Notes: a model not told the origin generated them from the sequence alone. 64,000 nt of DNA from Bdellovibrionales bacterium (GCA_040380025.1 JBEIJY010000006.1:37608-101607), one strand, 5' to 3'. Counted from the first letter of the stretch, positions 1 to 64,000 are shown. A program made the numbers and translations.

Positions 1-2
1 GG

Positions 3-776
3 GACTCGCTGAAAGAGCTGATCCGGAAAGACTTTTTTTGGAGCGCTGCTGCGGGCGGGGTAGCGTTGTTTTATTATGTTTTCGGCTTGCAGTGGATGCG
101 GAGTCTTGCTGACGGCGCCACCTTTTTTGTCGGTCCGAGGGATCCGCTCGAATCCTTGCGATCCACATTCTCCGATCCTCTCGGATTTCTATCTTTCCTG
201 AATTTTCAGGGTGTCTATTGGGGCGGAACATCCCTCGCTTTGGTTCTTCTTTTTTTGATCGGAGTCCGTGGCCGCACTCCGAGACTCCTTGCCGTTTTTT
301 TCTTGTCTGTCCTGTTCGTGGTAATTCTGGACGGACCGCACTCCTTGGTTCATAGCTACTACTATGCCGGGGCTTCGTTTTCAGTTTGCCTCCTTGTTCA
401 CGAATTGATTTGCTCCTTCAAGCCTGAAGTCCGGATCCAGAACTTGTTCATGGGGGCATTCATGGGCGCGACTCTGGTGATTCACCCGATCGAGCTTCTC
501 ATCCATGACTTCGGAGCGATCGGACAAACGCTCTCTGGCACCACCGAGGAAGACTTTTGTGATGAGCTGAAGCAATCCACCCCCGAATGGCCCTGGAACC
601 AAAACCATGCCTTTCGGTCAGAGGACCTGCCCTTCCCTCAGCTCGGGGTATGCTTTCGAGAACGGGTCGGGGCAAGAACCTCCAAATTCGGACTCTTTTA
701 CTCCAACTCACCCCTTCCGGCCGGGTGTTCTATCGAAAAACAGGTCGGAACCATCGTCTTAGCTAAGTGCATCTAA
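3..776 (+). CDS. Polytopic membrane protein, C-terminal part (open from the window edge); possibly a GT-C/ArnT-like glycosyltransferase
   Basis: Frame is open from position 3. Several hydrophobic segments followed by a Cys-containing soluble C-terminal region. The family guess is weak. Confidence 0.5.
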   Translation, partial: DSLKELIRKDFFWSAAAGGVALFYYVFGLQWMRSLADGATFFVGPRDPLESLRSTFSDPLGFLSFLNFQGVYWGGTSLALVLLFLIGVRGRTPRLLAVFFLSVLFVVILDGPHSLVHSYYYAGASFSVCLLVHELICSFKPEVRIQNLFMGAFMGATLVIHPIELLIHDFGAIGQTLSGTTEEDFCDELKQSTPEWPWNQNHAFRSEDLPFPQLGVCFRERVGARTSKFGLFYSNSPLPAGCSIEKQVGTIVLAKCI

Positions 777-778
777 GG

Positions 779-1190
779 TTATCCCCCAAATCATTCACCA
801 ATCGTTGGTGGATTGTTTTTCTCTTTGATTTCAAATGACTAGCCAATCCATCCACCAGACCGGCGGATTGCTAAAAATTATCCACCAACAATCCACCAGC
901 GATTCACCGCCCTGGTGGATAAATCCGGTGGATAACTTTGTCTGATTTTTTGATTTGAGTAGTCATAAAAAACTTATCCACGCGATTTGGTGAATTGACC
1001 GGTGGATAAGTCCGAAAATCGGACTCTTTCTCCTCTTTCAGGAGTTATCCCCAAATTCACCATTTTTATCCACCTAGGGTTTTCAACCGGTTTTGAAACT
1101 AAAAACCGAACCGTTCTCTGGGCTTAGAAGGTTATCCCCCACATTCACACCACTAAGACTACTATGATCTTTATATATATCTATTTCTAT
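779..1190. promoter_or_regulatory. Probable replication origin oriC
   Basis: AT-richer intergenic region upstream of dnaN. TTATCCACC at 878(+), 914(-), 927(-), 1001(-), 1066(+); TTATCCACG at 974; TTATCCCCC at 779 and 1132; TTATCCCCA at 1045. CTA trio-like run at 1153-1167 and AT cluster at 1168-1190. Confidence 0.85.
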
Positions 1191-1221
1191 GTAAGGGTAT
1201 TTGCCATTCAAGGTGGTGAAC

Positions 1222-2325
1222 ATGAAGTTTGGCATTCAAAGGGATCAACTTTTATCTGCATTGCAAAAAATCTCCTCGGTGGTCGAAAAAAAACACACCA
1301 TGGAGATCTTGGGGAACATCCTCTTTGAAACCAAGAATGACAAACTCACCTTGAGCGGCACCGACCTTGAAGTAGGCATTCAGGTAAATCTCGATGCCAA
1401 GATCGATGTTCCCGGAAAGCTCACCCTCTCCACCAAAAATATCCTCGATATCACCAAGGAACTTCCGAACCAGGTGATGCACTTCAATCTGAAGCCGAAT
1501 CACTGGGTCGAGATCACCTGTTCCAAAGCCCGCTTCAATCTCGTCAGCATCAGTGCCGAGGGGTATCCCGGCCTCCCCTTGTTTGACGAAAAAACTTATT
1601 CCACAACTCATTCGGAACGCCTGAGCGAGATGATCTCGAAGACGGAGTTTGCCGTATCAACCGATGCGACCCGGTATCACCTGAATGGTGTTTACTTCGA
1701 GGTTCTTCCGAACGGCCTTTCGAGAATGACCGCAACGGATGGTCACCGGCTTTCGTACATCGATCACGAGATTTTCAGCAAACCGGTCGAATTGAAGCGC
1801 GGAGTGGTCATCCCGAGCAAGGGACTGACCGAGCTTCATAAGATGCTCCAGGGCACGAAGACGATCGGCCTTGCTTTCGAAAAGGGTTATTTGTACGCCA
1901 AAACCGAAAACTCCTACCTGTTCATCCGTCTCATCGAGGCGGATTATCCCGACTATCGCCAGGTCATCCCCCAGAGTCTCGACAAAGCGGCTCTTCTGAG
2001 ACGCGAAGACCTTCTGGGAGCATTGAAGCGCGTATCCCTGATGGCCCACGAAAAAAGCAAGGGCGTGAAGCTGAATATTCAAGACAGCATGCTCACGGTT
2101 GCTTCCTCGAATCCCGAAATGGGAGAAGCCCGCGATGAGATCAATGCGAGCTACCAAGGGGAGTCCTTCGAGATCGGCTTCAATGCCAAGTACATCCTCG
2201 ATTGCCTCGAGGTCATGCGCGAGGACGACATCGAGTTCCAGTTCAAGGACAAAACCAAGCCCGGCATCATTCAATCGGTGGCGAACAAGAACCACTGCTA
2301 TGTGATCATGCCGATGCGAATCTAG
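1222..2325 (+). CDS. dnaN: DNA polymerase III beta sliding clamp
   Basis: GTDLE, ATDGHRL and C-terminal VIMPMR motifs. ATG at 1222 follows an AGGTGG SD. Confidence 0.97.
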   Translation: MKFGIQRDQLLSALQKISSVVEKKHTMEILGNILFETKNDKLTLSGTDLEVGIQVNLDAKIDVPGKLTLSTKNILDITKELPNQVMHFNLKPNHWVEITCSKARFNLVSISAEGYPGLPLFDEKTYSTTHSERLSEMISKTEFAVSTDATRYHLNGVYFEVLPNGLSRMTATDGHRLSYIDHEIFSKPVELKRGVVIPSKGLTELHKMLQGTKTIGLAFEKGYLYAKTENSYLFIRLIEADYPDYRQVIPQSLDKAALLRREDLLGALKRVSLMAHEKSKGVKLNIQDSMLTVASSNPEMGEARDEINASYQGESFEIGFNAKYILDCLEVMREDDIEFQFKDKTKPGIIQSVANKNHCYVIMPMRI

Positions 2326-2333
2326 CCTTCGGC

Positions 2334-5917
<3,584 letters not shown>

Positions 5918-5929
5918 GAGGAGCCTTTC

Positions 5930-6940
5930 ATGTTGAGAACCAGAATCGTTTCTACCGGAATGCATGTCCCGCCCCGGATCGTCACCAATGATGACCTGGC
6001 GAAGATCATGGATACCTCGGATGAGTGGATCCGCCAGCGCACGGGGATCCGTCAGAGACACTGGGTCGAAGAAGGCGTCTCGACTTCGGACCTGGCCAAA
6101 GAAGCGGCCGAAAAAGCCCTGAAGAATGCGAGCCTCGATCGGTCCGCGATCGACATGATCATTCTGGCAACCCTCTCGCCCGATCATGAGTTTCCCGGCA
6201 CCGCCTGTTTTTTGCAAAAAAAGCTCGGCATCCCGGGCATCCCGGCGCTCGATGTGCGCCAACAGTGCACAGGCTTCATTTACGCGATGTCGATTGCCGA
6301 TCAGTTCATCCGGAACGGCGTATACAAGACCATTCTCGTGGTGGGAGCCGAAGTTCACTCCAAAGGTCTTCAAAAAACAAACGACGGCCGCGATGTCACC
6401 GTTTTGTTCGGAGATGGCGCAGGAGCGGTGGTGCTCGGTGCGACCGAGGTGAAGGATCCGAAAACGGATTCTCACATTCTCTCGACCCATCTTCATGCCG
6501 ATGGTTCGTTCGCCGAGGAGCTCTGGACGCCCGCCCCTGGCACGGCGAATTCCGCCGAACGTCTGGGTGCGCTCGAGATCGCCGAGAACCTGCATTTCCC
6601 GAAGATGAACGGAAAAACCGTGTTCATGCATGCCGTGAAGCGGATGCCCGAGGCTCTGCAAGAGGCCCTCGAGCAAAACAAGATTCGACCCGAAGAAATC
6701 GACCTTTTCGTGTTCCATCAGGCAAACCTCCGCATCAATGACATGATCGCGAAGCAGTTCGGGATTCCGGAGCACAAGGTGTTCAACACGATCGAGCAAT
6801 TCGCGAACACGACTGCCGCGACGATTCCGATCGGACTCAACGAGGCTGTGCGTGCCGGGAAGCTCAAAAAAGGAATGCTCGTGGCTTCGGCCGCATTCGG
6901 AAGCGGATTCACTTGGGGATCCGCTCTATACCGGTTTTAA
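5930..6940 (+). CDS. fabH: 3-oxoacyl-ACP synthase III (KAS III) family
   Basis: DTSDEWIRQRTGI, catalytic Cys (QQCTGF), LFGDGAGA, HQAN, NT and FGSGFTWG motifs. Confidence 0.92.
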   Translation: MLRTRIVSTGMHVPPRIVTNDDLAKIMDTSDEWIRQRTGIRQRHWVEEGVSTSDLAKEAAEKALKNASLDRSAIDMIILATLSPDHEFPGTACFLQKKLGIPGIPALDVRQQCTGFIYAMSIADQFIRNGVYKTILVVGAEVHSKGLQKTNDGRDVTVLFGDGAGAVVLGATEVKDPKTDSHILSTHLHADGSFAEELWTPAPGTANSAERLGALEIAENLHFPKMNGKTVFMHAVKRMPEALQEALEQNKIRPEEIDLFVFHQANLRINDMIAKQFGIPEHKVFNTIEQFANTTAATIPIGLNEAVRAGKLKKGMLVASAAFGSGFTWGSALYRF

Positions 6941-6967
6941 GCGGATTCAGGAAGATCAGGGATCAAC

Positions 6968-9445
6968 ATGGATACACCCAGCCAACCAACACCCGAAAAC
7001 AAGAATGTGGTTCAAGTGAACATCGAAGAAGAGATGCGTGGTGCGTATCTCGACTATGCGATGTCGGTCATCATCGGCCGCGCACTCCCCGATGTGAGGG
7101 ACGGATTGAAGCCCGTGCACCGGAGGGTCCTGTATGCGATGCACGACCTCGGGAACACGTACAACAAGCCCTATAAAAAATCCGCCCGTGTGGTCGGGGA
7201 TGTGATCGGTAAGTATCACCCCCACGGCGACAGCGCCGTGTACGACACGATCGTCCGGATGGCGCAGGATTTCTCGCTTCGCTACCCGCTTATTGATGGG
7301 CAAGGAAACTTCGGATCGATCGACGGCGATTCCGCGGCGGCCATGCGGTACACCGAAATCAGAATGGACCGGATCACCGATGAGATCCTCTCGGATCTCG
7401 AAAAAGAAACGGTCGACTTCGGGCCGAACTACGACGGGTCCCTGCAGGAGCCGCTGGTTCTTCCGACCAAGGTGCCGAATCTTCTCGTGAACGGATCGAC
7501 CGGAATTGCGGTTGGGATGGCGACGAACATTCCTCCCCACAATCTCGGAGAAGTGATCGACGCGGTCACGGCCCTGATCCGCGATCCGTCCATCACCATC
7601 GATGCCCTCATGGAACATGTGAAGGGCCCGGATTTTCCGACGGGCGGAATCGTGTTCGGGAACGCTCTGAAGCTCGCGTATAAGACCGGAAAAGCGGTGA
7701 TCACGATCCGGGCGAAAACCGAGATCGAGACTTTCAAGAATGATCGCGAGCGGATCATCGTCACCGAGCTCCCCTATCAGGTGAACAAGGCGAAGCTGAT
7801 CGAGCGGATCGCGGATCTCGTGAACGACGACAAGCTCGAGGGGATTTCGGATATCCGCGATGAATCCGACCGCTCGGGCATGCGGATCGTGATCGAGATC
7901 AAGAAGAACGAAAGCTCGAATGTGGTGCTGAATCGTCTGTACAAGATGACCCAGCTCCAGGACAGCTACGGGATCGCCCTGCTGGCGATCGACCACCAGC
8001 AGCCGAAGCTCTTCAACCTGAAGGACATGCTTCAGGCCTTTATCGAGCATCGAAAAGACGTGGTGATCCGCCGGACGGTGTTTGAGCTCAAGAAGGCCGA
8101 GGCACGGCTTCATATTTTGGAAGGCTTGAAACGCGCGGTTGAGCATCTCGACGAGGTGATCGCATTGATCCGCGGAAGCGCGAACGCACCCGAGGCTCTT
8201 GCCGGCCTGATGTCGAAGTTCTCGTTCACACAGATCCAAGCGCAGGCGATTCTCGATATGCGCCTTCAGCGACTGACGGGCCTCGAGCGCGACAAGATCG
8301 TCCAGGAGTACAACGAAGTGCTCGGCGTGATCGCCGACCTGCGCGACATCCTCGCCCGTGAATCCCGCGTGTACGAGATCATCACGACCGAGCTTCAGGA
8401 CATCCGCGAGAAATTCGCCGATCCCCGCCGGACTGAGATCACGATCGACGAGAATATCGAGATCGACATGGAGTCGCTCATCACCGATGAGCCCACACTC
8501 GTGACGATCACCCGGAGCGGTTACATCAAGCGGCAGGATCCGGCGCAGTTCAAATCGCAAGGCCGCGGCGGCAAGGGCATCATCGGCATGAATACCGATG
8601 ATGAGGATTTTGTCACGCAGATCTTCCGCACCACCACGCTGAGCCAGCTTTTTTGCATCACCGACAAGGGCCGCCTCCATGCGGTGAAGGTGTATCGCAT
8701 ACCCGAGGGAACGCGCACCTCGCGCGGTCGCGCCATTGTGAATCTTGTCATGCTCCAGCCGGACGAAAAGGTGATGATGATCCTCCCGGTGAAAGAAATG
8801 AACGAAAGCAATTTCCTCGTCATGGCGACACGGACCGGGATCGTGAAGAAGACCTCGCTTGCGGAATATCGGAATATTCGTGCGAATGGGATCAATGCGA
8901 TCTCGATCGAAGAAGGCGACGAGGTGATCGGGGCTGCCATCTCGAACGGACAGGACGAGATCTTCCTCACCTCGGCGAGCGGAATGAGTATTCGCTTCCC
9001 TGAAACCGACGTTCGCGCCATGGGAAGAACCGCTTACGGTGTGTACGGAATGTCGCTCGACGAGGGAGATACGGTCGTCGGAATGGATCTGATCTCATCG
9101 TCCGAAACCGCGAGCGAGATTCTCGTTGTTTCGGATCAGGGTTACGGAAAGCGGACGCCGGTAGGCGAGTACCGGATCCAGACCCGCGGCGGAAAGGGCA
9201 TCATCACGCTGAAAGTGACCGATCGCACCGGAAAGCTCATGTCAGCGCGTCGGGTTTTGCCGACCGATGATCTCATGCTCTTTTCGAGCCGTGGCAAGCT
9301 GATCCGGATTCGGATTGGAGATATCCGTGAAACCGGAAGGAATACTCAGGGAGTGCGTTTGATGAATGTCGATGCCGGCGAGAAAGTCGTCGCCGTCGAA
9401 AGCCTCCCCGATGACGGATCCGCAGGCACCGGGATCACCCAGTAG
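6968..9445 (+). CDS. gyrA: DNA gyrase subunit A
   Basis: [14 protein letters not shown] and GyrA-box QGRGGKG, plus C-terminal pinwheel repeats. Confidence 0.98.
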
Positions 9446-10255
9446 ATGCCCTTCCGGTCTTTGCTCGCTTTGCTTGTGATTCTGTCGGCCTGTACCGTTC
9501 AATCTTCGGTGTCGAGCCATTACCTTACGGCCGAGAAGCTTTGGACCGAGAAGAACTACCGCGCGGCCGTTTCAGAGTTTGATCATGTAGTGAAGGAGTC
9601 GCCCAACACCCCGATCGGACTTCAGGCTCTTTGGCGGGCGTCGATGACCCGGGATCTCTTTTTGGGCGAGTCCGAAGAAGCCTTGAAGGGATTCGAGGCC
9701 ATTTTGGAGCGGGCCGGCAGTTCCGAACTCGCCCCCCAGGCACAAATCCAGATGGGAGAGATCTACTTCACCAAGCTCGCGCGGTACCCGAAAGCGATCG
9801 AGCATTACGAAAAGCTTCTTCAGGCGGGAAAGTTTTCGGAAGAAGAACAAGCGCGATTCCTGCACCGGATCGGACGAAGCCGGTTTTTGTTGGGACAGAT
9901 CCGGAGCGCGATTGAGGTCTTCGAGCAGGCAGCGAAAAAACATCCGACAAGCGCAATGACCCCGAAAATCAAGCTCGACCTCGCGAACTCGTGGTATGCA
10001 CTCGGAGATGGCGACAAGTCGTCCTATGGCAAGGCTCTTCGCATCTATGGTGAGGTCGCCGAGTCGACCCAAAACACGAATCCAAGGCTCTACGCCGAGG
10101 CGGTTTTTGGGGAGGCTGCAACCCTCGAGGAGCTCGACGAGCTCGAAAAGGCCCATGAACGGTTCAAGTCGATCGCAAATCATTACCCTGCTCCGAACGT
10201 GGTTCGGATCCGGATGGTTCGAGTGTCAGAAAGAATGGCGAAGAAACGAAAATGA
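9446..10255 (+). CDS. TPR-repeat lipoprotein (BamD/CpoB-like)
   Basis: Lipobox LSAC after a hydrophobic leader, then TPR-like helical repeats. Confidence 0.8.
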   Translation: MPFRSLLALLVILSACTVQSSVSSHYLTAEKLWTEKNYRAAVSEFDHVVKESPNTPIGLQALWRASMTRDLFLGESEEALKGFEAILERAGSSELAPQAQIQMGEIYFTKLARYPKAIEHYEKLLQAGKFSEEEQARFLHRIGRSRFLLGQIRSAIEVFEQAAKKHPTSAMTPKIKLDLANSWYALGDGDKSSYGKALRIYGEVAESTQNTNPRLYAEAVFGEAATLEELDELEKAHERFKSIANHYPAPNVVRIRMVRVSERMAKKRK

Positions 10256-10479
10256 GTCAGGACGAACGATACCGTCAGTTGGCCTTGTTTTCGGTGATTC
10301 TGGCCGAGGTGGTGGCGCTCCCCGCAGTTCTCGGGGGAGTGGTCTGGTATTTGTCCCGCAATCTCGCCTTGCAAGGGGCCCTGAGTGCAATTGCCGCAGT
10401 TTTCGGCCTCGGAATCGCTTTTTACCGGATTTCGTTGATGATGAAGAAGCAAAAAACCGATGACACCAAACGAGAGTAA
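10252..10479 (+). CDS. AtpZ/AtpI-family two-TM small protein
   Basis: Two TM helices, located upstream of the Fo genes, ATGA overlap with the previous gene. Confidence 0.65.
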   Translation: MSQDERYRQLALFSVILAEVVALPAVLGGVVWYLSRNLALQGALSAIAAVFGLGIAFYRISLMMKKQKTDDTKRE

Positions 10480-10849
10480 AGCTTTTTTGAAGGTGCTCGC
10501 CCTCACCGGATTGGCCTGGCTTGCGCTCGGGATCCTCCTTTTTCGCGAGAATCCCGCCGCAACGAACGCATTTGTTTTGTGTTATCAGGCCGTTATCCTC
10601 GATCTGGCGGCGATTATCCTCTTGTTCTGGAAGCTTTTCTTCGGCCGTCAGGACGGGGTTTTTGCAAAATTCACAATCTTCCTGATCTTCACTTTTAAGT
10701 TGGTTTGTCTGGGCTTTTTGGCTATAACGCTGAAAAGATTAAGAAATGATCCTCACTTTCCCGCAGCCCTGGCGGTTTCGTTCATGGGAATCGGCCCTCT
10801 TCTGGCGGGAGTCGCGGCAAAAAAGTGGACCGGATCAAAACAAGGATAG
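10460..10849 (+). CDS. ATP synthase protein I-like (four TM)
   Basis: Four hydrophobic segments, directly before atpB. Confidence 0.65.
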   Translation: MTPNESKAFLKVLALTGLAWLALGILLFRENPAATNAFVLCYQAVILDLAAIILLFWKLFFGRQDGVFAKFTIFLIFTFKLVCLGFLAITLKRLRNDPHFPAALAVSFMGIGPLLAGVAAKKWTGSKQG

Positions 10850-10864
10850 TCCGAGGATCTCTCT

Positions 10865-11587
10865 GTGGAACACGGTTTTAACTGGCTCAGCTTGCTCCCC
10901 TTCTTGAACGACGAACATAATTTGCACCATTACGGGCATGTTTTCATGGCCTCGGTCGTGGCAGTGATCGTTCTGGTGGTGGCGGTGATCGCCCGGATCC
11001 AGCTGAATGCAGCCCGGAAGCGGGAAGACGAGGGAATGGTTCCCGACGAAAAGCTCACGGTCCGAAATTTCTTCGAGATCATCGCAGAAAAACTGTACGG
11101 ACTCGCCGTGAATGTCATGGGCAAGCACGGTGCCGAGAAGTATTTTCCGATCATCGGCGCGCTCTTTTTGTTCATCTTTCTTTCGAACCTCGTTGGAATC
11201 ATTCCCGGGTTTTTGCCGCCGACCGACAATCTGAACACCACCTTTGCGCTCGGTTCGTTCGTGTTTTTGTATTACAATTATGTGGGTCTTCGTGAGAACG
11301 GACTGGCCTACCTGAAGCACTTTGCCGGCCCGATCCTGTGGCTTGCGCCGCTCATGCTGATCGTCGAGCTCGCATCGCATGTGTTCCGTCCGATTTCCCT
11401 CGGGCTCCGCTTGCGCGGGAACATCATGGGCGATCACGTCGTGCTTGGAATTTTTAATGACTTGCTGCCCTACGCGGTTCCTGCTATTTTCTACGGAATC
11501 GGACTCTTCGTGGCCCTCGTTCAGGCGTTCGTTTTTTGTTTGATGACGATGGTGTACATCTCATTATCCGCAAGTCACGATCACTGA
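10865..11587 (+). CDS. atpB: F0F1 ATP synthase subunit a
   Basis: RPISLGLRLRGN with the essential Arg, and the QAFVF motif. Confidence 0.96.
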   Translation: MEHGFNWLSLLPFLNDEHNLHHYGHVFMASVVAVIVLVVAVIARIQLNAARKREDEGMVPDEKLTVRNFFEIIAEKLYGLAVNVMGKHGAEKYFPIIGALFLFIFLSNLVGIIPGFLPPTDNLNTTFALGSFVFLYYNYVGLRENGLAYLKHFAGPILWLAPLMLIVELASHVFRPISLGLRLRGNIMGDHVVLGIFNDLLPYAVPAIFYGIGLFVALVQAFVFCLMTMVYISLSASHDH

Positions 11588-11648
11588 GGATCAGCAATCT
11601 CCGGGTAACCGTTTCGAAACTCAAACCACAATGAAAGGAAAACCAGTC

Positions 11649-11966
11649 ATGAAAATGAAAACAGCTTTGATCGCAATCGCAGGATTGATCGTATCGGGTT
11701 CGGCGTTCGCACAAGAAGGTGCTGAAGCAGCCGCACACGTGGGCGGCATGGACCTCGCCGGAATGGGCGCGGCCATCGGTCTTGGTCTCGCCGCAATCGG
11801 CGGAGCGCTCGGACAAGGAAAGACCGCTTCTTCCGCTCTCGACGGGATCGCGCGCAACCCTTCCGCTTCTGACAAAATCTTCACTCCGATGATCATCGGT
11901 CTCGCGCTGATCGAGTCTCTCGTTCTGTACGCGTTCGTGATCGCGTTCCTGAAGATCAAGGGATAA
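11649..11966 (+). CDS. atpE: F0F1 ATP synthase subunit c with N-terminal leader
   Basis: Gly-rich helix 1, ARNP loop, LIESL with the carboxylate. SD AAGGA precedes ATG 11649 (alternative start 11631). Confidence 0.95.
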   Translation: MKMKTALIAIAGLIVSGSAFAQEGAEAAAHVGGMDLAGMGAAIGLGLAAIGGALGQGKTASSALDGIARNPSASDKIFTPMIIGLALIESLVLYAFVIAFLKIKG

Positions 11967-11990
11967 TCCCTCTCTTCGGATCCGGATTCA

Positions 11991-12027
11991 AAAAGCCCTC
12001 TCTTCAGATTCGAAGAGGGGGCTTTTT
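11991..12027. terminator. Bidirectional intrinsic terminator between atpE and uvrA
   Basis: AAAA-GCCCTCTCTTC-agattc-GAAGAGGGGGC-TTTTT between convergent genes. Confidence 0.88.
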
Positions 12028-12031
12028 CATT

Positions 12032-14602
12032 TCACTTCACTCCGAGTTTTTCTTTCAAAAAGGGCGCGATCCGGCTCACTTTCGAGCGGGCAACCGCCTC
12101 GGGCGTTCCCTCGGCGACAATCCGGCCTCCCGCAGTGCCCCCCTCGGGGCCGATGTCGATCAGGTGGTCCGCCGAGCAGATGATGTCGAGGTTGTGCTCG
12201 ATCACGAGCACGGAGTTCCCCTGCTCCACCAGGCGATGGAGGATCACGAGGAGTTTCTTGATGTCGTCAAAATGAAGCCCGGTCGAAGGCTCATCGAGGA
12301 TGAACAGGGTTTTCCCGGTCGCACGGCGGGCGAGCTCCTTTGAGAGCTTGATCCGCTGGGCCTCTCCGCCCGAAAGCGTGGTGGCCGATTGGCCCAGCTT
12401 CAGGTACCCGAGTCCCACATCGCTCAAGACCGTGAGCTTGCTCCGGATCTGCGGGACCGGCTCGAAGAACGCAATCGCTTCATCGACCGACATCGCGAGC
12501 ACCTCGGCGATGCTCTTCCCCTTGTAGCGCACCTGAAGCGTGTCGGCGCGATAACGTGCGCCCTTGCAGGTCTCGCAGGTCACATAGGCGTCGGCAAGAA
12601 AGCTCATCGAGATTTTCCGCACGCCGTCGCCCTCGCAGTCGTCGCACCGCCCGCCCTTCACGTTGAACGAAAACCGGCCGGGCTTGAACCCGCGAAGGCG
12701 CGAATCCGGAAGACTCGAAAAAAGAGCACGAATTGGCCCGAAAATCCCAGTGTACGTGGCGGGATTCGAGCGCGGGGTTCGTCCGATCGGGGTCTGGTCG
12801 ATCTGGATCACCTTGTCGAGTTCTTTCAGGCCGGATGAAACCTTCGCGGTCATCTCGGGGATTTTGGACTTGTAAAAATGATGAAGGAGCAGCGGGTAAA
12901 GCGTATCGATCACAAGAGAACTCTTGCCGCTCCCCGAGACGCCGGTCACGCAGGTGAAAACCCCGAGCGGCAGTCGCACCGACAGGTCACGAAGGTTGTG
13001 GATATTCACATGCTCCAGCGCGAGCTCTTTTTGGGTATCCGGCTTGCGCCGCTCTTTCGGCGGAGTCACGAGGAGTTCGCCCGAGAGGTAGCGGGCGGTG
13101 ATGCTCTCCTTTGATTTCAACACCGATTCGGGCGAACCGGCCGCGATGATCCGTCCGCCAAGCACTCCCGCTCCCGGGCCCACATCGATCAGGTGATCGC
13201 TCGCGAGCATGGTTTCTTCGTCGTGCTCGACGACGATCACGGTGTTCCCGAGATCCCGGAGTCGCTTCAGGCTTCCGATCAGGAGTTGATTGTCGCGCGG
13301 ATGAAGCCCGATCGAAGGCTCATCGAGAATGTAGGTGATTCCCACAAGCGAGCTCCCGAGCTGGGAGGCAAGGCGGATGCGCTGGGATTCCCCGCCTGAA
13401 AGGGTGAAGAGCGGTCGGTCGAGCGAGAGGTAGCCGACCCCCACGCGGGTCAGGAACCCAACGCGAAGAAGCGTCTCGCGGATCAGGCCTCCGGCGATTT
13501 TTTGCTCGCGCTCTGTGAGGGAGATTCCGCCGAGGAATGGCTCGAGATTCTCGATGGGAAGCGCGCACGCTTCCGCGATGTTTTTTCCGGCGATCCGAAA
13601 GCTCAAGGACTCGCGCGAAAGACGGCTGCCCTTGCAGTCGCGGCAGGTCTCCTGGAACCGATACACGGGTTGTTCCTCGTCCTCGCCCTGATCCTCTTCT
13701 TCCTCGATCGAGTACGACTCGAAACCGATTCCGTCACAGCGTTTGCAGGCGCCGAGCGGGCTGTTGAACGAGAACACCCGGGGCTCGGGCGACGGAAGAT
13801 AAATGTCGCATCGACTGCAGGCGAAGTTCTGCGAGAGCGTGCGTTCGGTGGTTTTCTCGCCCTGGTGGTCGAGGATGGTCAGCAGTCCCTTCGAGAGCTT
13901 GAGGGCCAGCTCCACACTTTCGTGGATGCGGCTCTGGAGCGAGGCATCCTGTCGCTTCAGGATGATCCGGTCGATGACGACCTCGATGGTGTGCTTGATG
14001 TTCTTCCCGAGGGGAATCGGCTCGGAGAGGTCGACGATCTTGCCGTCCACCCGCGCCTTCGCGAACCCCTTTTGCCGGAGCGCTAGCAGCTCACGCTGAA
14101 ACTCCCCCTTTTTTTCGCGTGCGATCGGCGCGAGCAACGAGAGGCGTGCTCCTTCGGGGCGCGTCAGGATCAGATCGACAATCTGCCGGGTCGAAAGAGA
14201 TTCGATCGGGGCCGAGCAACCCGGACAAAATGCCTTCGAGACGCGTGAATACAGAACCCGCAGATGATCGTGGATCTCGGTTGTGGTTCCGACGGTCGAC
14301 CGCGGATTGTACGAGGTGGTTTTTTGAAGAATCGCGATCGTGGGCGAAAGCCCCCGGAGCTCATCGACGTCGGGTTTTTCGATCTGCTCGAGGAACTGTC
14401 GCGCATAGGTCGAAAAGGTCTCGACGTACCGGCGTTGCCCCTCGGCATGAATGGTGTCGAACGCGATCGAGGATTTTCCCGATCCCGACGGACCCGTGAT
14501 CACCGTGAAGGATCCGTGAGGAATTCCGACGGTGATGTTCTTCAAGTTATGGACGCGAGCGCCCTTGATGAGGATCTCAGTGTCCGGACCGGAATTCTCC
14601 AT
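12032..14602 (-). CDS. uvrA: Excinuclease ABC subunit A, lacking the insertion domain
   Basis: Two ABC ATPase modules (GPSGSGKSS, LSGGE, GVSGSGKSS) and zinc-finger CxxC pairs; about 856 aa. Confidence 0.96.
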   Translation of the reverse strand: MENSGPDTEILIKGARVHNLKNITVGIPHGSFTVITGPSGSGKSSIAFDTIHAEGQRRYVETFSTYARQFLEQIEKPDVDELRGLSPTIAILQKTTSYNPRSTVGTTTEIHDHLRVLYSRVSKAFCPGCSAPIESLSTRQIVDLILTRPEGARLSLLAPIAREKKGEFQRELLALRQKGFAKARVDGKIVDLSEPIPLGKNIKHTIEVVIDRIILKRQDASLQSRIHESVELALKLSKGLLTILDHQGEKTTERTLSQNFACSRCDIYLPSPEPRVFSFNSPLGACKRCDGIGFESYSIEEEEDQGEDEEQPVYRFQETCRDCKGSRLSRESLSFRIAGKNIAEACALPIENLEPFLGGISLTEREQKIAGGLIRETLLRVGFLTRVGVGYLSLDRPLFTLSGGESQRIRLASQLGSSLVGITYILDEPSIGLHPRDNQLLIGSLKRLRDLGNTVIVVEHDEETMLASDHLIDVGPGAGVLGGRIIAAGSPESVLKSKESITARYLSGELLVTPPKERRKPDTQKELALEHVNIHNLRDLSVRLPLGVFTCVTGVSGSGKSSLVIDTLYPLLLHHFYKSKIPEMTAKVSSGLKELDKVIQIDQTPIGRTPRSNPATYTGIFGPIRALFSSLPDSRLRGFKPGRFSFNVKGGRCDDCEGDGVRKISMSFLADAYVTCETCKGARYRADTLQVRYKGKSIAEVLAMSVDEAIAFFEPVPQIRSKLTVLSDVGLGYLKLGQSATTLSGGEAQRIKLSKELARRATGKTLFILDEPSTGLHFDDIKKLLVILHRLVEQGNSVLVIEHNLDIICSADHLIDIGPEGGTAGGRIVAEGTPEAVARSKVSRIAPFLKEKLGVK

Positions 14603-15968
14603 GACCAAGCTTTCTTGCCGCCTGAGCCAGGGCGGAATCGAATTTCGAGCGAATTCGTTCTAACATTTCGGCAGTTTGCGCCTCAAAGCGCATGACAATG
14701 ACCGGTTGGGTGTTCGAGGCACGGATGAGCCCCCAGTGATCGGGATAATCCACACGAAGTCCGTCGATCGTGGTGAGCTTCGCCTTCGGGTCGGCCAGAA
14801 GCTTCGCCGCTTCTTCGATCAGCGCGAACTTCTTGTCCTCCTCGCAGTCGATGCGGATCTCGGGAGTATTCACCACCGGAGGAAGATCCGCGATGAGAGT
14901 AGCCAGCGCCTCACCGCGCGAGACGATCTCGTACAAGCGGGCGGAGGAATAAATCGCATCGTCGAATCCGAACCAGCGATCGGCGAAAAAGATGTGCCCG
15001 GACATCTCTCCGGCGAGCTTCGCTCCCGTTTCTTTCATTTTCGACTTGATCAGCGAGTGGCCTGTTTTCCACATGATGCCATTCCCGCCGTTTTTCTCGA
15101 TGTCCTGGAACAAGCGCAGGCTCGATTTCACCTCAGAGATCACGGTGGCTCCCGGGTGGTGCTTCAGCACCTCGCGCGAAAAGATCACCATCAGTTCATC
15201 GCCGTAGATGACTCTTCCTGCCGAATCGACCGCACCGATCCGGTCGGAGTCGCCATCATAGCCAACCCCGAAGTCGGCCCCGTGGGCCCGCACCTGCTCG
15301 ATCAGGGTCTTCAGGTTCGCAGGAACGGTCGGATCGGGATGATGATTCGGGAATCTTCCGTCGAGCTCGCAGTACAAGGGGATCACCTCGGCGCCGATTT
15401 GGTGAAAAAGCTCGGGAGCCACATTCGATGCGGTTCCATTCCCCGCATCGAGCACGACTTTGAGTTTACGCGCTGGCTTGATCTGGCCGCTCACGTGGCG
15501 GATGTACTCGGGAATGATCGAGCGTTGTTCGAGCGATCCTTCGGGCCGCGGGGAGAACCGGCCTTCGAGCATCACGCGCTTCAGTTCCTGGATCTGTTCC
15601 CCGTGGAGCGTGTCTTTGCCGATTCCGATTTTGAACCCGTTGTATTCGGCGGGGTTGTGCGAACCCGTGATCATGATTGCACCATCGAGTCCGTAATGAT
15701 GAACCGAGAAATAAGTGAGCGGAGTCGGGCAGACGCCGATCTCGATCACATCGACGCCACCTTTGCGGAGTCCCGAGATCAGGGCCTCCGAATACTCATC
15801 GCTTGTGAGGCGGCAATCGCGGCCGACCGAAACGCGAAGGCGTGCCGCTCCGGTGCGGCGGTACGCCCATTCGGCATAGGTCAGGCCCAGGTTTTTTGCA
15901 AACTCCGCAGTCAGGTCCTTGCCTGCGATTCCGCGGATGTCATACTCGCGAAAAATGGATGGATTCAT
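14577..15968 (-). CDS. Phosphomannomutase/phosphoglucomutase (AlgC-like)
   Basis: Starts MNPSIFREYDIRG; TGSHNP, DGDSDR and GEMSGH motifs. Confidence 0.95.
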   Translation of the reverse strand: MNPSIFREYDIRGIAGKDLTAEFAKNLGLTYAEWAYRRTGAARLRVSVGRDCRLTSDEYSEALISGLRKGGVDVIEIGVCPTPLTYFSVHHYGLDGAIMITGSHNPAEYNGFKIGIGKDTLHGEQIQELKRVMLEGRFSPRPEGSLEQRSIIPEYIRHVSGQIKPARKLKVVLDAGNGTASNVAPELFHQIGAEVIPLYCELDGRFPNHHPDPTVPANLKTLIEQVRAHGADFGVGYDGDSDRIGAVDSAGRVIYGDELMVIFSREVLKHHPGATVISEVKSSLRLFQDIEKNGGNGIMWKTGHSLIKSKMKETGAKLAGEMSGHIFFADRWFGFDDAIYSSARLYEIVSRGEALATLIADLPPVVNTPEIRIDCEEDKKFALIEEAAKLLADPKAKLTTIDGLRVDYPDHWGLIRASNTQPVIVMRFEAQTAEMLERIRSKFDSALAQAARKLGHGEFRSGH

Positions 15969-16909
15969 GAGGTTCTCCTTTTTTTGATGAGTCCGAGCGC
16001 GTTCCGGATCGCATAGCGCATGCTTCCGGAGTCGGCCTTGTTTTTTCCTGCGATGTCGAACGCCGTTCCGTGGTCGACCGAGGTCCGCACGAACGGGAGT
16101 CCGAGAGTCATGTTCATGCTCTCGCTGAAGTTGCTGAGCTTCACGGGAATGAGCCCTTGATCGTGATAGAGCGCGAGAATCAGATGGTGCCGGGATTTCG
16201 CAGGTCGTGCCGCTTCGATCGCAAAAAACGAGTCGGCCGGATGCGGCCCGGTAAGCGTGACCGCCGGAAGCGTCTTTCCGATCGCCTGCAATGCCGGCAC
16301 GATCACCTTCGACTCCTCTTTGCCGAGGATCCCGCCCTCCCCCGCATGGGGGTTCAGCGCGAGCACCGCGATCCGAGGATTCTTCACGCCGAGCATGCCG
16401 GTCAGGAAGTCCGAAGAATTGCGGATGGCGACCTCGAGAGACTTGCGATGGATCTTCGCGCTCACCTCGGATAACGGACAATGATTGGTCACCAGCGCCA
16501 CGCGGAACAGATCGTTCGCGAGCATCATGGTCACGGGCTTTGCGCGCGAGAGATGGGCCAAAAAATCGGTGTGTCCGTGGAAGGGAAATCCGGCGCCCTG
16601 CAGGCGCTCCTTGCTGATCGGACCGGTCACGAGCACACGCGAGGCGGGTGCGGCGAGCACCATTTGCGTTGCCGTCTCGATGGACCAGCCGGACTGGTAC
16701 CCCGGGCTCGATCGTTCGGGCGGTTCGAAAAAGTCATGATCGATGCCCTTCAGATGCTTTTGGAGTTTCCGGAAGGGAGCGCGCGAACCCACGATGAGGG
16801 TGTGAACTCCCTGCAACTCGGATCGCAAGGAATCGAGCGCTTTTGCGGTGACCTCAGGGCCGATTCCCTCGGGGTCTCCCGGAGTGATGACGAGTTCGAA
16901 GGGTTTCAT
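15965..16909 (-). CDS. pdxA: 4-hydroxythreonine-4-phosphate dehydrogenase
   Basis: GDPEGIGPE, NPHAGE, YHDQG and RTSVDHGTA motifs. Confidence 0.95.
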   Translation of the reverse strand: MKPFELVITPGDPEGIGPEVTAKALDSLRSELQGVHTLIVGSRAPFRKLQKHLKGIDHDFFEPPERSSPGYQSGWSIETATQMVLAAPASRVLVTGPISKERLQGAGFPFHGHTDFLAHLSRAKPVTMMLANDLFRVALVTNHCPLSEVSAKIHRKSLEVAIRNSSDFLTGMLGVKNPRIAVLALNPHAGEGGILGKEESKVIVPALQAIGKTLPAVTLTGPHPADSFFAIEAARPAKSRHHLILALYHDQGLIPVKLSNFSESMNMTLGLPFVRTSVDHGTAFDIAGKNKADSGSMRYAIRNALGLIKKRRTS

Positions 16910-17868
16910 GGCGAGCGTTGGTTCACTTTCACGTAGTTGAGGGCGCGCTCGCGGTCGAGCCAGAGGCGGACCTGATGGCGGAACTCCCCTTCCATGAGGC
17001 GGGCGCGGATCGAATCTTTTTCGCGTTCGAAGGCCGAGTCGGTGTCGAACTTGATGTCCCCCACGCGCACGATCAGAAAGGATTTTTTGTCTTCGATGAT
17101 TTCGCTCGTTTTTTCGGGCCCGAGCCGGCGGACCTCGGCCTGGATCTCGGGGCTCATCTCGTTGTAAGCAAGGTGGCCGAGATCCCCCCCGAACTCCTGG
17201 CTCGGATCCTCACTCAGGCGTTTGGCGACCTCTTCGAACGCCTCGCCCTTTTTCAGGGCTTCGAGTGCCTGCCCGGCCTCTTCGCGGGCGGCGACGGAGG
17301 TCTTATAGTTCGCTTTCGAGATCCGGATCAAAAACAGACGGAACGAACCGCCGAAGGACTTCGAGCCCGAATGGGCGCGATTGTATTCGGCACGGAGGTC
17401 GTCATCGGAGACTGCGGTTTTGTTCCGGATCTCGCGATCGATCAGGTTCCGCTTCGCGATCGAGATTCGCATCAGTCGAAAGTACTCCTCGAACCGGAAC
17501 CCCTCCCGACCCACGGCGCTCTTCAGCGCTTCGCGATCGATCTTGAGATTGGCCTGGATGGTGTTGATCTCCTGTTCCACCTCGGCATCAGCGACCGGGA
17601 ATTTGTCGATCACCAGAGCCTCGTCGATCAGATAGTTCAGCACGTCTTCATTGGTGGGATTTGCTTTTCGTCCGATGGGCTCGTTCACAAAAAGCGGGTC
17701 GATCTTGGCACGAAGGGGAATGAGTGAGCGGAATCGTTCGAAGTCCGAGAAGAAAATAGGGCGCTTGTTCACGATCGCCTCGACCCGATCCACAAGGACG
17801 GCATCGACGGAGATCGCAAAGGCGCCCGAAAAGAGGGTCAGAAGCAACGCGGCTCGTAGGTTCATCAC
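16906..17868 (-). CDS. surA: SurA-family periplasmic chaperone/PPIase
   Basis: Signal peptide, VDRVEAIVN N-domain, one parvulin domain (SEDPS...GGDLG), located upstream of pdxA. Confidence 0.8.
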   Translation of the reverse strand: MMNLRAALLLTLFSGAFAISVDAVLVDRVEAIVNKRPIFFSDFERFRSLIPLRAKIDPLFVNEPIGRKANPTNEDVLNYLIDEALVIDKFPVADAEVEQEINTIQANLKIDREALKSAVGREGFRFEEYFRLMRISIAKRNLIDREIRNKTAVSDDDLRAEYNRAHSGSKSFGGSFRLFLIRISKANYKTSVAAREEAGQALEALKKGEAFEEVAKRLSEDPSQEFGGDLGHLAYNEMSPEIQAEVRRLGPEKTSEIIEDKKSFLIVRVGDIKFDTDSAFEREKDSIRARLMEGEFRHQVRLWLDRERALNYVKVNQRSP

Positions 17869-17925
17869 TCCGAAGATTTCTCACAAATCCGGAGTGATTC
17901 CAACGGGAAACGCGCCGGTGTCGGC

Positions 17926-18747
17926 CTAATCGCGAAGGGCTTTCTCGTTGATCGAAACCCGCGCCTTTTCACGCAAACCATTGAGCACGCGATTCACCAG
18001 CTCCTGGCGGCGGTCGTCGAGAATGAGTGCCTTCACCTTATTGCGGTCTGTATGAATCCATTCCTGCTTCCCGGTCAGGCGAATCAGGTGTAGGCCGAAC
18101 GGGGTCTTCACCGGCCCTGCGATGTCGCCGATCTTTCCGATCTTGAGAAGCGCCCTGTAATAAGTCGGATCCAAGCGATCTTTCATGCGGTAATCGAGGT
18201 CCCCCCCGAGGGCCGCACTCGGGTCTTCCGAGAAGCGCTGGGCCGCCTCGGCGAACGAATATTTGCCCGCCTTGATTTCGCCCAAAATCTCGGTCAGGCG
18301 CTTGGAAGCGCCGGCTTCTTCTTCGGGCTTGGTGTCGGGAGGAAGGGCGATGAAGATATGGCTCGACCGCACCTCGGGGTTCTTCTGATACCAGTTCCGG
18401 GCCTCAGCCTCGGAGAGGGTCATTTTTTCGAACTCACTCCCGATCTTTTTTTCGATCAGATAGGTGTACAGGGCATTGTTCATGCGCTCGATCGCGACCG
18501 GATCCTGATCGAGCTTGGTTCGCTTCGCCTCCTGGATCGCCACTTCGCGTTTGATGAGATCGTCGAGAACCTGCTTTCGCGAGGGAGGAAGAAGCGGATT
18601 CATTCGGGTCGCCTCGGCGACCTTCGATTTCACCTCTTCGATGGTGATCACCTTCTCGTTCACGCGGGCGACTTCCACGCCTGCGTTCGCGGAATTCAGA
18701 AACAACGTCACTCCGGCCAGGATCAACTGCAGGAACGGTTTGCTCAT
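17926..18747 (-). CDS. PpiC/parvulin-type peptidyl-prolyl isomerase, secreted
   Basis: Signal peptide; HIF...FSEDP...GGDL...PVKTPFGLHLI motif. Confidence 0.88.
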   Translation of the reverse strand: MSKPFLQLILAGVTLFLNSANAGVEVARVNEKVITIEEVKSKVAEATRMNPLLPPSRKQVLDDLIKREVAIQEAKRTKLDQDPVAIERMNNALYTYLIEKKIGSEFEKMTLSEAEARNWYQKNPEVRSSHIFIALPPDTKPEEEAGASKRLTEILGEIKAGKYSFAEAAQRFSEDPSAALGGDLDYRMKDRLDPTYYRALLKIGKIGDIAGPVKTPFGLHLIRLTGKQEWIHTDRNKVKALILDDRRQELVNRVLNGLREKARVSINEKALRD

Positions 18748-18756
18748 GAAAAAAGT

Positions 18757-21700
18757 TTAACAGCCCGATCCGGCGTTTTCAAATGCTTTGGGCGCTATTT
18801 TTCGGAGAAGTTTTTCGAGTTCAAAAAAATGACTCTTCAGATCGACGAAGGGAATGTGGAACAGCACGCGCGACTCGGGTGTGAGGCGCACCCGCGGGTC
18901 ACGAACCGATTTCGGCCCCGCATGGAGCTTCATCACCTCATCGATTTCGACAGGTGAGGTTTTTCTGACACCCATCGAGGTGAGGGATTCGTTGACCGAG
19001 AGCGACTCGATGCCCGTCTTTCTGAGGAGGTTCTTCAGGCGGATCAGTGAGAAAAGGTTTTCGGTTTCGTGCGGAAGCTCGCCGAAGCGGTCAAGAAACT
19101 CGGCACGGAGTCCGTCGATTCTCGCGTCGGAATCGGCCATGGAAATTTTTCGATAGAGCGAAAGGCGGAGCTTCGGATCGGGAACCAGGTCGGTGCCGAT
19201 CGCGCACTCGACCGGGACGCGGATCTCGGGCTCGAAATGCCGTTCTTCGACGTCGATTTTTTTGCCCTTCAGCTCGGCGATCGCCTCTTCGAGAAGTTCC
19301 GTGAAGAGATCCAGCCCGACCGAGGCAATGTGCCCGGATTGTTCGCCGCCGAGCAGGTTCCCGCCCCCGCGAATCTCGAGGTCATGGCTTGCCACCTGGA
19401 ATCCGCTCCCGAGCTCGACGAATCGCTGGAGCACGTCGAGCCGCATTCGTGCCTCGGGGGTCAGAGCGCGTTCTTCTTCGGTCAGAAGATATGCGAAGGA
19501 CTTGCGATGGCTCCGGCCCACCCTGCCCCGGATCTGATAGAGCTGCGCGAGACCCAGGCGGTCGGCGCGGTGGATGAGGATCGTGCCCGCGTTCGGCACG
19601 TCGATCCCGGATTCGATGATCGTCGTGCAGACCAGGATGTTCGCGTGTCCTTGGTAGAACTCGATCATTTTCGATTCGATTTCGGCTTCGGACATCTGTC
19701 CGTGAGCAACGAGGATGCGCGCATGGGGCACGAGCTTCCGGATTTCTTCGGCCCGGTGGTGGATCGTCTCGACACGGTTGTATAAATAGAACACCTGGCC
19801 GCCGCGGGAGAGTTCGGTCTCGATCGCGGTCTTGACGAGCTCGGGTGAGTATCCCGATACGAAGGTCTTGATGGGTTGCCGGTTGGTGGGCGGGGTCTTG
19901 ATCACGCTGATGTCCTTCAGTCCCGAAATGGCGAGATTCAGGGTTCGCGGGATCGGCGTCGCCGTCAGGGTCAGGGTGTGGGTATCGGCCTGGAGAGCTT
20001 TGATTTTTTCTTTGTGTTCGACGCCAAAACGATGCTCTTCGTCGATGATCAGGAGCCCGAGGCGGTTCCAGCCCACATCCTTCGAAAGAAGCCGGTGGGT
20101 ACCGATCAGAATGTCGACCTTGCCGTCGCGCAGATCGCGAAGGGTCTCGGATTGCATCTTCCGGGTCTTGAACCGCGAAATCGATTCGATCCGGATCGGG
20201 AAATCCCGCATGCGCCGGCGGAAGGTCTGTTCGTGCTGGAATGCGAGGAGTGTGGTGGGAACGAGCACGGCCACCTGATACCCGCTTTGCACGGCCTGGA
20301 AGGCGGCACGCATCGCGACCTCGGTTTTTCCGAAGCCCACATCGCCGCATACGAGGCGGTCAAGGAGCTTTCCGGTTTCGAGATCCGAAAGGACATCCTG
20401 GGTGGCGCGCAACTGGCCCTCGGTCTCGGTGAATTCGAACCGGTCGCAGAACTCGAAGTACGAGTCGCTCCGCGTGTCGAATTGCGGCCCCTTCAGGAGG
20501 GCCCGTTTCGCGTGCAGTTCGATCAGATTGATGGCGAGCTTCTTGGCCGAATCCCTCGCCCGCTGCTTCGCTTTTTCGAAGAGTCCTGATCCAAGCTTAT
20601 CGAGCGGCGCCCCCTGGCCTGGGTTGATGTAGCGCTGGATCGTGTTCAGCCGGTATACCGGCAGATAAAGCTTGTCCCCGCCTGAGTACTCGATCAGCAG
20701 GTACTCGCCCGAACCGCTATTTCCCGAGGGGAGAGCCTTGAGTCCCGTATAGCGGCCCACTCCATGAAGGGCGTGGACGATCAGGTCTCCCGGAGACAGG
20801 TCGGAAGCGTTCTGAAACACCGCGGTCTCGTCCGGTTCGAACTTCGGGTGAAGCGGCGTGGATGCTTTGGAGGCACCGCCGAACACACCGAAGAACAGAC
20901 TCTCCGAGAGAATCATGTGCTTGTGGGTCAAGAACTCGATCGACTCGCCGGGATCGCCCGAAAGAAGCCGGAGGCCGGGAGCCCGCGCGAGGTCCTTCAG
21001 AAGAAACCGCAATCGATCCTGATGGCTCGTTCCCCGGGTACCGATCCAGATCTCAAACCCGTCGTCGAGCCATTCCCGAATCTCTTTTTCGCCGATCCGT
21101 CGGTTCTCGATCCGTTCGAAGGCGACCGGCACCCGGGCAGAGGCAGATTCGGTTGCCGAGCGCACCACGGCCGTCGCCCGTTTGAGCGCCCGATCAAGGC
21201 AGTCCTCTAGGCCGGGATACAGGGTTTCGGGATCCGGGGTGATCCAGTAGGGATTCGGGTATCGCTCGAGATCGGTCTTGATCTCGATTTTTTTGTCGGC
21301 AAGCGCGATCTTTTGCTGTTCGGGCTCGAAGAACACCATCCGGACGGTTTCGGGCAGGTGGTGCTCGAGTCTTCCGTCCGAGTCGTACACGAAGGGAAAC
21401 CAGGTGCGGTAATGCTCCGGAAGAAATCCGCTCCGGATGGTCTCAAAAATCGGATCGCGGATTTTGCGCGGAATTTGCCGGTGGTCGCAGTATTCCTTGA
21501 TGCGTTCGAGGGTTTCTTCGAGGCGATCCCACGGAAACAGCACCTCTTCGGCCGGCCGGATTCGGAGGTGCCCCGCACTCAGTCCGAATTTGTCCGTCAG
21601 TTGCGTGCCCGGATGAAACGTCCGGATGGTCTCGGGAACCGTATCGAAAAAACTGATCCGGAACGGACGCTCGTGGGCGGGGTCGAAGAGATCCAGGATC

Positions 21701-22203
21701 TCGCCCCGGAGTGCGAATTGTCCGGGCTCCTCGACCAGGTCGGTTTGCTGGTAGCCGGAAGCACGGAGCGTGCGGCGGAGATCCTCGCGGGACCCGGCAT
21801 CGCGGTCGACTTCGAGGAGGATTCCTCGCCTGGTATACGCGTCCGGAGGGATGGTTGGCTGGCACCACGATTCGGTCGTTGCGAGGAGGATTACCGAAGC
21901 GTTCCGTTCCGCGAGAAGAGAGAGCGCGTGAAGGCGGTCGATTCGCTGGGTGATCGAGGAGGAGATCGGTGAGTACGGGGACTGCTCCCAGGCGACCCAG
22001 CGGGCAAGCTCGATTCGGGTGCCCCGGGCGGCGTGTTCGGCCTCGATCAGGCTTTCGAGCGCCGAAGAAATGTTCTCCATCATTCCGGACTCCGGAAAGC
22101 AAAGCATTTGAATCGAACCCGGACGGGTGGATGCGTGCTTCAGGACCTCGAACGCTTGGGCAAGCGGAGAGGAGAATTTTATCTCTTCGGGGCCGGGGGC
22201 CAT
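18757..22203 (-). CDS. mfd: Transcription-repair coupling factor
   Basis: GDVGFGKTE, DEEHRFG, TATPIPRT, QIRGRVGR and the TRCF C-terminal domain. Confidence 0.97.
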   Translation of the reverse strand: MAPGPEEIKFSSPLAQAFEVLKHASTRPGSIQMLCFPESGMMENISSALESLIEAEHAARGTRIELARWVAWEQSPYSPISSSITQRIDRLHALSLLAERNASVILLATTESWCQPTIPPDAYTRRGILLEVDRDAGSREDLRRTLRASGYQQTDLVEEPGQFALRGEILDLFDPAHERPFRISFFDTVPETIRTFHPGTQLTDKFGLSAGHLRIRPAEEVLFPWDRLEETLERIKEYCDHRQIPRKIRDPIFETIRSGFLPEHYRTWFPFVYDSDGRLEHHLPETVRMVFFEPEQQKIALADKKIEIKTDLERYPNPYWITPDPETLYPGLEDCLDRALKRATAVVRSATESASARVPVAFERIENRRIGEKEIREWLDDGFEIWIGTRGTSHQDRLRFLLKDLARAPGLRLLSGDPGESIEFLTHKHMILSESLFFGVFGGASKASTPLHPKFEPDETAVFQNASDLSPGDLIVHALHGVGRYTGLKALPSGNSGSGEYLLIEYSGGDKLYLPVYRLNTIQRYINPGQGAPLDKLGSGLFEKAKQRARDSAKKLAINLIELHAKRALLKGPQFDTRSDSYFEFCDRFEFTETEGQLRATQDVLSDLETGKLLDRLVCGDVGFGKTEVAMRAAFQAVQSGYQVAVLVPTTLLAFQHEQTFRRRMRDFPIRIESISRFKTRKMQSETLRDLRDGKVDILIGTHRLLSKDVGWNRLGLLIIDEEHRFGVEHKEKIKALQADTHTLTLTATPIPRTLNLAISGLKDISVIKTPPTNRQPIKTFVSGYSPELVKTAIETELSRGGQVFYLYNRVETIHHRAEEIRKLVPHARILVAHGQMSEAEIESKMIEFYQGHANILVCTTIIESGIDVPNAGTILIHRADRLGLAQLYQIRGRVGRSHRKSFAYLLTEEERALTPEARMRLDVLQRFVELGSGFQVASHDLEIRGGGNLLGGEQSGHIASVGLDLFTELLEEAIAELKGKKIDVEERHFEPEIRVPVECAIGTDLVPDPKLRLSLYRKISMADSDARIDGLRAEFLDRFGELPHETENLFSLIRLKNLLRKTGIESLSVNESLTSMGVRKTSPVEIDEVMKLHAGPKSVRDPRVRLTPESRVLFHIPFVDLKSHFFELEKLLRKIAPKAFENAGSGC

Positions 22204-22241
22204 TGACTCACCCTTTCTTTATCAAGTACCTTCTGCAACAG

Positions 22242-22466
22242 ATGGATCGGAAACGAATTTTGCCTTTTGAGCTCAAAACAACCCAGTTCACCCAAGCGGT
22301 GAATAATCTGTGGGTTGCCTTGCTCGTGGTGCTCCCCGTGTTTGTGGGGGAGCGGGTCCGGTCCTTGCCGTATTTAATCGCGATTCTTCCGATGATGATA
22401 GTGTTTTTGTCATTCTTTCTGACCACACGGAACTCAATCAGGAAGGATGAGAATGACGGGATTTAG
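22242..22466 (+). CDS. Small two-TM protein, possibly a NuoA remnant
   Basis: Two hydrophobic segments, overlaps the start of the NuoB-like gene. The call rests on position only. Confidence 0.35.
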   Translation: MDRKRILPFELKTTQFTQAVNNLWVALLVVLPVFVGERVRSLPYLIAILPMMIVFLSFFLTTRNSIRKDENDGI

Positions 22467-22833
22467 ACCGGCCCTGAAATACGTTCGCGTGGGAGTTTCT
22501 TGCTGCGGGGATGACTGGATCCAGACCGAGTCGAGTCGCTATGATCTCGAGCGGCTCGGATGTGTTCCCGCCATTCGCCCGGAAGAAGCGAATTTGCTCG
22601 TGATTCAGGGATTCATGAATGGAATGCTCCGGGAAGAGGCCGAGCGCTTTTATCGCGAGATGCCCGAGCCCCGATTTGTCATGGCGCTCGGAACCTGCGC
22701 CTGCGGTGGCGGTTTGTTTCCGGCCGAAGGATCCGGAGCAGAGATTCCGGTCGACGTGTATGTGACAGGTTGTCCGCCCCGACCGGAAGCGATCATGAAT
22801 GGCGTGATCTCTCTTCGGGAGGTACGCAAGTGA
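22447..22833 (+). CDS. Divergent NuoB-like Fe-S subunit
   Basis: SCC, YDLERLG, GTCACGGG and VDVYVTGCPPRPE: all four N2-type Cys ligands present. Confidence 0.9.
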   Translation: MRMTGFRPALKYVRVGVSCCGDDWIQTESSRYDLERLGCVPAIRPEEANLLVIQGFMNGMLREEAERFYREMPEPRFVMALGTCACGGGLFPAEGSGAEIPVDVYVTGCPPRPEAIMNGVISLREVRK

Positions 22834-23843
22834 TTCAAGAAACGCTCGAAATGGGACCCATCCACCCGTGGTTGCCCGGACCGATGAAGGTTCGGTTGGG
22901 TATGATCGGAGATCGGATCGCGAGCATCGAGACCGGGTTCGGGTTCGCCGCACGCGAGATCGAGAAGCGGGTTTGCGGGCGCACTCTGGAGATGGCCCCC
23001 TTTCATTCCGGCCGGATCGAGCCGGAGAGCGCTTTTTTGCTCGATCGCTTGTTCGGTGAGGCGGCCGAACGGATTCTCGGAGTTCAAGTGCCCGCCCGGG
23101 CGGCTTGGATCCGCGACATTTGCTTCGAGTTGAGCGAGTTCGGAGCGCAGCTGAAGTTTCTTGCCCGCATGGCATCGCGAATGGGTCTGGGTGTTTTGTA
23201 TCATTCCATCCTGAAGCAGCGGGAGTCCCTTTTGGACCTGGTCGAGCTTTTGACCGGTTCTCGGTACGGATACAATTACATCCGTGCCGGAGGCGCACGC
23301 TATGATCTCACCGATGGGTTTCAGGAGCGCCTGGACGCGTGGATGAGAGGATTTCTGGCGGATCATGACCAGATCTACGAGCTTTTTTGCTGGACTCATC
23401 CGTTTCAGAACAGGCTGAAGTCGATGGGGTTGGTGGTCGACTCGGGTGATTTCGGGTATGTGAGTGAGGCCGCGGCCGAGAACACCCGATTCGGTCGGGT
23501 GAGCCATGTGGAATCCCGTCTTCTGCATGCCCTCGGATCATGCAAAGAGATCTGCACTGAACTCAGGATGCTTCTCGACTCGCCCGTGAAGGGCGCGTTC
23601 TTCGAGCGGGTCCCGGATGCTCCGGCCGCCGGCCGGGCTCGTGCCGAGATCGACACGATTCGCGGCTCGTGGTCGTTCGATCTCGAGCTCGATCAGAAGC
23701 AAAGAGTCGGCGCCCTGGCGGTCACCACTCCTTCGGATCGCATCCGGAACGCCATTTTGCCCGCGCTTGAGGGTGAGTCGATCGAGGATCTGCCGCTGAT
23801 CCTCGAGAGCCTTTCCCTTTCGATTCCGGAGATCGACCGATGA
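22830..23843 (+). CDS. Divergent NuoD-like subunit (no Q-site residues, no NiFe CxxC)
   Basis: MGPIHP, VQVPARAAWIR, ELLTGSR and C-terminal EIDR. GTG start after GGAGGT overlaps the NuoB-like stop. Confidence 0.85.
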   Translation: MIQETLEMGPIHPWLPGPMKVRLGMIGDRIASIETGFGFAAREIEKRVCGRTLEMAPFHSGRIEPESAFLLDRLFGEAAERILGVQVPARAAWIRDICFELSEFGAQLKFLARMASRMGLGVLYHSILKQRESLLDLVELLTGSRYGYNYIRAGGARYDLTDGFQERLDAWMRGFLADHDQIYELFCWTHPFQNRLKSMGLVVDSGDFGYVSEAAAENTRFGRVSHVESRLLHALGSCKEICTELRMLLDSPVKGAFFERVPDAPAAGRARAEIDTIRGSWSFDLELDQKQRVGALAVTTPSDRIRNAILPALEGESIEDLPLILESLSLSIPEIDR

Positions 23844-24625
23844 TGGAGTGGGTTCTGTCGGCCATTTCGATTTTTCCCTTGTCGTTTTTGATGTTCGCGC
23901 TGAGCGAGCGGATGATCGCTCGCCATGAGTCGCGGGTCGGAAAACACATCGGGATCGCCGGCTATGTCTGGCAAACCTGGATCGACACCCGGGTCGATCT
24001 GACAAGGCTTGAGGGGCGGATTTGGGCGTTGTTTTTGTTCCAGTTGTCGATCGTGTTCCTTTACGGGATCGATGCCGAATATCTGGTGTTTCCGTATCTT
24101 GCGACGAACGGATTTCTTCTGGCGATGCTTTCGCCATCCCACGGTGAAGTCCTGAAGAAAATCACGTTCGATCGCGAGCAGGTGGCCTTTTCTGCCGCAA
24201 GCGCTATGGCGGCCCTGTGTCTGCTCGGGGCGTTCACGCTTTCAGGAACCGCGAACCTGAGAGCGATCGAGTTTCATTTCGGGCATCTTTTTTTTGTGAT
24301 CCCCTTCCAGCTCGCCGGAATGATCTTGTTCGGAGAACATCCCTTCGCGGGGTTTCTCGAAAAGCGCACTTGGATCGAATCCGCGCGGTTTTACGCATGG
24401 AGCATGGTGACCGCTCGGGTATTCCTCGGGGGCGGCTCGGTTTTTTTTGATTTTCATCTGAAGGCGGCCGTCCTGTATCTCGCCTTTCGTCTGCTCGGGG
24501 CGTATTTTCCGGCATTCCGCCAGAAGGATTTTCTCAGAATCGTGGTTCTGTACGGGTTTCCGCTGACGGGAATTCTCTGGTTGGTGGTCATGATGGTGAA
24601 CGCCTGGTTCAACGGAGGGGTTTAG
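23840..24625 (+). CDS. Divergent, shortened NuoH-like membrane subunit
   Basis: SERMIARHESRVG...G..Q...D N-terminus and FPAFR C-terminus echo NuoH; 261 aa. Confidence 0.7.
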   Translation: MMEWVLSAISIFPLSFLMFALSERMIARHESRVGKHIGIAGYVWQTWIDTRVDLTRLEGRIWALFLFQLSIVFLYGIDAEYLVFPYLATNGFLLAMLSPSHGEVLKKITFDREQVAFSAASAMAALCLLGAFTLSGTANLRAIEFHFGHLFFVIPFQLAGMILFGEHPFAGFLEKRTWIESARFYAWSMVTARVFLGGGSVFFDFHLKAAVLYLAFRLLGAYFPAFRQKDFLRIVVLYGFPLTGILWLVVMMVNAWFNGGV

Positions 24626-24626
24626 A

Positions 24627-25019
24627 GTGATGAAACGCGTGATCGGGCATTTTTTGAATCACGATGGGGCCAGAAAGGTAGACACCGAGTTTTACCCCGA
24701 TCCGGTTTCTTCGCGGAGCAAGGATGATTTTCCGGCCCGGGCGCGGGGTCTGGTCTTCAACGAGATCGAAAAATGCACCGCCTGTGGCGACTGCCAGAAA
24801 GTCTGTCCCACCGCTTGCATCACGGTTGAGTCCGTGGAGCGGGAGCGGAACAACCGTCCTTGGGTGTCGAAGTTCGACATTGATTTCTCGAACTGTGTTT
24901 TTTGCGGATTTTGCGTCGAAGTGTGCGAGCCGAATTCGTTGGTGCAGACCAAGGAAGTCCAGGCGGCCGTGTTCGATGCCCGGGACCTGATCACGGATTT
25001 CGGAAGGGGGCCCCTGTGA
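24627..25019 (+). CDS. NuoI-like 2x[4Fe-4S] subunit
   Basis: YP...RARG, CTACGDCQKVCP, FDIDFSNCVFCGFCVEVC. Confidence 0.9.
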   Translation: MMKRVIGHFLNHDGARKVDTEFYPDPVSSRSKDDFPARARGLVFNEIEKCTACGDCQKVCPTACITVESVERERNNRPWVSKFDIDFSNCVFCGFCVEVCEPNSLVQTKEVQAAVFDARDLITDFGRGPL

Positions 25020-25369
25020 CCGCTGTCTTCGATTTGTTGCTTCTGGCGGGAGTCTCGGTTTGTTTCTCGATCCGGAATCTGTATCAAGGTATGGTGATTT
25101 TCTCGCTCGGGCTGGTGTTCCTGTTTCAGGCCCGGCGATCCCGTCTCCTGACCGGATGGTCTCCCGCGCCCCTGCCTCTCGGCCGGAGAATCCGGGCGGC
25201 CGTGTGCGCGGTCCTGCTCGCAGGAGGGGCTGCCCCCCTTTTGACCGAATCGGTAGTGCCCGGGGTGGATGCGCCGACGGAGGATTTGCTGTTTCCGGTC
25301 GTGGTATCGGTGATCCTGTTGTCCGGTATGCTTTTGCTCGGACTCGGGGTGGAGAGGCGGAAACGATGA
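25016..25369 (+). CDS. Degenerate NuoJ-like membrane protein
   Basis: Hydrophobic, GTGA-coupled to the NuoI-like gene, C-terminal LLFPVVVSVILLSG. Mainly a positional call. Confidence 0.5.
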   Translation: MTAVFDLLLLAGVSVCFSIRNLYQGMVIFSLGLVFLFQARRSRLLTGWSPAPLPLGRRIRAAVCAVLLAGGAAPLLTESVVPGVDAPTEDLLFPVVVSVILLSGMLLLGLGVERRKR

Positions 25370-25605
25370 TCCACGCGGGCTTGGTTTTGTTCGCATTCTC
25401 GCTCTATCTTGCCTTCCTTAGCGAAGATGCGATCGAGTTCGGAGTCGCTCTCTTGCGGGTAGCGTTCACGGTTTTGCTTCTGGTGTTTTTCTCTTTGGAA
25501 GATCAAGCCGTGCTGGAGGGGGCGGTGTTGGCGTATTCCATTCTTGTTTTGGCGTTTCTGGCGTTGATCCGGAATGAAGTTCAGGTGGACCATGATCCAT
25601 CTTGA
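25366..25605 (+). CDS. Degenerate NuoK-like three-TM protein
   Basis: 79 aa, three hydrophobic helices, ATGA-coupled. Positional call. Confidence 0.5.
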   Translation: MIHAGLVLFAFSLYLAFLSEDAIEFGVALLRVAFTVLLLVFFSLEDQAVLEGAVLAYSILVLAFLALIRNEVQVDHDPS

Positions 25606-26446
25606 GCTCACCCGCTTCGACCAGACGGCGGTTCTTCTGATTCTGGTGAGTGCTCTTGCGCTGATCCGGGAGCGACGGGTTCTTCCGTTCGGAATGGTTC
25701 TTCTCGGTGCCCTGGTTCAGGGCCAGATTGTGATGATTCTGCTGGCTGCCCTGACCGCTTGGCACCGCCTTGATCGCGCGGCGTCGCGGTGGATTCAGCT
25801 CAAGGATCTTGCGGGGGTTTTTTTGGTCATGGCCGCGTCGATGTCAGCCGATGCGCTGCAGGCCTTTTTTCTGCTGACCGGCGTGTTCCTGATCACCGTG
25901 AATCTCGGAGGCGGAATGCTAGGCCCCTTGCCGGCGCTTCTTTTGCTTCGTCAGGCTCACCCGAACCCTGAGTTTTTCGAGGTTGTTCTCGGGGCGGGCG
26001 CCTCGTACTGGTTGGTTGCCGAGATTTTGCGTTTCACGAAGTCCAAGCACGAGGGACAGATTCTGGCCTGGCTCGAGGCGCTTAGTGCGATCGCGATTCT
26101 TGCAAGCTTTCGTGGTGAGGCCGAGAGAATCGCGGATGAGCCCCTCTATCTCGGAATCGTGTGCGCGGGTGTCGCATTGGTTCTTTCTCTGGCATTCTGG
26201 AAGCGAATTCGAACCCTCGGGTTTTGGTCTTTCCGGATTTCAGGTCGGATTGCTGTAGCGAATGGTTTGCTCGCGGGAAGGGCTTGGGTATCGGGGGCAG
26301 ATCGTCTGACTTCGGATCAGCCCTTGGCGCAGGACCCGGATTTTCGCGTTGCGATCGATTCACTGATTTATTGGGTTTTCGGAATTGTCTTGTTTTTCGG
26401 CTTGCTGATTCTGCTGTCCGGAGGAGGATTCATCCATGATCTTTGA
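25592..26446 (+). CDS. Truncated NuoL-position membrane protein
   Basis: 284 aa polytopic protein after an AGGTGG SD. Only a faint echo of NuoL (QLKDLAG vs RIGDLG). Confidence 0.45.
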   Translation: MIHLELTRFDQTAVLLILVSALALIRERRVLPFGMVLLGALVQGQIVMILLAALTAWHRLDRAASRWIQLKDLAGVFLVMAASMSADALQAFFLLTGVFLITVNLGGGMLGPLPALLLLRQAHPNPEFFEVVLGAGASYWLVAEILRFTKSKHEGQILAWLEALSAIAILASFRGEAERIADEPLYLGIVCAGVALVLSLAFWKRIRTLGFWSFRISGRIAVANGLLAGRAWVSGADRLTSDQPLAQDPDFRVAIDSLIYWVFGIVLFFGLLILLSGGGFIHDL

Positions 26447-27428
26447 GTGGAGCATTCCCGGTCTGGCAGTGGCGGCGTCTTGGGCGCTCAGTGTTTCGGA
26501 TGCAGCCGTGGTTCAAGCGGCTCTTGGATTCCTCGTCTTCAGCTCGACCTCGGTTTCGGCGAGTCTTCTGCTCCTCCTTGCGATTCAGATTCTTGCGTTC
26601 ATCCGGCTCTGCACGGGCACAAGGCGCGAACGGCAGACCATCGCCTTGCGTTGGTTCTCGCTCGTGCTTTTCGGGATGTTTCTCGCTCTTTTTGGTTCGG
26701 CGGTCGGTGACAATTCTGAAGGCCGAGGCATGCTCATCGCCGGGCTTCTTTTGATGGTGCCCAATGGGGTGACGGCGTTCTTTTTCGGCGACTTTTTGGA
26801 GCGTCAGACGCTGAAGTCCTATTTGGGATCGGTTCTGATCCCCGCTTTTGTCGCGATCGACATTCTTTTGAAGATCAAGGGCCAGGCAAAAAGCGATTTC
26901 GGTCAGGTGTTTGAATGGGGGCTGATGATCCTCGGGGGCTCGACCCTGATCTTTTCGAGTCTGCTTGCATTCTTGCGCCTGGGAATCCGCGCGGTGCTGA
27001 TTCATTGGTCGCAAGCGTGGATCGGCCTTGCGCTTTTTTTGCTACCGTTTGATTTCGAATCGATTTCGCCCGTCGCGATCCCTGCGATCGCCATTTTTGC
27101 GGTGAGCTCGGTCTCCTTGCTCGGTCTTGCGGCACAGCTCGGGCAACGACCGTTTGCGTTTGCGCGGGCCGCGGCATTCGGATTGCCCGGTTTGATCGGA
27201 TTCGTCGCGATCGATGCGGCGATTCGGATTCCCCTCTCGGCCGATCCGTGGTTTGCGGTTCCTGTGTTCGCGGGACAGCTCTTGTTGATCATGACCATGC
27301 TTTCCTGCAAGACCTGGCCGGTTTCCTCGCCCGATCGACGAATCTGGGTTCGGTTTTGGACGATCACAGCGGTCCAGATTGCCGCGGGGTGCGCTCTCTA
27401 CTGGCTTGCGCAGGGAGGAGTCCGATGA
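26436..27428 (+). CDS. Degenerate NuoM-like antiporter-type subunit
   Basis: LIHWSQAWIG aligns with LAYSSISHLG, and FGLPGLIGF with SLPGTMNF; 330 aa. Confidence 0.6.
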   Translation: MIFEWSIPGLAVAASWALSVSDAAVVQAALGFLVFSSTSVSASLLLLLAIQILAFIRLCTGTRRERQTIALRWFSLVLFGMFLALFGSAVGDNSEGRGMLIAGLLLMVPNGVTAFFFGDFLERQTLKSYLGSVLIPAFVAIDILLKIKGQAKSDFGQVFEWGLMILGGSTLIFSSLLAFLRLGIRAVLIHWSQAWIGLALFLLPFDFESISPVAIPAIAIFAVSSVSLLGLAAQLGQRPFAFARAAAFGLPGLIGFVAIDAAIRIPLSADPWFAVPVFAGQLLLIMTMLSCKTWPVSSPDRRIWVRFWTITAVQIAAGCALYWLAQGGVR

Positions 27429-28786
27429 TCCTGATGCATTTTTTTCCGGAACTGCTGATCTCGCTCTGTCTTCTCGGTTCGCTGATCCTGCTGAGCCTTA
27501 GGGTGTTGAGCCAGGGACAGCTCCCTGTGGCGGTTTCGGCGGTGTCGCTCGCCGGGCTTGTCTACTTCGGTTCTCGAGCCGATCTTGAGTTTTTCGAATC
27601 GGTTATTCCGATGCTTCGTTCGGATTCTCTCTCTTATTTCGGGCGGCTCTTGTCACTTTTGATGGTGTCGGTCTTTGCTCCGGGGGCGTACTTCCACCCC
27701 GGGCTTCGTGTCAGGGACAAGCATCAGGCGACTCTGTTTTTGCTCTTTCTTTCTCTGTTCACGAACGCCTTGTTCTTGAGTCAGAGTCTTGTTTTGTTTT
27801 TGGGGGCCGCCGTTGGAATCCATTATTGCGCCTTGCATTTGATCCGGATCGAGTCCGGGGGAGCCAGCGCCTGGACGCGTGTCTTTCGTGTGAAGTCGGT
27901 GACCACGGGAGTGTGGCTCTGTTTGGGCTTGGTCGCTTTTTTGGTATCGGCTCATCTGTTCGGCGGAGTGTTTTTTGATTCCTGGATCGAAGGGATTCGG
28001 AGTGGACAGGGGGATTGGAGCCGGGTGGTGTTCCTCGGGCTTTTGATTCTGATGGGAATGCTTCCGCTGGTCGGAATGCGGTCGATCGGAAAGGCGCCCT
28101 ATTCGCTCGGGATTTTTTCGTTCGGAACCTTTTTGATTCTTGGAGTCTTTTGGTTTCGGATCGGAGTGCCCTCGCTCCAAGCGAGCGAGGCACTGCCCGT
28201 GCCCACCGCGCGGTGGATGCTTTCTTTGCTCTTTGGAGCGATCGCCCTACGGTCCGTTGTGTCTGCATTCAGGACCCGCGACCCTGATTCCTGGATCTCG
28301 GCGGTCTTTCCGGTTCTGGTCGGACTGGGGCTTTTCACAGTTCTCCTTCCTTCTGATCAGTCGCTCCCCGCGTTCCAGCGGGTGGCTCTTGCGGCTCTTC
28401 TGACGATCTCTTTGGTTTCGCGGGTGTTTTTGGATCCAGGATTCCGCCTGAAGTGGATGGCCGTGTTTTCGTTGTTCGCCGTATTCGGAGCGCCTCCGCT
28501 TTTTTTGGGGGAACAGTGGTTCAAAATGACGAGAGAGCTGATTCGGGCAGGAGATGTCATCCCGGGCATCATGGCCATGGTGCTCTGGTTCGGTCTTGCG
28601 GTCGCGACAATTCAAATCATTGGCAAGGTTCTTCAGGGGCGGATTTCGAAGGACCAAATCCGAAAACCTGATTCGGGAGAACTGTTTTTCTTGATCGTGT
28701 ATCTGCTCGGGACGGCCGCACTCATGCTGTTCCAGGGGCCCTTGATTTCTCTTTTAAATCAGCATCCTCTCGCGAATTTGTGGTAA
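27425..28786 (+). CDS. Degenerate NuoN-like antiporter-type subunit
   Basis: N-terminal PELL, DSLSYF, FGAPP; about 453 aa; ATGA-coupled. Confidence 0.7.
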   Translation: MILMHFFPELLISLCLLGSLILLSLRVLSQGQLPVAVSAVSLAGLVYFGSRADLEFFESVIPMLRSDSLSYFGRLLSLLMVSVFAPGAYFHPGLRVRDKHQATLFLLFLSLFTNALFLSQSLVLFLGAAVGIHYCALHLIRIESGGASAWTRVFRVKSVTTGVWLCLGLVAFLVSAHLFGGVFFDSWIEGIRSGQGDWSRVVFLGLLILMGMLPLVGMRSIGKAPYSLGIFSFGTFLILGVFWFRIGVPSLQASEALPVPTARWMLSLLFGAIALRSVVSAFRTRDPDSWISAVFPVLVGLGLFTVLLPSDQSLPAFQRVALAALLTISLVSRVFLDPGFRLKWMAVFSLFAVFGAPPLFLGEQWFKMTRELIRAGDVIPGIMAMVLWFGLAVATIQIIGKVLQGRISKDQIRKPDSGELFFLIVYLLGTAALMLFQGPLISLLNQHPLANLW

Positions 28787-28819
28787 GGTTCCCCTAAGCA
28801 ATTCAGAAAGGAAAAGCAT

Positions 28820-29182
28820 ATGGAATACCTTCCCGTGCTGGTCATGATGGCTGCGGGGGTGTGCATCGGCGGCGCAGTCCTGATCCTGACCACCTGGCTT
28901 GGCCCGAAGCTGCCCAACAAAACAAAAGACCAACCCGCAGAGTGCGGGATTCCGGTAAACGAGATGGCGCGAAAGCAACGCGTGTCCATTCGCTTTTATC
29001 TCGTGGCGATCCTTTTTTTGCTCTTCGACGTTGAGACGGTGTTCTTTTATCCGTGGGCCGTCGCGTATCGAAAGTTCCTCGAAGGAGGAGCCTTCATTCT
29101 GTTCGAGATGCTGGCCTTCGTGCTGGTTCTTCTGGTCGGTTATATTTATGTGCTCCGCAAAGGGGCGCTGGAATGGGAGTAA
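28820..29182 (+). CDS. nuoA: NADH-quinone oxidoreductase subunit A
   Basis: ECG, FYLVAILFLLFDVE and KGALEWE motifs. Confidence 0.96.
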   Translation: MEYLPVLVMMAAGVCIGGAVLILTTWLGPKLPNKTKDQPAECGIPVNEMARKQRVSIRFYLVAILFLLFDVETVFFYPWAVAYRKFLEGGAFILFEMLAFVLVLLVGYIYVLRKGALEWE

Positions 29183-29185
29183 GAC

Positions 29186-29689
29186 ATGGGCAAGGACGGA
29201 TCCTCTGATTTTTTTACGACCCGTTTTGAGGACGTGGTGAATTGGGCCCGAAAAAACTCCCTCTTCCCCCTTCCCTTCGGGACAAGCTGTTGCGGAATCG
29301 AGCTGATGTCGACACTGGCCTCGGGCTACGACATGGCCCGCTTCGGTGCCGAGGTGGTGCGGTTTTCGCCGCGGCAGAGCGATCTTTTGATCGTCGCCGG
29401 GATCGTGAACCTCAAGATGGCGCCGGTTCTCCGGAACATTTATGACCAGATGGCCGATCCGAAGTGGGTGATCTCGATGGGCGCATGCGCCTCCTCGGGC
29501 GGAATCTTCAACGTATATAGCGTCACCCAAGGGATCGACACGGTGGTGCCGGTCGATGTGTATGTGCCCGGGTGTCCGCCCGCTCCCGAAGGGCTCCTGA
29601 ATGCGCTTTTGCGCCTCGAAGAACGAATCGCAAACGGCGAGACCCATTCCCAGCGCCGGATCCGCGCCCAGAAAGAAGGCCGCCCATGA
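29186..29689 (+). CDS. nuoB: NADH-quinone oxidoreductase subunit B
   Basis: [21 protein letters not shown] and PGCPP motifs. Confidence 0.97.
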
Positions 29690-30246
29690 ACGTCCAGACT
29701 CCGGTCAAAACCATTTACGGGAACTGGGGCGAGAAGTTCGCATCCCAATGGAGCGGGTTCGTCGAGCATCTTCAGACCGCCCATGCGAAGTCGCTCGAAG
29801 AGATTCACCTCCCCGCGACCCATATGGTCGACATTCCCACCGCATACGTTTCGAAAGAAGGCATGCAAGAGGTGCTTCGCTCGCTGAAGGAGGCGCTCGG
29901 GTTCTCGTTTCTGACCGATTATACGGCATCGGACGAAGGCGGAGAAAAGCGCTTTCAGCTCATTCTGCATCTGATGAGCCCGCAGACGAAGGCAAGGGTT
30001 CGGATTAAAATCCGCATCGCGGAATCCGAGACGGTTCCGACCCTGATTCCTCTTTGGGAAGGGGCGAATTGGGCCGAGCGCGAGATCTTCGACATGTTCG
30101 GAATCCGCTTTGAGGGGCACCCTGATCTTCGTCGCATCCTGATGGATGTGCGCTGGGAAGGTCATCCTCTCCGAAAAGACTACCCGCTTCGCGGGTATCA
30201 GGTGTTTCTTACTCCCGAACCTCTCGATCCGGAGCTGTTCAAATGA
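29686..30246 (+). CDS. nuoC: NADH-quinone oxidoreductase subunit C
   Basis: [20 protein letters not shown] and GHPLRKDYP motifs. Confidence 0.96.
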
Positions 30247-31523
30247 AAACCGAAAACTCAAAAGGCCTGCAAACCGACCTTCCGCTCGATGTCGCCCGCT
30301 GGGGCGTTCCGGCCACCTTCGATGTGACGCTAAAGCGCGACAGCGATGATGTGTTTGAGGACTCGCGCGTGCTTGTGAACATCGGTCCGACACACCCGGC
30401 GATGCACGGAGCCTTCCGGTGCATGGCCAAGCTGAACGGCGAGACCATCGAGAAGTCCTTTTGCGAGTTCGGGTACACCCATCGCGCCAAAGAAAAACTG
30501 GGCGAGAATCGCACTTATCACCAGTTCGTGGTCTACACCGATCGCCTGAACTACTGCTCGGCCTTGATCAACAACGTCACCTACGCCATGTCTGTCGAGC
30601 GCCTGATGGGAATTGAGGTCCCCGAGCGCGCGGTATGGATTCGCATGATGTGCGCCGAGCTTGCGCGCGTGATCGACCATCTGATTTGCGTCGGGATCAG
30701 CGCCGTCGACCTGGGTGCGTTTTCGTACTTTCTGTACGGCTACCACCAGCGCGAGCGGGCCTACACGCTCATCGAAAAACTCTGTGGCGCACGCCTGACC
30801 ACCTCGTACACCCGCATCGGCGGCCTCATGGCCGATGCTCCCGAGGGCTGGGAGCGCGAGCTGAAGGAATGGGTGAAAGAGACCCGCGAAGTCGTGAACG
30901 AGATGGACCGTCTCCTGACCGAGAACCGAATCTGGCTCAAGCGGACCAAGGGCGTGTCGATCTTCAATAAAGAGGACTGCCTTCGATACAGCTTCACGGG
31001 TCCGAACGCCCGCGCTGCCGGTGTCGACATCGATCTTCGTCGCGATCAGCCGTGCATGTTCTACGATCGGGTCGATTTTGATGTGCCGGTCGCCCAGAAC
31101 GGCGACGTGTTCGACCGGTATTATGTGCGGCTCGAAGAGATCCGCCAGAGCTTGAACATTCTGACCCAATGCGCAGACCGGATCAAAAAGGGGCCGATCT
31201 GGTCTGAAGACAAGCGCACGCGGATTCCCGATAAAGAGGTGGTTTACAACACGATGGAAGGCCTGATCCATCACTTCAAATTCTTCATGACCGGGTTCAA
31301 CGTTCCTGCCGGTGAGGCGTACACGCCCTTCGAAGCCGCAAATGGTGAGCTCGGGTTTTACATCATGAGCCGCGGAGGGCCCATGGCCCATCGGATGCGG
31401 ATCCGCGGGCCTTCGTTCTGGCACTATCAGGGGCTGGATCCGATGGTGAAGGGCGGATTCATCGCAGACCTCGTGGCCGCCCTCGGCAGCATCAATGTCA
31501 TTGCAGGGGAGCTCGATCGATAA
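30243..31523 (+). CDS. nuoD: NADH-quinone oxidoreductase subunit D
   Basis: GPTHPAMHG, GYTHR, DRLNY and C-terminal GELDR. Confidence 0.97.
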   Translation: MKTENSKGLQTDLPLDVARWGVPATFDVTLKRDSDDVFEDSRVLVNIGPTHPAMHGAFRCMAKLNGETIEKSFCEFGYTHRAKEKLGENRTYHQFVVYTDRLNYCSALINNVTYAMSVERLMGIEVPERAVWIRMMCAELARVIDHLICVGISAVDLGAFSYFLYGYHQRERAYTLIEKLCGARLTTSYTRIGGLMADAPEGWERELKEWVKETREVVNEMDRLLTENRIWLKRTKGVSIFNKEDCLRYSFTGPNARAAGVDIDLRRDQPCMFYDRVDFDVPVAQNGDVFDRYYVRLEEIRQSLNILTQCADRIKKGPIWSEDKRTRIPDKEVVYNTMEGLIHHFKFFMTGFNVPAGEAYTPFEAANGELGFYIMSRGGPMAHRMRIRGPSFWHYQGLDPMVKGGFIADLVAALGSINVIAGELDR

Positions 31524-32005
31524 TGGAAAAGCATCTTTCTGACCGGTTCTACGGAGCCATGAGCAAGCTCGAGCCACGGTATCCGAATAAAAAGGCGCTC
31601 ATTCTTCCCGCGCTTCATCAGGCGCAAAAAGAATACGGCTGGCTTCCCAAAGAGGTGCTTGCCGAGGTTGCCGAGTACATCGGAGTCCATGAAGCGCAGA
31701 TTCGCGAGGTCGCGAGCTTTTACACCATGTACAACCTGAAGCCCGTGGGCAAAACCCATTTGAAGCTTTGCACGAACGTGGCCTGCTGTCTTCGCGGCGC
31801 TGACGATTTGATGGAGTACGCCGAAAAGAAGCTCGGCGTGAAATGTGGCGAGACGACTCCGGACGGACTGTTCACGCTCTCCGAAGAAGAATGCCTCGGG
31901 GCCTGCACGACGGCTCCGGTGATGATGGCGAATGACGAGTATGTCGAGAACCTCGACATCCGGGCCTTGAACGAGCTCATTGAGAAGGTGAAGCATGAGC
32001 GCTGA
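31523..32005 (+). CDS. nuoE: NADH-quinone oxidoreductase subunit E
   Basis: CTNVAC...ECLGAC [2Fe-2S] motif. Confidence 0.96.
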   Translation: MEKHLSDRFYGAMSKLEPRYPNKKALILPALHQAQKEYGWLPKEVLAEVAEYIGVHEAQIREVASFYTMYNLKPVGKTHLKLCTNVACCLRGADDLMEYAEKKLGVKCGETTPDGLFTLSEEECLGACTTAPVMMANDEYVENLDIRALNELIEKVKHER

Positions 32006-33275
32006 AACGCAAACCCTGTTTGTCCAGCATTTCTGGAACGATTCCAACCGCACGCTCGATTACTACGTGAAGCGCATGAACGGCTATGAGTCGGCAAAAA
32101 AAGTCATTGCGACCATGACGCCGGACCAGGTCATCGAGGAAGTGAAGAAAGCGAACATCCGCGGACGCGGGGGCGCGGGGTTCCCGATGGGAATGAAGTG
32201 GGGCTTCATTCCAAAGAACTCCGAGAAGCCCAAATACCTCGTGTGCAACGCCGATGAATCCGAGCCGGGAACCTGCAAGGACCGGCAGATCATCCGCTAT
32301 ACGCCGCATTTGCTGATCGAGGGTCTCATCATCGGCTCGTACGCGATCGGGTGCCATCATTCGTATGTGTACATCCGCGGCGAGTATGTGCGTGAGGCGG
32401 AGCTCTTGAATGCGGCGATCGAAGAAGCCTACAAAAACGGCTATCTCGGCAAAAACGTGTTCGGTTCGGGCTTTGATCTCGACATCACCGTGCATCGGGG
32501 TGCCGGCGCTTACATTTGCGGCGAAGAGACGGGCCTTCTGAACTCGCTCGAAGGAAAGCGCGGCGAGCCCCGCGTGAAGCCGCCGTTCCCGGCCGTTTCG
32601 GGTGCGTTTTCGTGTCCGACGGCGGTGAACAACGTCGAGTCGATCGCGAATGTTCCGCACATCATCCGCCTGGGCGGCGAGGAGTTCGCGAAGCTCGGAA
32701 AAATCGACAAGTCCGGCGGAACCCGCCTCATCTCGCTCTCGGGGCACGTGAACAAGCCCGGAGTGTATGAGGCGCTCGCCGGTTCGATGACCGTGCGCCA
32801 GATCATCGAGGATTTCGGCGGCGGCGTCTGGAAGGGCAAGCGCCTGAAGGCCGTGATCCCGGGCGGCTCATCGTCGCCCGTGCTCACCGCGGACGAGATC
32901 GACGTGGTCTACGATGTCGAACCCCTGATGAAGATCGGCACGATGATGGGCTCTGCCGCCGTCATGGTCATCGACGAAGACACCGACATGGTGAAGCTCC
33001 TGCTCCGGATCACGAAATTCTACGCGCATGAGTCGTGCGGGCAGTGCACGCCCTGCCGCGAGGGTTGCCACTGGATGGAGTCGATTCTTCATAAGATTTT
33101 GCACGGGGAGGCGAAGCCTTCGGACATCGACCTGTTGGTCGATGTGGCCGGGAACATCGGAGGAAAAACCTTGTGCGCGCTCGGAGATGCGGCCGCGATG
33201 CCGGTCCAGAGCTTCGTGAAGAAGTTCCGGAGCGAGTTCGAGGCGTATGTGAAGGGACAAAAGAGCCATGCCTAA
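31995..33275 (+). CDS. nuoF: NADH-quinone oxidoreductase subunit F
   Basis: GRGGAGF, NADESEPG, GAYICGEE and SCGQCTPCREG motifs. Confidence 0.97.
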   Translation: MSAETQTLFVQHFWNDSNRTLDYYVKRMNGYESAKKVIATMTPDQVIEEVKKANIRGRGGAGFPMGMKWGFIPKNSEKPKYLVCNADESEPGTCKDRQIIRYTPHLLIEGLIIGSYAIGCHHSYVYIRGEYVREAELLNAAIEEAYKNGYLGKNVFGSGFDLDITVHRGAGAYICGEETGLLNSLEGKRGEPRVKPPFPAVSGAFSCPTAVNNVESIANVPHIIRLGGEEFAKLGKIDKSGGTRLISLSGHVNKPGVYEALAGSMTVRQIIEDFGGGVWKGKRLKAVIPGGSSSPVLTADEIDVVYDVEPLMKIGTMMGSAAVMVIDEDTDMVKLLLRITKFYAHESCGQCTPCREGCHWMESILHKILHGEAKPSDIDLLVDVAGNIGGKTLCALGDAAAMPVQSFVKKFRSEFEAYVKGQKSHA

Positions 33276-34680
33276 ATGCACGATTGACGGAAAAGAAGTC
33301 GAGTTTTCGCCGGGCGAGAACCTGGTCAAGGTCGCCAAGCGCGCCGGGGTCGAAATCCCCGTGTTTTGTTATCATCCGGGGCTTTCGGTCGTCGCCCAGT
33401 GCCGCATGTGTTACGTCGAGGTCGAGAAAATGCCGAAACTCCAGACGGCGTGCTCGACGATGGCAGTCGAGGGAATGGTCGTGAAGACCCAATCCGAGGC
33501 GGTGAAGAAAGGCCGCGCGGGAACGATGGAGTTCCTGCTTTTGAATCATCCGCTCGATTGCCCGATTTGCGACAAGGCCGGAGAATGCGACCTGCAGGAC
33601 AACTCCTACGGCCACGGCGGCGCCTACATGCGCCACAGTGAGGAACGCCGGACCTACGTCGATGTGGACATGGGGCCCGTGATTCAAAAGAACATGAATC
33701 GCTGCATTCACTGCACGCGTTGCATCCGCTTCGGGGACGAAGTCGCAGGAATCCATGAAATGGTCGCGATCCAGCGCGGGAACAACATCGACATCACGAC
33801 CATCGACGGGAAGCAACTCAAGACCGAATACGCCGGGAATTACTCGGACATTTGCCCGACCGGGTCCCTGACCCTGAAGGACTTCCGCTTCAAAAAACGC
33901 GCGTGGATGCTGAAGAAAACTCCGACCATCTGCGAGGGATGCTCGAAGGGCTGCAACATGGAAGTCCAGCACGAGGGCAATGTGGTGTACCGCTGCGTGC
34001 CTCGCGAGAACCTCGAGATCAACCAGTATTGGATGTGCGACGAGGGCCGGTTCAATTACCGCTACACCCAAGACGAGAGCCGCGTGCTCGTGCCGATGAA
34101 GAAGAGCGGCGGTTCGTGGCTCGTTTCGGAGTGGGATTCGGTTCTTTCGGAACTGCGGGCGGACCTCTCGGCAAAAGAGGTGGTGTGCCTCGTCGGCTCC
34201 GACCTGACGAACGAAGAGATGTCGGCCATTCGCGAGACCATGGGGACGATCGCAAAGAGCGCGAAGCTCATGAGCTTCGGGACTCCCGGAATCGGAACGG
34301 CCTCCCAGGACGGGCCGGCCGACACCATTCTGAAAATGAAGAGCAAGACCGCGAACCTGAACGGGGCCGAGAAGGCCGGATTTGCGCCGGTCACTGGAGC
34401 AGTTCGGGCCGAGGTGGTCGTGGTGTTCCGGGGCGGCCGGGCCGAGCTTCCCAAAATCGAGGCCTCGCGCGTGTATGGCGCCGGAGTGTTTTTGGAGCGT
34501 GACCGGGGCGCGCTGACGGCCATTCTTCCGGGTCTCAGCTTTCTTGAAAAAGACGGAACCATCGTGAACCACCAGGGCAAAGAGCAACGCCTGCAGAAGG
34601 CGATCACTCCCCGCGGACGGTGCAAATCGACGGGCGAGATGCTGATGCTTCTTTTGAATCAAAAGGCGGTGTCGGCATGA
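33268..34680 (+). CDS. nuoG: NADH-quinone oxidoreductase subunit G, short form
   Basis: CYH..CRMC, HPLDCPICD..GEC, CIHCTRC and CEGCSKGC..CDEGR motifs; 470 aa. Confidence 0.93.
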   Translation: MPKCTIDGKEVEFSPGENLVKVAKRAGVEIPVFCYHPGLSVVAQCRMCYVEVEKMPKLQTACSTMAVEGMVVKTQSEAVKKGRAGTMEFLLLNHPLDCPICDKAGECDLQDNSYGHGGAYMRHSEERRTYVDVDMGPVIQKNMNRCIHCTRCIRFGDEVAGIHEMVAIQRGNNIDITTIDGKQLKTEYAGNYSDICPTGSLTLKDFRFKKRAWMLKKTPTICEGCSKGCNMEVQHEGNVVYRCVPRENLEINQYWMCDEGRFNYRYTQDESRVLVPMKKSGGSWLVSEWDSVLSELRADLSAKEVVCLVGSDLTNEEMSAIRETMGTIAKSAKLMSFGTPGIGTASQDGPADTILKMKSKTANLNGAEKAGFAPVTGAVRAEVVVVFRGGRAELPKIEASRVYGAGVFLERDRGALTAILPGLSFLEKDGTIVNHQGKEQRLQKAITPRGRCKSTGEMLMLLLNQKAVSA

Positions 34681-35768
34681 GCCAGATCGAACTGACCCTG
34701 ATGTTCATCAAGATCGGGCTGGTGTTGATGGGGCTTCTTCTGACCGTACCCCTCATGCTGTTCGTCGAGCGGCGGGGTTCGGCCCTCATGCAGAACCGGC
34801 TCGGCCCGAACCGCATGGGCCCCTTCGGGCTCTTTCAGGCGGCCTGCGATGTGATCAAGTTCATCTTCAAAGAGGACCGCGCCCCCGGGCACGTGAATGC
34901 CTTTTATTACACGCTCGCTCCGTGGATCGCCGTGATCCCGGCCTTCATGACCTTCGCGGTGATCCCCTTTGCGGGATCGCTCACCTTCGACGGTACTACC
35001 ACGCACTTCCAGGTCGCGAATCTCGATGTCGGAGTGTTGTATTGCTTCTCGATCGCTTCGCTCGGCGTGTACGGCATCATCATGGCCGGATGGGCCTCGA
35101 ACAACCACTACTCCCTGCTCGGGAGCCTCCGGAGCTCGGCCCAGATGATCAGCTACGAGCTGACCCTTGGGCTCTCGATCGTGGGAATCATCATGATCTT
35201 CGGATCGATCAAGCTTGGCGACATCGCCGCAGGTCAGGGCGAGGTGCTCTTGCAGCTCGGACCCCTTTCGATTCCGAAGTGGGGCATGTTCCTGCAACCG
35301 GTCGGGTTTGTGCTCTTCGTGATTTCGGTGTTCGCCGAGACGAATCGCCTCCCCTTCGATCTTCCCGAGGGAGAGTCCGAGCTGATCGCCGGGTATCACC
35401 TCGAATACGGCTCGATGCGCTTCGCCCTCTTCATGATGGCGGAATTCGTGAACATGGCCGTCGCCTCGGGGCTCATCACGACCCTTTTTTGCGGAGGCTG
35501 GCAGATGCTTCCGTTCTTCGGGCATCTGGTCGATCTGATCCACGGGTTCGGGTTCATCGAAAACCGCGGCCTGATCGAAGTGTTGCTTCAGGCGGTATCG
35601 TTTTTGCTGAAGGTCGCCTTCTGGATGTGGTTCTTTGTCTGGGTTCGCTGGACGATTCCGCGCTTTCGCTTCGACCAGCTCATGAATCTGGGCTGGAAGG
35701 TGCTGTTTCCGCTCGGGCTCGTGAACGTGCTCGTGACCGGATATCTCGTCTACAAAGGAGTGCTCTGA
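34677..35768 (+). CDS. nuoH: NADH-quinone oxidoreductase subunit H
   Basis: ERR...RLGP, AQMISYE and AETNRLPFDLPEGESEL motifs. Confidence 0.97.
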   Translation: MSQIELTLMFIKIGLVLMGLLLTVPLMLFVERRGSALMQNRLGPNRMGPFGLFQAACDVIKFIFKEDRAPGHVNAFYYTLAPWIAVIPAFMTFAVIPFAGSLTFDGTTTHFQVANLDVGVLYCFSIASLGVYGIIMAGWASNNHYSLLGSLRSSAQMISYELTLGLSIVGIIMIFGSIKLGDIAAGQGEVLLQLGPLSIPKWGMFLQPVGFVLFVISVFAETNRLPFDLPEGESELIAGYHLEYGSMRFALFMMAEFVNMAVASGLITTLFCGGWQMLPFFGHLVDLIHGFGFIENRGLIEVLLQAVSFLLKVAFWMWFFVWVRWTIPRFRFDQLMNLGWKVLFPLGLVNVLVTGYLVYKGVL

Positions 35769-35769
35769 C

Positions 35770-36213
35770 ATGTTGGCGCAACGAAAACCGGGCTTTCTGA
35801 ACCGGCTCTACCTCATCGAGATCTTCCGGGGGCTGTTCATCACCCTGAAGAACTTCCTCTTCCATAAAAAGGTGACGATCCAGTTCCCCGAGCAGAGGCG
35901 CGATTACTCGCCCCGCTATCGCGGTCAGCACTACATCAAGGCTGTGAACGGCGTCGAGAACTGTACTGCCTGCATGCTGTGCCCGACCGTTTGCCCCGCC
36001 GAGTGCATTCACATCGTGGCCGGCGAGCGCGAGGACAAAGAGAAGTATCCGGTCAAGTTCGAGATCGACTCGCTCCGCTGCTGTTTTTGCGGAATGTGCG
36101 AAGAGGCGTGTCCGAAAGACGCGATCAAGCTCTCGAACATCTACGAGATGAGCCAGCAGAACCGCACCGTCTACGAAAAGGACTTCCTTTTGGAGCAGAG
36201 GGGGAACAAGTGA
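35770..36213 (+). CDS. nuoI: NADH-quinone oxidoreductase subunit I
   Basis: CTACMLCPTVCP and CCFCGMCEEACP. Confidence 0.96.
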   Translation: MLAQRKPGFLNRLYLIEIFRGLFITLKNFLFHKKVTIQFPEQRRDYSPRYRGQHYIKAVNGVENCTACMLCPTVCPAECIHIVAGEREDKEKYPVKFEIDSLRCCFCGMCEEACPKDAIKLSNIYEMSQQNRTVYEKDFLLEQRGNK

Positions 36214-36755
36214 TGGATTACCGTCTGCTTGCGTTCTTCATCTTTTCGACGATCGCCGTGCTGGGGTCGCTGATGGTGGTCTTGAAGAAGAACCCCGTCG
36301 CCTCGGCGTTCTCGCTCGTGATCGTGTTCTTTTCGTTCGCGGGACTCTACGCGCTCATGGCGGCCCATCTGGTCGCGGCCTTGCAAATTCTGGTTTATAC
36401 CGGCGCCATCATGGTTCTGTTCGTGTTTGTGATCATGCTCCTGAACCAGGACAACCCGGTCGAGGACCTGCGCGCATCGAGCGGGGTCTTCAAGGGATTC
36501 GCCGCACTCTGCACCGGTGCGCTCGCGTATTTTCTGATTCGTGTCGCCTTGCTCGCCCGCGAGGTGACCCCGCGCGGAAGCCTGAACGACGAAAAAATCG
36601 AGGAGCTCGGCGGGAATGTGCGGGTGATCTCGGAGTCGCTGTTCTCGGATCATCTGTTCCAGTTCGAACTGACCTCGTTTTTGCTTTTGGGTGCGATTGT
36701 CGGCACCATCGCGCTCGCCAAGCGCAAGACCGTCAAAGGAGAGGCCGGAACATGA
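36213..36755 (+). CDS. nuoJ: NADH-quinone oxidoreductase subunit J
   Basis: QILVYTGAIMVLFVFVIML and FELTS motifs. Confidence 0.95.
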   Translation: MDYRLLAFFIFSTIAVLGSLMVVLKKNPVASAFSLVIVFFSFAGLYALMAAHLVAALQILVYTGAIMVLFVFVIMLLNQDNPVEDLRASSGVFKGFAALCTGALAYFLIRVALLAREVTPRGSLNDEKIEELGGNVRVISESLFSDHLFQFELTSFLLLGAIVGTIALAKRKTVKGEAGT

Positions 36756-37060
36756 TTGCGTTCGAACCCTGGATGATGCTCGTGGTTTCGGTCCTGATTT
36801 TTTGCATCGGCCTCTTCGGTCTGATCGTGCGGAAGAACCTGCTCGTGATGCTGATGTGTGTGGAGCTCATGCTGAATGGCGCGAATCTGAGCTTTGTCGC
36901 GTTTTCGAAGATGCACCAGCTGATCGAGGGGCACCTTTCGGTCCTGTTCGTCATGACGGTCGCGGCGGCCGAGTCGGCGGTGGGCCTCGGGCTCGTGATC
37001 GCACTCTTCCGTACGCTCCGAACGGTCGATTCGGATCAAATCCAACTTTTGAGGGACTGA
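36752..37060 (+). CDS. nuoK: NADH-quinone oxidoreductase subunit K
   Basis: VELMLN and AAAESAVG motifs. Confidence 0.96.
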   Translation: MIAFEPWMMLVVSVLIFCIGLFGLIVRKNLLVMLMCVELMLNGANLSFVAFSKMHQLIEGHLSVLFVMTVAAAESAVGLGLVIALFRTLRTVDSDQIQLLRD

Positions 37061-37063
37061 GCG

Positions 37064-38906
<1,843 letters not shown>

Positions 38907-38920
<14 letters not shown>

Positions 38921-40388
38921 TTCCCTGAGCTTCTTGTTGACCGTTCCCCTGATGGGGGCCTTGATCTCGCTCCTCGTGCCGAAGGCCTCGCAAAGGTTGT
39001 ATGCGATCTTCGGGAGCGTGCTGTTTCTGGGCCTGACCGTGTACGAAACGGCGTCGCTTCTGTTTTGCAAGAGCGCCGAAGAGGCCGCGCGGCTTGCGAT
39101 CGAGCACCGGCTCGACTGGGTTCCCGATCTCGGACTGAGCCTCTCGCTCCGGCTCGATTCGGTTTCGGTTTGGTTTGTCGTTTTGAATGCGCTCGTGGCG
39201 GTACTCGCGTTCTCGACCCGTGGAATCTGGTACCGGAAGAGCCCGGGACTGTTCACGGGGCTCGGGTTTTTCTTGCTCTTCGCCCTGAATGCCGCGTTTT
39301 TGAGCAATGACCTGATCGCCTTTTATCTCGCCTACGAGTCGGTGTTCATCCCGATGATCTTCATGGTCGGAATCTGGGGCGTGCGCCAGAAGGCCGCCTC
39401 GGTGTTTCGTTTTTTCTTGATGAGCTTTTTCGGGTCGATCCTGATGTTGGTTTCGATCTTTTATTTGGTGCGCGAGGGCGCGGTGTCGGGAGCGGGCTAC
39501 TCTTCGCATCTTTCGGATTTGATTCGGGTCGCAAGCGGTCTCGGGCCCGAACGGTCGGCATGGGTGTTCCTGGGTTTCTTTTTGGCGTTTGCGATCAAGG
39601 TGCCCCTGGTGCCCTTCCACGGCTGGCTCAAGGACGTGTACACAAACGCCCCTGTGCCGGCGACCATCTGGATGTCGGCCATCCTCTCGAAGCTCGGCGT
39701 CTTCGGCATGATTCGCTTTGTGGTTCCGATGTTCCAAGGGGTGATCCTCGAGCATCAGGCGGTACTGCTCTCGCTTGCGGCGATCTCGGTGGTGTATGCC
39801 GCATTCCTTGCGATCCGGAGCTCTTCGCCGAAGACCCTCCTTGCCTACTCCTCGATCAGCCACCTCGGCTTTGTGATGATGGGCGTCTTTAGCATGAAGC
39901 AGGCCGGGGCCAGTGCCGCGATTCTGCTGAGCGCAGGGCACACCCTCGCGAGCGGGTTGCTGTTCTTTCTTCTGGCCCAGGTCGAAGAGCGGCAAGAAGG
40001 GCTCGATCTCAATACGGCCCACGGCCTCGCAGGGCGCTACCCGGTGCTCTTCACCACGATGTTCCTTGCCGTTCTGGCCTCGGTCTCGTTGCCCGGAACG
40101 ATGAACTTTGCAGGGGAATTCCTCGTTTTGCTCGAGGCCTATCCCTCGAGTGCGCTCTGGACGGCGGTGGCCGGGGCCGGAGTCGTATTGGGCGCGGTGT
40201 ACATGCTCCGGTTTTATCAGCAACTCGGCCTGGGAAGCCCCGGCTCCTCGGGCAACGGGGCATCGGGCTCTGCCGAAGCAGCCGGAACAGGCGATTTGAG
40301 CGGTTTGGACCTGATTCTCGTGATCGGGCTCATGGGAATGATTCTCGCGGGTGGATTTCAGACCGCGATCTTTTTGAAGGGAAACTGA
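38907..40388 (+). CDS. nuoM: NADH-quinone oxidoreductase subunit M
   Basis: AYES, IKVPLVPFHGW, LSKLG, AYSSISH and NFAGE motifs. Confidence 0.96.
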
Positions 40389-40389
40389 G

Positions 40390-41847
40390 ATGACTCTCGA
40401 TCTGGTTCCATTGACCCCCTGGCTCGTGCTCTGCGCGGGAATTCTGATCACGATGATGGTGAGTGTGGTTCGGGTCGAAACCCGAAGACCGGCACAGGTG
40501 TTCACCCTGCTCACTCTTGCTGCCACGCTGATCTCGGCGCTTTCGAGTGTTGCGGCCGAGCCGGTGACCTTGTTCGGGGGCGCATTCGAGGCCTCGGCCC
40601 TGACACGGGTCACGCTCGCCCTGCTTTCGGGGCTCGGGATTCTGTTCGTCGTCGGGACGAGCGATTATCTTACCCGCGAAAAGCTCCATTACTCCGATTA
40701 CTATCACCTTCTTTTGATCCTGATCCTGGGCGCAGGGGTTCTGGTGTCGTCGCGCGATCTCGTGGCCGCATTCATCGCGCTCGAGGTGATGTCGCTGCCG
40801 GCCTACACTCTCGCCGGCTTCAGACGGAATGACTCCCGCTCGAATGAGGCGGCGATCAAGTATTTCATTCTGGGCGGTGCGATCGGCGCGGTGTTTTTGC
40901 TCGGAACCTCGTTTTTGTTCGGGTCAACGGGCTCCACCAATCTTGGAGCGATTCAGGCGTGGTCCCGCTCTTCGGGCGGTCCCGATGCCCTCTTTCGTGT
41001 GGGGCAGGTTCTGGTCATCGCCTCGTTTTTGTTCAAGGTCGCGGCGGCGCCGTTTCACTTCTGGAAGCCGGATGTATACGAGGGCGCGCCCGTGCCGGTC
41101 ACCGGCATCATGGCGACCATTGTGACTTCCGGAGCATTCCTGTTCCTCGTGCGGCTTGCGCATCTGCCCGAATGGTCCGACCCGGCCTGGGCGCAAAATC
41201 TGGCCGAGATGAAGCTGGTCTTTCGCCTTGCGGCCGGAGCGAGCCTCGTGATCGGCTCGGCTGTGATGATCACGCAAAAAAACCTGAAGCGCATGATGGC
41301 GTATTCGTCGATCACCCATTCCGGCTATTTGCTTCTTGGTCTTTTGGGAACCCTCGAACACCCCGAGCAGATCCAATCCGTGCTCGTGTATCTTGTGGGC
41401 TATTCGCTCATGAGCACCGGCGTGTTCGTGCTTCTGAGCCTGTCCCAGGCTCCCGGGGATTCCGGCGTCGAGCTGGTCGATGTGACCGGCCTCATGAAGC
41501 GTTCTCCGGCCCTGACCTTCCTTTGGGCGGTGTTTTTGTTCTCGATGGCGGGAATGCCGCTCACGATCGGCTTTTTCGCCAAGTACTTCGTGTTCCTCTC
41601 GTCGATCAGCGGAGGCGAGGTGGCCTTGGTGGTTCTTGCGGCGCTTTGCACGGTGGTAAGCGCCTATGCGTATCTGCGGCCCGTGGCCTTGATGGTCATG
41701 CGGGAGGCTGACCCCGGAGCCGCCGTGTGGGATGCCCGCTATAAGAGTCAAATCGTTGTCGTGCTTGCGGCCGCGGCCGTGCTCTTTTTGGGGACCATGC
41801 CCAATGCCATGATACACTACCTGAAATGGATCCCGCTGATCCGATGA
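40390..41847 (+). CDS. nuoN: NADH-quinone oxidoreductase subunit N
   Basis: LEVMS, EAAIKYF, FKVAAAPFH.WKPDVYEG, AYSSITH and FAKY motifs. Confidence 0.96.
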   Translation: MTLDLVPLTPWLVLCAGILITMMVSVVRVETRRPAQVFTLLTLAATLISALSSVAAEPVTLFGGAFEASALTRVTLALLSGLGILFVVGTSDYLTREKLHYSDYYHLLLILILGAGVLVSSRDLVAAFIALEVMSLPAYTLAGFRRNDSRSNEAAIKYFILGGAIGAVFLLGTSFLFGSTGSTNLGAIQAWSRSSGGPDALFRVGQVLVIASFLFKVAAAPFHFWKPDVYEGAPVPVTGIMATIVTSGAFLFLVRLAHLPEWSDPAWAQNLAEMKLVFRLAAGASLVIGSAVMITQKNLKRMMAYSSITHSGYLLLGLLGTLEHPEQIQSVLVYLVGYSLMSTGVFVLLSLSQAPGDSGVELVDVTGLMKRSPALTFLWAVFLFSMAGMPLTIGFFAKYFVFLSSISGGEVALVVLAALCTVVSAYAYLRPVALMVMREADPGAAVWDARYKSQIVVVLAAAAVLFLGTMPNAMIHYLKWIPLIR

Positions 41848-41853
41848 AGGAAG

Positions 41854-44679
41854 ATGGCAAAAACTTATGTGATCCGCTTTCGGGACGGACGTGACAGTTC
41901 GCCGCTGAATGAGGATGAGATCCGAAAGCGAATTCTGAACGGGGAGCTGAACGGAAGCGATGAACTTTCGGTGTTCCCCTCCGGTCTGGTGCTGAAGGTC
42001 AGTGATCTTCCCGAGTTTCACAATCCGTTCGAGGCCGACGAGCCGACGAGACTCTCGGCCGCTGCGGGGGCCCTGCCCGAGAATCAAAAGACCGCGATCC
42101 TCGATCGAAATGCACTGAAGGAGGAGGCCGCGAGTCCCGCGCCCCTTGCGCCGAAGGCGCCCGTACCGGTTCCGATGGATGATTTCTCGGCGCCCGAGAT
42201 CCGGAGCGAGAAAACCCGGGTCATCGAGCGGCCCAAAGGCCTTCTTCCTCCCGATCCGCCCAAAAAAGGGCTCCGCGCGCTCATTCCGAACAAGAACTTT
42301 CTGGTTCTCTTGCTTCTTCTGATCGTGCTCTACGAGATGAACGAGGACGACGAAGAGGAGGCCGCGCGGGCCGCGCGGGCAGCACAGCCGAAGGTGGTCA
42401 TGGTGAAGATCCGGCCCAAGCTCCCGGCGGCAGCGGGGGGCGCGATCGAGCCGAAACTGAGCGTGAAGCTCTATGAATCGGCGCTTTCGAGTTACGCGCT
42501 CGACACCGTGAAGGGCTATCAGATCGCGGCCGAATTGTTCCACAAGTCCCTGCGGGCCGATCCCGGGAACGTGAAGGCGCTGGCCCTTCTGGCCTCGTGT
42601 TATCTGAATCTGATCGAGTCTTCGAACAAGGACGAAAAAACCTATTCGGTGATCAACAAGCTGATCGAGCTCTCGAAGGCGCGACAAATCGACCTGATCG
42701 AGACGGTCATCGCCGAGGCGGAGTTCCTCGCCGCGCAGAATCGGTTGGAGGCCGCGATTCAAAGGCTCACCGAATATGTGCGAAACACCGGGAAGTTCGA
42801 TCCGGCGGTGAATTACTATCTCGGGTGGTTGTCTTACCTGAAAGGCGATTCCGCCGCCGCCGCGAAACATCTCGAAATGATCGTGCAGGGAGGGTTCCCC
42901 TCGCCCTTGCTTCCGCATCTTCGCGGTCTTTTGTGGGAAGAGCGAAAAGACTGGGTGCAGGCCGAGGCCGAATACACGCGCGCGCTCACGATCTCGCCCC
43001 GCCATGCCAAATCGATCCTGGGGCTGATCCGCATCAGCGAGCACAAGGGCGAGCTGAAGGCCCGAAAACGGCAGATCGAGTTTTTGCTTGCGAACGCAAG
43101 CGAGCAAAGTCCCGCGGAGCACATTCGGACGCTCATTTATGCCTCGAAGCTCGCGCTCCTCGAAAAGAAACCCAAGGCATCGGTCGACTTCCTCGAGAGG
43201 GCCACCCGGATCGATCCGCGGGACGAGGCTCTCCGCCTGGAATACTACTCGCTTCTTTCGAGTCTCGAGAAGGACGACCAGTACAAGAAGCTGGCGCGGA
43301 TGTATGCGTTTGTTCTCGATGCCGAGCGGAAGCAACGCCAGGGGGAGCTCCACGAGGCCAAGGCGACCCTGTTGCAGGCGCGGGACCAGTATCCGGCTTC
43401 GACCGTGCCACTCGAGAAGATGGGGGATCTGTTCTTCAAGTCGGGCGAGTTCAGTCGCGCGTATGATCAATACAAAAAAGCCCTCGATCTCGACCCGAAG
43501 CAAGCACCGATCGCCGTGAAGGCGATCGATGCCCTGATCCGGAACAAGGAAATCGAAGAAGCATCGAAGTTGATCGCGAAATACCGGACCCATCCCAAGC
43601 TGAAGAGCAGTGTCGACCGACTTGCGGGGGACCTCGCCTACGATCAAGGGGATTTCGAGAATGCGGCGTTGTTGTACCAGAAGGCCATGTCACGGGACTC
43701 GATTGATCCCGAGGTGTATTCGTCGTATGCGAATCTGCTTCGGGAGGCGGATCAATGCCGGGATGCGCAGTTTTTTTATGCGCTCGCACGCCGGCTGGAC
43801 CCGATGAATGCGAGTGCGATTCTCGGGAACGCAAAGTGCATTCTGAAGACCGACGGCGTTTCGGCCGCGGTATCAGCGGTGCAGGAGGAGTTGGCCCGTC
43901 TGCCGAAAGCCCGCCCCGATTTGATCGCGGGGATTGGCCGCCTGTACTGGATGGCTCAGGATGAGGCGAAGGCGATCCAGTTCGCAGAGAGTGCGCGGGA
44001 GCTCGATCCGGAACATCCCGATGCTTACCTTGTCGAGGCCGAGGTATATCTGCAACAGATGCTCTTTCGAAGAGAAATGAAGAAGCGCGCGCTCGAGTCG
44101 CTGAAGGCATACTCGGACCGGAAGAGCGCCGATCCGTATGGCTACTTGAAGCGATTCGAGTTGTTTCTTGCGGAATCGAACTTCGAGGCCGCCACCGAGG
44201 AGCTGAACCGGGTGTTTGAGGTGTCGCCGCGGTATCCCGGGCTCCATTACCGTCGAGGAGCCATGTACCGCAAAATGGGACGCCTGAAGGATGCGCTCTC
44301 GGAGCTTGATGCCGAGCTGAAGCTGAACCCCCGGATGGACGGGGCATGGGTCGAGCAAGGGGAGATCCTGATCCAGGAGGGCGATCTGGCCGAGGCGCTG
44401 AAGAGCCTCTCGAAGGCCATGGCGTTGAACCCCCAGAACATCAAGGCGCGCATCGGGGCCGGGTATGCGAACTACCTGAAGAAGCAGTATTCGAGCGCGA
44501 TCGCGCTTTATCAGTCGGCGCTCGCACTCGACAAGGGACGTCCCGAGATCTACAAAAAACTCGGACTTGCGTACCGCGAGAGCGGAGACAAGGCCGCGGC
44601 AAAGCGGTTCTTTCAGAACTACCTCGACCTCGCCCCCGATGCCTCCGATCGGGCCGAGATGGAGGGGTATTTGCGCTAA
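41854..44679 (+). CDS. GYF-like domain / Pro-rich linker / TM / long TPR-repeat protein
   Basis: N-terminal YVIR..G..SPL..DEI...I..G.L...D pattern, PAP-rich linker, one TM (FLVLLLLLIVL) and many TPRs. Confidence 0.8.
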   Translation: MAKTYVIRFRDGRDSSPLNEDEIRKRILNGELNGSDELSVFPSGLVLKVSDLPEFHNPFEADEPTRLSAAAGALPENQKTAILDRNALKEEAASPAPLAPKAPVPVPMDDFSAPEIRSEKTRVIERPKGLLPPDPPKKGLRALIPNKNFLVLLLLLIVLYEMNEDDEEEAARAARAAQPKVVMVKIRPKLPAAAGGAIEPKLSVKLYESALSSYALDTVKGYQIAAELFHKSLRADPGNVKALALLASCYLNLIESSNKDEKTYSVINKLIELSKARQIDLIETVIAEAEFLAAQNRLEAAIQRLTEYVRNTGKFDPAVNYYLGWLSYLKGDSAAAAKHLEMIVQGGFPSPLLPHLRGLLWEERKDWVQAEAEYTRALTISPRHAKSILGLIRISEHKGELKARKRQIEFLLANASEQSPAEHIRTLIYASKLALLEKKPKASVDFLERATRIDPRDEALRLEYYSLLSSLEKDDQYKKLARMYAFVLDAERKQRQGELHEAKATLLQARDQYPASTVPLEKMGDLFFKSGEFSRAYDQYKKALDLDPKQAPIAVKAIDALIRNKEIEEASKLIAKYRTHPKLKSSVDRLAGDLAYDQGDFENAALLYQKAMSRDSIDPEVYSSYANLLREADQCRDAQFFYALARRLDPMNASAILGNAKCILKTDGVSAAVSAVQEELARLPKARPDLIAGIGRLYWMAQDEAKAIQFAESARELDPEHPDAYLVEAEVYLQQMLFRREMKKRALESLKAYSDRKSADPYGYLKRFELFLAESNFEAATEELNRVFEVSPRYPGLHYRRGAMYRKMGRLKDALSELDAELKLNPRMDGAWVEQGEILIQEGDLAEALKSLSKAMALNPQNIKARIGAGYANYLKKQYSSAIALYQSALALDKGRPEIYKKLGLAYRESGDKAAAKRFFQNYLDLAPDASDRAEMEGYLR

Positions 44680-44704
44680 AAAGCCCAATTCTTGATAAAA
44701 AAGA

Positions 44705-44733
44705 TATACATTTGTCCTGGTTTCGCGTATAAT
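44705..44733 (+). promoter_or_regulatory. Sigma70-type promoter for the S8 protease gene
   Basis: TATACA-17 bp-TATAAT, 25 nt upstream of ATG 44759. Confidence 0.55.
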
Positions 44734-44758
44734 GCGGGGCATTGCGAATGAGGGTTTT

Positions 44759-46123
44759 ATGCGAATTCGTACGCCGATTCTGATCAAATTCATGATGGTT
44801 CTCGTGGGGGTATCGCCGGCCGTCTGGACCGCTGGTTCCGCGCGGGCAGAAAATTGCGATCTGTTCCCGGTTCTTGAGCTTTCGGACCAGGTGAAGCTCG
44901 GGCTCCCCGAAGAGGGGAGGCAGGAACCCTTTCCCCAGCTCAATCCTAGCGCAAGCCACTTGTGGGCGCAGGAATTCATCGGAGGTGATCTCGTTCGAGA
45001 ACGGTTGATTGCGAAGAAGTACGAGACGTCGATTGCGGAGATGCACAAAAAGCTCATCGCTTGGGATACCTCCGAAAACGATCATGGGATCAAGGTGGCA
45101 AACCTCATGATGGGTCCCACGGGAGCAAGTATGATCCCGTACAGCGTGCCCGCAGGAATCCGGGAGATCACCGCTACAGACGGTCTTGACCGAGCGTTGA
45201 ACGAGGTACTCGACATTCCGAAGAGAGTCGAAAGTCGGATCGTTAACTTTTCTTGTTTGATCCCCGCTCGGGTGGAGCCGCCGGACGCGCTTAGAGAAAT
45301 GATTCTTGTTTCGGGCGCCGGAAATGAAAACGCGACTTTGGCGCAGGGGAATCCATTCGCCTTTGAACTGAATCAGGATAAGAATCGAATCATTCTGGTT
45401 GCATCCATGGAATTCAACACATCGAGACGATGGAAGACTTCGGATTATTTGGGAAGTAACTTCGGAGAGGGCATCACAATCACCGCGCCCGGTGATTTGA
45501 TGGTTTTGAGTGCCGGAAAGAGCGGAAATTACTCAAGGTTTGGTGGAACCAGTGCCGCGACCGCCATGGTTTCGGCCGCTTTGGCTGTATTCGAGATCAT
45601 CTCAGGGTATGAGCTGAGTCTGGATGAGGCAATCCGATTGCTTCAGAAGACCGCCCTGCCCCATGTAGACAAGGAAACTCAGGGGATGGGAGCGGGAACA
45701 TTGAATGCCTACAAGATTTCGGAGCTTGCAAGTCGCTGGCGCGGGGCCTGTGCGAAAGCGGCTCAACCGAGGGCGTGCATCAAAGGCAAACTTGCGGATG
45801 ATGCGGCTTATGAAATCCTCGTTGATTTTCAGGAGCTTTTGAAGAACGGAAGAATCATCAACCCGAGTTGTATCGATGCACGCAATGCAAAGCCGCAAAA
45901 CCCCGCACCTACCTGCAAACAAAAGCAGGACGCATTCAAGGCCCTCCGGCGGGATGCGCATCTTGCGGTGATTTCAATCCAACACTGGAATGTGTTGGTT
46001 TGCATCACGTCCCAACTACCGAACGCGATCCCGCACAACATTTTTTACTACGGGCTTTCTGTCAGAAACCAGGCGGACCACGAAGAGAGAATGAAAATAC
46101 AGAAGGCGAACCAAAAGAATTAG
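44759..46123 (+). CDS. Secreted S8 (subtilisin-like) serine protease 1
   Basis: Signal peptide, WAQE motif, WD...DHG, GAGNE, FGGTSAA and a Cys-rich C-terminal domain. Confidence 0.85.
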   Translation: MRIRTPILIKFMMVLVGVSPAVWTAGSARAENCDLFPVLELSDQVKLGLPEEGRQEPFPQLNPSASHLWAQEFIGGDLVRERLIAKKYETSIAEMHKKLIAWDTSENDHGIKVANLMMGPTGASMIPYSVPAGIREITATDGLDRALNEVLDIPKRVESRIVNFSCLIPARVEPPDALREMILVSGAGNENATLAQGNPFAFELNQDKNRIILVASMEFNTSRRWKTSDYLGSNFGEGITITAPGDLMVLSAGKSGNYSRFGGTSAATAMVSAALAVFEIISGYELSLDEAIRLLQKTALPHVDKETQGMGAGTLNAYKISELASRWRGACAKAAQPRACIKGKLADDAAYEILVDFQELLKNGRIINPSCIDARNAKPQNPAPTCKQKQDAFKALRRDAHLAVISIQHWNVLVCITSQLPNAIPHNIFYYGLSVRNQADHEERMKIQKANQKN

Positions 46124-46157
46124 GAAGTGCTTTCTTGGTGCGGGATCGGTCGCGAAA

Positions 46158-46520
46158 TCATTCCGCCTTTTTGTTCAAAAGCAGTCCCTTCGAGGCGGAG
46201 GGATGATCCTGCCGGTCTTGGTACTGCCGGCCGGGTTTCTGCGGGCCGGCCGCGCGCGGAGAACTCGCCGTGCGTTTCGACTCGTAGTGCATTCGCATCA
46301 CTTCGCCCAACCCGATCTGATCGGCCCGAATGGACGGAGGAACCTCGCTTCGAGACTCCGGTGTGGATTCTTCTTCTTCGGCAATCTCTTCTTTTGGCTC
46401 CTGATCCGGAGGCTTCTCGTAGGCAACACTCCCCCCTTGGCTGCTGCCGGGGTCATTTTCGGCAGGCTTGGTCTGCGAGACGACCAGCTGAAGCTCGGGT
46501 CGATTCACTTTGGGGATCAA
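46158..46520 (-). CDS. Hypothetical acidic/disordered protein
   Basis: TTG start after a GGAGG SD (46528-46532); ends KGLLLNKKAE. Confidence 0.55.
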   Translation of the reverse strand: MIPKVNRPELQLVVSQTKPAENDPGSSQGGSVAYEKPPDQEPKEEIAEEEESTPESRSEVPPSIRADQIGLGEVMRMHYESKRTASSPRAAGPQKPGRQYQDRQDHPSASKGLLLNKKAE

Positions 46521-46583
46521 GCAGTTACCTCCAAATAATAGATTACCATAACGGTCAGGATTTGAACAGCCCCCAGAAACCCA

Positions 46584-46612
46584 TTGCAAAACAAAGCGGT
46601 CAAGTTTATAAA
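46584..46612 (+). promoter_or_regulatory. Sigma70-type promoter for the spt-ruvC unit
   Basis: TTGCAA-17 bp-TATAAA upstream of SD AAGGA and ATG 46636. Confidence 0.55.
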
Positions 46613-46635
46613 CGCTTGAATTTGGAAGGAATTTT

Positions 46636-47901
46636 ATGAGCCAATCCCACGACCTGTTCTCAAAATGCTACAAGTTTGAAGACGCAAAGAAACTGCAGGC
46701 GATGGGGCTCTACCCCTATTTTCGGGCGATCACGGCCTCGACCGGCAATAACGTCGTCACCGGCGGAAAGCGCCAGGTGATGATCGGCTCGAACAACTAT
46801 CTCGGACTCACGCACGACCCGCGGGTCATGGAAGCCGCAAAGCAGGCGATCGATCATTACGGCACGGGTTGCACGGGCTCGCGCTTTTTGAACGGGAACC
46901 TCGACCTCCACGAACAGCTCGAAGACCGCCTGGCCCGCTTTGTGGGCAAAGAGGCGGCGCTTTGTTTTTCGACCGGCTTTTTCGTGAATCAGGGAACGCT
47001 CGGAGCCCTGGTCGGCCGGAGTGACGTGATTTACAGCGATCGCGAGAACCATGCCTCGATCGTCGAGGGAACGCAAGTCGCACTCGGAGACACGATTCGG
47101 TTTCGGCACAATGACCTCGAGGACCTCGAGCGCGTGCTGAAGAACACCCGCGAAAAATACGATGGCGCCATGATCATCGCCGACGGCGTGTTCTCGATGT
47201 CGGGAGATATTTTGAACCTTCCCGGAGTGATCGAGCTCGCCAAAAAATACAACTGCAAGGTGTATGTCGACGATGCGCACTCGCTTGGAGTTCTTGGCCC
47301 CAAGGGCGAGGGAACGGGCCAGCATTTCGGATTGCACCAAGAAGTCGACCTCGTCATGGGCACGTTCTCGAAGTCCTTCGCTTCGATCGGCGGCTTCATC
47401 GCAGGAACCAAAGATGTCGTCCACTACATCAAGCACAAGGCGCGGCCCTTCATGTTCTCGGCCGCGATGTCCCCCGCCGCAACCGCCACAGTGCTGAAGT
47501 GCCTCGAGATCATGGAGACCGAGCCCGAGCATCTGCAGAATCTTCGTAAAAACGCCGAGTACATGAGCCAGAACCTGCGAGCCATGGGCTTCAATACCCT
47601 GAACAGCCGCACGCCGATCATTCCCCTGTTGATCGGCGATGATGCCGCCTCGTTTGCGATGACCCAAAAGCTCTGTGCCGAGGGCGTGTTCGTGACCCCG
47701 GTGGTGCGCCCTGCGGTCCCTGAAGGCTGTTCGCTCATTCGCACAAGCTACATGGCCTCGCACACCCGCGAGGATCTCGACTACGCTCTTGAGCATCTCG
47801 AAAAAATCGGAAAAGAATTCGGAGTCCTCGGCAACGCCGAGAACAAGGCGCGGCTTGAGCGGCTCGCCACCGAGCACTTCGGCGCCCACGCCGCACTATG
47901 A
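46636..47901 (+). CDS. Alpha-oxoamine synthase, probable serine palmitoyltransferase
   Basis: LYPYFR, GSNNYLGL, GSRFLNG, DDAH and PLP-Lys motif GTFSKS. Confidence 0.8.
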   Translation: MSQSHDLFSKCYKFEDAKKLQAMGLYPYFRAITASTGNNVVTGGKRQVMIGSNNYLGLTHDPRVMEAAKQAIDHYGTGCTGSRFLNGNLDLHEQLEDRLARFVGKEAALCFSTGFFVNQGTLGALVGRSDVIYSDRENHASIVEGTQVALGDTIRFRHNDLEDLERVLKNTREKYDGAMIIADGVFSMSGDILNLPGVIELAKKYNCKVYVDDAHSLGVLGPKGEGTGQHFGLHQEVDLVMGTFSKSFASIGGFIAGTKDVVHYIKHKARPFMFSAAMSPAATATVLKCLEIMETEPEHLQNLRKNAEYMSQNLRAMGFNTLNSRTPIIPLLIGDDAASFAMTQKLCAEGVFVTPVVRPAVPEGCSLIRTSYMASHTREDLDYALEHLEKIGKEFGVLGNAENKARLERLATEHFGAHAAL

Positions 47902-48494
47902 TCATTCTCGGGGTCGATCCGGGATCGCGCTTGTTAGGCTACGGACTGGTCGAGAAGACCGGAAACTGCATTCGCGTCATCGACCACGGAACGATCGAGC
48001 TCTATCATAAAGAATACCGCGACATTCCGGTCGACGAGACCACCCCTTCCCGCTTGCGCGAGATTCACGAAAAGCTCGGGCTGGTGATTCGCGAGCATCG
48101 CCCCCATGCGGTTGCGGTCGAGAAGGTGTTTTTTGCCAAGAACGCGATCTCGGCGCTGAAGCTCGGCCAGGCCCGCGGAGTGGTGCTCCTGACCGCGGCC
48201 ATTCATGATCTTGAGATTTACGAATACAGCGTCACCGAGGTGAAGAGCATGATCACAGGCCACGGCAGGGCCGACAAAGAGCAGGTCGCAAAGATGCTGG
48301 GGCTCATGCTGGGGGCGACTGATTTTGCCACCTTTGATGCCTCCGATGCGCTGGCGCTCGCCGTGGCGCATGCGATCGGATCCAAACACTCCGACATTCC
48401 CGCCCTGCCGCCCAAAAAAGCCGGAGCCGGGTCATTGAAGGCCGTTGCCGAAGCGCGAATGAGTCAAAGCCGCAAAAAGCCATCACAAAAGTAA
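47898..48494 (+). CDS. ruvC: Holliday junction resolvase
   Basis: ILGVDPG, AVEKVF, LGQARG and DASDALA motifs. Confidence 0.96.
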   Translation: MIILGVDPGSRLLGYGLVEKTGNCIRVIDHGTIELYHKEYRDIPVDETTPSRLREIHEKLGLVIREHRPHAVAVEKVFFAKNAISALKLGQARGVVLLTAAIHDLEIYEYSVTEVKSMITGHGRADKEQVAKMLGLMLGATDFATFDASDALALAVAHAIGSKHSDIPALPPKKAGAGSLKAVAEARMSQSRKKPSQK

Positions 48495-48554
48495 CGAAAA
48501 TCACGCGATGAATGAGGCGTTGAAAACTCCCCCCGTTCGCGCCATGATCGAACC

Positions 48555-49223
48555 ATGCTGGCGTATCTTCAGGGAGTGATCAAAGAGCGGAACCACGGCG
48601 AGATGATCGTGTTGATTGGCGCCGAGAGTTCCGGGTTCACAGGGTATCAGGTCAAGACCCCCGAGCATCCCCGGTATGATGCCTACCTGCCCGGCGAGCG
48701 CGCCGAGGTGTATCTGTACACCCATGTTCGAGAGGACGCCTTTGACCTGTACGGGTTTTTGAGTTCGAGCGAGAAGACCTTTTTTACCACGCTTCTCTCG
48801 GTCTCGGGCGTGGGGCCGAAGCTCGCGCTCTCGCTCCTCTCGCACCATGATGACTCTGCCCTGATCGAGATGATCCTGACCGAAGACAAAGCCGCGCTCA
48901 CCGACATTTCGGGCGTGGGTAAAAAGACCGCCGAGCGGATCGTGCTCGAGCTAAAAGACGTGATCGAAAAGAAAATCGCGGCCGGCATCTTTAGGAGGGC
49001 CCAAAATCCTTCGAAGGCACTGCAGGGAGCAAGCGCCACTTCGGCTGGTGTGGCAGGATTGGGCCGCGCGCATCCGCTTTTTATTGAGGCCTATCTTGCG
49101 CTTCAGGGGTTGGGCTTCAAGGAAATCCAGGCAAAGCAAATGGTCGAGGCGGCGTTCAAAAAACAAGCGGGAATCACGCGCGTCGAGGAAGTGGTAAAAA
49201 TCGCACTCCAAGGGGGAATCTGA
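48555..49223 (+). CDS. ruvA: Holliday junction branch migration protein A
   Basis: HVREDA..LYGF, VSGVGPK and GVGKKTAERIVLEL motifs. Confidence 0.96.
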   Translation: MLAYLQGVIKERNHGEMIVLIGAESSGFTGYQVKTPEHPRYDAYLPGERAEVYLYTHVREDAFDLYGFLSSSEKTFFTTLLSVSGVGPKLALSLLSHHDDSALIEMILTEDKAALTDISGVGKKTAERIVLELKDVIEKKIAAGIFRRAQNPSKALQGASATSAGVAGLGRAHPLFIEAYLALQGLGFKEIQAKQMVEAAFKKQAGITRVEEVVKIALQGGI

Positions 49224-49226
49224 TTC

Positions 49227-50249
49227 ATGGAAACCCGCGAGCTGAGCCCCCATGCAAACGCCGAGGGCACCGAGATTCTGGCCGAACAGACCCTGCGTCC
49301 TCAGGTGCTCGACGAATATATTGGACAGGACGGAGTGCGCGAGAAGATCTCGCTCTTTATCGAGGCCGCGCGCCAGCGGGGCGATGCACTCGATCATGTG
49401 CTCCTGGCGGGGCCACCGGGCTTGGGCAAAACGACCCTTGCGCAGATCATCGCGCGCGAGATGGGCTCCGAGATTCATGTCGTGACCGGACCGACAGTCG
49501 AAAAAAAGGGCGATCTCGCGGCGGTGCTCACCAACCTGAAGCCCGGCGATGTGCTGTTCATCGACGAGATCCATCGCCTGCATATGGCGATCGAAGAGGT
49601 GCTCTACGGCGCGATGGAAGACTATAAGCTTGACCTCATCATCGGGCAGGGCCCGTCGGCGCGGACCATCCGCATTGATCTCCCGAAATTCACGCTGGTC
49701 GGGGCCACGACCCGATCGGGGCTTCTCTCGAGCCCGCTTCGGGGGCGCTTCGGGGTCGAGATGCGGCTTGATTTTTACCGGCCCGAGGAGCTTGCGCGCA
49801 TTGTGGTGCGCTCGGCGCAAATCCTGAATGTGGCGATTTCGCCCGAGGGCGCGCTCGAGATCGCCTCGCGCGCCCGGGGAACGCCCCGGATCGCAAACCG
49901 GCTCATTCGACGGGTGCGGGATTTCGCGCAGGTGAAGTTCCGGAAGGTTACCGATTTTACGATCGATCAAAAAACCGCGAACGAAGCGTTGAATCTGTTC
50001 GAGATCGACGGGCGCGGTCTTGATTCGATGGACCGGAAGCTACTCACCGCCATGATCGAAAAATTCGACGGAGGCCCGGTCGGAATCGAGACGCTCTCGA
50101 GCGTGGTGTCCGAAGAGCGCGACACGCTCGAGGATGTGTACGAGCCGTATCTGGTGCAAGAGGGCTTCATTCAGCGCACGCCGCGTGGCCGTGTGGCGAC
50201 AGCACTTGCTTTTCAGCACCTCGGGTTTCCGGCGAAAACGTCGCCGTAG
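49227..50249 (+). CDS. ruvB: Holliday junction branch migration ATPase
   Basis: [24 protein letters not shown] and RTPRGR motifs. Confidence 0.98.
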
Positions 50250-50257
50250 GCTTTTTT

Positions 50258-51517
50258 CTACTTATTCAGGATGTACTCCATGATGTTCTCGGCGGTGGGT
50301 GCTTTGCCGTTCAGCAGGGGGGCATACAGGCCCTGCCAATGGTTCTTTTTCACCACGGACTCCCATTCCGAACGGAGTTTCGGATATTTCCTGACGACCC
50401 TTTCGAGCCATTCCTGGCATTTGGGCGTGGCTTGCAGGGATTCAGGCCTTTCAAAAACCTTCCCCATTACGGCCATGTCCCCGTGCTTGAGCTGTTGAAT
50501 CGTTCGCCCCATCCACCTTTCCCACTCGGGACTGAGAATGACCTCTGGCTTCGATAAGAAACCGTCCACCAGTTCCTTCGCGGCGCCATTCTGAGGGTTT
50601 TGTAGCCGGGTATCGATGAACTCGTTCGCGAGAGGGAGCCATTCCTGGGTTTTCAAAATGAATTCATTGCTCAGAATTTCAGAGGTTCCGTACGCCGAAG
50701 AGGGGTTCGGCATCTCTTTTCGGACCATGCGAATCCAATCCGTTTTTTCGAGATTCGTGGCGGCACGGATCAGGGGCCGGTGCCAGTTTTCTCCGCCCGC
50801 CGAGACCGAGAGTTCCATGAGTCTGTTCCAAGAGGGTGCCAACATCGCCGTGTAATTGCCGAGCACCTCATCATTCAAGCGAACACGACCTTCTGGAGAT
50901 CCGTTCCGGATCACCTGCTCGACCCAACTCTCCCAGGCAGGGTGGTTGATGATTTCCGGGTGATTCAGGATTTCAAGCGCAGGAAATTCCGGCTTTGTCT
51001 TTTCTGAAAACAACGCATTCATGACCCGCTCGAAGTTCGGGTGTTTCACCACGGCTTCGTTGTCCAAAAGGTACGCCCTGACGCCCGGGATCGGGGCGGC
51101 TTTGTGAAACTCGCGAAACCACGCTTCCCATTCGGGCCATTTCATCGACTCGGGATTCAAGAGGACAAAACTGTAAAAGAATTCCGGGGATGTTTCTTTT
51201 ACCCGAAGAGCCCATTCCTTGGATTTCTTGAATCTGAGTCCCTTGGGTTTGCTCAGAACGCCCGACGCGATCGCCTCGATCGCGTTGTCTGACCGCATCG
51301 CCTGCTCGACGAGCTCCTCGAAATCCTTTCGCTCCATCATGTGTTCTTCCGAAAGAACCGAATAGGCGACGGTCCACGCACCCTCATCCGTCTTCATGAT
51401 TTCTTTGCACCACTGCGACCAATCCGGGTGTTTCGAGGCCCCGATGGAACCGAGGACATGAGTTGCCAGCGTGATTTGATCCGTCTCGGAATTCATCGCC
51501 TGTTTTACCCCGGCCAT
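50258..51517 (-). CDS. Helical ~33-aa repeat protein; probable detached C-terminus of S8 protease 2
   Basis: About 11 imperfect VL..P....HP.W..W units; overlaps the 3' end of the S8 fragment out of frame. Confidence 0.65.
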   Translation of the reverse strand: MAGVKQAMNSETDQITLATHVLGSIGASKHPDWSQWCKEIMKTDEGAWTVAYSVLSEEHMMERKDFEELVEQAMRSDNAIEAIASGVLSKPKGLRFKKSKEWALRVKETSPEFFYSFVLLNPESMKWPEWEAWFREFHKAAPIPGVRAYLLDNEAVVKHPNFERVMNALFSEKTKPEFPALEILNHPEIINHPAWESWVEQVIRNGSPEGRVRLNDEVLGNYTAMLAPSWNRLMELSVSAGGENWHRPLIRAATNLEKTDWIRMVRKEMPNPSSAYGTSEILSNEFILKTQEWLPLANEFIDTRLQNPQNGAAKELVDGFLSKPEVILSPEWERWMGRTIQQLKHGDMAVMGKVFERPESLQATPKCQEWLERVVRKYPKLRSEWESVVKKNHWQGLYAPLLNGKAPTAENIMEYILNK

Positions 51518-52316
51518 CGGTATCTTTTGAGATCACACGATAATCAGAGGGGGCCGAGATCGCCACGCCGTCCCCGTAGGAACTGAACTCGCTCCGGTCA
51601 CCCGAAGGATTGCTCGAGGCGACCGTGATGATTTTTTTTTGGCTCGAGAGATCACCCTTCAGGGGATCAGTTTTCGAGACCGGGAGGGGTGTGTTGGCCG
51701 CGGAAGTTACAAGGAGGTGTCCAACACGAAGAAGTCCTTCGATCGCTTCTGCTCCGAGGGAGCGAGGTTCCGGGAAGGTTCTCGAGAGATTGATGATCAT
51801 TGGGGCGCGCCCCCCCAAAGACTCATAATTTTCGATGAACGCATCCGCGGTGGGACAGAGCTTGAATTCAGGAGAGGGCTTGGACGGGATCATTCCCGTC
51901 GGACTGGGTCCGCCGATGAGGTTTTTCACCCTCGTGGCGTGACTCAGATGCTCCATTACGGGTTCTGCGACGCTCACCTTCACTTCTTTTTCTTCGGAAA
52001 ACCACACGGGCAATCGATCCGCATCCCAAACCGCAACCCCCCGAATGCCTTCCTCGATCGCGGCAGAGTGCTCTTCGTGATCGAGGCGATCCCGGACGAG
52101 GTCCGCACCGGTAATTTCTTGTGCCCAGAACTTGCTCAGGCCTTCGCCAAAGGGGGTCCCGCTCGGAACCAGAACATAGGGATCCTGAAACAGCTCGCAT
52201 CCGCTGGTTTGAGCCGGCCGACGCAAGGGTTTCTTTCCCGGTTTCGGGGCAAGCATCCGTGCGGAGGTTTCGGTTCCGAAAATCAGAAGCAAGAGAATCA
52301 GGCTTGGCCAGCGCAC
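51384..52316 (-). pseudogene. S8 protease 2, truncated before the catalytic Ser
   Basis: Signal peptide, FWAQEITGADL, WD, H, SAAN and ISAPSD present; homology stops at SKDTDG with no GTS motif. Confidence 0.7.
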
Positions 52317-52317
52317 A

Positions 52318-52614
52318 CTACGCCGCCATTTCGCCATCTTCGCTTGCATGCCAGAGCTGATACAAAGTCTGGCCTTTTTCGTTCCGGAACCAGCGCGAGG
52401 CATGCTCGGGTGGCTCGGTGCCGAGGCATTTCATGGCGAACGCGTGAACCGTGGTGGTGCCATCGGGGGTCCAGATCTTGAATTCCCCATTTGGTTGTTT
52501 TTGCACTTTTGCGAACATCTCGGGGTTGCTCACAAAAAAGATTTTCTCTCCGTCTTTCAGGTAGCCCTCGTGGACCATACGGGTCAGATCGAATTTTCCT
52601 TTTTTCTTGCTCAT
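52318..52614 (-). CDS. Small RAMA-like domain protein
   Basis: L..MV.EGYLK.GE...A.V...G....W....G.TL..L pattern resembles the RAMA fold (by eye). Confidence 0.55.
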   Translation of the reverse strand: MSKKKGKFDLTRMVHEGYLKDGEKIFFVSNPEMFAKVQKQPNGEFKIWTPDGTTTVHAFAMKCLGTEPPEHASRWFRNEKGQTLYQLWHASEDGEMAA

Positions 52615-52669
52615 GGGTCTCTCCTTTTTCGGGGTTTGGTTTTGGATGGGGTTAAAGCAGGGATCGAGC

Positions 52670-53023
52670 TCAGATCGAATCGGGTCTGAGCTCGAGGTTC
52701 AATTCGCAGTACACGACTCCGGGGAGTTTTCTTGCTTCTTCACAATACCGTTTCAGCTCTTGATGGTCTTCTGTCGGACCATTTTTGAGCCGGAAGCTGT
52801 AAATATTGAAGTCTTTAAAGAACTTGGCTTTTCCGGTCACGCCGAAACGCGTGTTCAGGGCACTGATTTCTCTGGTTTCGCCTGATTTTTGGTCTTTCAG
52901 CTTGAGCATGACCCCGAAGGCTTTCTGGGGCGGGCGCTCCGGTTTCGGTGACTTGGCAAGGGCGGGAATTGCGGATAAAAAAAGTAAGACGATCGCAAGC
53001 GACAGGTTGAGCTTCAGTCTCAT
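52670..53023 (-). CDS. Secreted stand-alone subtilisin propeptide / inhibitor I9-like protein
   Basis: Signal peptide, then an approximately 90-aa domain ending ARKLPGVVYCELN, resembling the I9 C-terminal L.k.PgV.YvE.n motif. Confidence 0.6.
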   Translation of the reverse strand: MRLKLNLSLAIVLLFLSAIPALAKSPKPERPPQKAFGVMLKLKDQKSGETREISALNTRFGVTGKAKFFKDFNIYSFRLKNGPTEDHQELKRYCEEARKLPGVVYCELNLELRPDSI

Positions 53024-53130
53024 AACTCACTTCTCGGCCGGGAGATGAAAAACTTGAGGGCTGAAAGTTTCAGGGCAGACAGAGGGTCAGGTTGGATTCA
53101 AGAATCATCCTTAAGTTCCGATCCGATGAA

Positions 53131-55245
53131 ATGACGAAGATTCGGGCGCGATTGGTTGAATGGTTTCTTTTGCTGGTGTCGATCGTATCAGTTCTTGAGA
53201 ATGCCACTGCCAGACCCTCCAGTGTATTCGAAAAGAGTGCGTGCGATCATTCACTCAGCCCGTTTCAGCAGTGGGGTGGGATTATTCAGGCATTGAGCCA
53301 GAGTGATTCCGGTCAAGAATGCCAGTTTTTACGGCAGGTTCCGAACGGAGCCCCCCATCGGATTCCGGGCCTCAGCCCCTTTTGGGCGCAGGAGTACACT
53401 GGGGCCGATCTGCTCCGGGAAGAACTTGAGACAGGACAAAACGGGAAGCTCTTTGAGGATCTGGAAATTGATGTTTGGGATGCGAAGCCAGATCAGATTT
53501 ATCCTTTGGATCATGGCGCGATGGTCGCAAATTTGATTCGAGGCCCCTTTCCCTCGGCGGTTCTTCCCGGCAAAGCCACCACGCCATACCGGGATTTCGG
53601 CTCTGACGAGCAATACATTGAATATTGCGATGAAACTCCGCGAAAACCTGCAATTATCAATCATTCCATGGGTTGGAATGGTTCACAGTGGATTGATGGG
53701 ATCGTGGAAGAAATTGTGGACGAGGGCAGAGCCATTGTTGTCACTTCGGCCGGCAACGAGAAAGAGCCCCTCGAAACAAATCAACCGACAAAGCATCGGT
53801 TGGCGAAACTAAAAAAACTCGTTGTGGTGGGAAGTCTTTCTTACAAATCCGGACCAAGTCACGTCTCCAATTATGGTGAGACTCTTACGATATCCGCCCC
53901 ATCGGATCAACAGATGACAACCTACGACGAGGAAGGCAGTCCAGTGCTTTTTGGAGCCACGAGCGGAGCGGCTCCGCAGGTTTCGGGCGCACTTGCTGCG
54001 TTCATGGCGCTGACCAGATTTAAACTGAACACCTCTGATGCACTATTGCTTTTGGAAAAAACGGCGCTTCCGATTCCTGGTCTCCCCTCGCCTTCGAGGA
54101 TGGGGGCTGGGATGCTGAACTCATACCGGATTGGTGCCGTCGCAAAAAGAATTACTCGAAAATGCAGAGCTCAGCGTAATAGGGACCAGTGCGTGCGAGA
54201 GCAACTGAGGAAGGATGAGACTTTTTTGTTCCCTTCGGCGACCTTGGGCCTGGCTCGAAGAGTAAAGGAGGCTTTCCCCGATTGCTCGGGCGGAGGCGGG
54301 GGCCGAAGCAATGTCTCATGTAAGAAAAAGCAAGAGGCGCTGAAGGCGCTTCGTGAGCAGGCATTGGTGAATCCGGAAGGATCTGTGAACGAGTGGAGGC
54401 AAATCGCATGCATTCATCGGGTAGCGGGATTCACGGAGAATGCGTTCTATTATGATCGCCTTGCGGAGCGCCTCGAGATGGAAAAGGAAGGACCGAGTGC
54501 GACCAGTGATCTGGTGGTTTACTTTCGAGATCAAGACCGAAAACCACTGATAGCGAGATGGTGGAACGAAATCTCGAATCCTTTAGTGGGATATATCGAG
54601 ATGACCAATCGCAAAAAGCTGCTTCTCGATCCTGAATTCAGACAAAATACCGATGTTCCCTTGATTCAACTTTCCGGTATTCTCGACGATCCGGGGTCAG
54701 ATTTCCGTTCAGTGATCATCGTATCGACAATTCTGAAGAACATGAGGCAAGACGAGGAAAAAATCTCAACCGCATTGTCAGATTCTGAGTTTCACTCCGC
54801 CCTCGAACGATTCTTACTCGATCCTCGTATGAATTCGAGTGAAAAAGCCGAGCTTGTTCGAGATCTCGGAATCCTTGGTGTTGATTCTGAAGGCTTGGAG
54901 CGCGTGTTGTTGCACTTCCTTCAGGATCCTAAAACCGATAGTAACCTGATGAATCACACTATTTCGACTCTCGGAAATATCGGATGTTCTTTGACTGAAG
55001 CACAGAATGCGATCGGGGACATCCTGCTCGGGTCCGAAAATAAAGATCCTGGATTAAAAGCTACTGCAGCTCGTGCGCTAGGTAAGGCGAGGTCCCTTGA
55101 TCCGGCCCTGCTCAAACGAATGGGAGATGCGCTGCTTGATAAGTCTTTGAAGCAGATTGTGTGGTTGTCTATTGAATCAATTAAGCCCGGTGATGAATGG
55201 ATCAAGGAAAACGCGAGAAAGTCTGGGTTTCATGTATCTTGGTAA
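53131..55245 (+). CDS. Secreted S8 serine protease 3 with C-terminal HEAT-like repeats
   Basis: Signal peptide, FWAQEYTGADL, WD..DHG, SAGNE, FGATSGAAP, a Cys-rich domain and L.DP-type repeats. Confidence 0.87.
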   Translation: MTKIRARLVEWFLLLVSIVSVLENATARPSSVFEKSACDHSLSPFQQWGGIIQALSQSDSGQECQFLRQVPNGAPHRIPGLSPFWAQEYTGADLLREELETGQNGKLFEDLEIDVWDAKPDQIYPLDHGAMVANLIRGPFPSAVLPGKATTPYRDFGSDEQYIEYCDETPRKPAIINHSMGWNGSQWIDGIVEEIVDEGRAIVVTSAGNEKEPLETNQPTKHRLAKLKKLVVVGSLSYKSGPSHVSNYGETLTISAPSDQQMTTYDEEGSPVLFGATSGAAPQVSGALAAFMALTRFKLNTSDALLLLEKTALPIPGLPSPSRMGAGMLNSYRIGAVAKRITRKCRAQRNRDQCVREQLRKDETFLFPSATLGLARRVKEAFPDCSGGGGGRSNVSCKKKQEALKALREQALVNPEGSVNEWRQIACIHRVAGFTENAFYYDRLAERLEMEKEGPSATSDLVVYFRDQDRKPLIARWWNEISNPLVGYIEMTNRKKLLLDPEFRQNTDVPLIQLSGILDDPGSDFRSVIIVSTILKNMRQDEEKISTALSDSEFHSALERFLLDPRMNSSEKAELVRDLGILGVDSEGLERVLLHFLQDPKTDSNLMNHTISTLGNIGCSLTEAQNAIGDILLGSENKDPGLKATAARALGKARSLDPALLKRMGDALLDKSLKQIVWLSIESIKPGDEWIKENARKSGFHVSW

Positions 55246-55247
55246 AC

Positions 55248-55286
55248 AACCCGCAGAGGGGGCTCGAATCGCCCCGACTGCGGGTT
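55248..55286. terminator. Hairpin between convergent S8 protease 3 and tRNA-Pro
   Basis: AACCCGCAG...GGGGC-loop-GCCCC...CTGCGGGTT; no strong U-tract. Confidence 0.6.
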
Positions 55287-55294
55287 CATAAAAA

Positions 55295-55372
<78 letters not shown>

Positions 55373-55398
55373 AAAAACCAGAATCAGGGAAAGGGGTT

Positions 55399-56361
55399 CT
55401 AGAAGGTTCCCTGAAGGGCCCGGGATCTTCGTGCGATCGTCCGGTTTTGTGAAACCGAAGAATCCATTGCCGGAGTGATCTCGTCAAGGCTTTTCACGGT
55501 GTAATTCGCGGCATTCGAGAAAATCGACTGAACCAGTTCAGCGTGAAGTTCGTGCCCGGCTTTGACCAAGGTGACGCTTCCGATGATCGGAATCGGCGAG
55601 AGTGCGAAGTCCCCGATCGCATCGAGCACCTTGTGTCGGACAAACTCGTCCGGGTATCGCAGTCCCTCGGGATTCATCACCGAGGCTTCATCGAGAACAA
55701 TCGCGTTCTCGTGCGACCCGCCTTGAATGAGTCCCATGCGCTTCAGCGCCTCGACATCCTTCAAGAACCCGAAGGTCCGGGCGCGAGACAGTTCGCGGTA
55801 ATCGCTCCTTCCGGCCGAATAAGAGAGCTCCTGAACGCCGATGGCGGGGTGTTCCCACTCGATCCGGGCGCGAATCTCGAGCTCGCGCGAGGGCTCGATC
55901 CGGGCGAGCTTGTCGCCCATGCGCACTTCGACCAATTTTTTGATGAATGCGGCCTTTCGTGCCACCGACTGCACGAACGCTCCCGCCGAGATCACGGCCT
56001 CGCAGAATGGTTCGGCCGAGCCGTCCATGATCGGGACTTCGGGGCCCTCGACCTCGATCAGGGCATTGTCGATGCCGAGCAAACGGAGCGCCGAAAGCAG
56101 GTGCTCTACGGTCGAAATCGAGGTGCTTCCTCGTCCCAGGGTGGTGGCAAGACGGGTCTGGGTGACAAATTCAAAGTTCGCGGGAATCGCAACGGGCTGG
56201 GCGAGGTCTTTACGGACAAACACCACGCCGGTATTCGGAAGGGCAGGCTTGATGGTCACTGCCGCAGGTTTACCCGAGTGCAAGCCAACCCCTTCGACGC
56301 GCACTTCTCGTCGAATCGTCATTTGCTGGCTTTGGTTTTTGGGCCTCGGGCTTTTGTTCAT
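55399..56361 (-). CDS. lpxC: UDP-3-O-acyl-GlcNAc deacetylase
   Basis: GVGLHSG, TVEHLLSA, RARTFG, HKVLDAIGD and GH motifs. Confidence 0.97.
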   Translation of the reverse strand: MNKSPRPKNQSQQMTIRREVRVEGVGLHSGKPAAVTIKPALPNTGVVFVRKDLAQPVAIPANFEFVTQTRLATTLGRGSTSISTVEHLLSALRLLGIDNALIEVEGPEVPIMDGSAEPFCEAVISAGAFVQSVARKAAFIKKLVEVRMGDKLARIEPSRELEIRARIEWEHPAIGVQELSYSAGRSDYRELSRARTFGFLKDVEALKRMGLIQGGSHENAIVLDEASVMNPEGLRYPDEFVRHKVLDAIGDFALSPIPIIGSVTLVKAGHELHAELVQSIFSNAANYTVKSLDEITPAMDSSVSQNRTIARRSRALQGTF

Positions 56362-56390
56362 GAGATCATTTTTCTCTTCAAACGATTAGA

Positions 56391-56406
56391 AGCAAGCCTT
56401 GTGCCA
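56391..56406 (-). promoter_or_regulatory. Sigma54 (-24/-12) promoter of lpxC
   Basis: Minus-strand TGGCAC-AAGGC-TTGCT, about 30 nt upstream of the lpxC start. Confidence 0.8.
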
Positions 56407-56539
56407 CTCGGACGCAAGCGCCAAAGAAAAAAAGATCATTGATTTCGATCACTTAAGAGTCTGATCGTTTTGAGTCGATTTGTCTCGCGGGTGGTCTGTT
56501 TCGGTCTGTGCACACCGAAGTGTGCACGAAAGTGTACAC

Positions 56540-57199
56540 TTATCCCAACACCCGAAACACCGAAATCCCGTCCCGCACCGGCAACATCGTCACCTCGGCG
56601 CGGGGGTCGCGGCGGTAGCGTTCATTGAATCCATGAATGGCCAGGTCCGAGTCATCTTCGGGGGTGAGCACGCGCCCGCTCCAAAGCACGTTGTCGACGA
56701 CGATCAGCCCGCCCTTTCGGACCGCCGCAAGGCAGGTCTCGAAATACGCGGCATACGCGCCCTTGTCGGCATCGATGAAGGCGAGGTCGAACTGCGGTCG
56801 CTTGCCGGTCCGCACCTCTTCCAGAACCGCGCGCGAAGTCTCGCGAGCATCGCCGACCAAACTCTCGACCTTCGATTCGACTCCGGCCAGGCGCCAGTAC
56901 TTACGGGCGATCTCGACGGCACGGGGGTCGCGATCGAAGGTGGTGATTCTTCCTTCGGCCGGGAGCGAGAGTGCGAATTGCAAGGAACTGCATCCCGTGA
57001 AGGTGCCGAACTCCAGAATCGTCCGCGCGCCGGTGATCCGGGTCAAAAGCGAAAGGAGGCCCCCCTCGAGCGCGCCCACCTGCATGTTGGCCGCCTGGGG
57101 CGCAAAAATGCGCGTTTCGGCCGCAAGCTCCTCGAGAATCGGTGCCGACGACGAGCTGTGACGGACGCAGTATTCCTCAATCGCCGCAGGAGTGATCAT
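56540..57199 (-). CDS. CCoAOMT/COMT-like SAM-dependent O-methyltransferase
   Basis: LEFGTFTG, FIDADK, VDNVLWSG and PVRDG motifs. Confidence 0.92.
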   Translation of the reverse strand: MITPAAIEEYCVRHSSSSAPILEELAAETRIFAPQAANMQVGALEGGLLSLLTRITGARTILEFGTFTGCSSLQFALSLPAEGRITTFDRDPRAVEIARKYWRLAGVESKVESLVGDARETSRAVLEEVRTGKRPQFDLAFIDADKGAYAAYFETCLAAVRKGGLIVVDNVLWSGRVLTPEDDSDLAIHGFNERYRRDPRAEVTMLPVRDGISVFRVLG

Positions 57200-58461
57200 C
57201 GGTCGAACTCCCGGTGGATCTTCGCGCCCAACCGCAAGAGCTTTTGCTCGATCCGCTCGTAGCCGCGGTCGAGGTGGTAAATGCGTCGCACGTTCGTTTC
57301 GCCCTTGGCGGCAAGACCCGCGAGAATGAGCGAGGCGCTTGCCCGCAGATCGGTCGCCATCACGGTCGCGCCTCCGAGGGCGACGGGGCCCGACACGAAG
57401 GCGCGGTTCCCTACGATCTTGATCTTCGCCCCGAGGCGAACCAGCTCGGGGACGTGCATGAAGCGGTTTTCGAAAATCGTCTCGGTGATCAGCGATTCGC
57501 CGCTCGCTTGGGTCAGAAGCGCCATGAACTGGGCTTGCATGTCGGTCGGAAACCCCGGAAACGGCGCGGTCTCGATCGAGACCGGAAGGATTTTTTGCTC
57601 GAACGAGGCCCGAATCGAAGACTCTGTGCTCGAAATCCCCGCACCCGCCGCGCGAAGCACATCCAGCGCTGAGCCAAAAAATGCGGGAGAAATCCCCGTC
57701 ACCTCGACTGATCCGCCCGTGATCAACCCCGCACAAAGAAAGGTCGCGGCCTCGACGCGGTCAGGAGCGATCGAGTGTCTCATGCCTTTCAGCGAGGGTT
57801 TTCCGCGAATGACAATCGAGGAGCTTCCGGCGCCCGTGATCTCGGCCCCCATGGAGCAAAGCGAATCCACCAGGTCGACAATCTCGGGCTCGCGCGCGGC
57901 ATTCTCGATTCTGGACTCGCCTTCTGCCAGAGCCGCCGCCATGAGTGCGTTCTCGGTTGCTCCCACACTCGGGAACGGCAAACGCATCACCGCGCCCTTC
58001 AGGCCTTTCGGTGCGACGCCGTGAATGTAGCCCTCTTCGATGGTGAATTGCGCGCCCAATGCCTCGAGCGCCGAGAGATGAAAATCCACCGGACGCGCAC
58101 CAATCGCACACCCTCCGGGAAGGCTCACGCGGGCCTCTCCTTTTCGGGCAAGAAGGGGGCCCAGCACGAGCACCGAGGCGCGCATGGTGCGCACAAGCTC
58201 GTAGGGCGCCTCGATCGAAGAAAGGTTCGCCGAATCGATCGAGACTTCGTTCTTGGTTTCGTCAAAGGTGGCTTCGATTCCGAGCGACTCCAGGACCTTG
58301 ATGGTCGTGCGGATGTCGGCCAGCGCCGGAACATTTGTCACCACCGAGCGATCCGAGGTCAAAAGAGTCGCGAACAATACCGGAAGGGCTGCGTTTTTCG
58401 CGCCGCTCACGGCGACAGAGCCGTGCAGGCGTTCCTGGCCCAGGATTCGAAGTTTTTCCAT
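57196..58461 (-). CDS. murA: UDP-GlcNAc 1-carboxyvinyltransferase
   Basis: GAKNA, MRAS, LPGGCAIG, DLRA and RGYE motifs. Confidence 0.98.
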   Translation of the reverse strand: MEKLRILGQERLHGSVAVSGAKNAALPVLFATLLTSDRSVVTNVPALADIRTTIKVLESLGIEATFDETKNEVSIDSANLSSIEAPYELVRTMRASVLVLGPLLARKGEARVSLPGGCAIGARPVDFHLSALEALGAQFTIEEGYIHGVAPKGLKGAVMRLPFPSVGATENALMAAALAEGESRIENAAREPEIVDLVDSLCSMGAEITGAGSSSIVIRGKPSLKGMRHSIAPDRVEAATFLCAGLITGGSVEVTGISPAFFGSALDVLRAAGAGISSTESSIRASFEQKILPVSIETAPFPGFPTDMQAQFMALLTQASGESLITETIFENRFMHVPELVRLGAKIKIVGNRAFVSGPVALGGATVMATDLRASASLILAGLAAKGETNVRRIYHLDRGYERIEQKLLRLGAKIHREFDR

Positions 58462-58476
58462 AAGAGTGCTCCTTTT

Positions 58477-59355
58477 TTACGGGGATTCCGCCGAAAGGAC
58501 GCGGAACCGGCCGGTCAGATCGGGAATGAGTTTCACATGAACAAGCGGAGAATGCAAAAAGCAGGAGTGGATTTCGTCGGCGCGCTCGTGCGGGATCTCG
58601 AAGAACACCGCTCCCCCGGGAGCGAGGATCTTCGAGGCGCGGGCCAAAAAATCGAGATAAAAAAACGAGGGCTGTTCGTCGGGGAAGGCCGGGAAGAGCG
58701 CGCTTTCGGGCTCGTGGGCGAGGACCTCGGCGTCGATCTCATCCGCGCGCGAAAGATACGGCGGGTTCGAGATCACGAGGTCGAACGGGGCATGCGCTTC
58801 GAACACGGCGAACCCCTCGCACGGGGTTCGCGGCTCCAGGATCGAAATCCTTGCAAGCGACCTACCCAGATTCGAACGCGCGAGCGCGATCGCGTCCTGC
58901 GAGACCTCGCTCGCCACCCCGCTTGCGGCCGGAAAATGCGAGAGGATCTCGCCCGAGAGGGCGCCGCTTCCGAGCCCGAGTTCGGCAAAGCGAAAGGGCC
59001 GGTCCCCGAACCGCGCGCGCGCCCAGTGAATCGCCTCGTCGACGAGCACCTCGCTTTCGGGTCGGGGAATGAGCGTCGACGAGTCGACACGGTATTCGCG
59101 GGAATAAAAAAACTGATGGCCGAGGAGGTGCTGGAGGGGACGCCCCGCCGCGCGCTCCCGGGCAAGATGGAGGATTTGCGATTCTTCTTCGCGGGCGGGC
59201 TGAGTAGTCAGCGAGATCAAATCGCGGGGGTGCCGGATATTCGTGCGCGTTTTGCGCAAGACCTCAAAAAAAATCCGCTCGCACTCGGCTTCGGGCGACT
59301 TGGAATGGGGGCTCGAGCGAAGAATCAAAAGAACCCGCTCTTTAAGCGTTTGCAT
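58477..59355 (-). CDS. prmC: Release factor glutamine methyltransferase
   Basis: LIPRPESE, GLGSG and SNPPY motifs; follows prfA. Confidence 0.93.
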   Translation of the reverse strand: MQTLKERVLLILRSSPHSKSPEAECERIFFEVLRKTRTNIRHPRDLISLTTQPAREEESQILHLARERAAGRPLQHLLGHQFFYSREYRVDSSTLIPRPESEVLVDEAIHWARARFGDRPFRFAELGLGSGALSGEILSHFPAASGVASEVSQDAIALARSNLGRSLARISILEPRTPCEGFAVFEAHAPFDLVISNPPYLSRADEIDAEVLAHEPESALFPAFPDEQPSFFYLDFLARASKILAPGGAVFFEIPHERADEIHSCFLHSPLVHVKLIPDLTGRFRVLSAESP

Positions 59356-60412
59356 AGCCGGCTTGTTTCAGCGCTTCGGTCTGGTAGTGGGCCTGGAGTG
59401 CATCGAGCAGGGTCTCGATGTGCCCCTCCATCACGTCCGGAAGCTGATACAGCGTGAAGCCGATGCGATGATCGGTCAGGCGCCCCTGCGGAAAGTTATA
59501 CGTGCGGATCCGCTCGGAGCGATCGCCGGTTCCGACCATGGCCCGCCTCGAATCGGCATGTTCCTTTGCCGCCTTTTCTTGCTCGGCCTCGAGAATCCGC
59601 GAGCGCAGGATCTTCATCGCTTTTTCTTTGTTCTTCAGCTGGGAGCGTTCGTCCTGGCACGCGACCACTACTCCGGTCGGAAGATGGGTGATCCGGACGG
59701 CCGAGTCGGTGGTGTTCACCGACTGCCCGCCGGCACCGCTCGAGCGATACACGTCGATACGAAGATCGGCAGGATTGATCGTAATATCGACTTCTTCGGC
59801 TTCCGGCAGAACCGCCACCGTCACGGTCGAGGTGTGGACTCGTCCCTGGGCCTCGGTCTCGGGCACTCGCTGCACGCGGTGGACTCCCGCCTCGTACTTG
59901 AGCCTCGAGTACACCTTCTGGCCCTCGATCATCATCACGACCTCTTTGAGCCCGCCCTTTTCAGCCTGACTCACCGAGAGAACCTCCGTCCGCCAGCCCT
60001 GCCGTTCGGAGTACCGCTGATACAGTCGCCAGAGTTCTCCCGCGAACAGGGCGGCCTCTTCGCCGCCCGCGCCCGCGCGGATTTCAAGCAAGATGTTCTT
60101 CTGGTCGTTCGGATCTTGCGGAAGCAGGAGCACTTGCAGGCGCTTCTCGCAGGCTTCAAGCTCGGGCTCCAGGAGCTTCAGCTCTTCTTTCGCCATCGCC
60201 GAAAAATCGTCATCGCCCAGAAGCTCTTTGTTCGAGGCGATGTCGCTCTTCAGCTTGCGGTAATGGCGATACTCCGCCACCACTTCTTGAAGCGAGGCGT
60301 GCTCTTTCGAAAGGCGCCGGAACTCATCGGGCCTTCCCGCAAGATCGGGGTCTCCGAGCTTGTGTTCGATTTCCAGAAAGCGGGTTTCGACCGCCTCGAG
60401 CTTGTCGAACAT
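59342..60412 (-). CDS. prfA: Peptide chain release factor 1
   Basis: GAGGQ, the PxT-type motif and RTYNFPQ. Confidence 0.97.
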   Translation of the reverse strand: MFDKLEAVETRFLEIEHKLGDPDLAGRPDEFRRLSKEHASLQEVVAEYRHYRKLKSDIASNKELLGDDDFSAMAKEELKLLEPELEACEKRLQVLLLPQDPNDQKNILLEIRAGAGGEEAALFAGELWRLYQRYSERQGWRTEVLSVSQAEKGGLKEVVMMIEGQKVYSRLKYEAGVHRVQRVPETEAQGRVHTSTVTVAVLPEAEEVDITINPADLRIDVYRSSGAGGQSVNTTDSAVRITHLPTGVVVACQDERSQLKNKEKAMKILRSRILEAEQEKAAKEHADSRRAMVGTGDRSERIRTYNFPQGRLTDHRIGFTLYQLPDVMEGHIETLLDALQAHYQTEALKQAGYANA

Positions 60413-61944
60413 CAGCTGCTCATGGATTTGACGAAGTCATCGTTGGTCTTGGTCTGCGACACGCGATCGAGCAAGAACTCCATCGCATCGACGGTGTTCA
60501 TCGGGTGCAGGACCTTGCGCAGGATCCAGATGCGGTTGATCACCTCTTTCGGGAGCAGAAGGTCTTCCTTCCGGGTCGCCGACTTGTTGATGTCAAGGCA
60601 CGGGAAGATCCGCTTCTCCATGAGCTTGCGGTCGAGCACGATCTCGGAGTTGCCGGTTCCCTTGAATTCCTCGAAAATCACCTCATCCATGCGCGAGCCG
60701 GTGTCGACGAGCGAGGTCGCGATGATCGTGAGCGATCCGCCTTCCTCGATGTTCCGGGCGGCGCCAAAGAAGCGCTTCGGCTTGTGGAGCGCGTTCGAAT
60801 CGACCCCTCCCGAGAGGATCTTCCCGGACGGCGGCACGACCGCGTTGTACGCGCGCGCAAGACGGGTGATCGAGTCGAGCAGGATCACCACGTCGTATTT
60901 GTTCTCGACGAGACGCTTTGCCTTTTCGATGACCATCTCGGCCACTTGCACGTGCCGCGAGGCTTGCTCGTCGAAGGTCGAAGAGATCACTTCGCCCTTC
61001 ACCGAGCGCTGCATGTCGGTGACTTCCTCGGGGCGCTCGTCGATCAGAAGAACAATGAGCTTCACTTCGGGGTGGTTCGTGGTGATCGCGTTCGCGATGT
61101 CCTGCATGAGGACGGTCTTGCCGGCGCGGGGAGGCGCCACGATCAGGCACCGCTGGCCTTTTCCGAGTGGAACCATGAGGTCGATGATCCGCGTGCTCAG
61201 GTTCGTGGGCTGATATTCGAGATTCAGGCGCTCTTTCGGGTAGAGCGGAGTCAGGTTGTCAAACAGCGTGCGCTCGGAGTTCAGCTCGGAGGGCTGGAAG
61301 TTCACCTGCTCGACTTTCAGGAGCGCGAAATACCGCTCGCCTTCTTTCGGGGCGCGAACCGAGCCCGAGACGGTGTCTCCGGTGCGAAGTCCGAAGCGGC
61401 GGATCTGCGAGGGAGAAACGTACACATCGTCCGGCCCCGGAAGATAATTGTACTCGGGGGCGCGGAGGAATCCGAATCCGTCCGGCAGGCACTCAAGTAC
61501 GCCATCGGCGAAGATGTGCTCGTCTTTTTCGGCCTTCTTTTGAAGGATCACAAAGATCAGATCCTGCTTGCGCATGCTTCCCGCGTTTTCGATGCCGAGC
61601 GCGGTCGCCATTTCGACGAGCTCATGGGCTTTTTTGTTTTTGAGTTCCTTCAGGTGCATCGCACGCTTTGCGTGGGTGGTCGCGGCCGAACCTTGAACTT
61701 CAGAAGAGGGGGAGGCGCTGATCACCTCGGCCTCGGGAGTCGGGGCCTGATGATCGGCAACGTCGAGGACTTCCGCCCCGGTGGCGATTTCGGCAGTGAT
61801 CTCGGTGGCGATGAATTCATCGGCCGCGGGTTCAAATCCGTCGGTTGCCGGGCGCTTGCCGGGGATGATGCGCTGTTGGGGGCGGCCGCGGGGTGCGACG
61901 GGTTTTTGACCGGGTTTTTTTTGAGGGGTGTTTTGAGTGCTCAC
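60412..61944 (-). CDS. rho: Transcription termination factor Rho with N-terminal extension
   Basis: [31 protein letters not shown] and FKGTGN motifs. Confidence 0.97.
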
Positions 61945-62114
61945 GAACTCTCCTTCGGGATTGATGGGAATGGTTGGGATGAATGGGGTGGATTTGGCTT
62001 CGAGGCTGTCAAAAAATTTTGGATTGTGTTTGGACGATTCCGAACGACGCTTAAAAAATTAACAGAGGTTTTTGGTTCAGTCCAGAGAAAATTCGATGAT
62101 ATCCTGAAGCCATC

Positions 62115-63203
62115 ATGAAATGGATCAAGCTTGTGGCATTCCTTTTGGTCTTGTCCGTCGGGGCGTCCGGCTTTGTTCTGTACCGCTTCGCAAACGCCCC
62201 CGCGGCTTCCTCCGGGTCGACGAAAAAAGTGGAATTTGATTTACTGAAGGGAATGCAGCCCCGCGAAGTCTCGTTCGCGCTCGAGCGCGAGGGGCTCGTC
62301 CGGAGTGCGTTTTTGTTTTACTGGCTCGGGCGCTTCACGCGCGGCTGGTCCGGGCTCCGCGCCGCCGAGTACGATCTGGGCACCGGCATGACGCCGCTTC
62401 AGATCTTCAAGATTTTTCAGAGCGGGATCGGAATCCAGCGCTCCCTACTCATTCGCGAGGGCGACAACATCCATCAGGTGGCCGACGCCTTCGCCCGTGC
62501 GGGGGTCGGCGCAAAGGAATCGGTGTTGAGGATTCTTCGATCGCAGGAGTTCATTGCGCAGGTCGGGCTCAAGAACGAGGACGTCCGCACCCTCGAGGGA
62601 TATTTGTACCCGAATACGTATTTTTACGACCGTCACGAAACGACGACGAACCTGATCCGGCGGATGGTCGATGCGTTTCTTCGCACCTGGACCCCCGAAC
62701 ACGAGGCGCGTGCAAAAGAGATCGGTCTTTCGCGAAAGCAGGTCGTGACCCTGGCCTCGATCGTCGAGAAAGAGACGGGCGCCTCGTTCGAGCGACCCGT
62801 GATCGCCTCGGTGTTCTTCAATCGGCTGAAGAAAAAGATGAAGCTCCAGAGCGATCCCACCACCATGTACGGGCTCGGGGACGCCTTCTCGGGGAATCTG
62901 AAGCGCGAGGATTTGCGGCGTCCGTCGGAGTACAACACCTACACCCTGCCGGGACTTCCCGTGGGACCGATCGCCAACCCGAACCCCGAGTCGGTGAAGG
63001 CCGTTCTTTACCCGGCCGATACCGATTTTTTGTATTTTGTGTCGAAGAACGACGGCACCCATGTGTTCAGCCGGACCTACCCCGAACACGCCGCTTGGGT
63101 GCGGCGCCTGCAAAACGACCCGAAGGCCCGTGAAGGCAAGAGCTGGCGGGATCTTTCCAAACAAGAGAAATCCCAAAAAAAACGCGAAGGCGTCTCGCAA
63201 TAA
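62115..63203 (+). CDS. mltG: Endolytic transglycosylase MltG
   Basis: N-terminal TM, LEGYLYP, ASIVEKE, LQSDPT and YNTY..PGLP.GPI motifs. Confidence 0.95.
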   Translation: MKWIKLVAFLLVLSVGASGFVLYRFANAPAASSGSTKKVEFDLLKGMQPREVSFALEREGLVRSAFLFYWLGRFTRGWSGLRAAEYDLGTGMTPLQIFKIFQSGIGIQRSLLIREGDNIHQVADAFARAGVGAKESVLRILRSQEFIAQVGLKNEDVRTLEGYLYPNTYFYDRHETTTNLIRRMVDAFLRTWTPEHEARAKEIGLSRKQVVTLASIVEKETGASFERPVIASVFFNRLKKKMKLQSDPTTMYGLGDAFSGNLKREDLRRPSEYNTYTLPGLPVGPIANPNPESVKAVLYPADTDFLYFVSKNDGTHVFSRTYPEHAAWVRRLQNDPKAREGKSWRDLSKQEKSQKKREGVSQ

Positions 63204-63266
63204 CTCAAGTTCCGGTTCTCCCGTGCCGAATCGAAGTTGGATCGGATCGATCCGGAGGAGCCGAAA

Positions 63267-64000
63267 ATGTTCAAGAGTGCTTTCAACTCATACCGCAGAA
63301 ACGCTTGGTTGATCCATACCTCGGCGGTTTTGCTCGCGATCATTGGCCTGTTTCAGAACTGCGGGCGACAGGTCTTGGACAACTCGGGGCTCTCTTCGGG
63401 AATGCGGTTTGTGAATCCGAGTGCCACGGTCATCGTGGGTAGCACCACCCCGATTCAGTTCACCGTTCAGCATGATGGATGTTCCACTACGCCGGTTTGC
63501 GGACCGTTCACCCCGACTGTGGGAAGCGTCTCCGGCCCCTTCAGTGTTTCTTCGAACTCGTTTACTTGCACCTATGCTCCCCTGGCGAGCGCCGCCTCGG
63601 GTACCATGGTCACTCTTCGGGCCTCGTGCGGCTCCGGAAGCGCCTCTGCGATGATTGCCTACATCGCGACTGCTGGCGGTGGCGGCGGAGGAGGCGGTGG
63701 CGGTGGAAATGTCGGAGGGTCTCTGGCCTTCACTCCCGATGCGAGTGACTACCCGCACCTCATCGGGGGAGGTTTTGGTGCAAGCATTGATTCCCACAAT
63801 GACCTCGTCATCATCGGAGCTCCGAATGCAAAAGCGACCGTGGCAATCGCAAATGCAGGCGCAAATGCCGCAGGCGGATACGGTGCCTTCATGATTCTCA
63901 GGCGGGATTCGACCCAGGGCTGGGTGATTGAATTCGACTCCAAGGATCATTTCATCAGCCCGGTTCAATATCCGAGCCTTTGGCCGAATGGTCAGGGCAA
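63267..64000 (+). CDS. FQNC-type lipoprotein with Gly linker and FG-GAP repeat (runs off the window end)
   Basis: SD GGAGG, then MFKSAF...LLAIIGLFQNC, a Cys/Ser/Thr-rich domain, 11 Gly (63675-63707) and GFGASIDSHNDLVIIGAP. The frame stays open to 64000 and is absent from the ORF track. Confidence 0.82.
   Translation, partial: MFKSAFNSYRRNAWLIHTSAVLLAIIGLFQNCGRQVLDNSGLSSGMRFVNPSATVIVGSTTPIQFTVQHDGCSTTPVCGPFTPTVGSVSGPFSVSSNSFTCTYAPLASAASGTMVTLRASCGSGSASAMIAYIATAGGGGGGGGGGGNVGGSLAFTPDASDYPHLIGGGFGASIDSHNDLVIIGAPNAKATVAIANAGANAAGGYGAFMILRRDSTQGWVIEFDSKDHFISPVQYPSLWPNGQG

Follow-up and report, generated by a model that had tools for sequence, protein, structure and literature searches.

A probable reduced complex I paralog with conserved Fe-S ligands directly upstream of nuoA-N in a Bdellovibrionales bacterium

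Results

A ten-gene cluster in nuo order precedes nuoA-N

We analysed a 64,000-nucleotide stretch of a Bdellovibrionales genome (GCA_040380025.1 JBEIJY010000006.1:37608-101607), hereafter the window. Ten plus-strand reading frames, all open, fill positions 22242-28786, the last ending 33 bp before the nuoA of a canonical 14-gene operon. The reading frames and their junctions agree with the initial annotation, which had described a cluster in nuo order at this position. We mark its products with a prime.

A': 22242-22466, + strand; 74 aa, small two-helix membrane protein in the NuoA position, assigned by position only
B': 22447-22833, + strand; 128 aa, NuoB-like, all four cluster N2 ligands present
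D': 22830-23843, + strand; 337 aa, NuoD-like, full-length fold with two internal deletions
H': 23840-24625, + strand; 261 aa, remote, shortened NuoH homologue
I': 24627-25019, + strand; 130 aa, NuoI-like, two complete CxxCxxCxxxC motifs
J': 25016-25369, + strand; 117 aa, membrane protein in the NuoJ position, assigned by position only
K': 25366-25605, + strand; 79 aa, membrane protein in the NuoK position, assigned by position only
L': 25574-26446, + strand; 290 aa (284 from the ATG at 25592), truncated antiporter-like protein in the NuoL position, weak fold match
M': 26436-27428, + strand; 330 aa, remote NuoM homologue retaining about the C-terminal two thirds
N': 27425-28786, + strand; 453 aa, remote NuoN homologue, full-length
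Spacer to canonical nuoA: 28787-28819, + strand; 33 nt
Canonical nuoA-N operon: 28820-41847, + strand; 14 genes as reading frames, with the E, F and G domains found

Four-nucleotide overlaps join the genes at GTGA (22830 and 25016) and ATGA (23840, 25366 and 27425), and longer ones lie at A'/B' (20 nt), K'/L' (32 nt) and L'/M' (11 nt); H' and I' are 1 nt apart. As first noted, homologues of NuoC, E, F and G were not found inside the cluster, and B' and D', overlapping by 4 nt, have no gene between them. NuoEFG occur only in the adjacent canonical operon, and the one PF00329 (NuoC) match in the whole genome is the canonical copy. The ten genes include none for an electron donor or acceptor. The canonical sizes also agree with those first given: 618 aa for NuoL, 493 for NuoM, and for NuoH 382 from the first start or 363 from the next Met.

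The 33-nt spacer contains a purine-rich stretch before the nuoA ATG, and no terminator-like or promoter-like site was found in it. Given the short gap, the lack of a terminator-like site and the 4-nt overlaps, the cluster is probably co-transcribed with nuoA-N. No RNA run containing the stretch was found.

The Fe-S head subunits retain their cysteine ligands

In many other genera of the same Bdellovibrionota order, this position is occupied by an 11-gene paralog, A-B-C-D-H-I-J-K-L-M-N, to which we give the working name Nuo2. We compared the products of the cluster with those of Nuo2 and of the canonical operon. Pfam and NCBIfam recognise only B', D' and I'; H', M' and N' require profile-profile comparison through intermediates.

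B' matches PF01058 (E 5.8e-20) and scores 113 bits against the NuoB model PRK06411, for which the cut-off is 116. Its cysteines, in CC, GTCACGGG and GCPP, are present throughout the comparison, in all 10 reduced, 5 Nuo2 and one canonical sequence, and the four N2 ligands of NuoB are also kept in a further genome (G018). I' matches TIGR01971 (E 3.3e-21), shares with Nuo2 a family-specific YPDPVSS insertion, and, with 65-78% identity inside the genus, is conserved better than any other subunit; I' and B' evolve the slowest. Its eight cysteines are invariant, so that all 12 Fe-S cysteines (four in B', eight in I') persist in every sequence examined. Such ligands may be retained for folding alone, and their conservation is therefore no proof of electron flow.

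D' matches PF00346 (E 5.4e-16) and aligns with canonical NuoD over residues 6-337 (hhalign, 98.4%). In our motif survey its GPIHPWLPGPM and GRTLEM correspond to canonical GPTHPAMHG and NRTYH. We take His38 of the beta1-beta2 loop and Tyr87, which starts the four-helix bundle, to be the ligands of the quinone headgroup in subunit D; canonical D retains HPAMHG and NRTYH, whereas both equivalents are replaced in D'. The His has become Pro in Nuo2 and in D', and the Tyr is Trp in full Nuo2 and a variable residue among the reduced forms. Even the conserved GP.H loop is missing from D in another genus of the family. No Ni-Fe cysteine motif was found in D': none of the invariant positions of its alignment (A5) is a Cys, and the C-terminus reads E.DR with no Cys.

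The membrane subunits are remote, shortened and fast-evolving

The membrane subunits evolve the fastest, with 15-44% identity within the genus. H', M' and N' have no PDB match, and for H' and N' Pfam and NCBIfam also returned nothing. An HMM of H' nevertheless finds five of five Nuo2-H sequences (E 1.6e-10 to 4e-3 in a database of 223 ORFs), and through Nuo2 profiles hhalign places H' residues 7-254 against 36-354 (97.7%, E 1.4e-12). The M' HMM likewise finds Nuo2-M (E 1.9e-7), with M' 82-322 aligned to Nuo2-M 220-493 (hhalign, 96.3%, E 1.7e-9), and N' aligns nearly end to end, residues 3-447 against 8-486 (hhalign, 97.3%, E 2.7e-11).

The other membrane proteins are harder to name. A', conserved in nine relatives at 34-67% identity, has no Pfam or NCBIfam match, and hhalign against NuoA and Nuo2-A is not significant. 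J' and K' show no similarity by Pfam, NCBIfam or hhalign; J', modelled by AF2 as four helices (pLDDT 66.9, pTM 0.42), also falls in no Nuo cluster in Atlas. For L', a profile search against 1.84 billion representatives returned 25 matches, all from its own family; hhalign is not significant and Foldseek gave nothing at E<=1e-3. A wide VIA search with its AF2 model (pLDDT 79.9) returned antiporter-like subunits (NdhF, ND5, Nqo12, MrpD, NuoN) in the best 11 rows and in 23 of the best 25, at Z 6.5-8.9, which lies under the tool's caution line for helical proteins. The subunit labels first proposed thus stand clearly for B, D and I and remotely for H, M and N; those of A, J and K are positional only, and that of L has a weak fold match.

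Pump residues are replaced in both reduced and full-size forms

We take the Glu/Lys residues of TM5, 7, 8 and 12 in antiporter-like subunits to be the pump residues. Our reference was the Glu/Lys of canonical K, L, M and N, which retain them, and residues were placed by motif in our own alignments rather than on a solved structure. At the aligned positions (hhalign), N' and M' have none of these charges; the result covers these two subunits, L' not being alignable. The initial description of the operon as catalytically eroded fits the alignments and the motif survey, in which the known quinone-ligand and pump residues are absent and the Fe-S ligands intact.

Many of the replacements are already present in full-size Nuo2. 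In NuoK, Glu is Gln in TM2 (31/45) and TM3 (23/45); in NuoL, the TM7 Lys is Gln (26/41); in NuoM, TM7 Lys is Arg (42/45), TM8 Lys is Pro (39/45) and TM12 Glu is His (19/45); in NuoN, TM5 Glu and TM7 Lys are each Gln in 22/40. Quinone-ligand residues are already replaced in Nuo2 too. The loss of catalytic and pump residues took place in this full-size ancestor, before the subunits shrank. Neutralisation is incomplete in the parent Nuo2, since 32 of 40 NuoN sequences keep the TM12 Lys. We consider it likely that the complex encoded by the cluster does not pump.

The ten genes are under strong purifying selection

The arrangement goes beyond chance. All ten genes are open and in the same order before nuoA in the eight fetched same-genus contigs that span the whole cluster; in two contigs that end early (L018 and L020) the part present is open as well. 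Across 16 same-genus genomes, N' is open in 12. Another genus of the family has a further open ten-gene set, whose D is only 27% identical. Both the gene order, seen across three genera of the family, and the 4-nt overlaps are conserved, and internal stops or frameshifts were found in none of the matches or genomes examined.

When the closest species pair is compared, every one of the ten genes has an omega of 0.00-0.06; dS is 0.11 for A' and 0.54-0.97 for the other nine. For comparison, omega is 0.00 for canonical nuoA and 0.01 for canonical nuoB. By gene, omega is 0.00-0.02 for A' (close pairs), 0.05-0.07 for J' and 0.03-0.04 for K'. The ten genes are kept under strong purifying selection. 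The view that the cluster is not simple pseudogene decay is upheld by these values, far from 1 over dS of 0.11-0.97, together with the open frames in relatives. One same-genus genome (G005) lacks the cluster altogether: its contig is continuous and nothing precedes nuoA. The cluster is therefore dispensable.

Origin in a full-size paralog

The survey of Bdellovibrionota genomes that the initial annotation had proposed yielded 71 loci, 12 reduced and 59 full-size. Canonical nuoA lies downstream in 53, and the remaining 18 end too early to tell. NuoC has no match in any of the 12 reduced loci. In five of five fetched loci from other genera, a complete 11-gene Nuo2 precedes nuoA. Its subunits are of ordinary length (J 165-190, K 95-105, L 630-655, M about 500 and N about 490 aa), and NCBIfam names nine of the 11 as Nuo (B, C, D, H, I, J, K, M and N), with a weak match for A and none for L.

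Nuo2 gives B', D' and I' higher scores than the adjacent canonical genes do; for B' the figures are 113-138 bits to Nuo2-B and 92-96 to canonical NuoB. In a tree, the reduced D sequences form one clade (SH-aLRT 99), and branch lengths indicate very fast evolution. The cluster is neither a recent nor a direct duplicate of the adjacent nuoA-N. Taken together, these sequence comparisons show it to be the reduced end of the Nuo2 lineage: the window's family lost NuoC and some 3 kb of coding DNA, chiefly for the membrane arm. Its identity and origin as a reduced complex I paralog are, in our judgement, very likely. The "old duplicate of complex I" of the initial annotation is accordingly right as to an old paralog and wrong if taken as a direct duplicate of the adjacent operon.

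Discussion

A candidate electron-transfer module beside complex I

Under the most likely reading, to which we assign a probability of roughly 0.4, the cluster encodes an Fe-S electron-transfer module that is anchored in the membrane, does not pump and is expressed together with complex I. B', D' and I' would form a Q-module-like head whose three [4Fe-4S] clusters, equivalent to N6a, N6b and N2, could still let electrons travel through it. H' would dock this head on the membrane, and A', J', K', L', M' and N' would make up a vestigial anchor. Having lost the protonatable Glu/Lys of its antiporter-like and NuoK subunits, this anchor would not translocate ions any more. Electrons may exit at the remodelled D'/H' pocket, which has lost the usual quinone-ligating His and Tyr, and the complex would offer a non-electrogenic route for electrons alongside canonical complex I. 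Candidate donors are the neighbouring NuoEFG module and a soluble low-potential carrier. Since the cluster lacks the core Q-module subunit NuoC, of which the genome has the canonical copy only, the head may not assemble alone.

That last point would also suit a pseudo-enzyme that carries no electron flux, keeps its Fe-S clusters only for folding, and instead supports canonical complex I in its structure, assembly or regulation, perhaps as a docking platform or by acting as a sink for subunits the two share, such as NuoC or NuoEFG. We find this possible but on balance unlikely. It fits the tandem with nuoA-N in every locus long enough, the terminator-free spacer, the loss of quinone-ligand and pump residues, and the dispensability of the cluster in G005. 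However, constraint is strongest on the two Fe-S subunits and on their 12 cysteine ligands over very deep divergence, and a ten-subunit particle held at such low omega is not obviously needed for a pure scaffold.

A ferredoxin:quinone oxidoreductase like other 11-subunit enzymes, with ferredoxin reduced by 2-oxoacid:ferredoxin oxidoreductases, appears improbable. The parent Nuo2 does have the 11-subunit architecture with no NuoEFG, and PMC13200544 reports korAB in the genome of FG-1, which holds a full Nuo2 (L058). Against this, the window's genome (98% complete) gave no match to PF01855 (POR_N). Of 116 genomes in the order only 25 pass the cut-off for this domain, with G024, G321 and other carriers of Nuo2 not among the matches, and the quinone-ligand residues are missing. 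We give even less credence to an ion pump that still converts energy through different, unrecognised residues. N' has invariant charges of its own (E9, R51, D67, H91, K99, E143 and R245), H' retains E23, R24, H29, R32, E166, R183 and K208, and the TM12 Lys survives in most full-size NuoN; but the canonical Glu/Lys of K, L, M and N are systematically replaced, L' and M' are cut to 290 and 330 aa, and the membrane subunits are the fastest-evolving. Least probable of all is a decaying relic with no function, for which the progressive shrinkage, the long branches and the complete loss in G005 speak, but which is at odds with omega of 0.00-0.06 at dS up to 0.97, frames free of stops and frameshifts in every genome examined, and conserved overlaps and gene order across three genera.

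Comparison with known systems

We found no description of this arrangement in the literature searched. Group 4 [NiFe] hydrogenases differ in the N- and C-terminal pairs of Ni-Fe-binding Cys, which D' lacks. The energy-converting hydrogenase related complexes (Ehr), which Marreiros and colleagues reportedly described in 2013, are, like the cluster, relatives of complex I and group 4 hydrogenases with a large subunit deprived of its catalytic ligands. Ehr large subunits, devoid of Ni-Fe ligands, belong with those of group 4 hydrogenases and not with NuoD, and their clusters are not known to have the gene order of nuoA-N. The best NCBIfam models of D' and Nuo2-D are NuoD and the gene order here is strictly nuo-like, the comparison covering models and order.

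The 11-subunit complex I-like enzymes, such as those of Desulfitobacterium hafniense, cyanobacterial NDH-1 and Fpo, have their own operons and keep NuoC, a quinone (or phenazine) site and the pump residues. The cluster resembles them in combining a Q-module and a membrane arm with no NuoEFG; it differs in having ten genes, with C missing, whereas its parent Nuo2 has all eleven. Enzymes of this type lacking the NADH module are treated in PMC11238625 and PMC3144371.

With canonical 14-subunit complex I the cluster shares the gene order of the common subunits, homologous B, D, I, H, M and N, and, in B and I, an identical set of 12 cysteines that ligate Fe-S clusters. It differs in the absence of NuoC, E, F and G, in a D' that is missing two internal segments as well as the equivalents of the quinone-ligating His and Tyr, and in N' and M' stripped of the conserved TM5/7/8/12 charges. 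L' (290 vs 618 aa), M' (330 vs 493) and H' (261 vs 363-382) are shorter, J', K' and A' are also shortened, and the cluster evolves several-fold faster. Nuo2 keeps NuoC and full-length A, H, J, K, L, M and N, and has a Trp in place of the canonical D Tyr. The cluster nevertheless has in common with it the position and orientation before nuoA, the YPDPVSS of subunit I, the His-to-Pro change in D and the loss of most pump charges.

A compact ten-gene cluster precedes the canonical nuo operon

The cluster consists of ten open reading frames, here lettered A', B', D', H', I', J', K', L', M' and N' according to their nuo positions, and lies immediately before a normal nuoA-N operon. The main features of the region are as follows.

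18757-22203, minus strand: divergent ORF of 1148 aa
22242-28786, plus strand: ten-gene cluster, ten ORFs (A' to N' in order: 74, 128, 337, 261, 130, 117, 79, 290, 330 and 453 aa)
28820-41847: canonical nuoA-N operon
33268-34680: canonical NuoG, 470 aa
41854-44679: TPR-repeat protein of 941 aa, directly downstream of nuoN
44732-46123: 463-aa protein with a weak subtilase (S8) match, after the TPR-repeat protein

The gene junctions are as the initial annotation described them. Stop and start codons overlap as GTGA at 22830 and 25016 and as ATGA at 23840, 25366 and 27425, the K'/L' and L'/M' pairs share short overlaps of 32 and 11 nt, and 33 nt separate the N' stop codon from the ATG of canonical nuoA (28820). 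A' and B' overlap by 20 nt, H' and I' are separated by 1 nt, and a purine-rich, Shine-Dalgarno-like stretch precedes most of the cluster starts. A scan of positions 21800-29400 found no terminator-like site in the N'/nuoA spacer and no sigma-70-like promoter. No RNA run was among the sequencing runs listed as containing the stretch.

The divergent 1148-aa ORF starts 38 nt from the start of A', across the gap 22204-22241. Within the downstream operon, canonical NuoG is short; its N-terminal 2Fe-2S and 4Fe-4S domains are present and its molybdopterin-like domain is found in fragments only, with PF00384 matching residues 419-459 only. The matches of relatives to this protein are 65-80% identical.

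The cluster is under purifying selection

In the closest species pair, omega (dN/dS) ranges from 0.00 to 0.06 across all ten genes, values not near 1; dS is 0.11 for A' and lies between 0.54 and 0.97 for the other nine (reference omega values: canonical nuoA 0.00, nuoB 0.01). No stop codon interrupts any N' or D' match among the genomes searched, and the 4-nt overlaps are kept in relatives. The cluster is thus not decaying, as had been argued against simple pseudogene decay from the open frames. Purifying selection is strongest on the Fe-S subunits. The cluster proteins are fast-evolving. Members of the genus match the proteins of the window at 61-72% identity in B', 65-78% in I', 40-57% in D', 32-57% in H' and 15-44% in L', M' and N', compared with 85-93% in canonical NuoB.

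One genome of the same genus (G005) lacks the cluster at the syntenic site. The locus (L114, G005:C1:91000-103500) lies on a continuous contig with nuoA at 10751, and no related plus-strand genes were found in the 10.7 kb upstream of nuoA. This absence counts against the cluster being necessary. Two other genomes, G008 and G015, show canonical NuoI only.

Six of the ten proteins can be linked to Nuo subunits by profile comparison

Seven of the ten proteins (A', H', J', K', L', M' and N') receive no Pfam or NCBIfam family in automatic annotation. B' matches PF01058 (E 5.8e-20), I' matches the NuoI model TIGR01971 (E 3.3e-21), and D' matches PF00346 in its first 200 residues only. When compared by hhalign with the canonical subunits of the window, B' scores 99.7%, D' 98.4% over its full length and I' 98.5%, and none of the seven membrane-subunit profiles gives a significant match to single canonical sequences. 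Searches of all PDB sequences with 10-11-orthologue profiles of N', M', L' and H' find no chain at E<=1.

The link between the membrane arm and Nuo was found through intermediates from Nuo2, our working name for a full-size, 11-gene complex I paralog located before nuoA in other genera of the order. By this route hhalign relates H' to NuoH (97.7%, E 1.4e-12, residues 7-254 against 36-354), N' to NuoN (97.3%, E 2.7e-11, full length) and M' to NuoM (96.3%, E 1.7e-9, residues 82-322 against 220-493). For A', J', K' and L', comparison with Nuo2 profiles of 5 and then of 40-50 sequences was not significant.

A profile of L' searched against 1.84 billion representative proteins returned 25 matches, every one from its own family. 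Its AlphaFold2 model (pLDDT 79.9, pTM 0.67) has no Foldseek match in the PDB at E<=1e-3. In a comparison of the model with 48,161 PDB representatives, the 11 best-ranked structures, and 23 of the best 25, are antiporter-like subunits from complex I, NDH-1, Mrp, MBH, MBS or FHL (Z 6.5-8.9, with a core of about 155 residues at 3.1-3.7 Å). For helical proteins a Z under about 13 counts as weak, so we take the match as suggestive that L' may be an antiporter-like subunit. Family searches and hhalign detect no similarity of A', J' or K' to Nuo subunits; nor does the ESM Atlas for J' and K', where look-alike scores stay below 0.9 and no Nuo cluster appears. The J' model (pLDDT 66.9) is too uncertain for structure search. 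The labels A', J' and K' denote gene position only. Taken together, the nuo assignment made in the initial annotation stands directly for B', D' and I' and via Nuo2 for H', M' and N'; for L', negative by Foldseek, it comes down to a weak fold match, and for A', J' and K' no similarity was found.

The cluster very probably derives from a full-size complex I paralog

Among 401 genomes of the phylum, strong D' orthologues are confined to the genus; a further 36 genomes of the order give weaker matches, full-length or half-length, and other orders give none at E<=1e-30. All five of the weaker loci fetched carry a complete A-B-C-D-H-I-J-K-L-M-N set before, and on the same strand as, a canonical nuoA-N operon. 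At one such Nuo2 locus, B, C, D, H, I, J, K, M and N all receive Nuo names from NCBIfam, M with a score exceeding the cut-off and D with one just under it. Antisense-looking plus-strand ORFs lie upstream at Nuo2 loci elsewhere, which suggests that a neighbour of the 1148-aa type is present there as well.

D' scores 175-196 bits against Nuo2 versus 90-115 against the adjacent canonical subunit, I' scores 137-174 versus 53, and B' likewise scores much higher against Nuo2. An insertion in subunit I, YPDPVSS(R/K)..DD, is family-specific and common to Nuo2 and to the ten-gene, NuoC-less derivative seen in the window, hereafter the reduced form. The earlier view of the cluster as an old duplicate of complex I therefore holds as regards Nuo homology, but B', D' and I' are nearer to Nuo2 than to the neighbouring operon.

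Of 16 genomes of the genus, 12 contain N'; a search of 24 genomes belonging to other genera of the order gave none, and a search with N' of a 5.8-billion-protein collection gave at least 13 proteins. A broader scan with the subunit I motif, one genome per species, found 105 relatives, of which 80 were kept. Nine of these (L098-L106) are Actinomycetota with 30-32% identity to the NuoI motif patterns and are taken as ordinary NuoI. The other 71 are labelled Bdellovibrionota (Bdellovibrionales, Oligoflexia, Bacteriovoracaceae and the like), and this survey of the phylum, which the initial annotation had proposed, recovered 12 reduced loci (B-to-I about 2.15-2.37 kb, I-to-nuoA 4.19-4.73 kb, without C) and 59 full-size loci (I-to-nuoA 5.8-6.75 kb). 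nuoA comes next in 53 of the 71; the remaining 18 loci end short of its expected position.

Five full-size loci (L070, L084, L091, L094 and L097) have a shorter B-to-I distance of 2.65-2.79 kb and no match to two NuoC queries, and may have lost C independently or diverged strongly in it. At another locus (L025, G321:C3, 13631-17755), canonical nuoB, nuoD and nuoF each match as two overlapping pieces in different frames, apparent frameshifts that are possibly assembly errors; the Nuo2 genes on that contig are intact. PMC13200544 assigns the full-size Nuo2 holder FG-1 to GTDB class UBA1018, in passages that make no mention of nuo.

In a quick maximum-likelihood tree of subunit D (62 rows without outside groups, after the canonical rows had been cut from 44 to 11 and a misclassified row removed), all reduced sequences form one clade (SH-aLRT 99) with far longer branches, and all canonical sequences form another (support 100). 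This points to a single origin for the reduced form. Short I' occurs in two further genera of the same family. In G018, a genome from one of these genera, ten genes are open and C is absent (L113, G018:C13:401500-413500, 1852-8914; 129/136/330/about 270-302/135/153/97/414/353/389 aa, with L 414, M 353 and N 389). The reduction is therefore an old, family-level event followed by later variation. Within the genus, G006 (L020/L035) represents an intermediate variant, with J of about 150, K of 80-98 (depending on the start), L of 466, M of 336 and N of 421 aa; by hhalign its A, J, K and L group with the reduced family and do not bridge to Nuo2.

Fe-S ligands are kept and quinone and pump residues are lost

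The four N2-ligand cysteines of B' and the eight cysteines of I' are kept in all reduced, full-size and canonical sequences examined, and the 12 Fe-S cysteines remain in G018. Across its whole length D' retains the NuoD fold; 26 alignment columns are invariant, and two segments of about 28 and 27 residues are deleted. The loop His of canonical GPTHPAMHG, presumably a quinone ligand, is Pro in Nuo2 and D', and the GP.H loop motif is also gone in G018. Full Nuo2 has Trp in place of the Tyr of canonical NRTYH, and the residue at this position varies in D'.

At the columns of the canonical membrane-arm residues, Nuo2 NuoN has Gln for the TM5 Glu (22/40) and for the TM7 Lys (22/40) and retains the TM12 Lys (32/40). 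In NuoM, the TM5 Glu is Gly, Ala or Ser (34/45), the TM7 Lys is Arg (42/45), the TM8 Lys is Pro (39/45) and the TM12 Glu is His (19/45). In NuoL, the TM5 Glu is aliphatic (Leu/Ile/Val, 27/41) and the TM7 Lys is Gln (26/41), and in NuoK both the TM2 Glu (31/45) and the TM3 Glu (23/45) are Gln. The aligned positions of N' and M' carry no such charge, and the TM7 stretch PFH.W.PD is deleted from N'. For these D and membrane-arm residues we assume the functions assigned to them in complex I. The description of the cluster as catalytically eroded is thus supported at the level of sequence by replacement of the quinone-ligand His and Tyr and of the pump charges, as is the claim that it has no NuoC, the single copy in the genome being the canonical one.

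A possible partner of canonical complex I

The cluster has an intact ligand set for a chain of three clusters, a docking subunit of NuoH type and tight coupling to the canonical operon; its membrane arm is much reduced and has none of the known protonatable residues. In the likeliest reading, electrons would pass from I' to B' and on to a remodelled D'/H' pocket, in a particle that would be made together with complex I and would not pump. With a probability that we put at roughly one in five, the second complex I of a Bdellovibrionota lineage, tied to the normal operon, acquired "dead pump" Glu-to-Gln and Lys-to-Gln changes, and one family pared it down to a NuoC-less, ten-subunit working partner of canonical complex I. 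Such a partner might borrow NuoC and/or NuoEFG and so form an isoform that oxidises NADH without pumping, or its role might be to regulate the real pump. It would be the first uncoupled or minimal complex I of natural origin.

The same coupling to the canonical operon could instead belong to a partner of complex I with a structural or regulatory role and no redox activity, which would leave the retained cluster ligands out of electron transfer. The particle could also be an unrecognised pump, working through a membrane arm stripped of the known protonatable residues. No electron-donor candidate is encoded near the cluster; because the cluster is invariably in tandem with an operon carrying NuoEFG, the shared NADH module is a reasonable candidate donor. 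A ferredoxin-dependent enzyme fares less well: PF01855 was not found in the window's genome (98% complete), passes the cut-off in just 25 of the 116 genomes from the order and is lacking in several Nuo2 holders. As a general donor, ferredoxin reduced by 2-oxoacid oxidoreductases is therefore unlikely, and we rejected a link with 2-oxoacid:ferredoxin oxidoreductases on this distribution. A relic is disfavoured because of the dN/dS values.

How quinone chemistry is coupled to proton pumping some 200 Å away in complex I is still debated, and the coupling has been studied largely with engineered Glu-to-Gln and Lys-to-Ala mutants and truncated membrane arms. A single order here offers a natural graded series: the normal enzyme, a full-size neutralised paralog with its quinone ligands replaced, and a minimal version that has ten subunits and lacks NuoC. 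Selection maintains all three. Provided that the proteins assemble, such a series would reveal which parts of the complex I scaffold serve something besides pumping and would supply small natural constructs for structural work.

Comparison with known systems

Other nuo arrangements have been reported in cultured Bdellovibrionota (PMC13147790), and PMC4758237 mentions a split Bdellovibrio operon. Like the initial annotation, which knew of no such arrangement, a full-text literature search found no description of the charge-neutralised full-size paralog or of its ten-gene derivative. The cluster differs from [NiFe] hydrogenases, an identity rejected because the Cys motifs are absent. As for Ehr complexes, to which it may be related, its gene order and best-matching models are those of Nuo. 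Complex I is its ancestor and the system to which we liken its working. The cluster has neither NuoC nor NuoEFG and lacks the quinone-ligand and pump residues of that enzyme.
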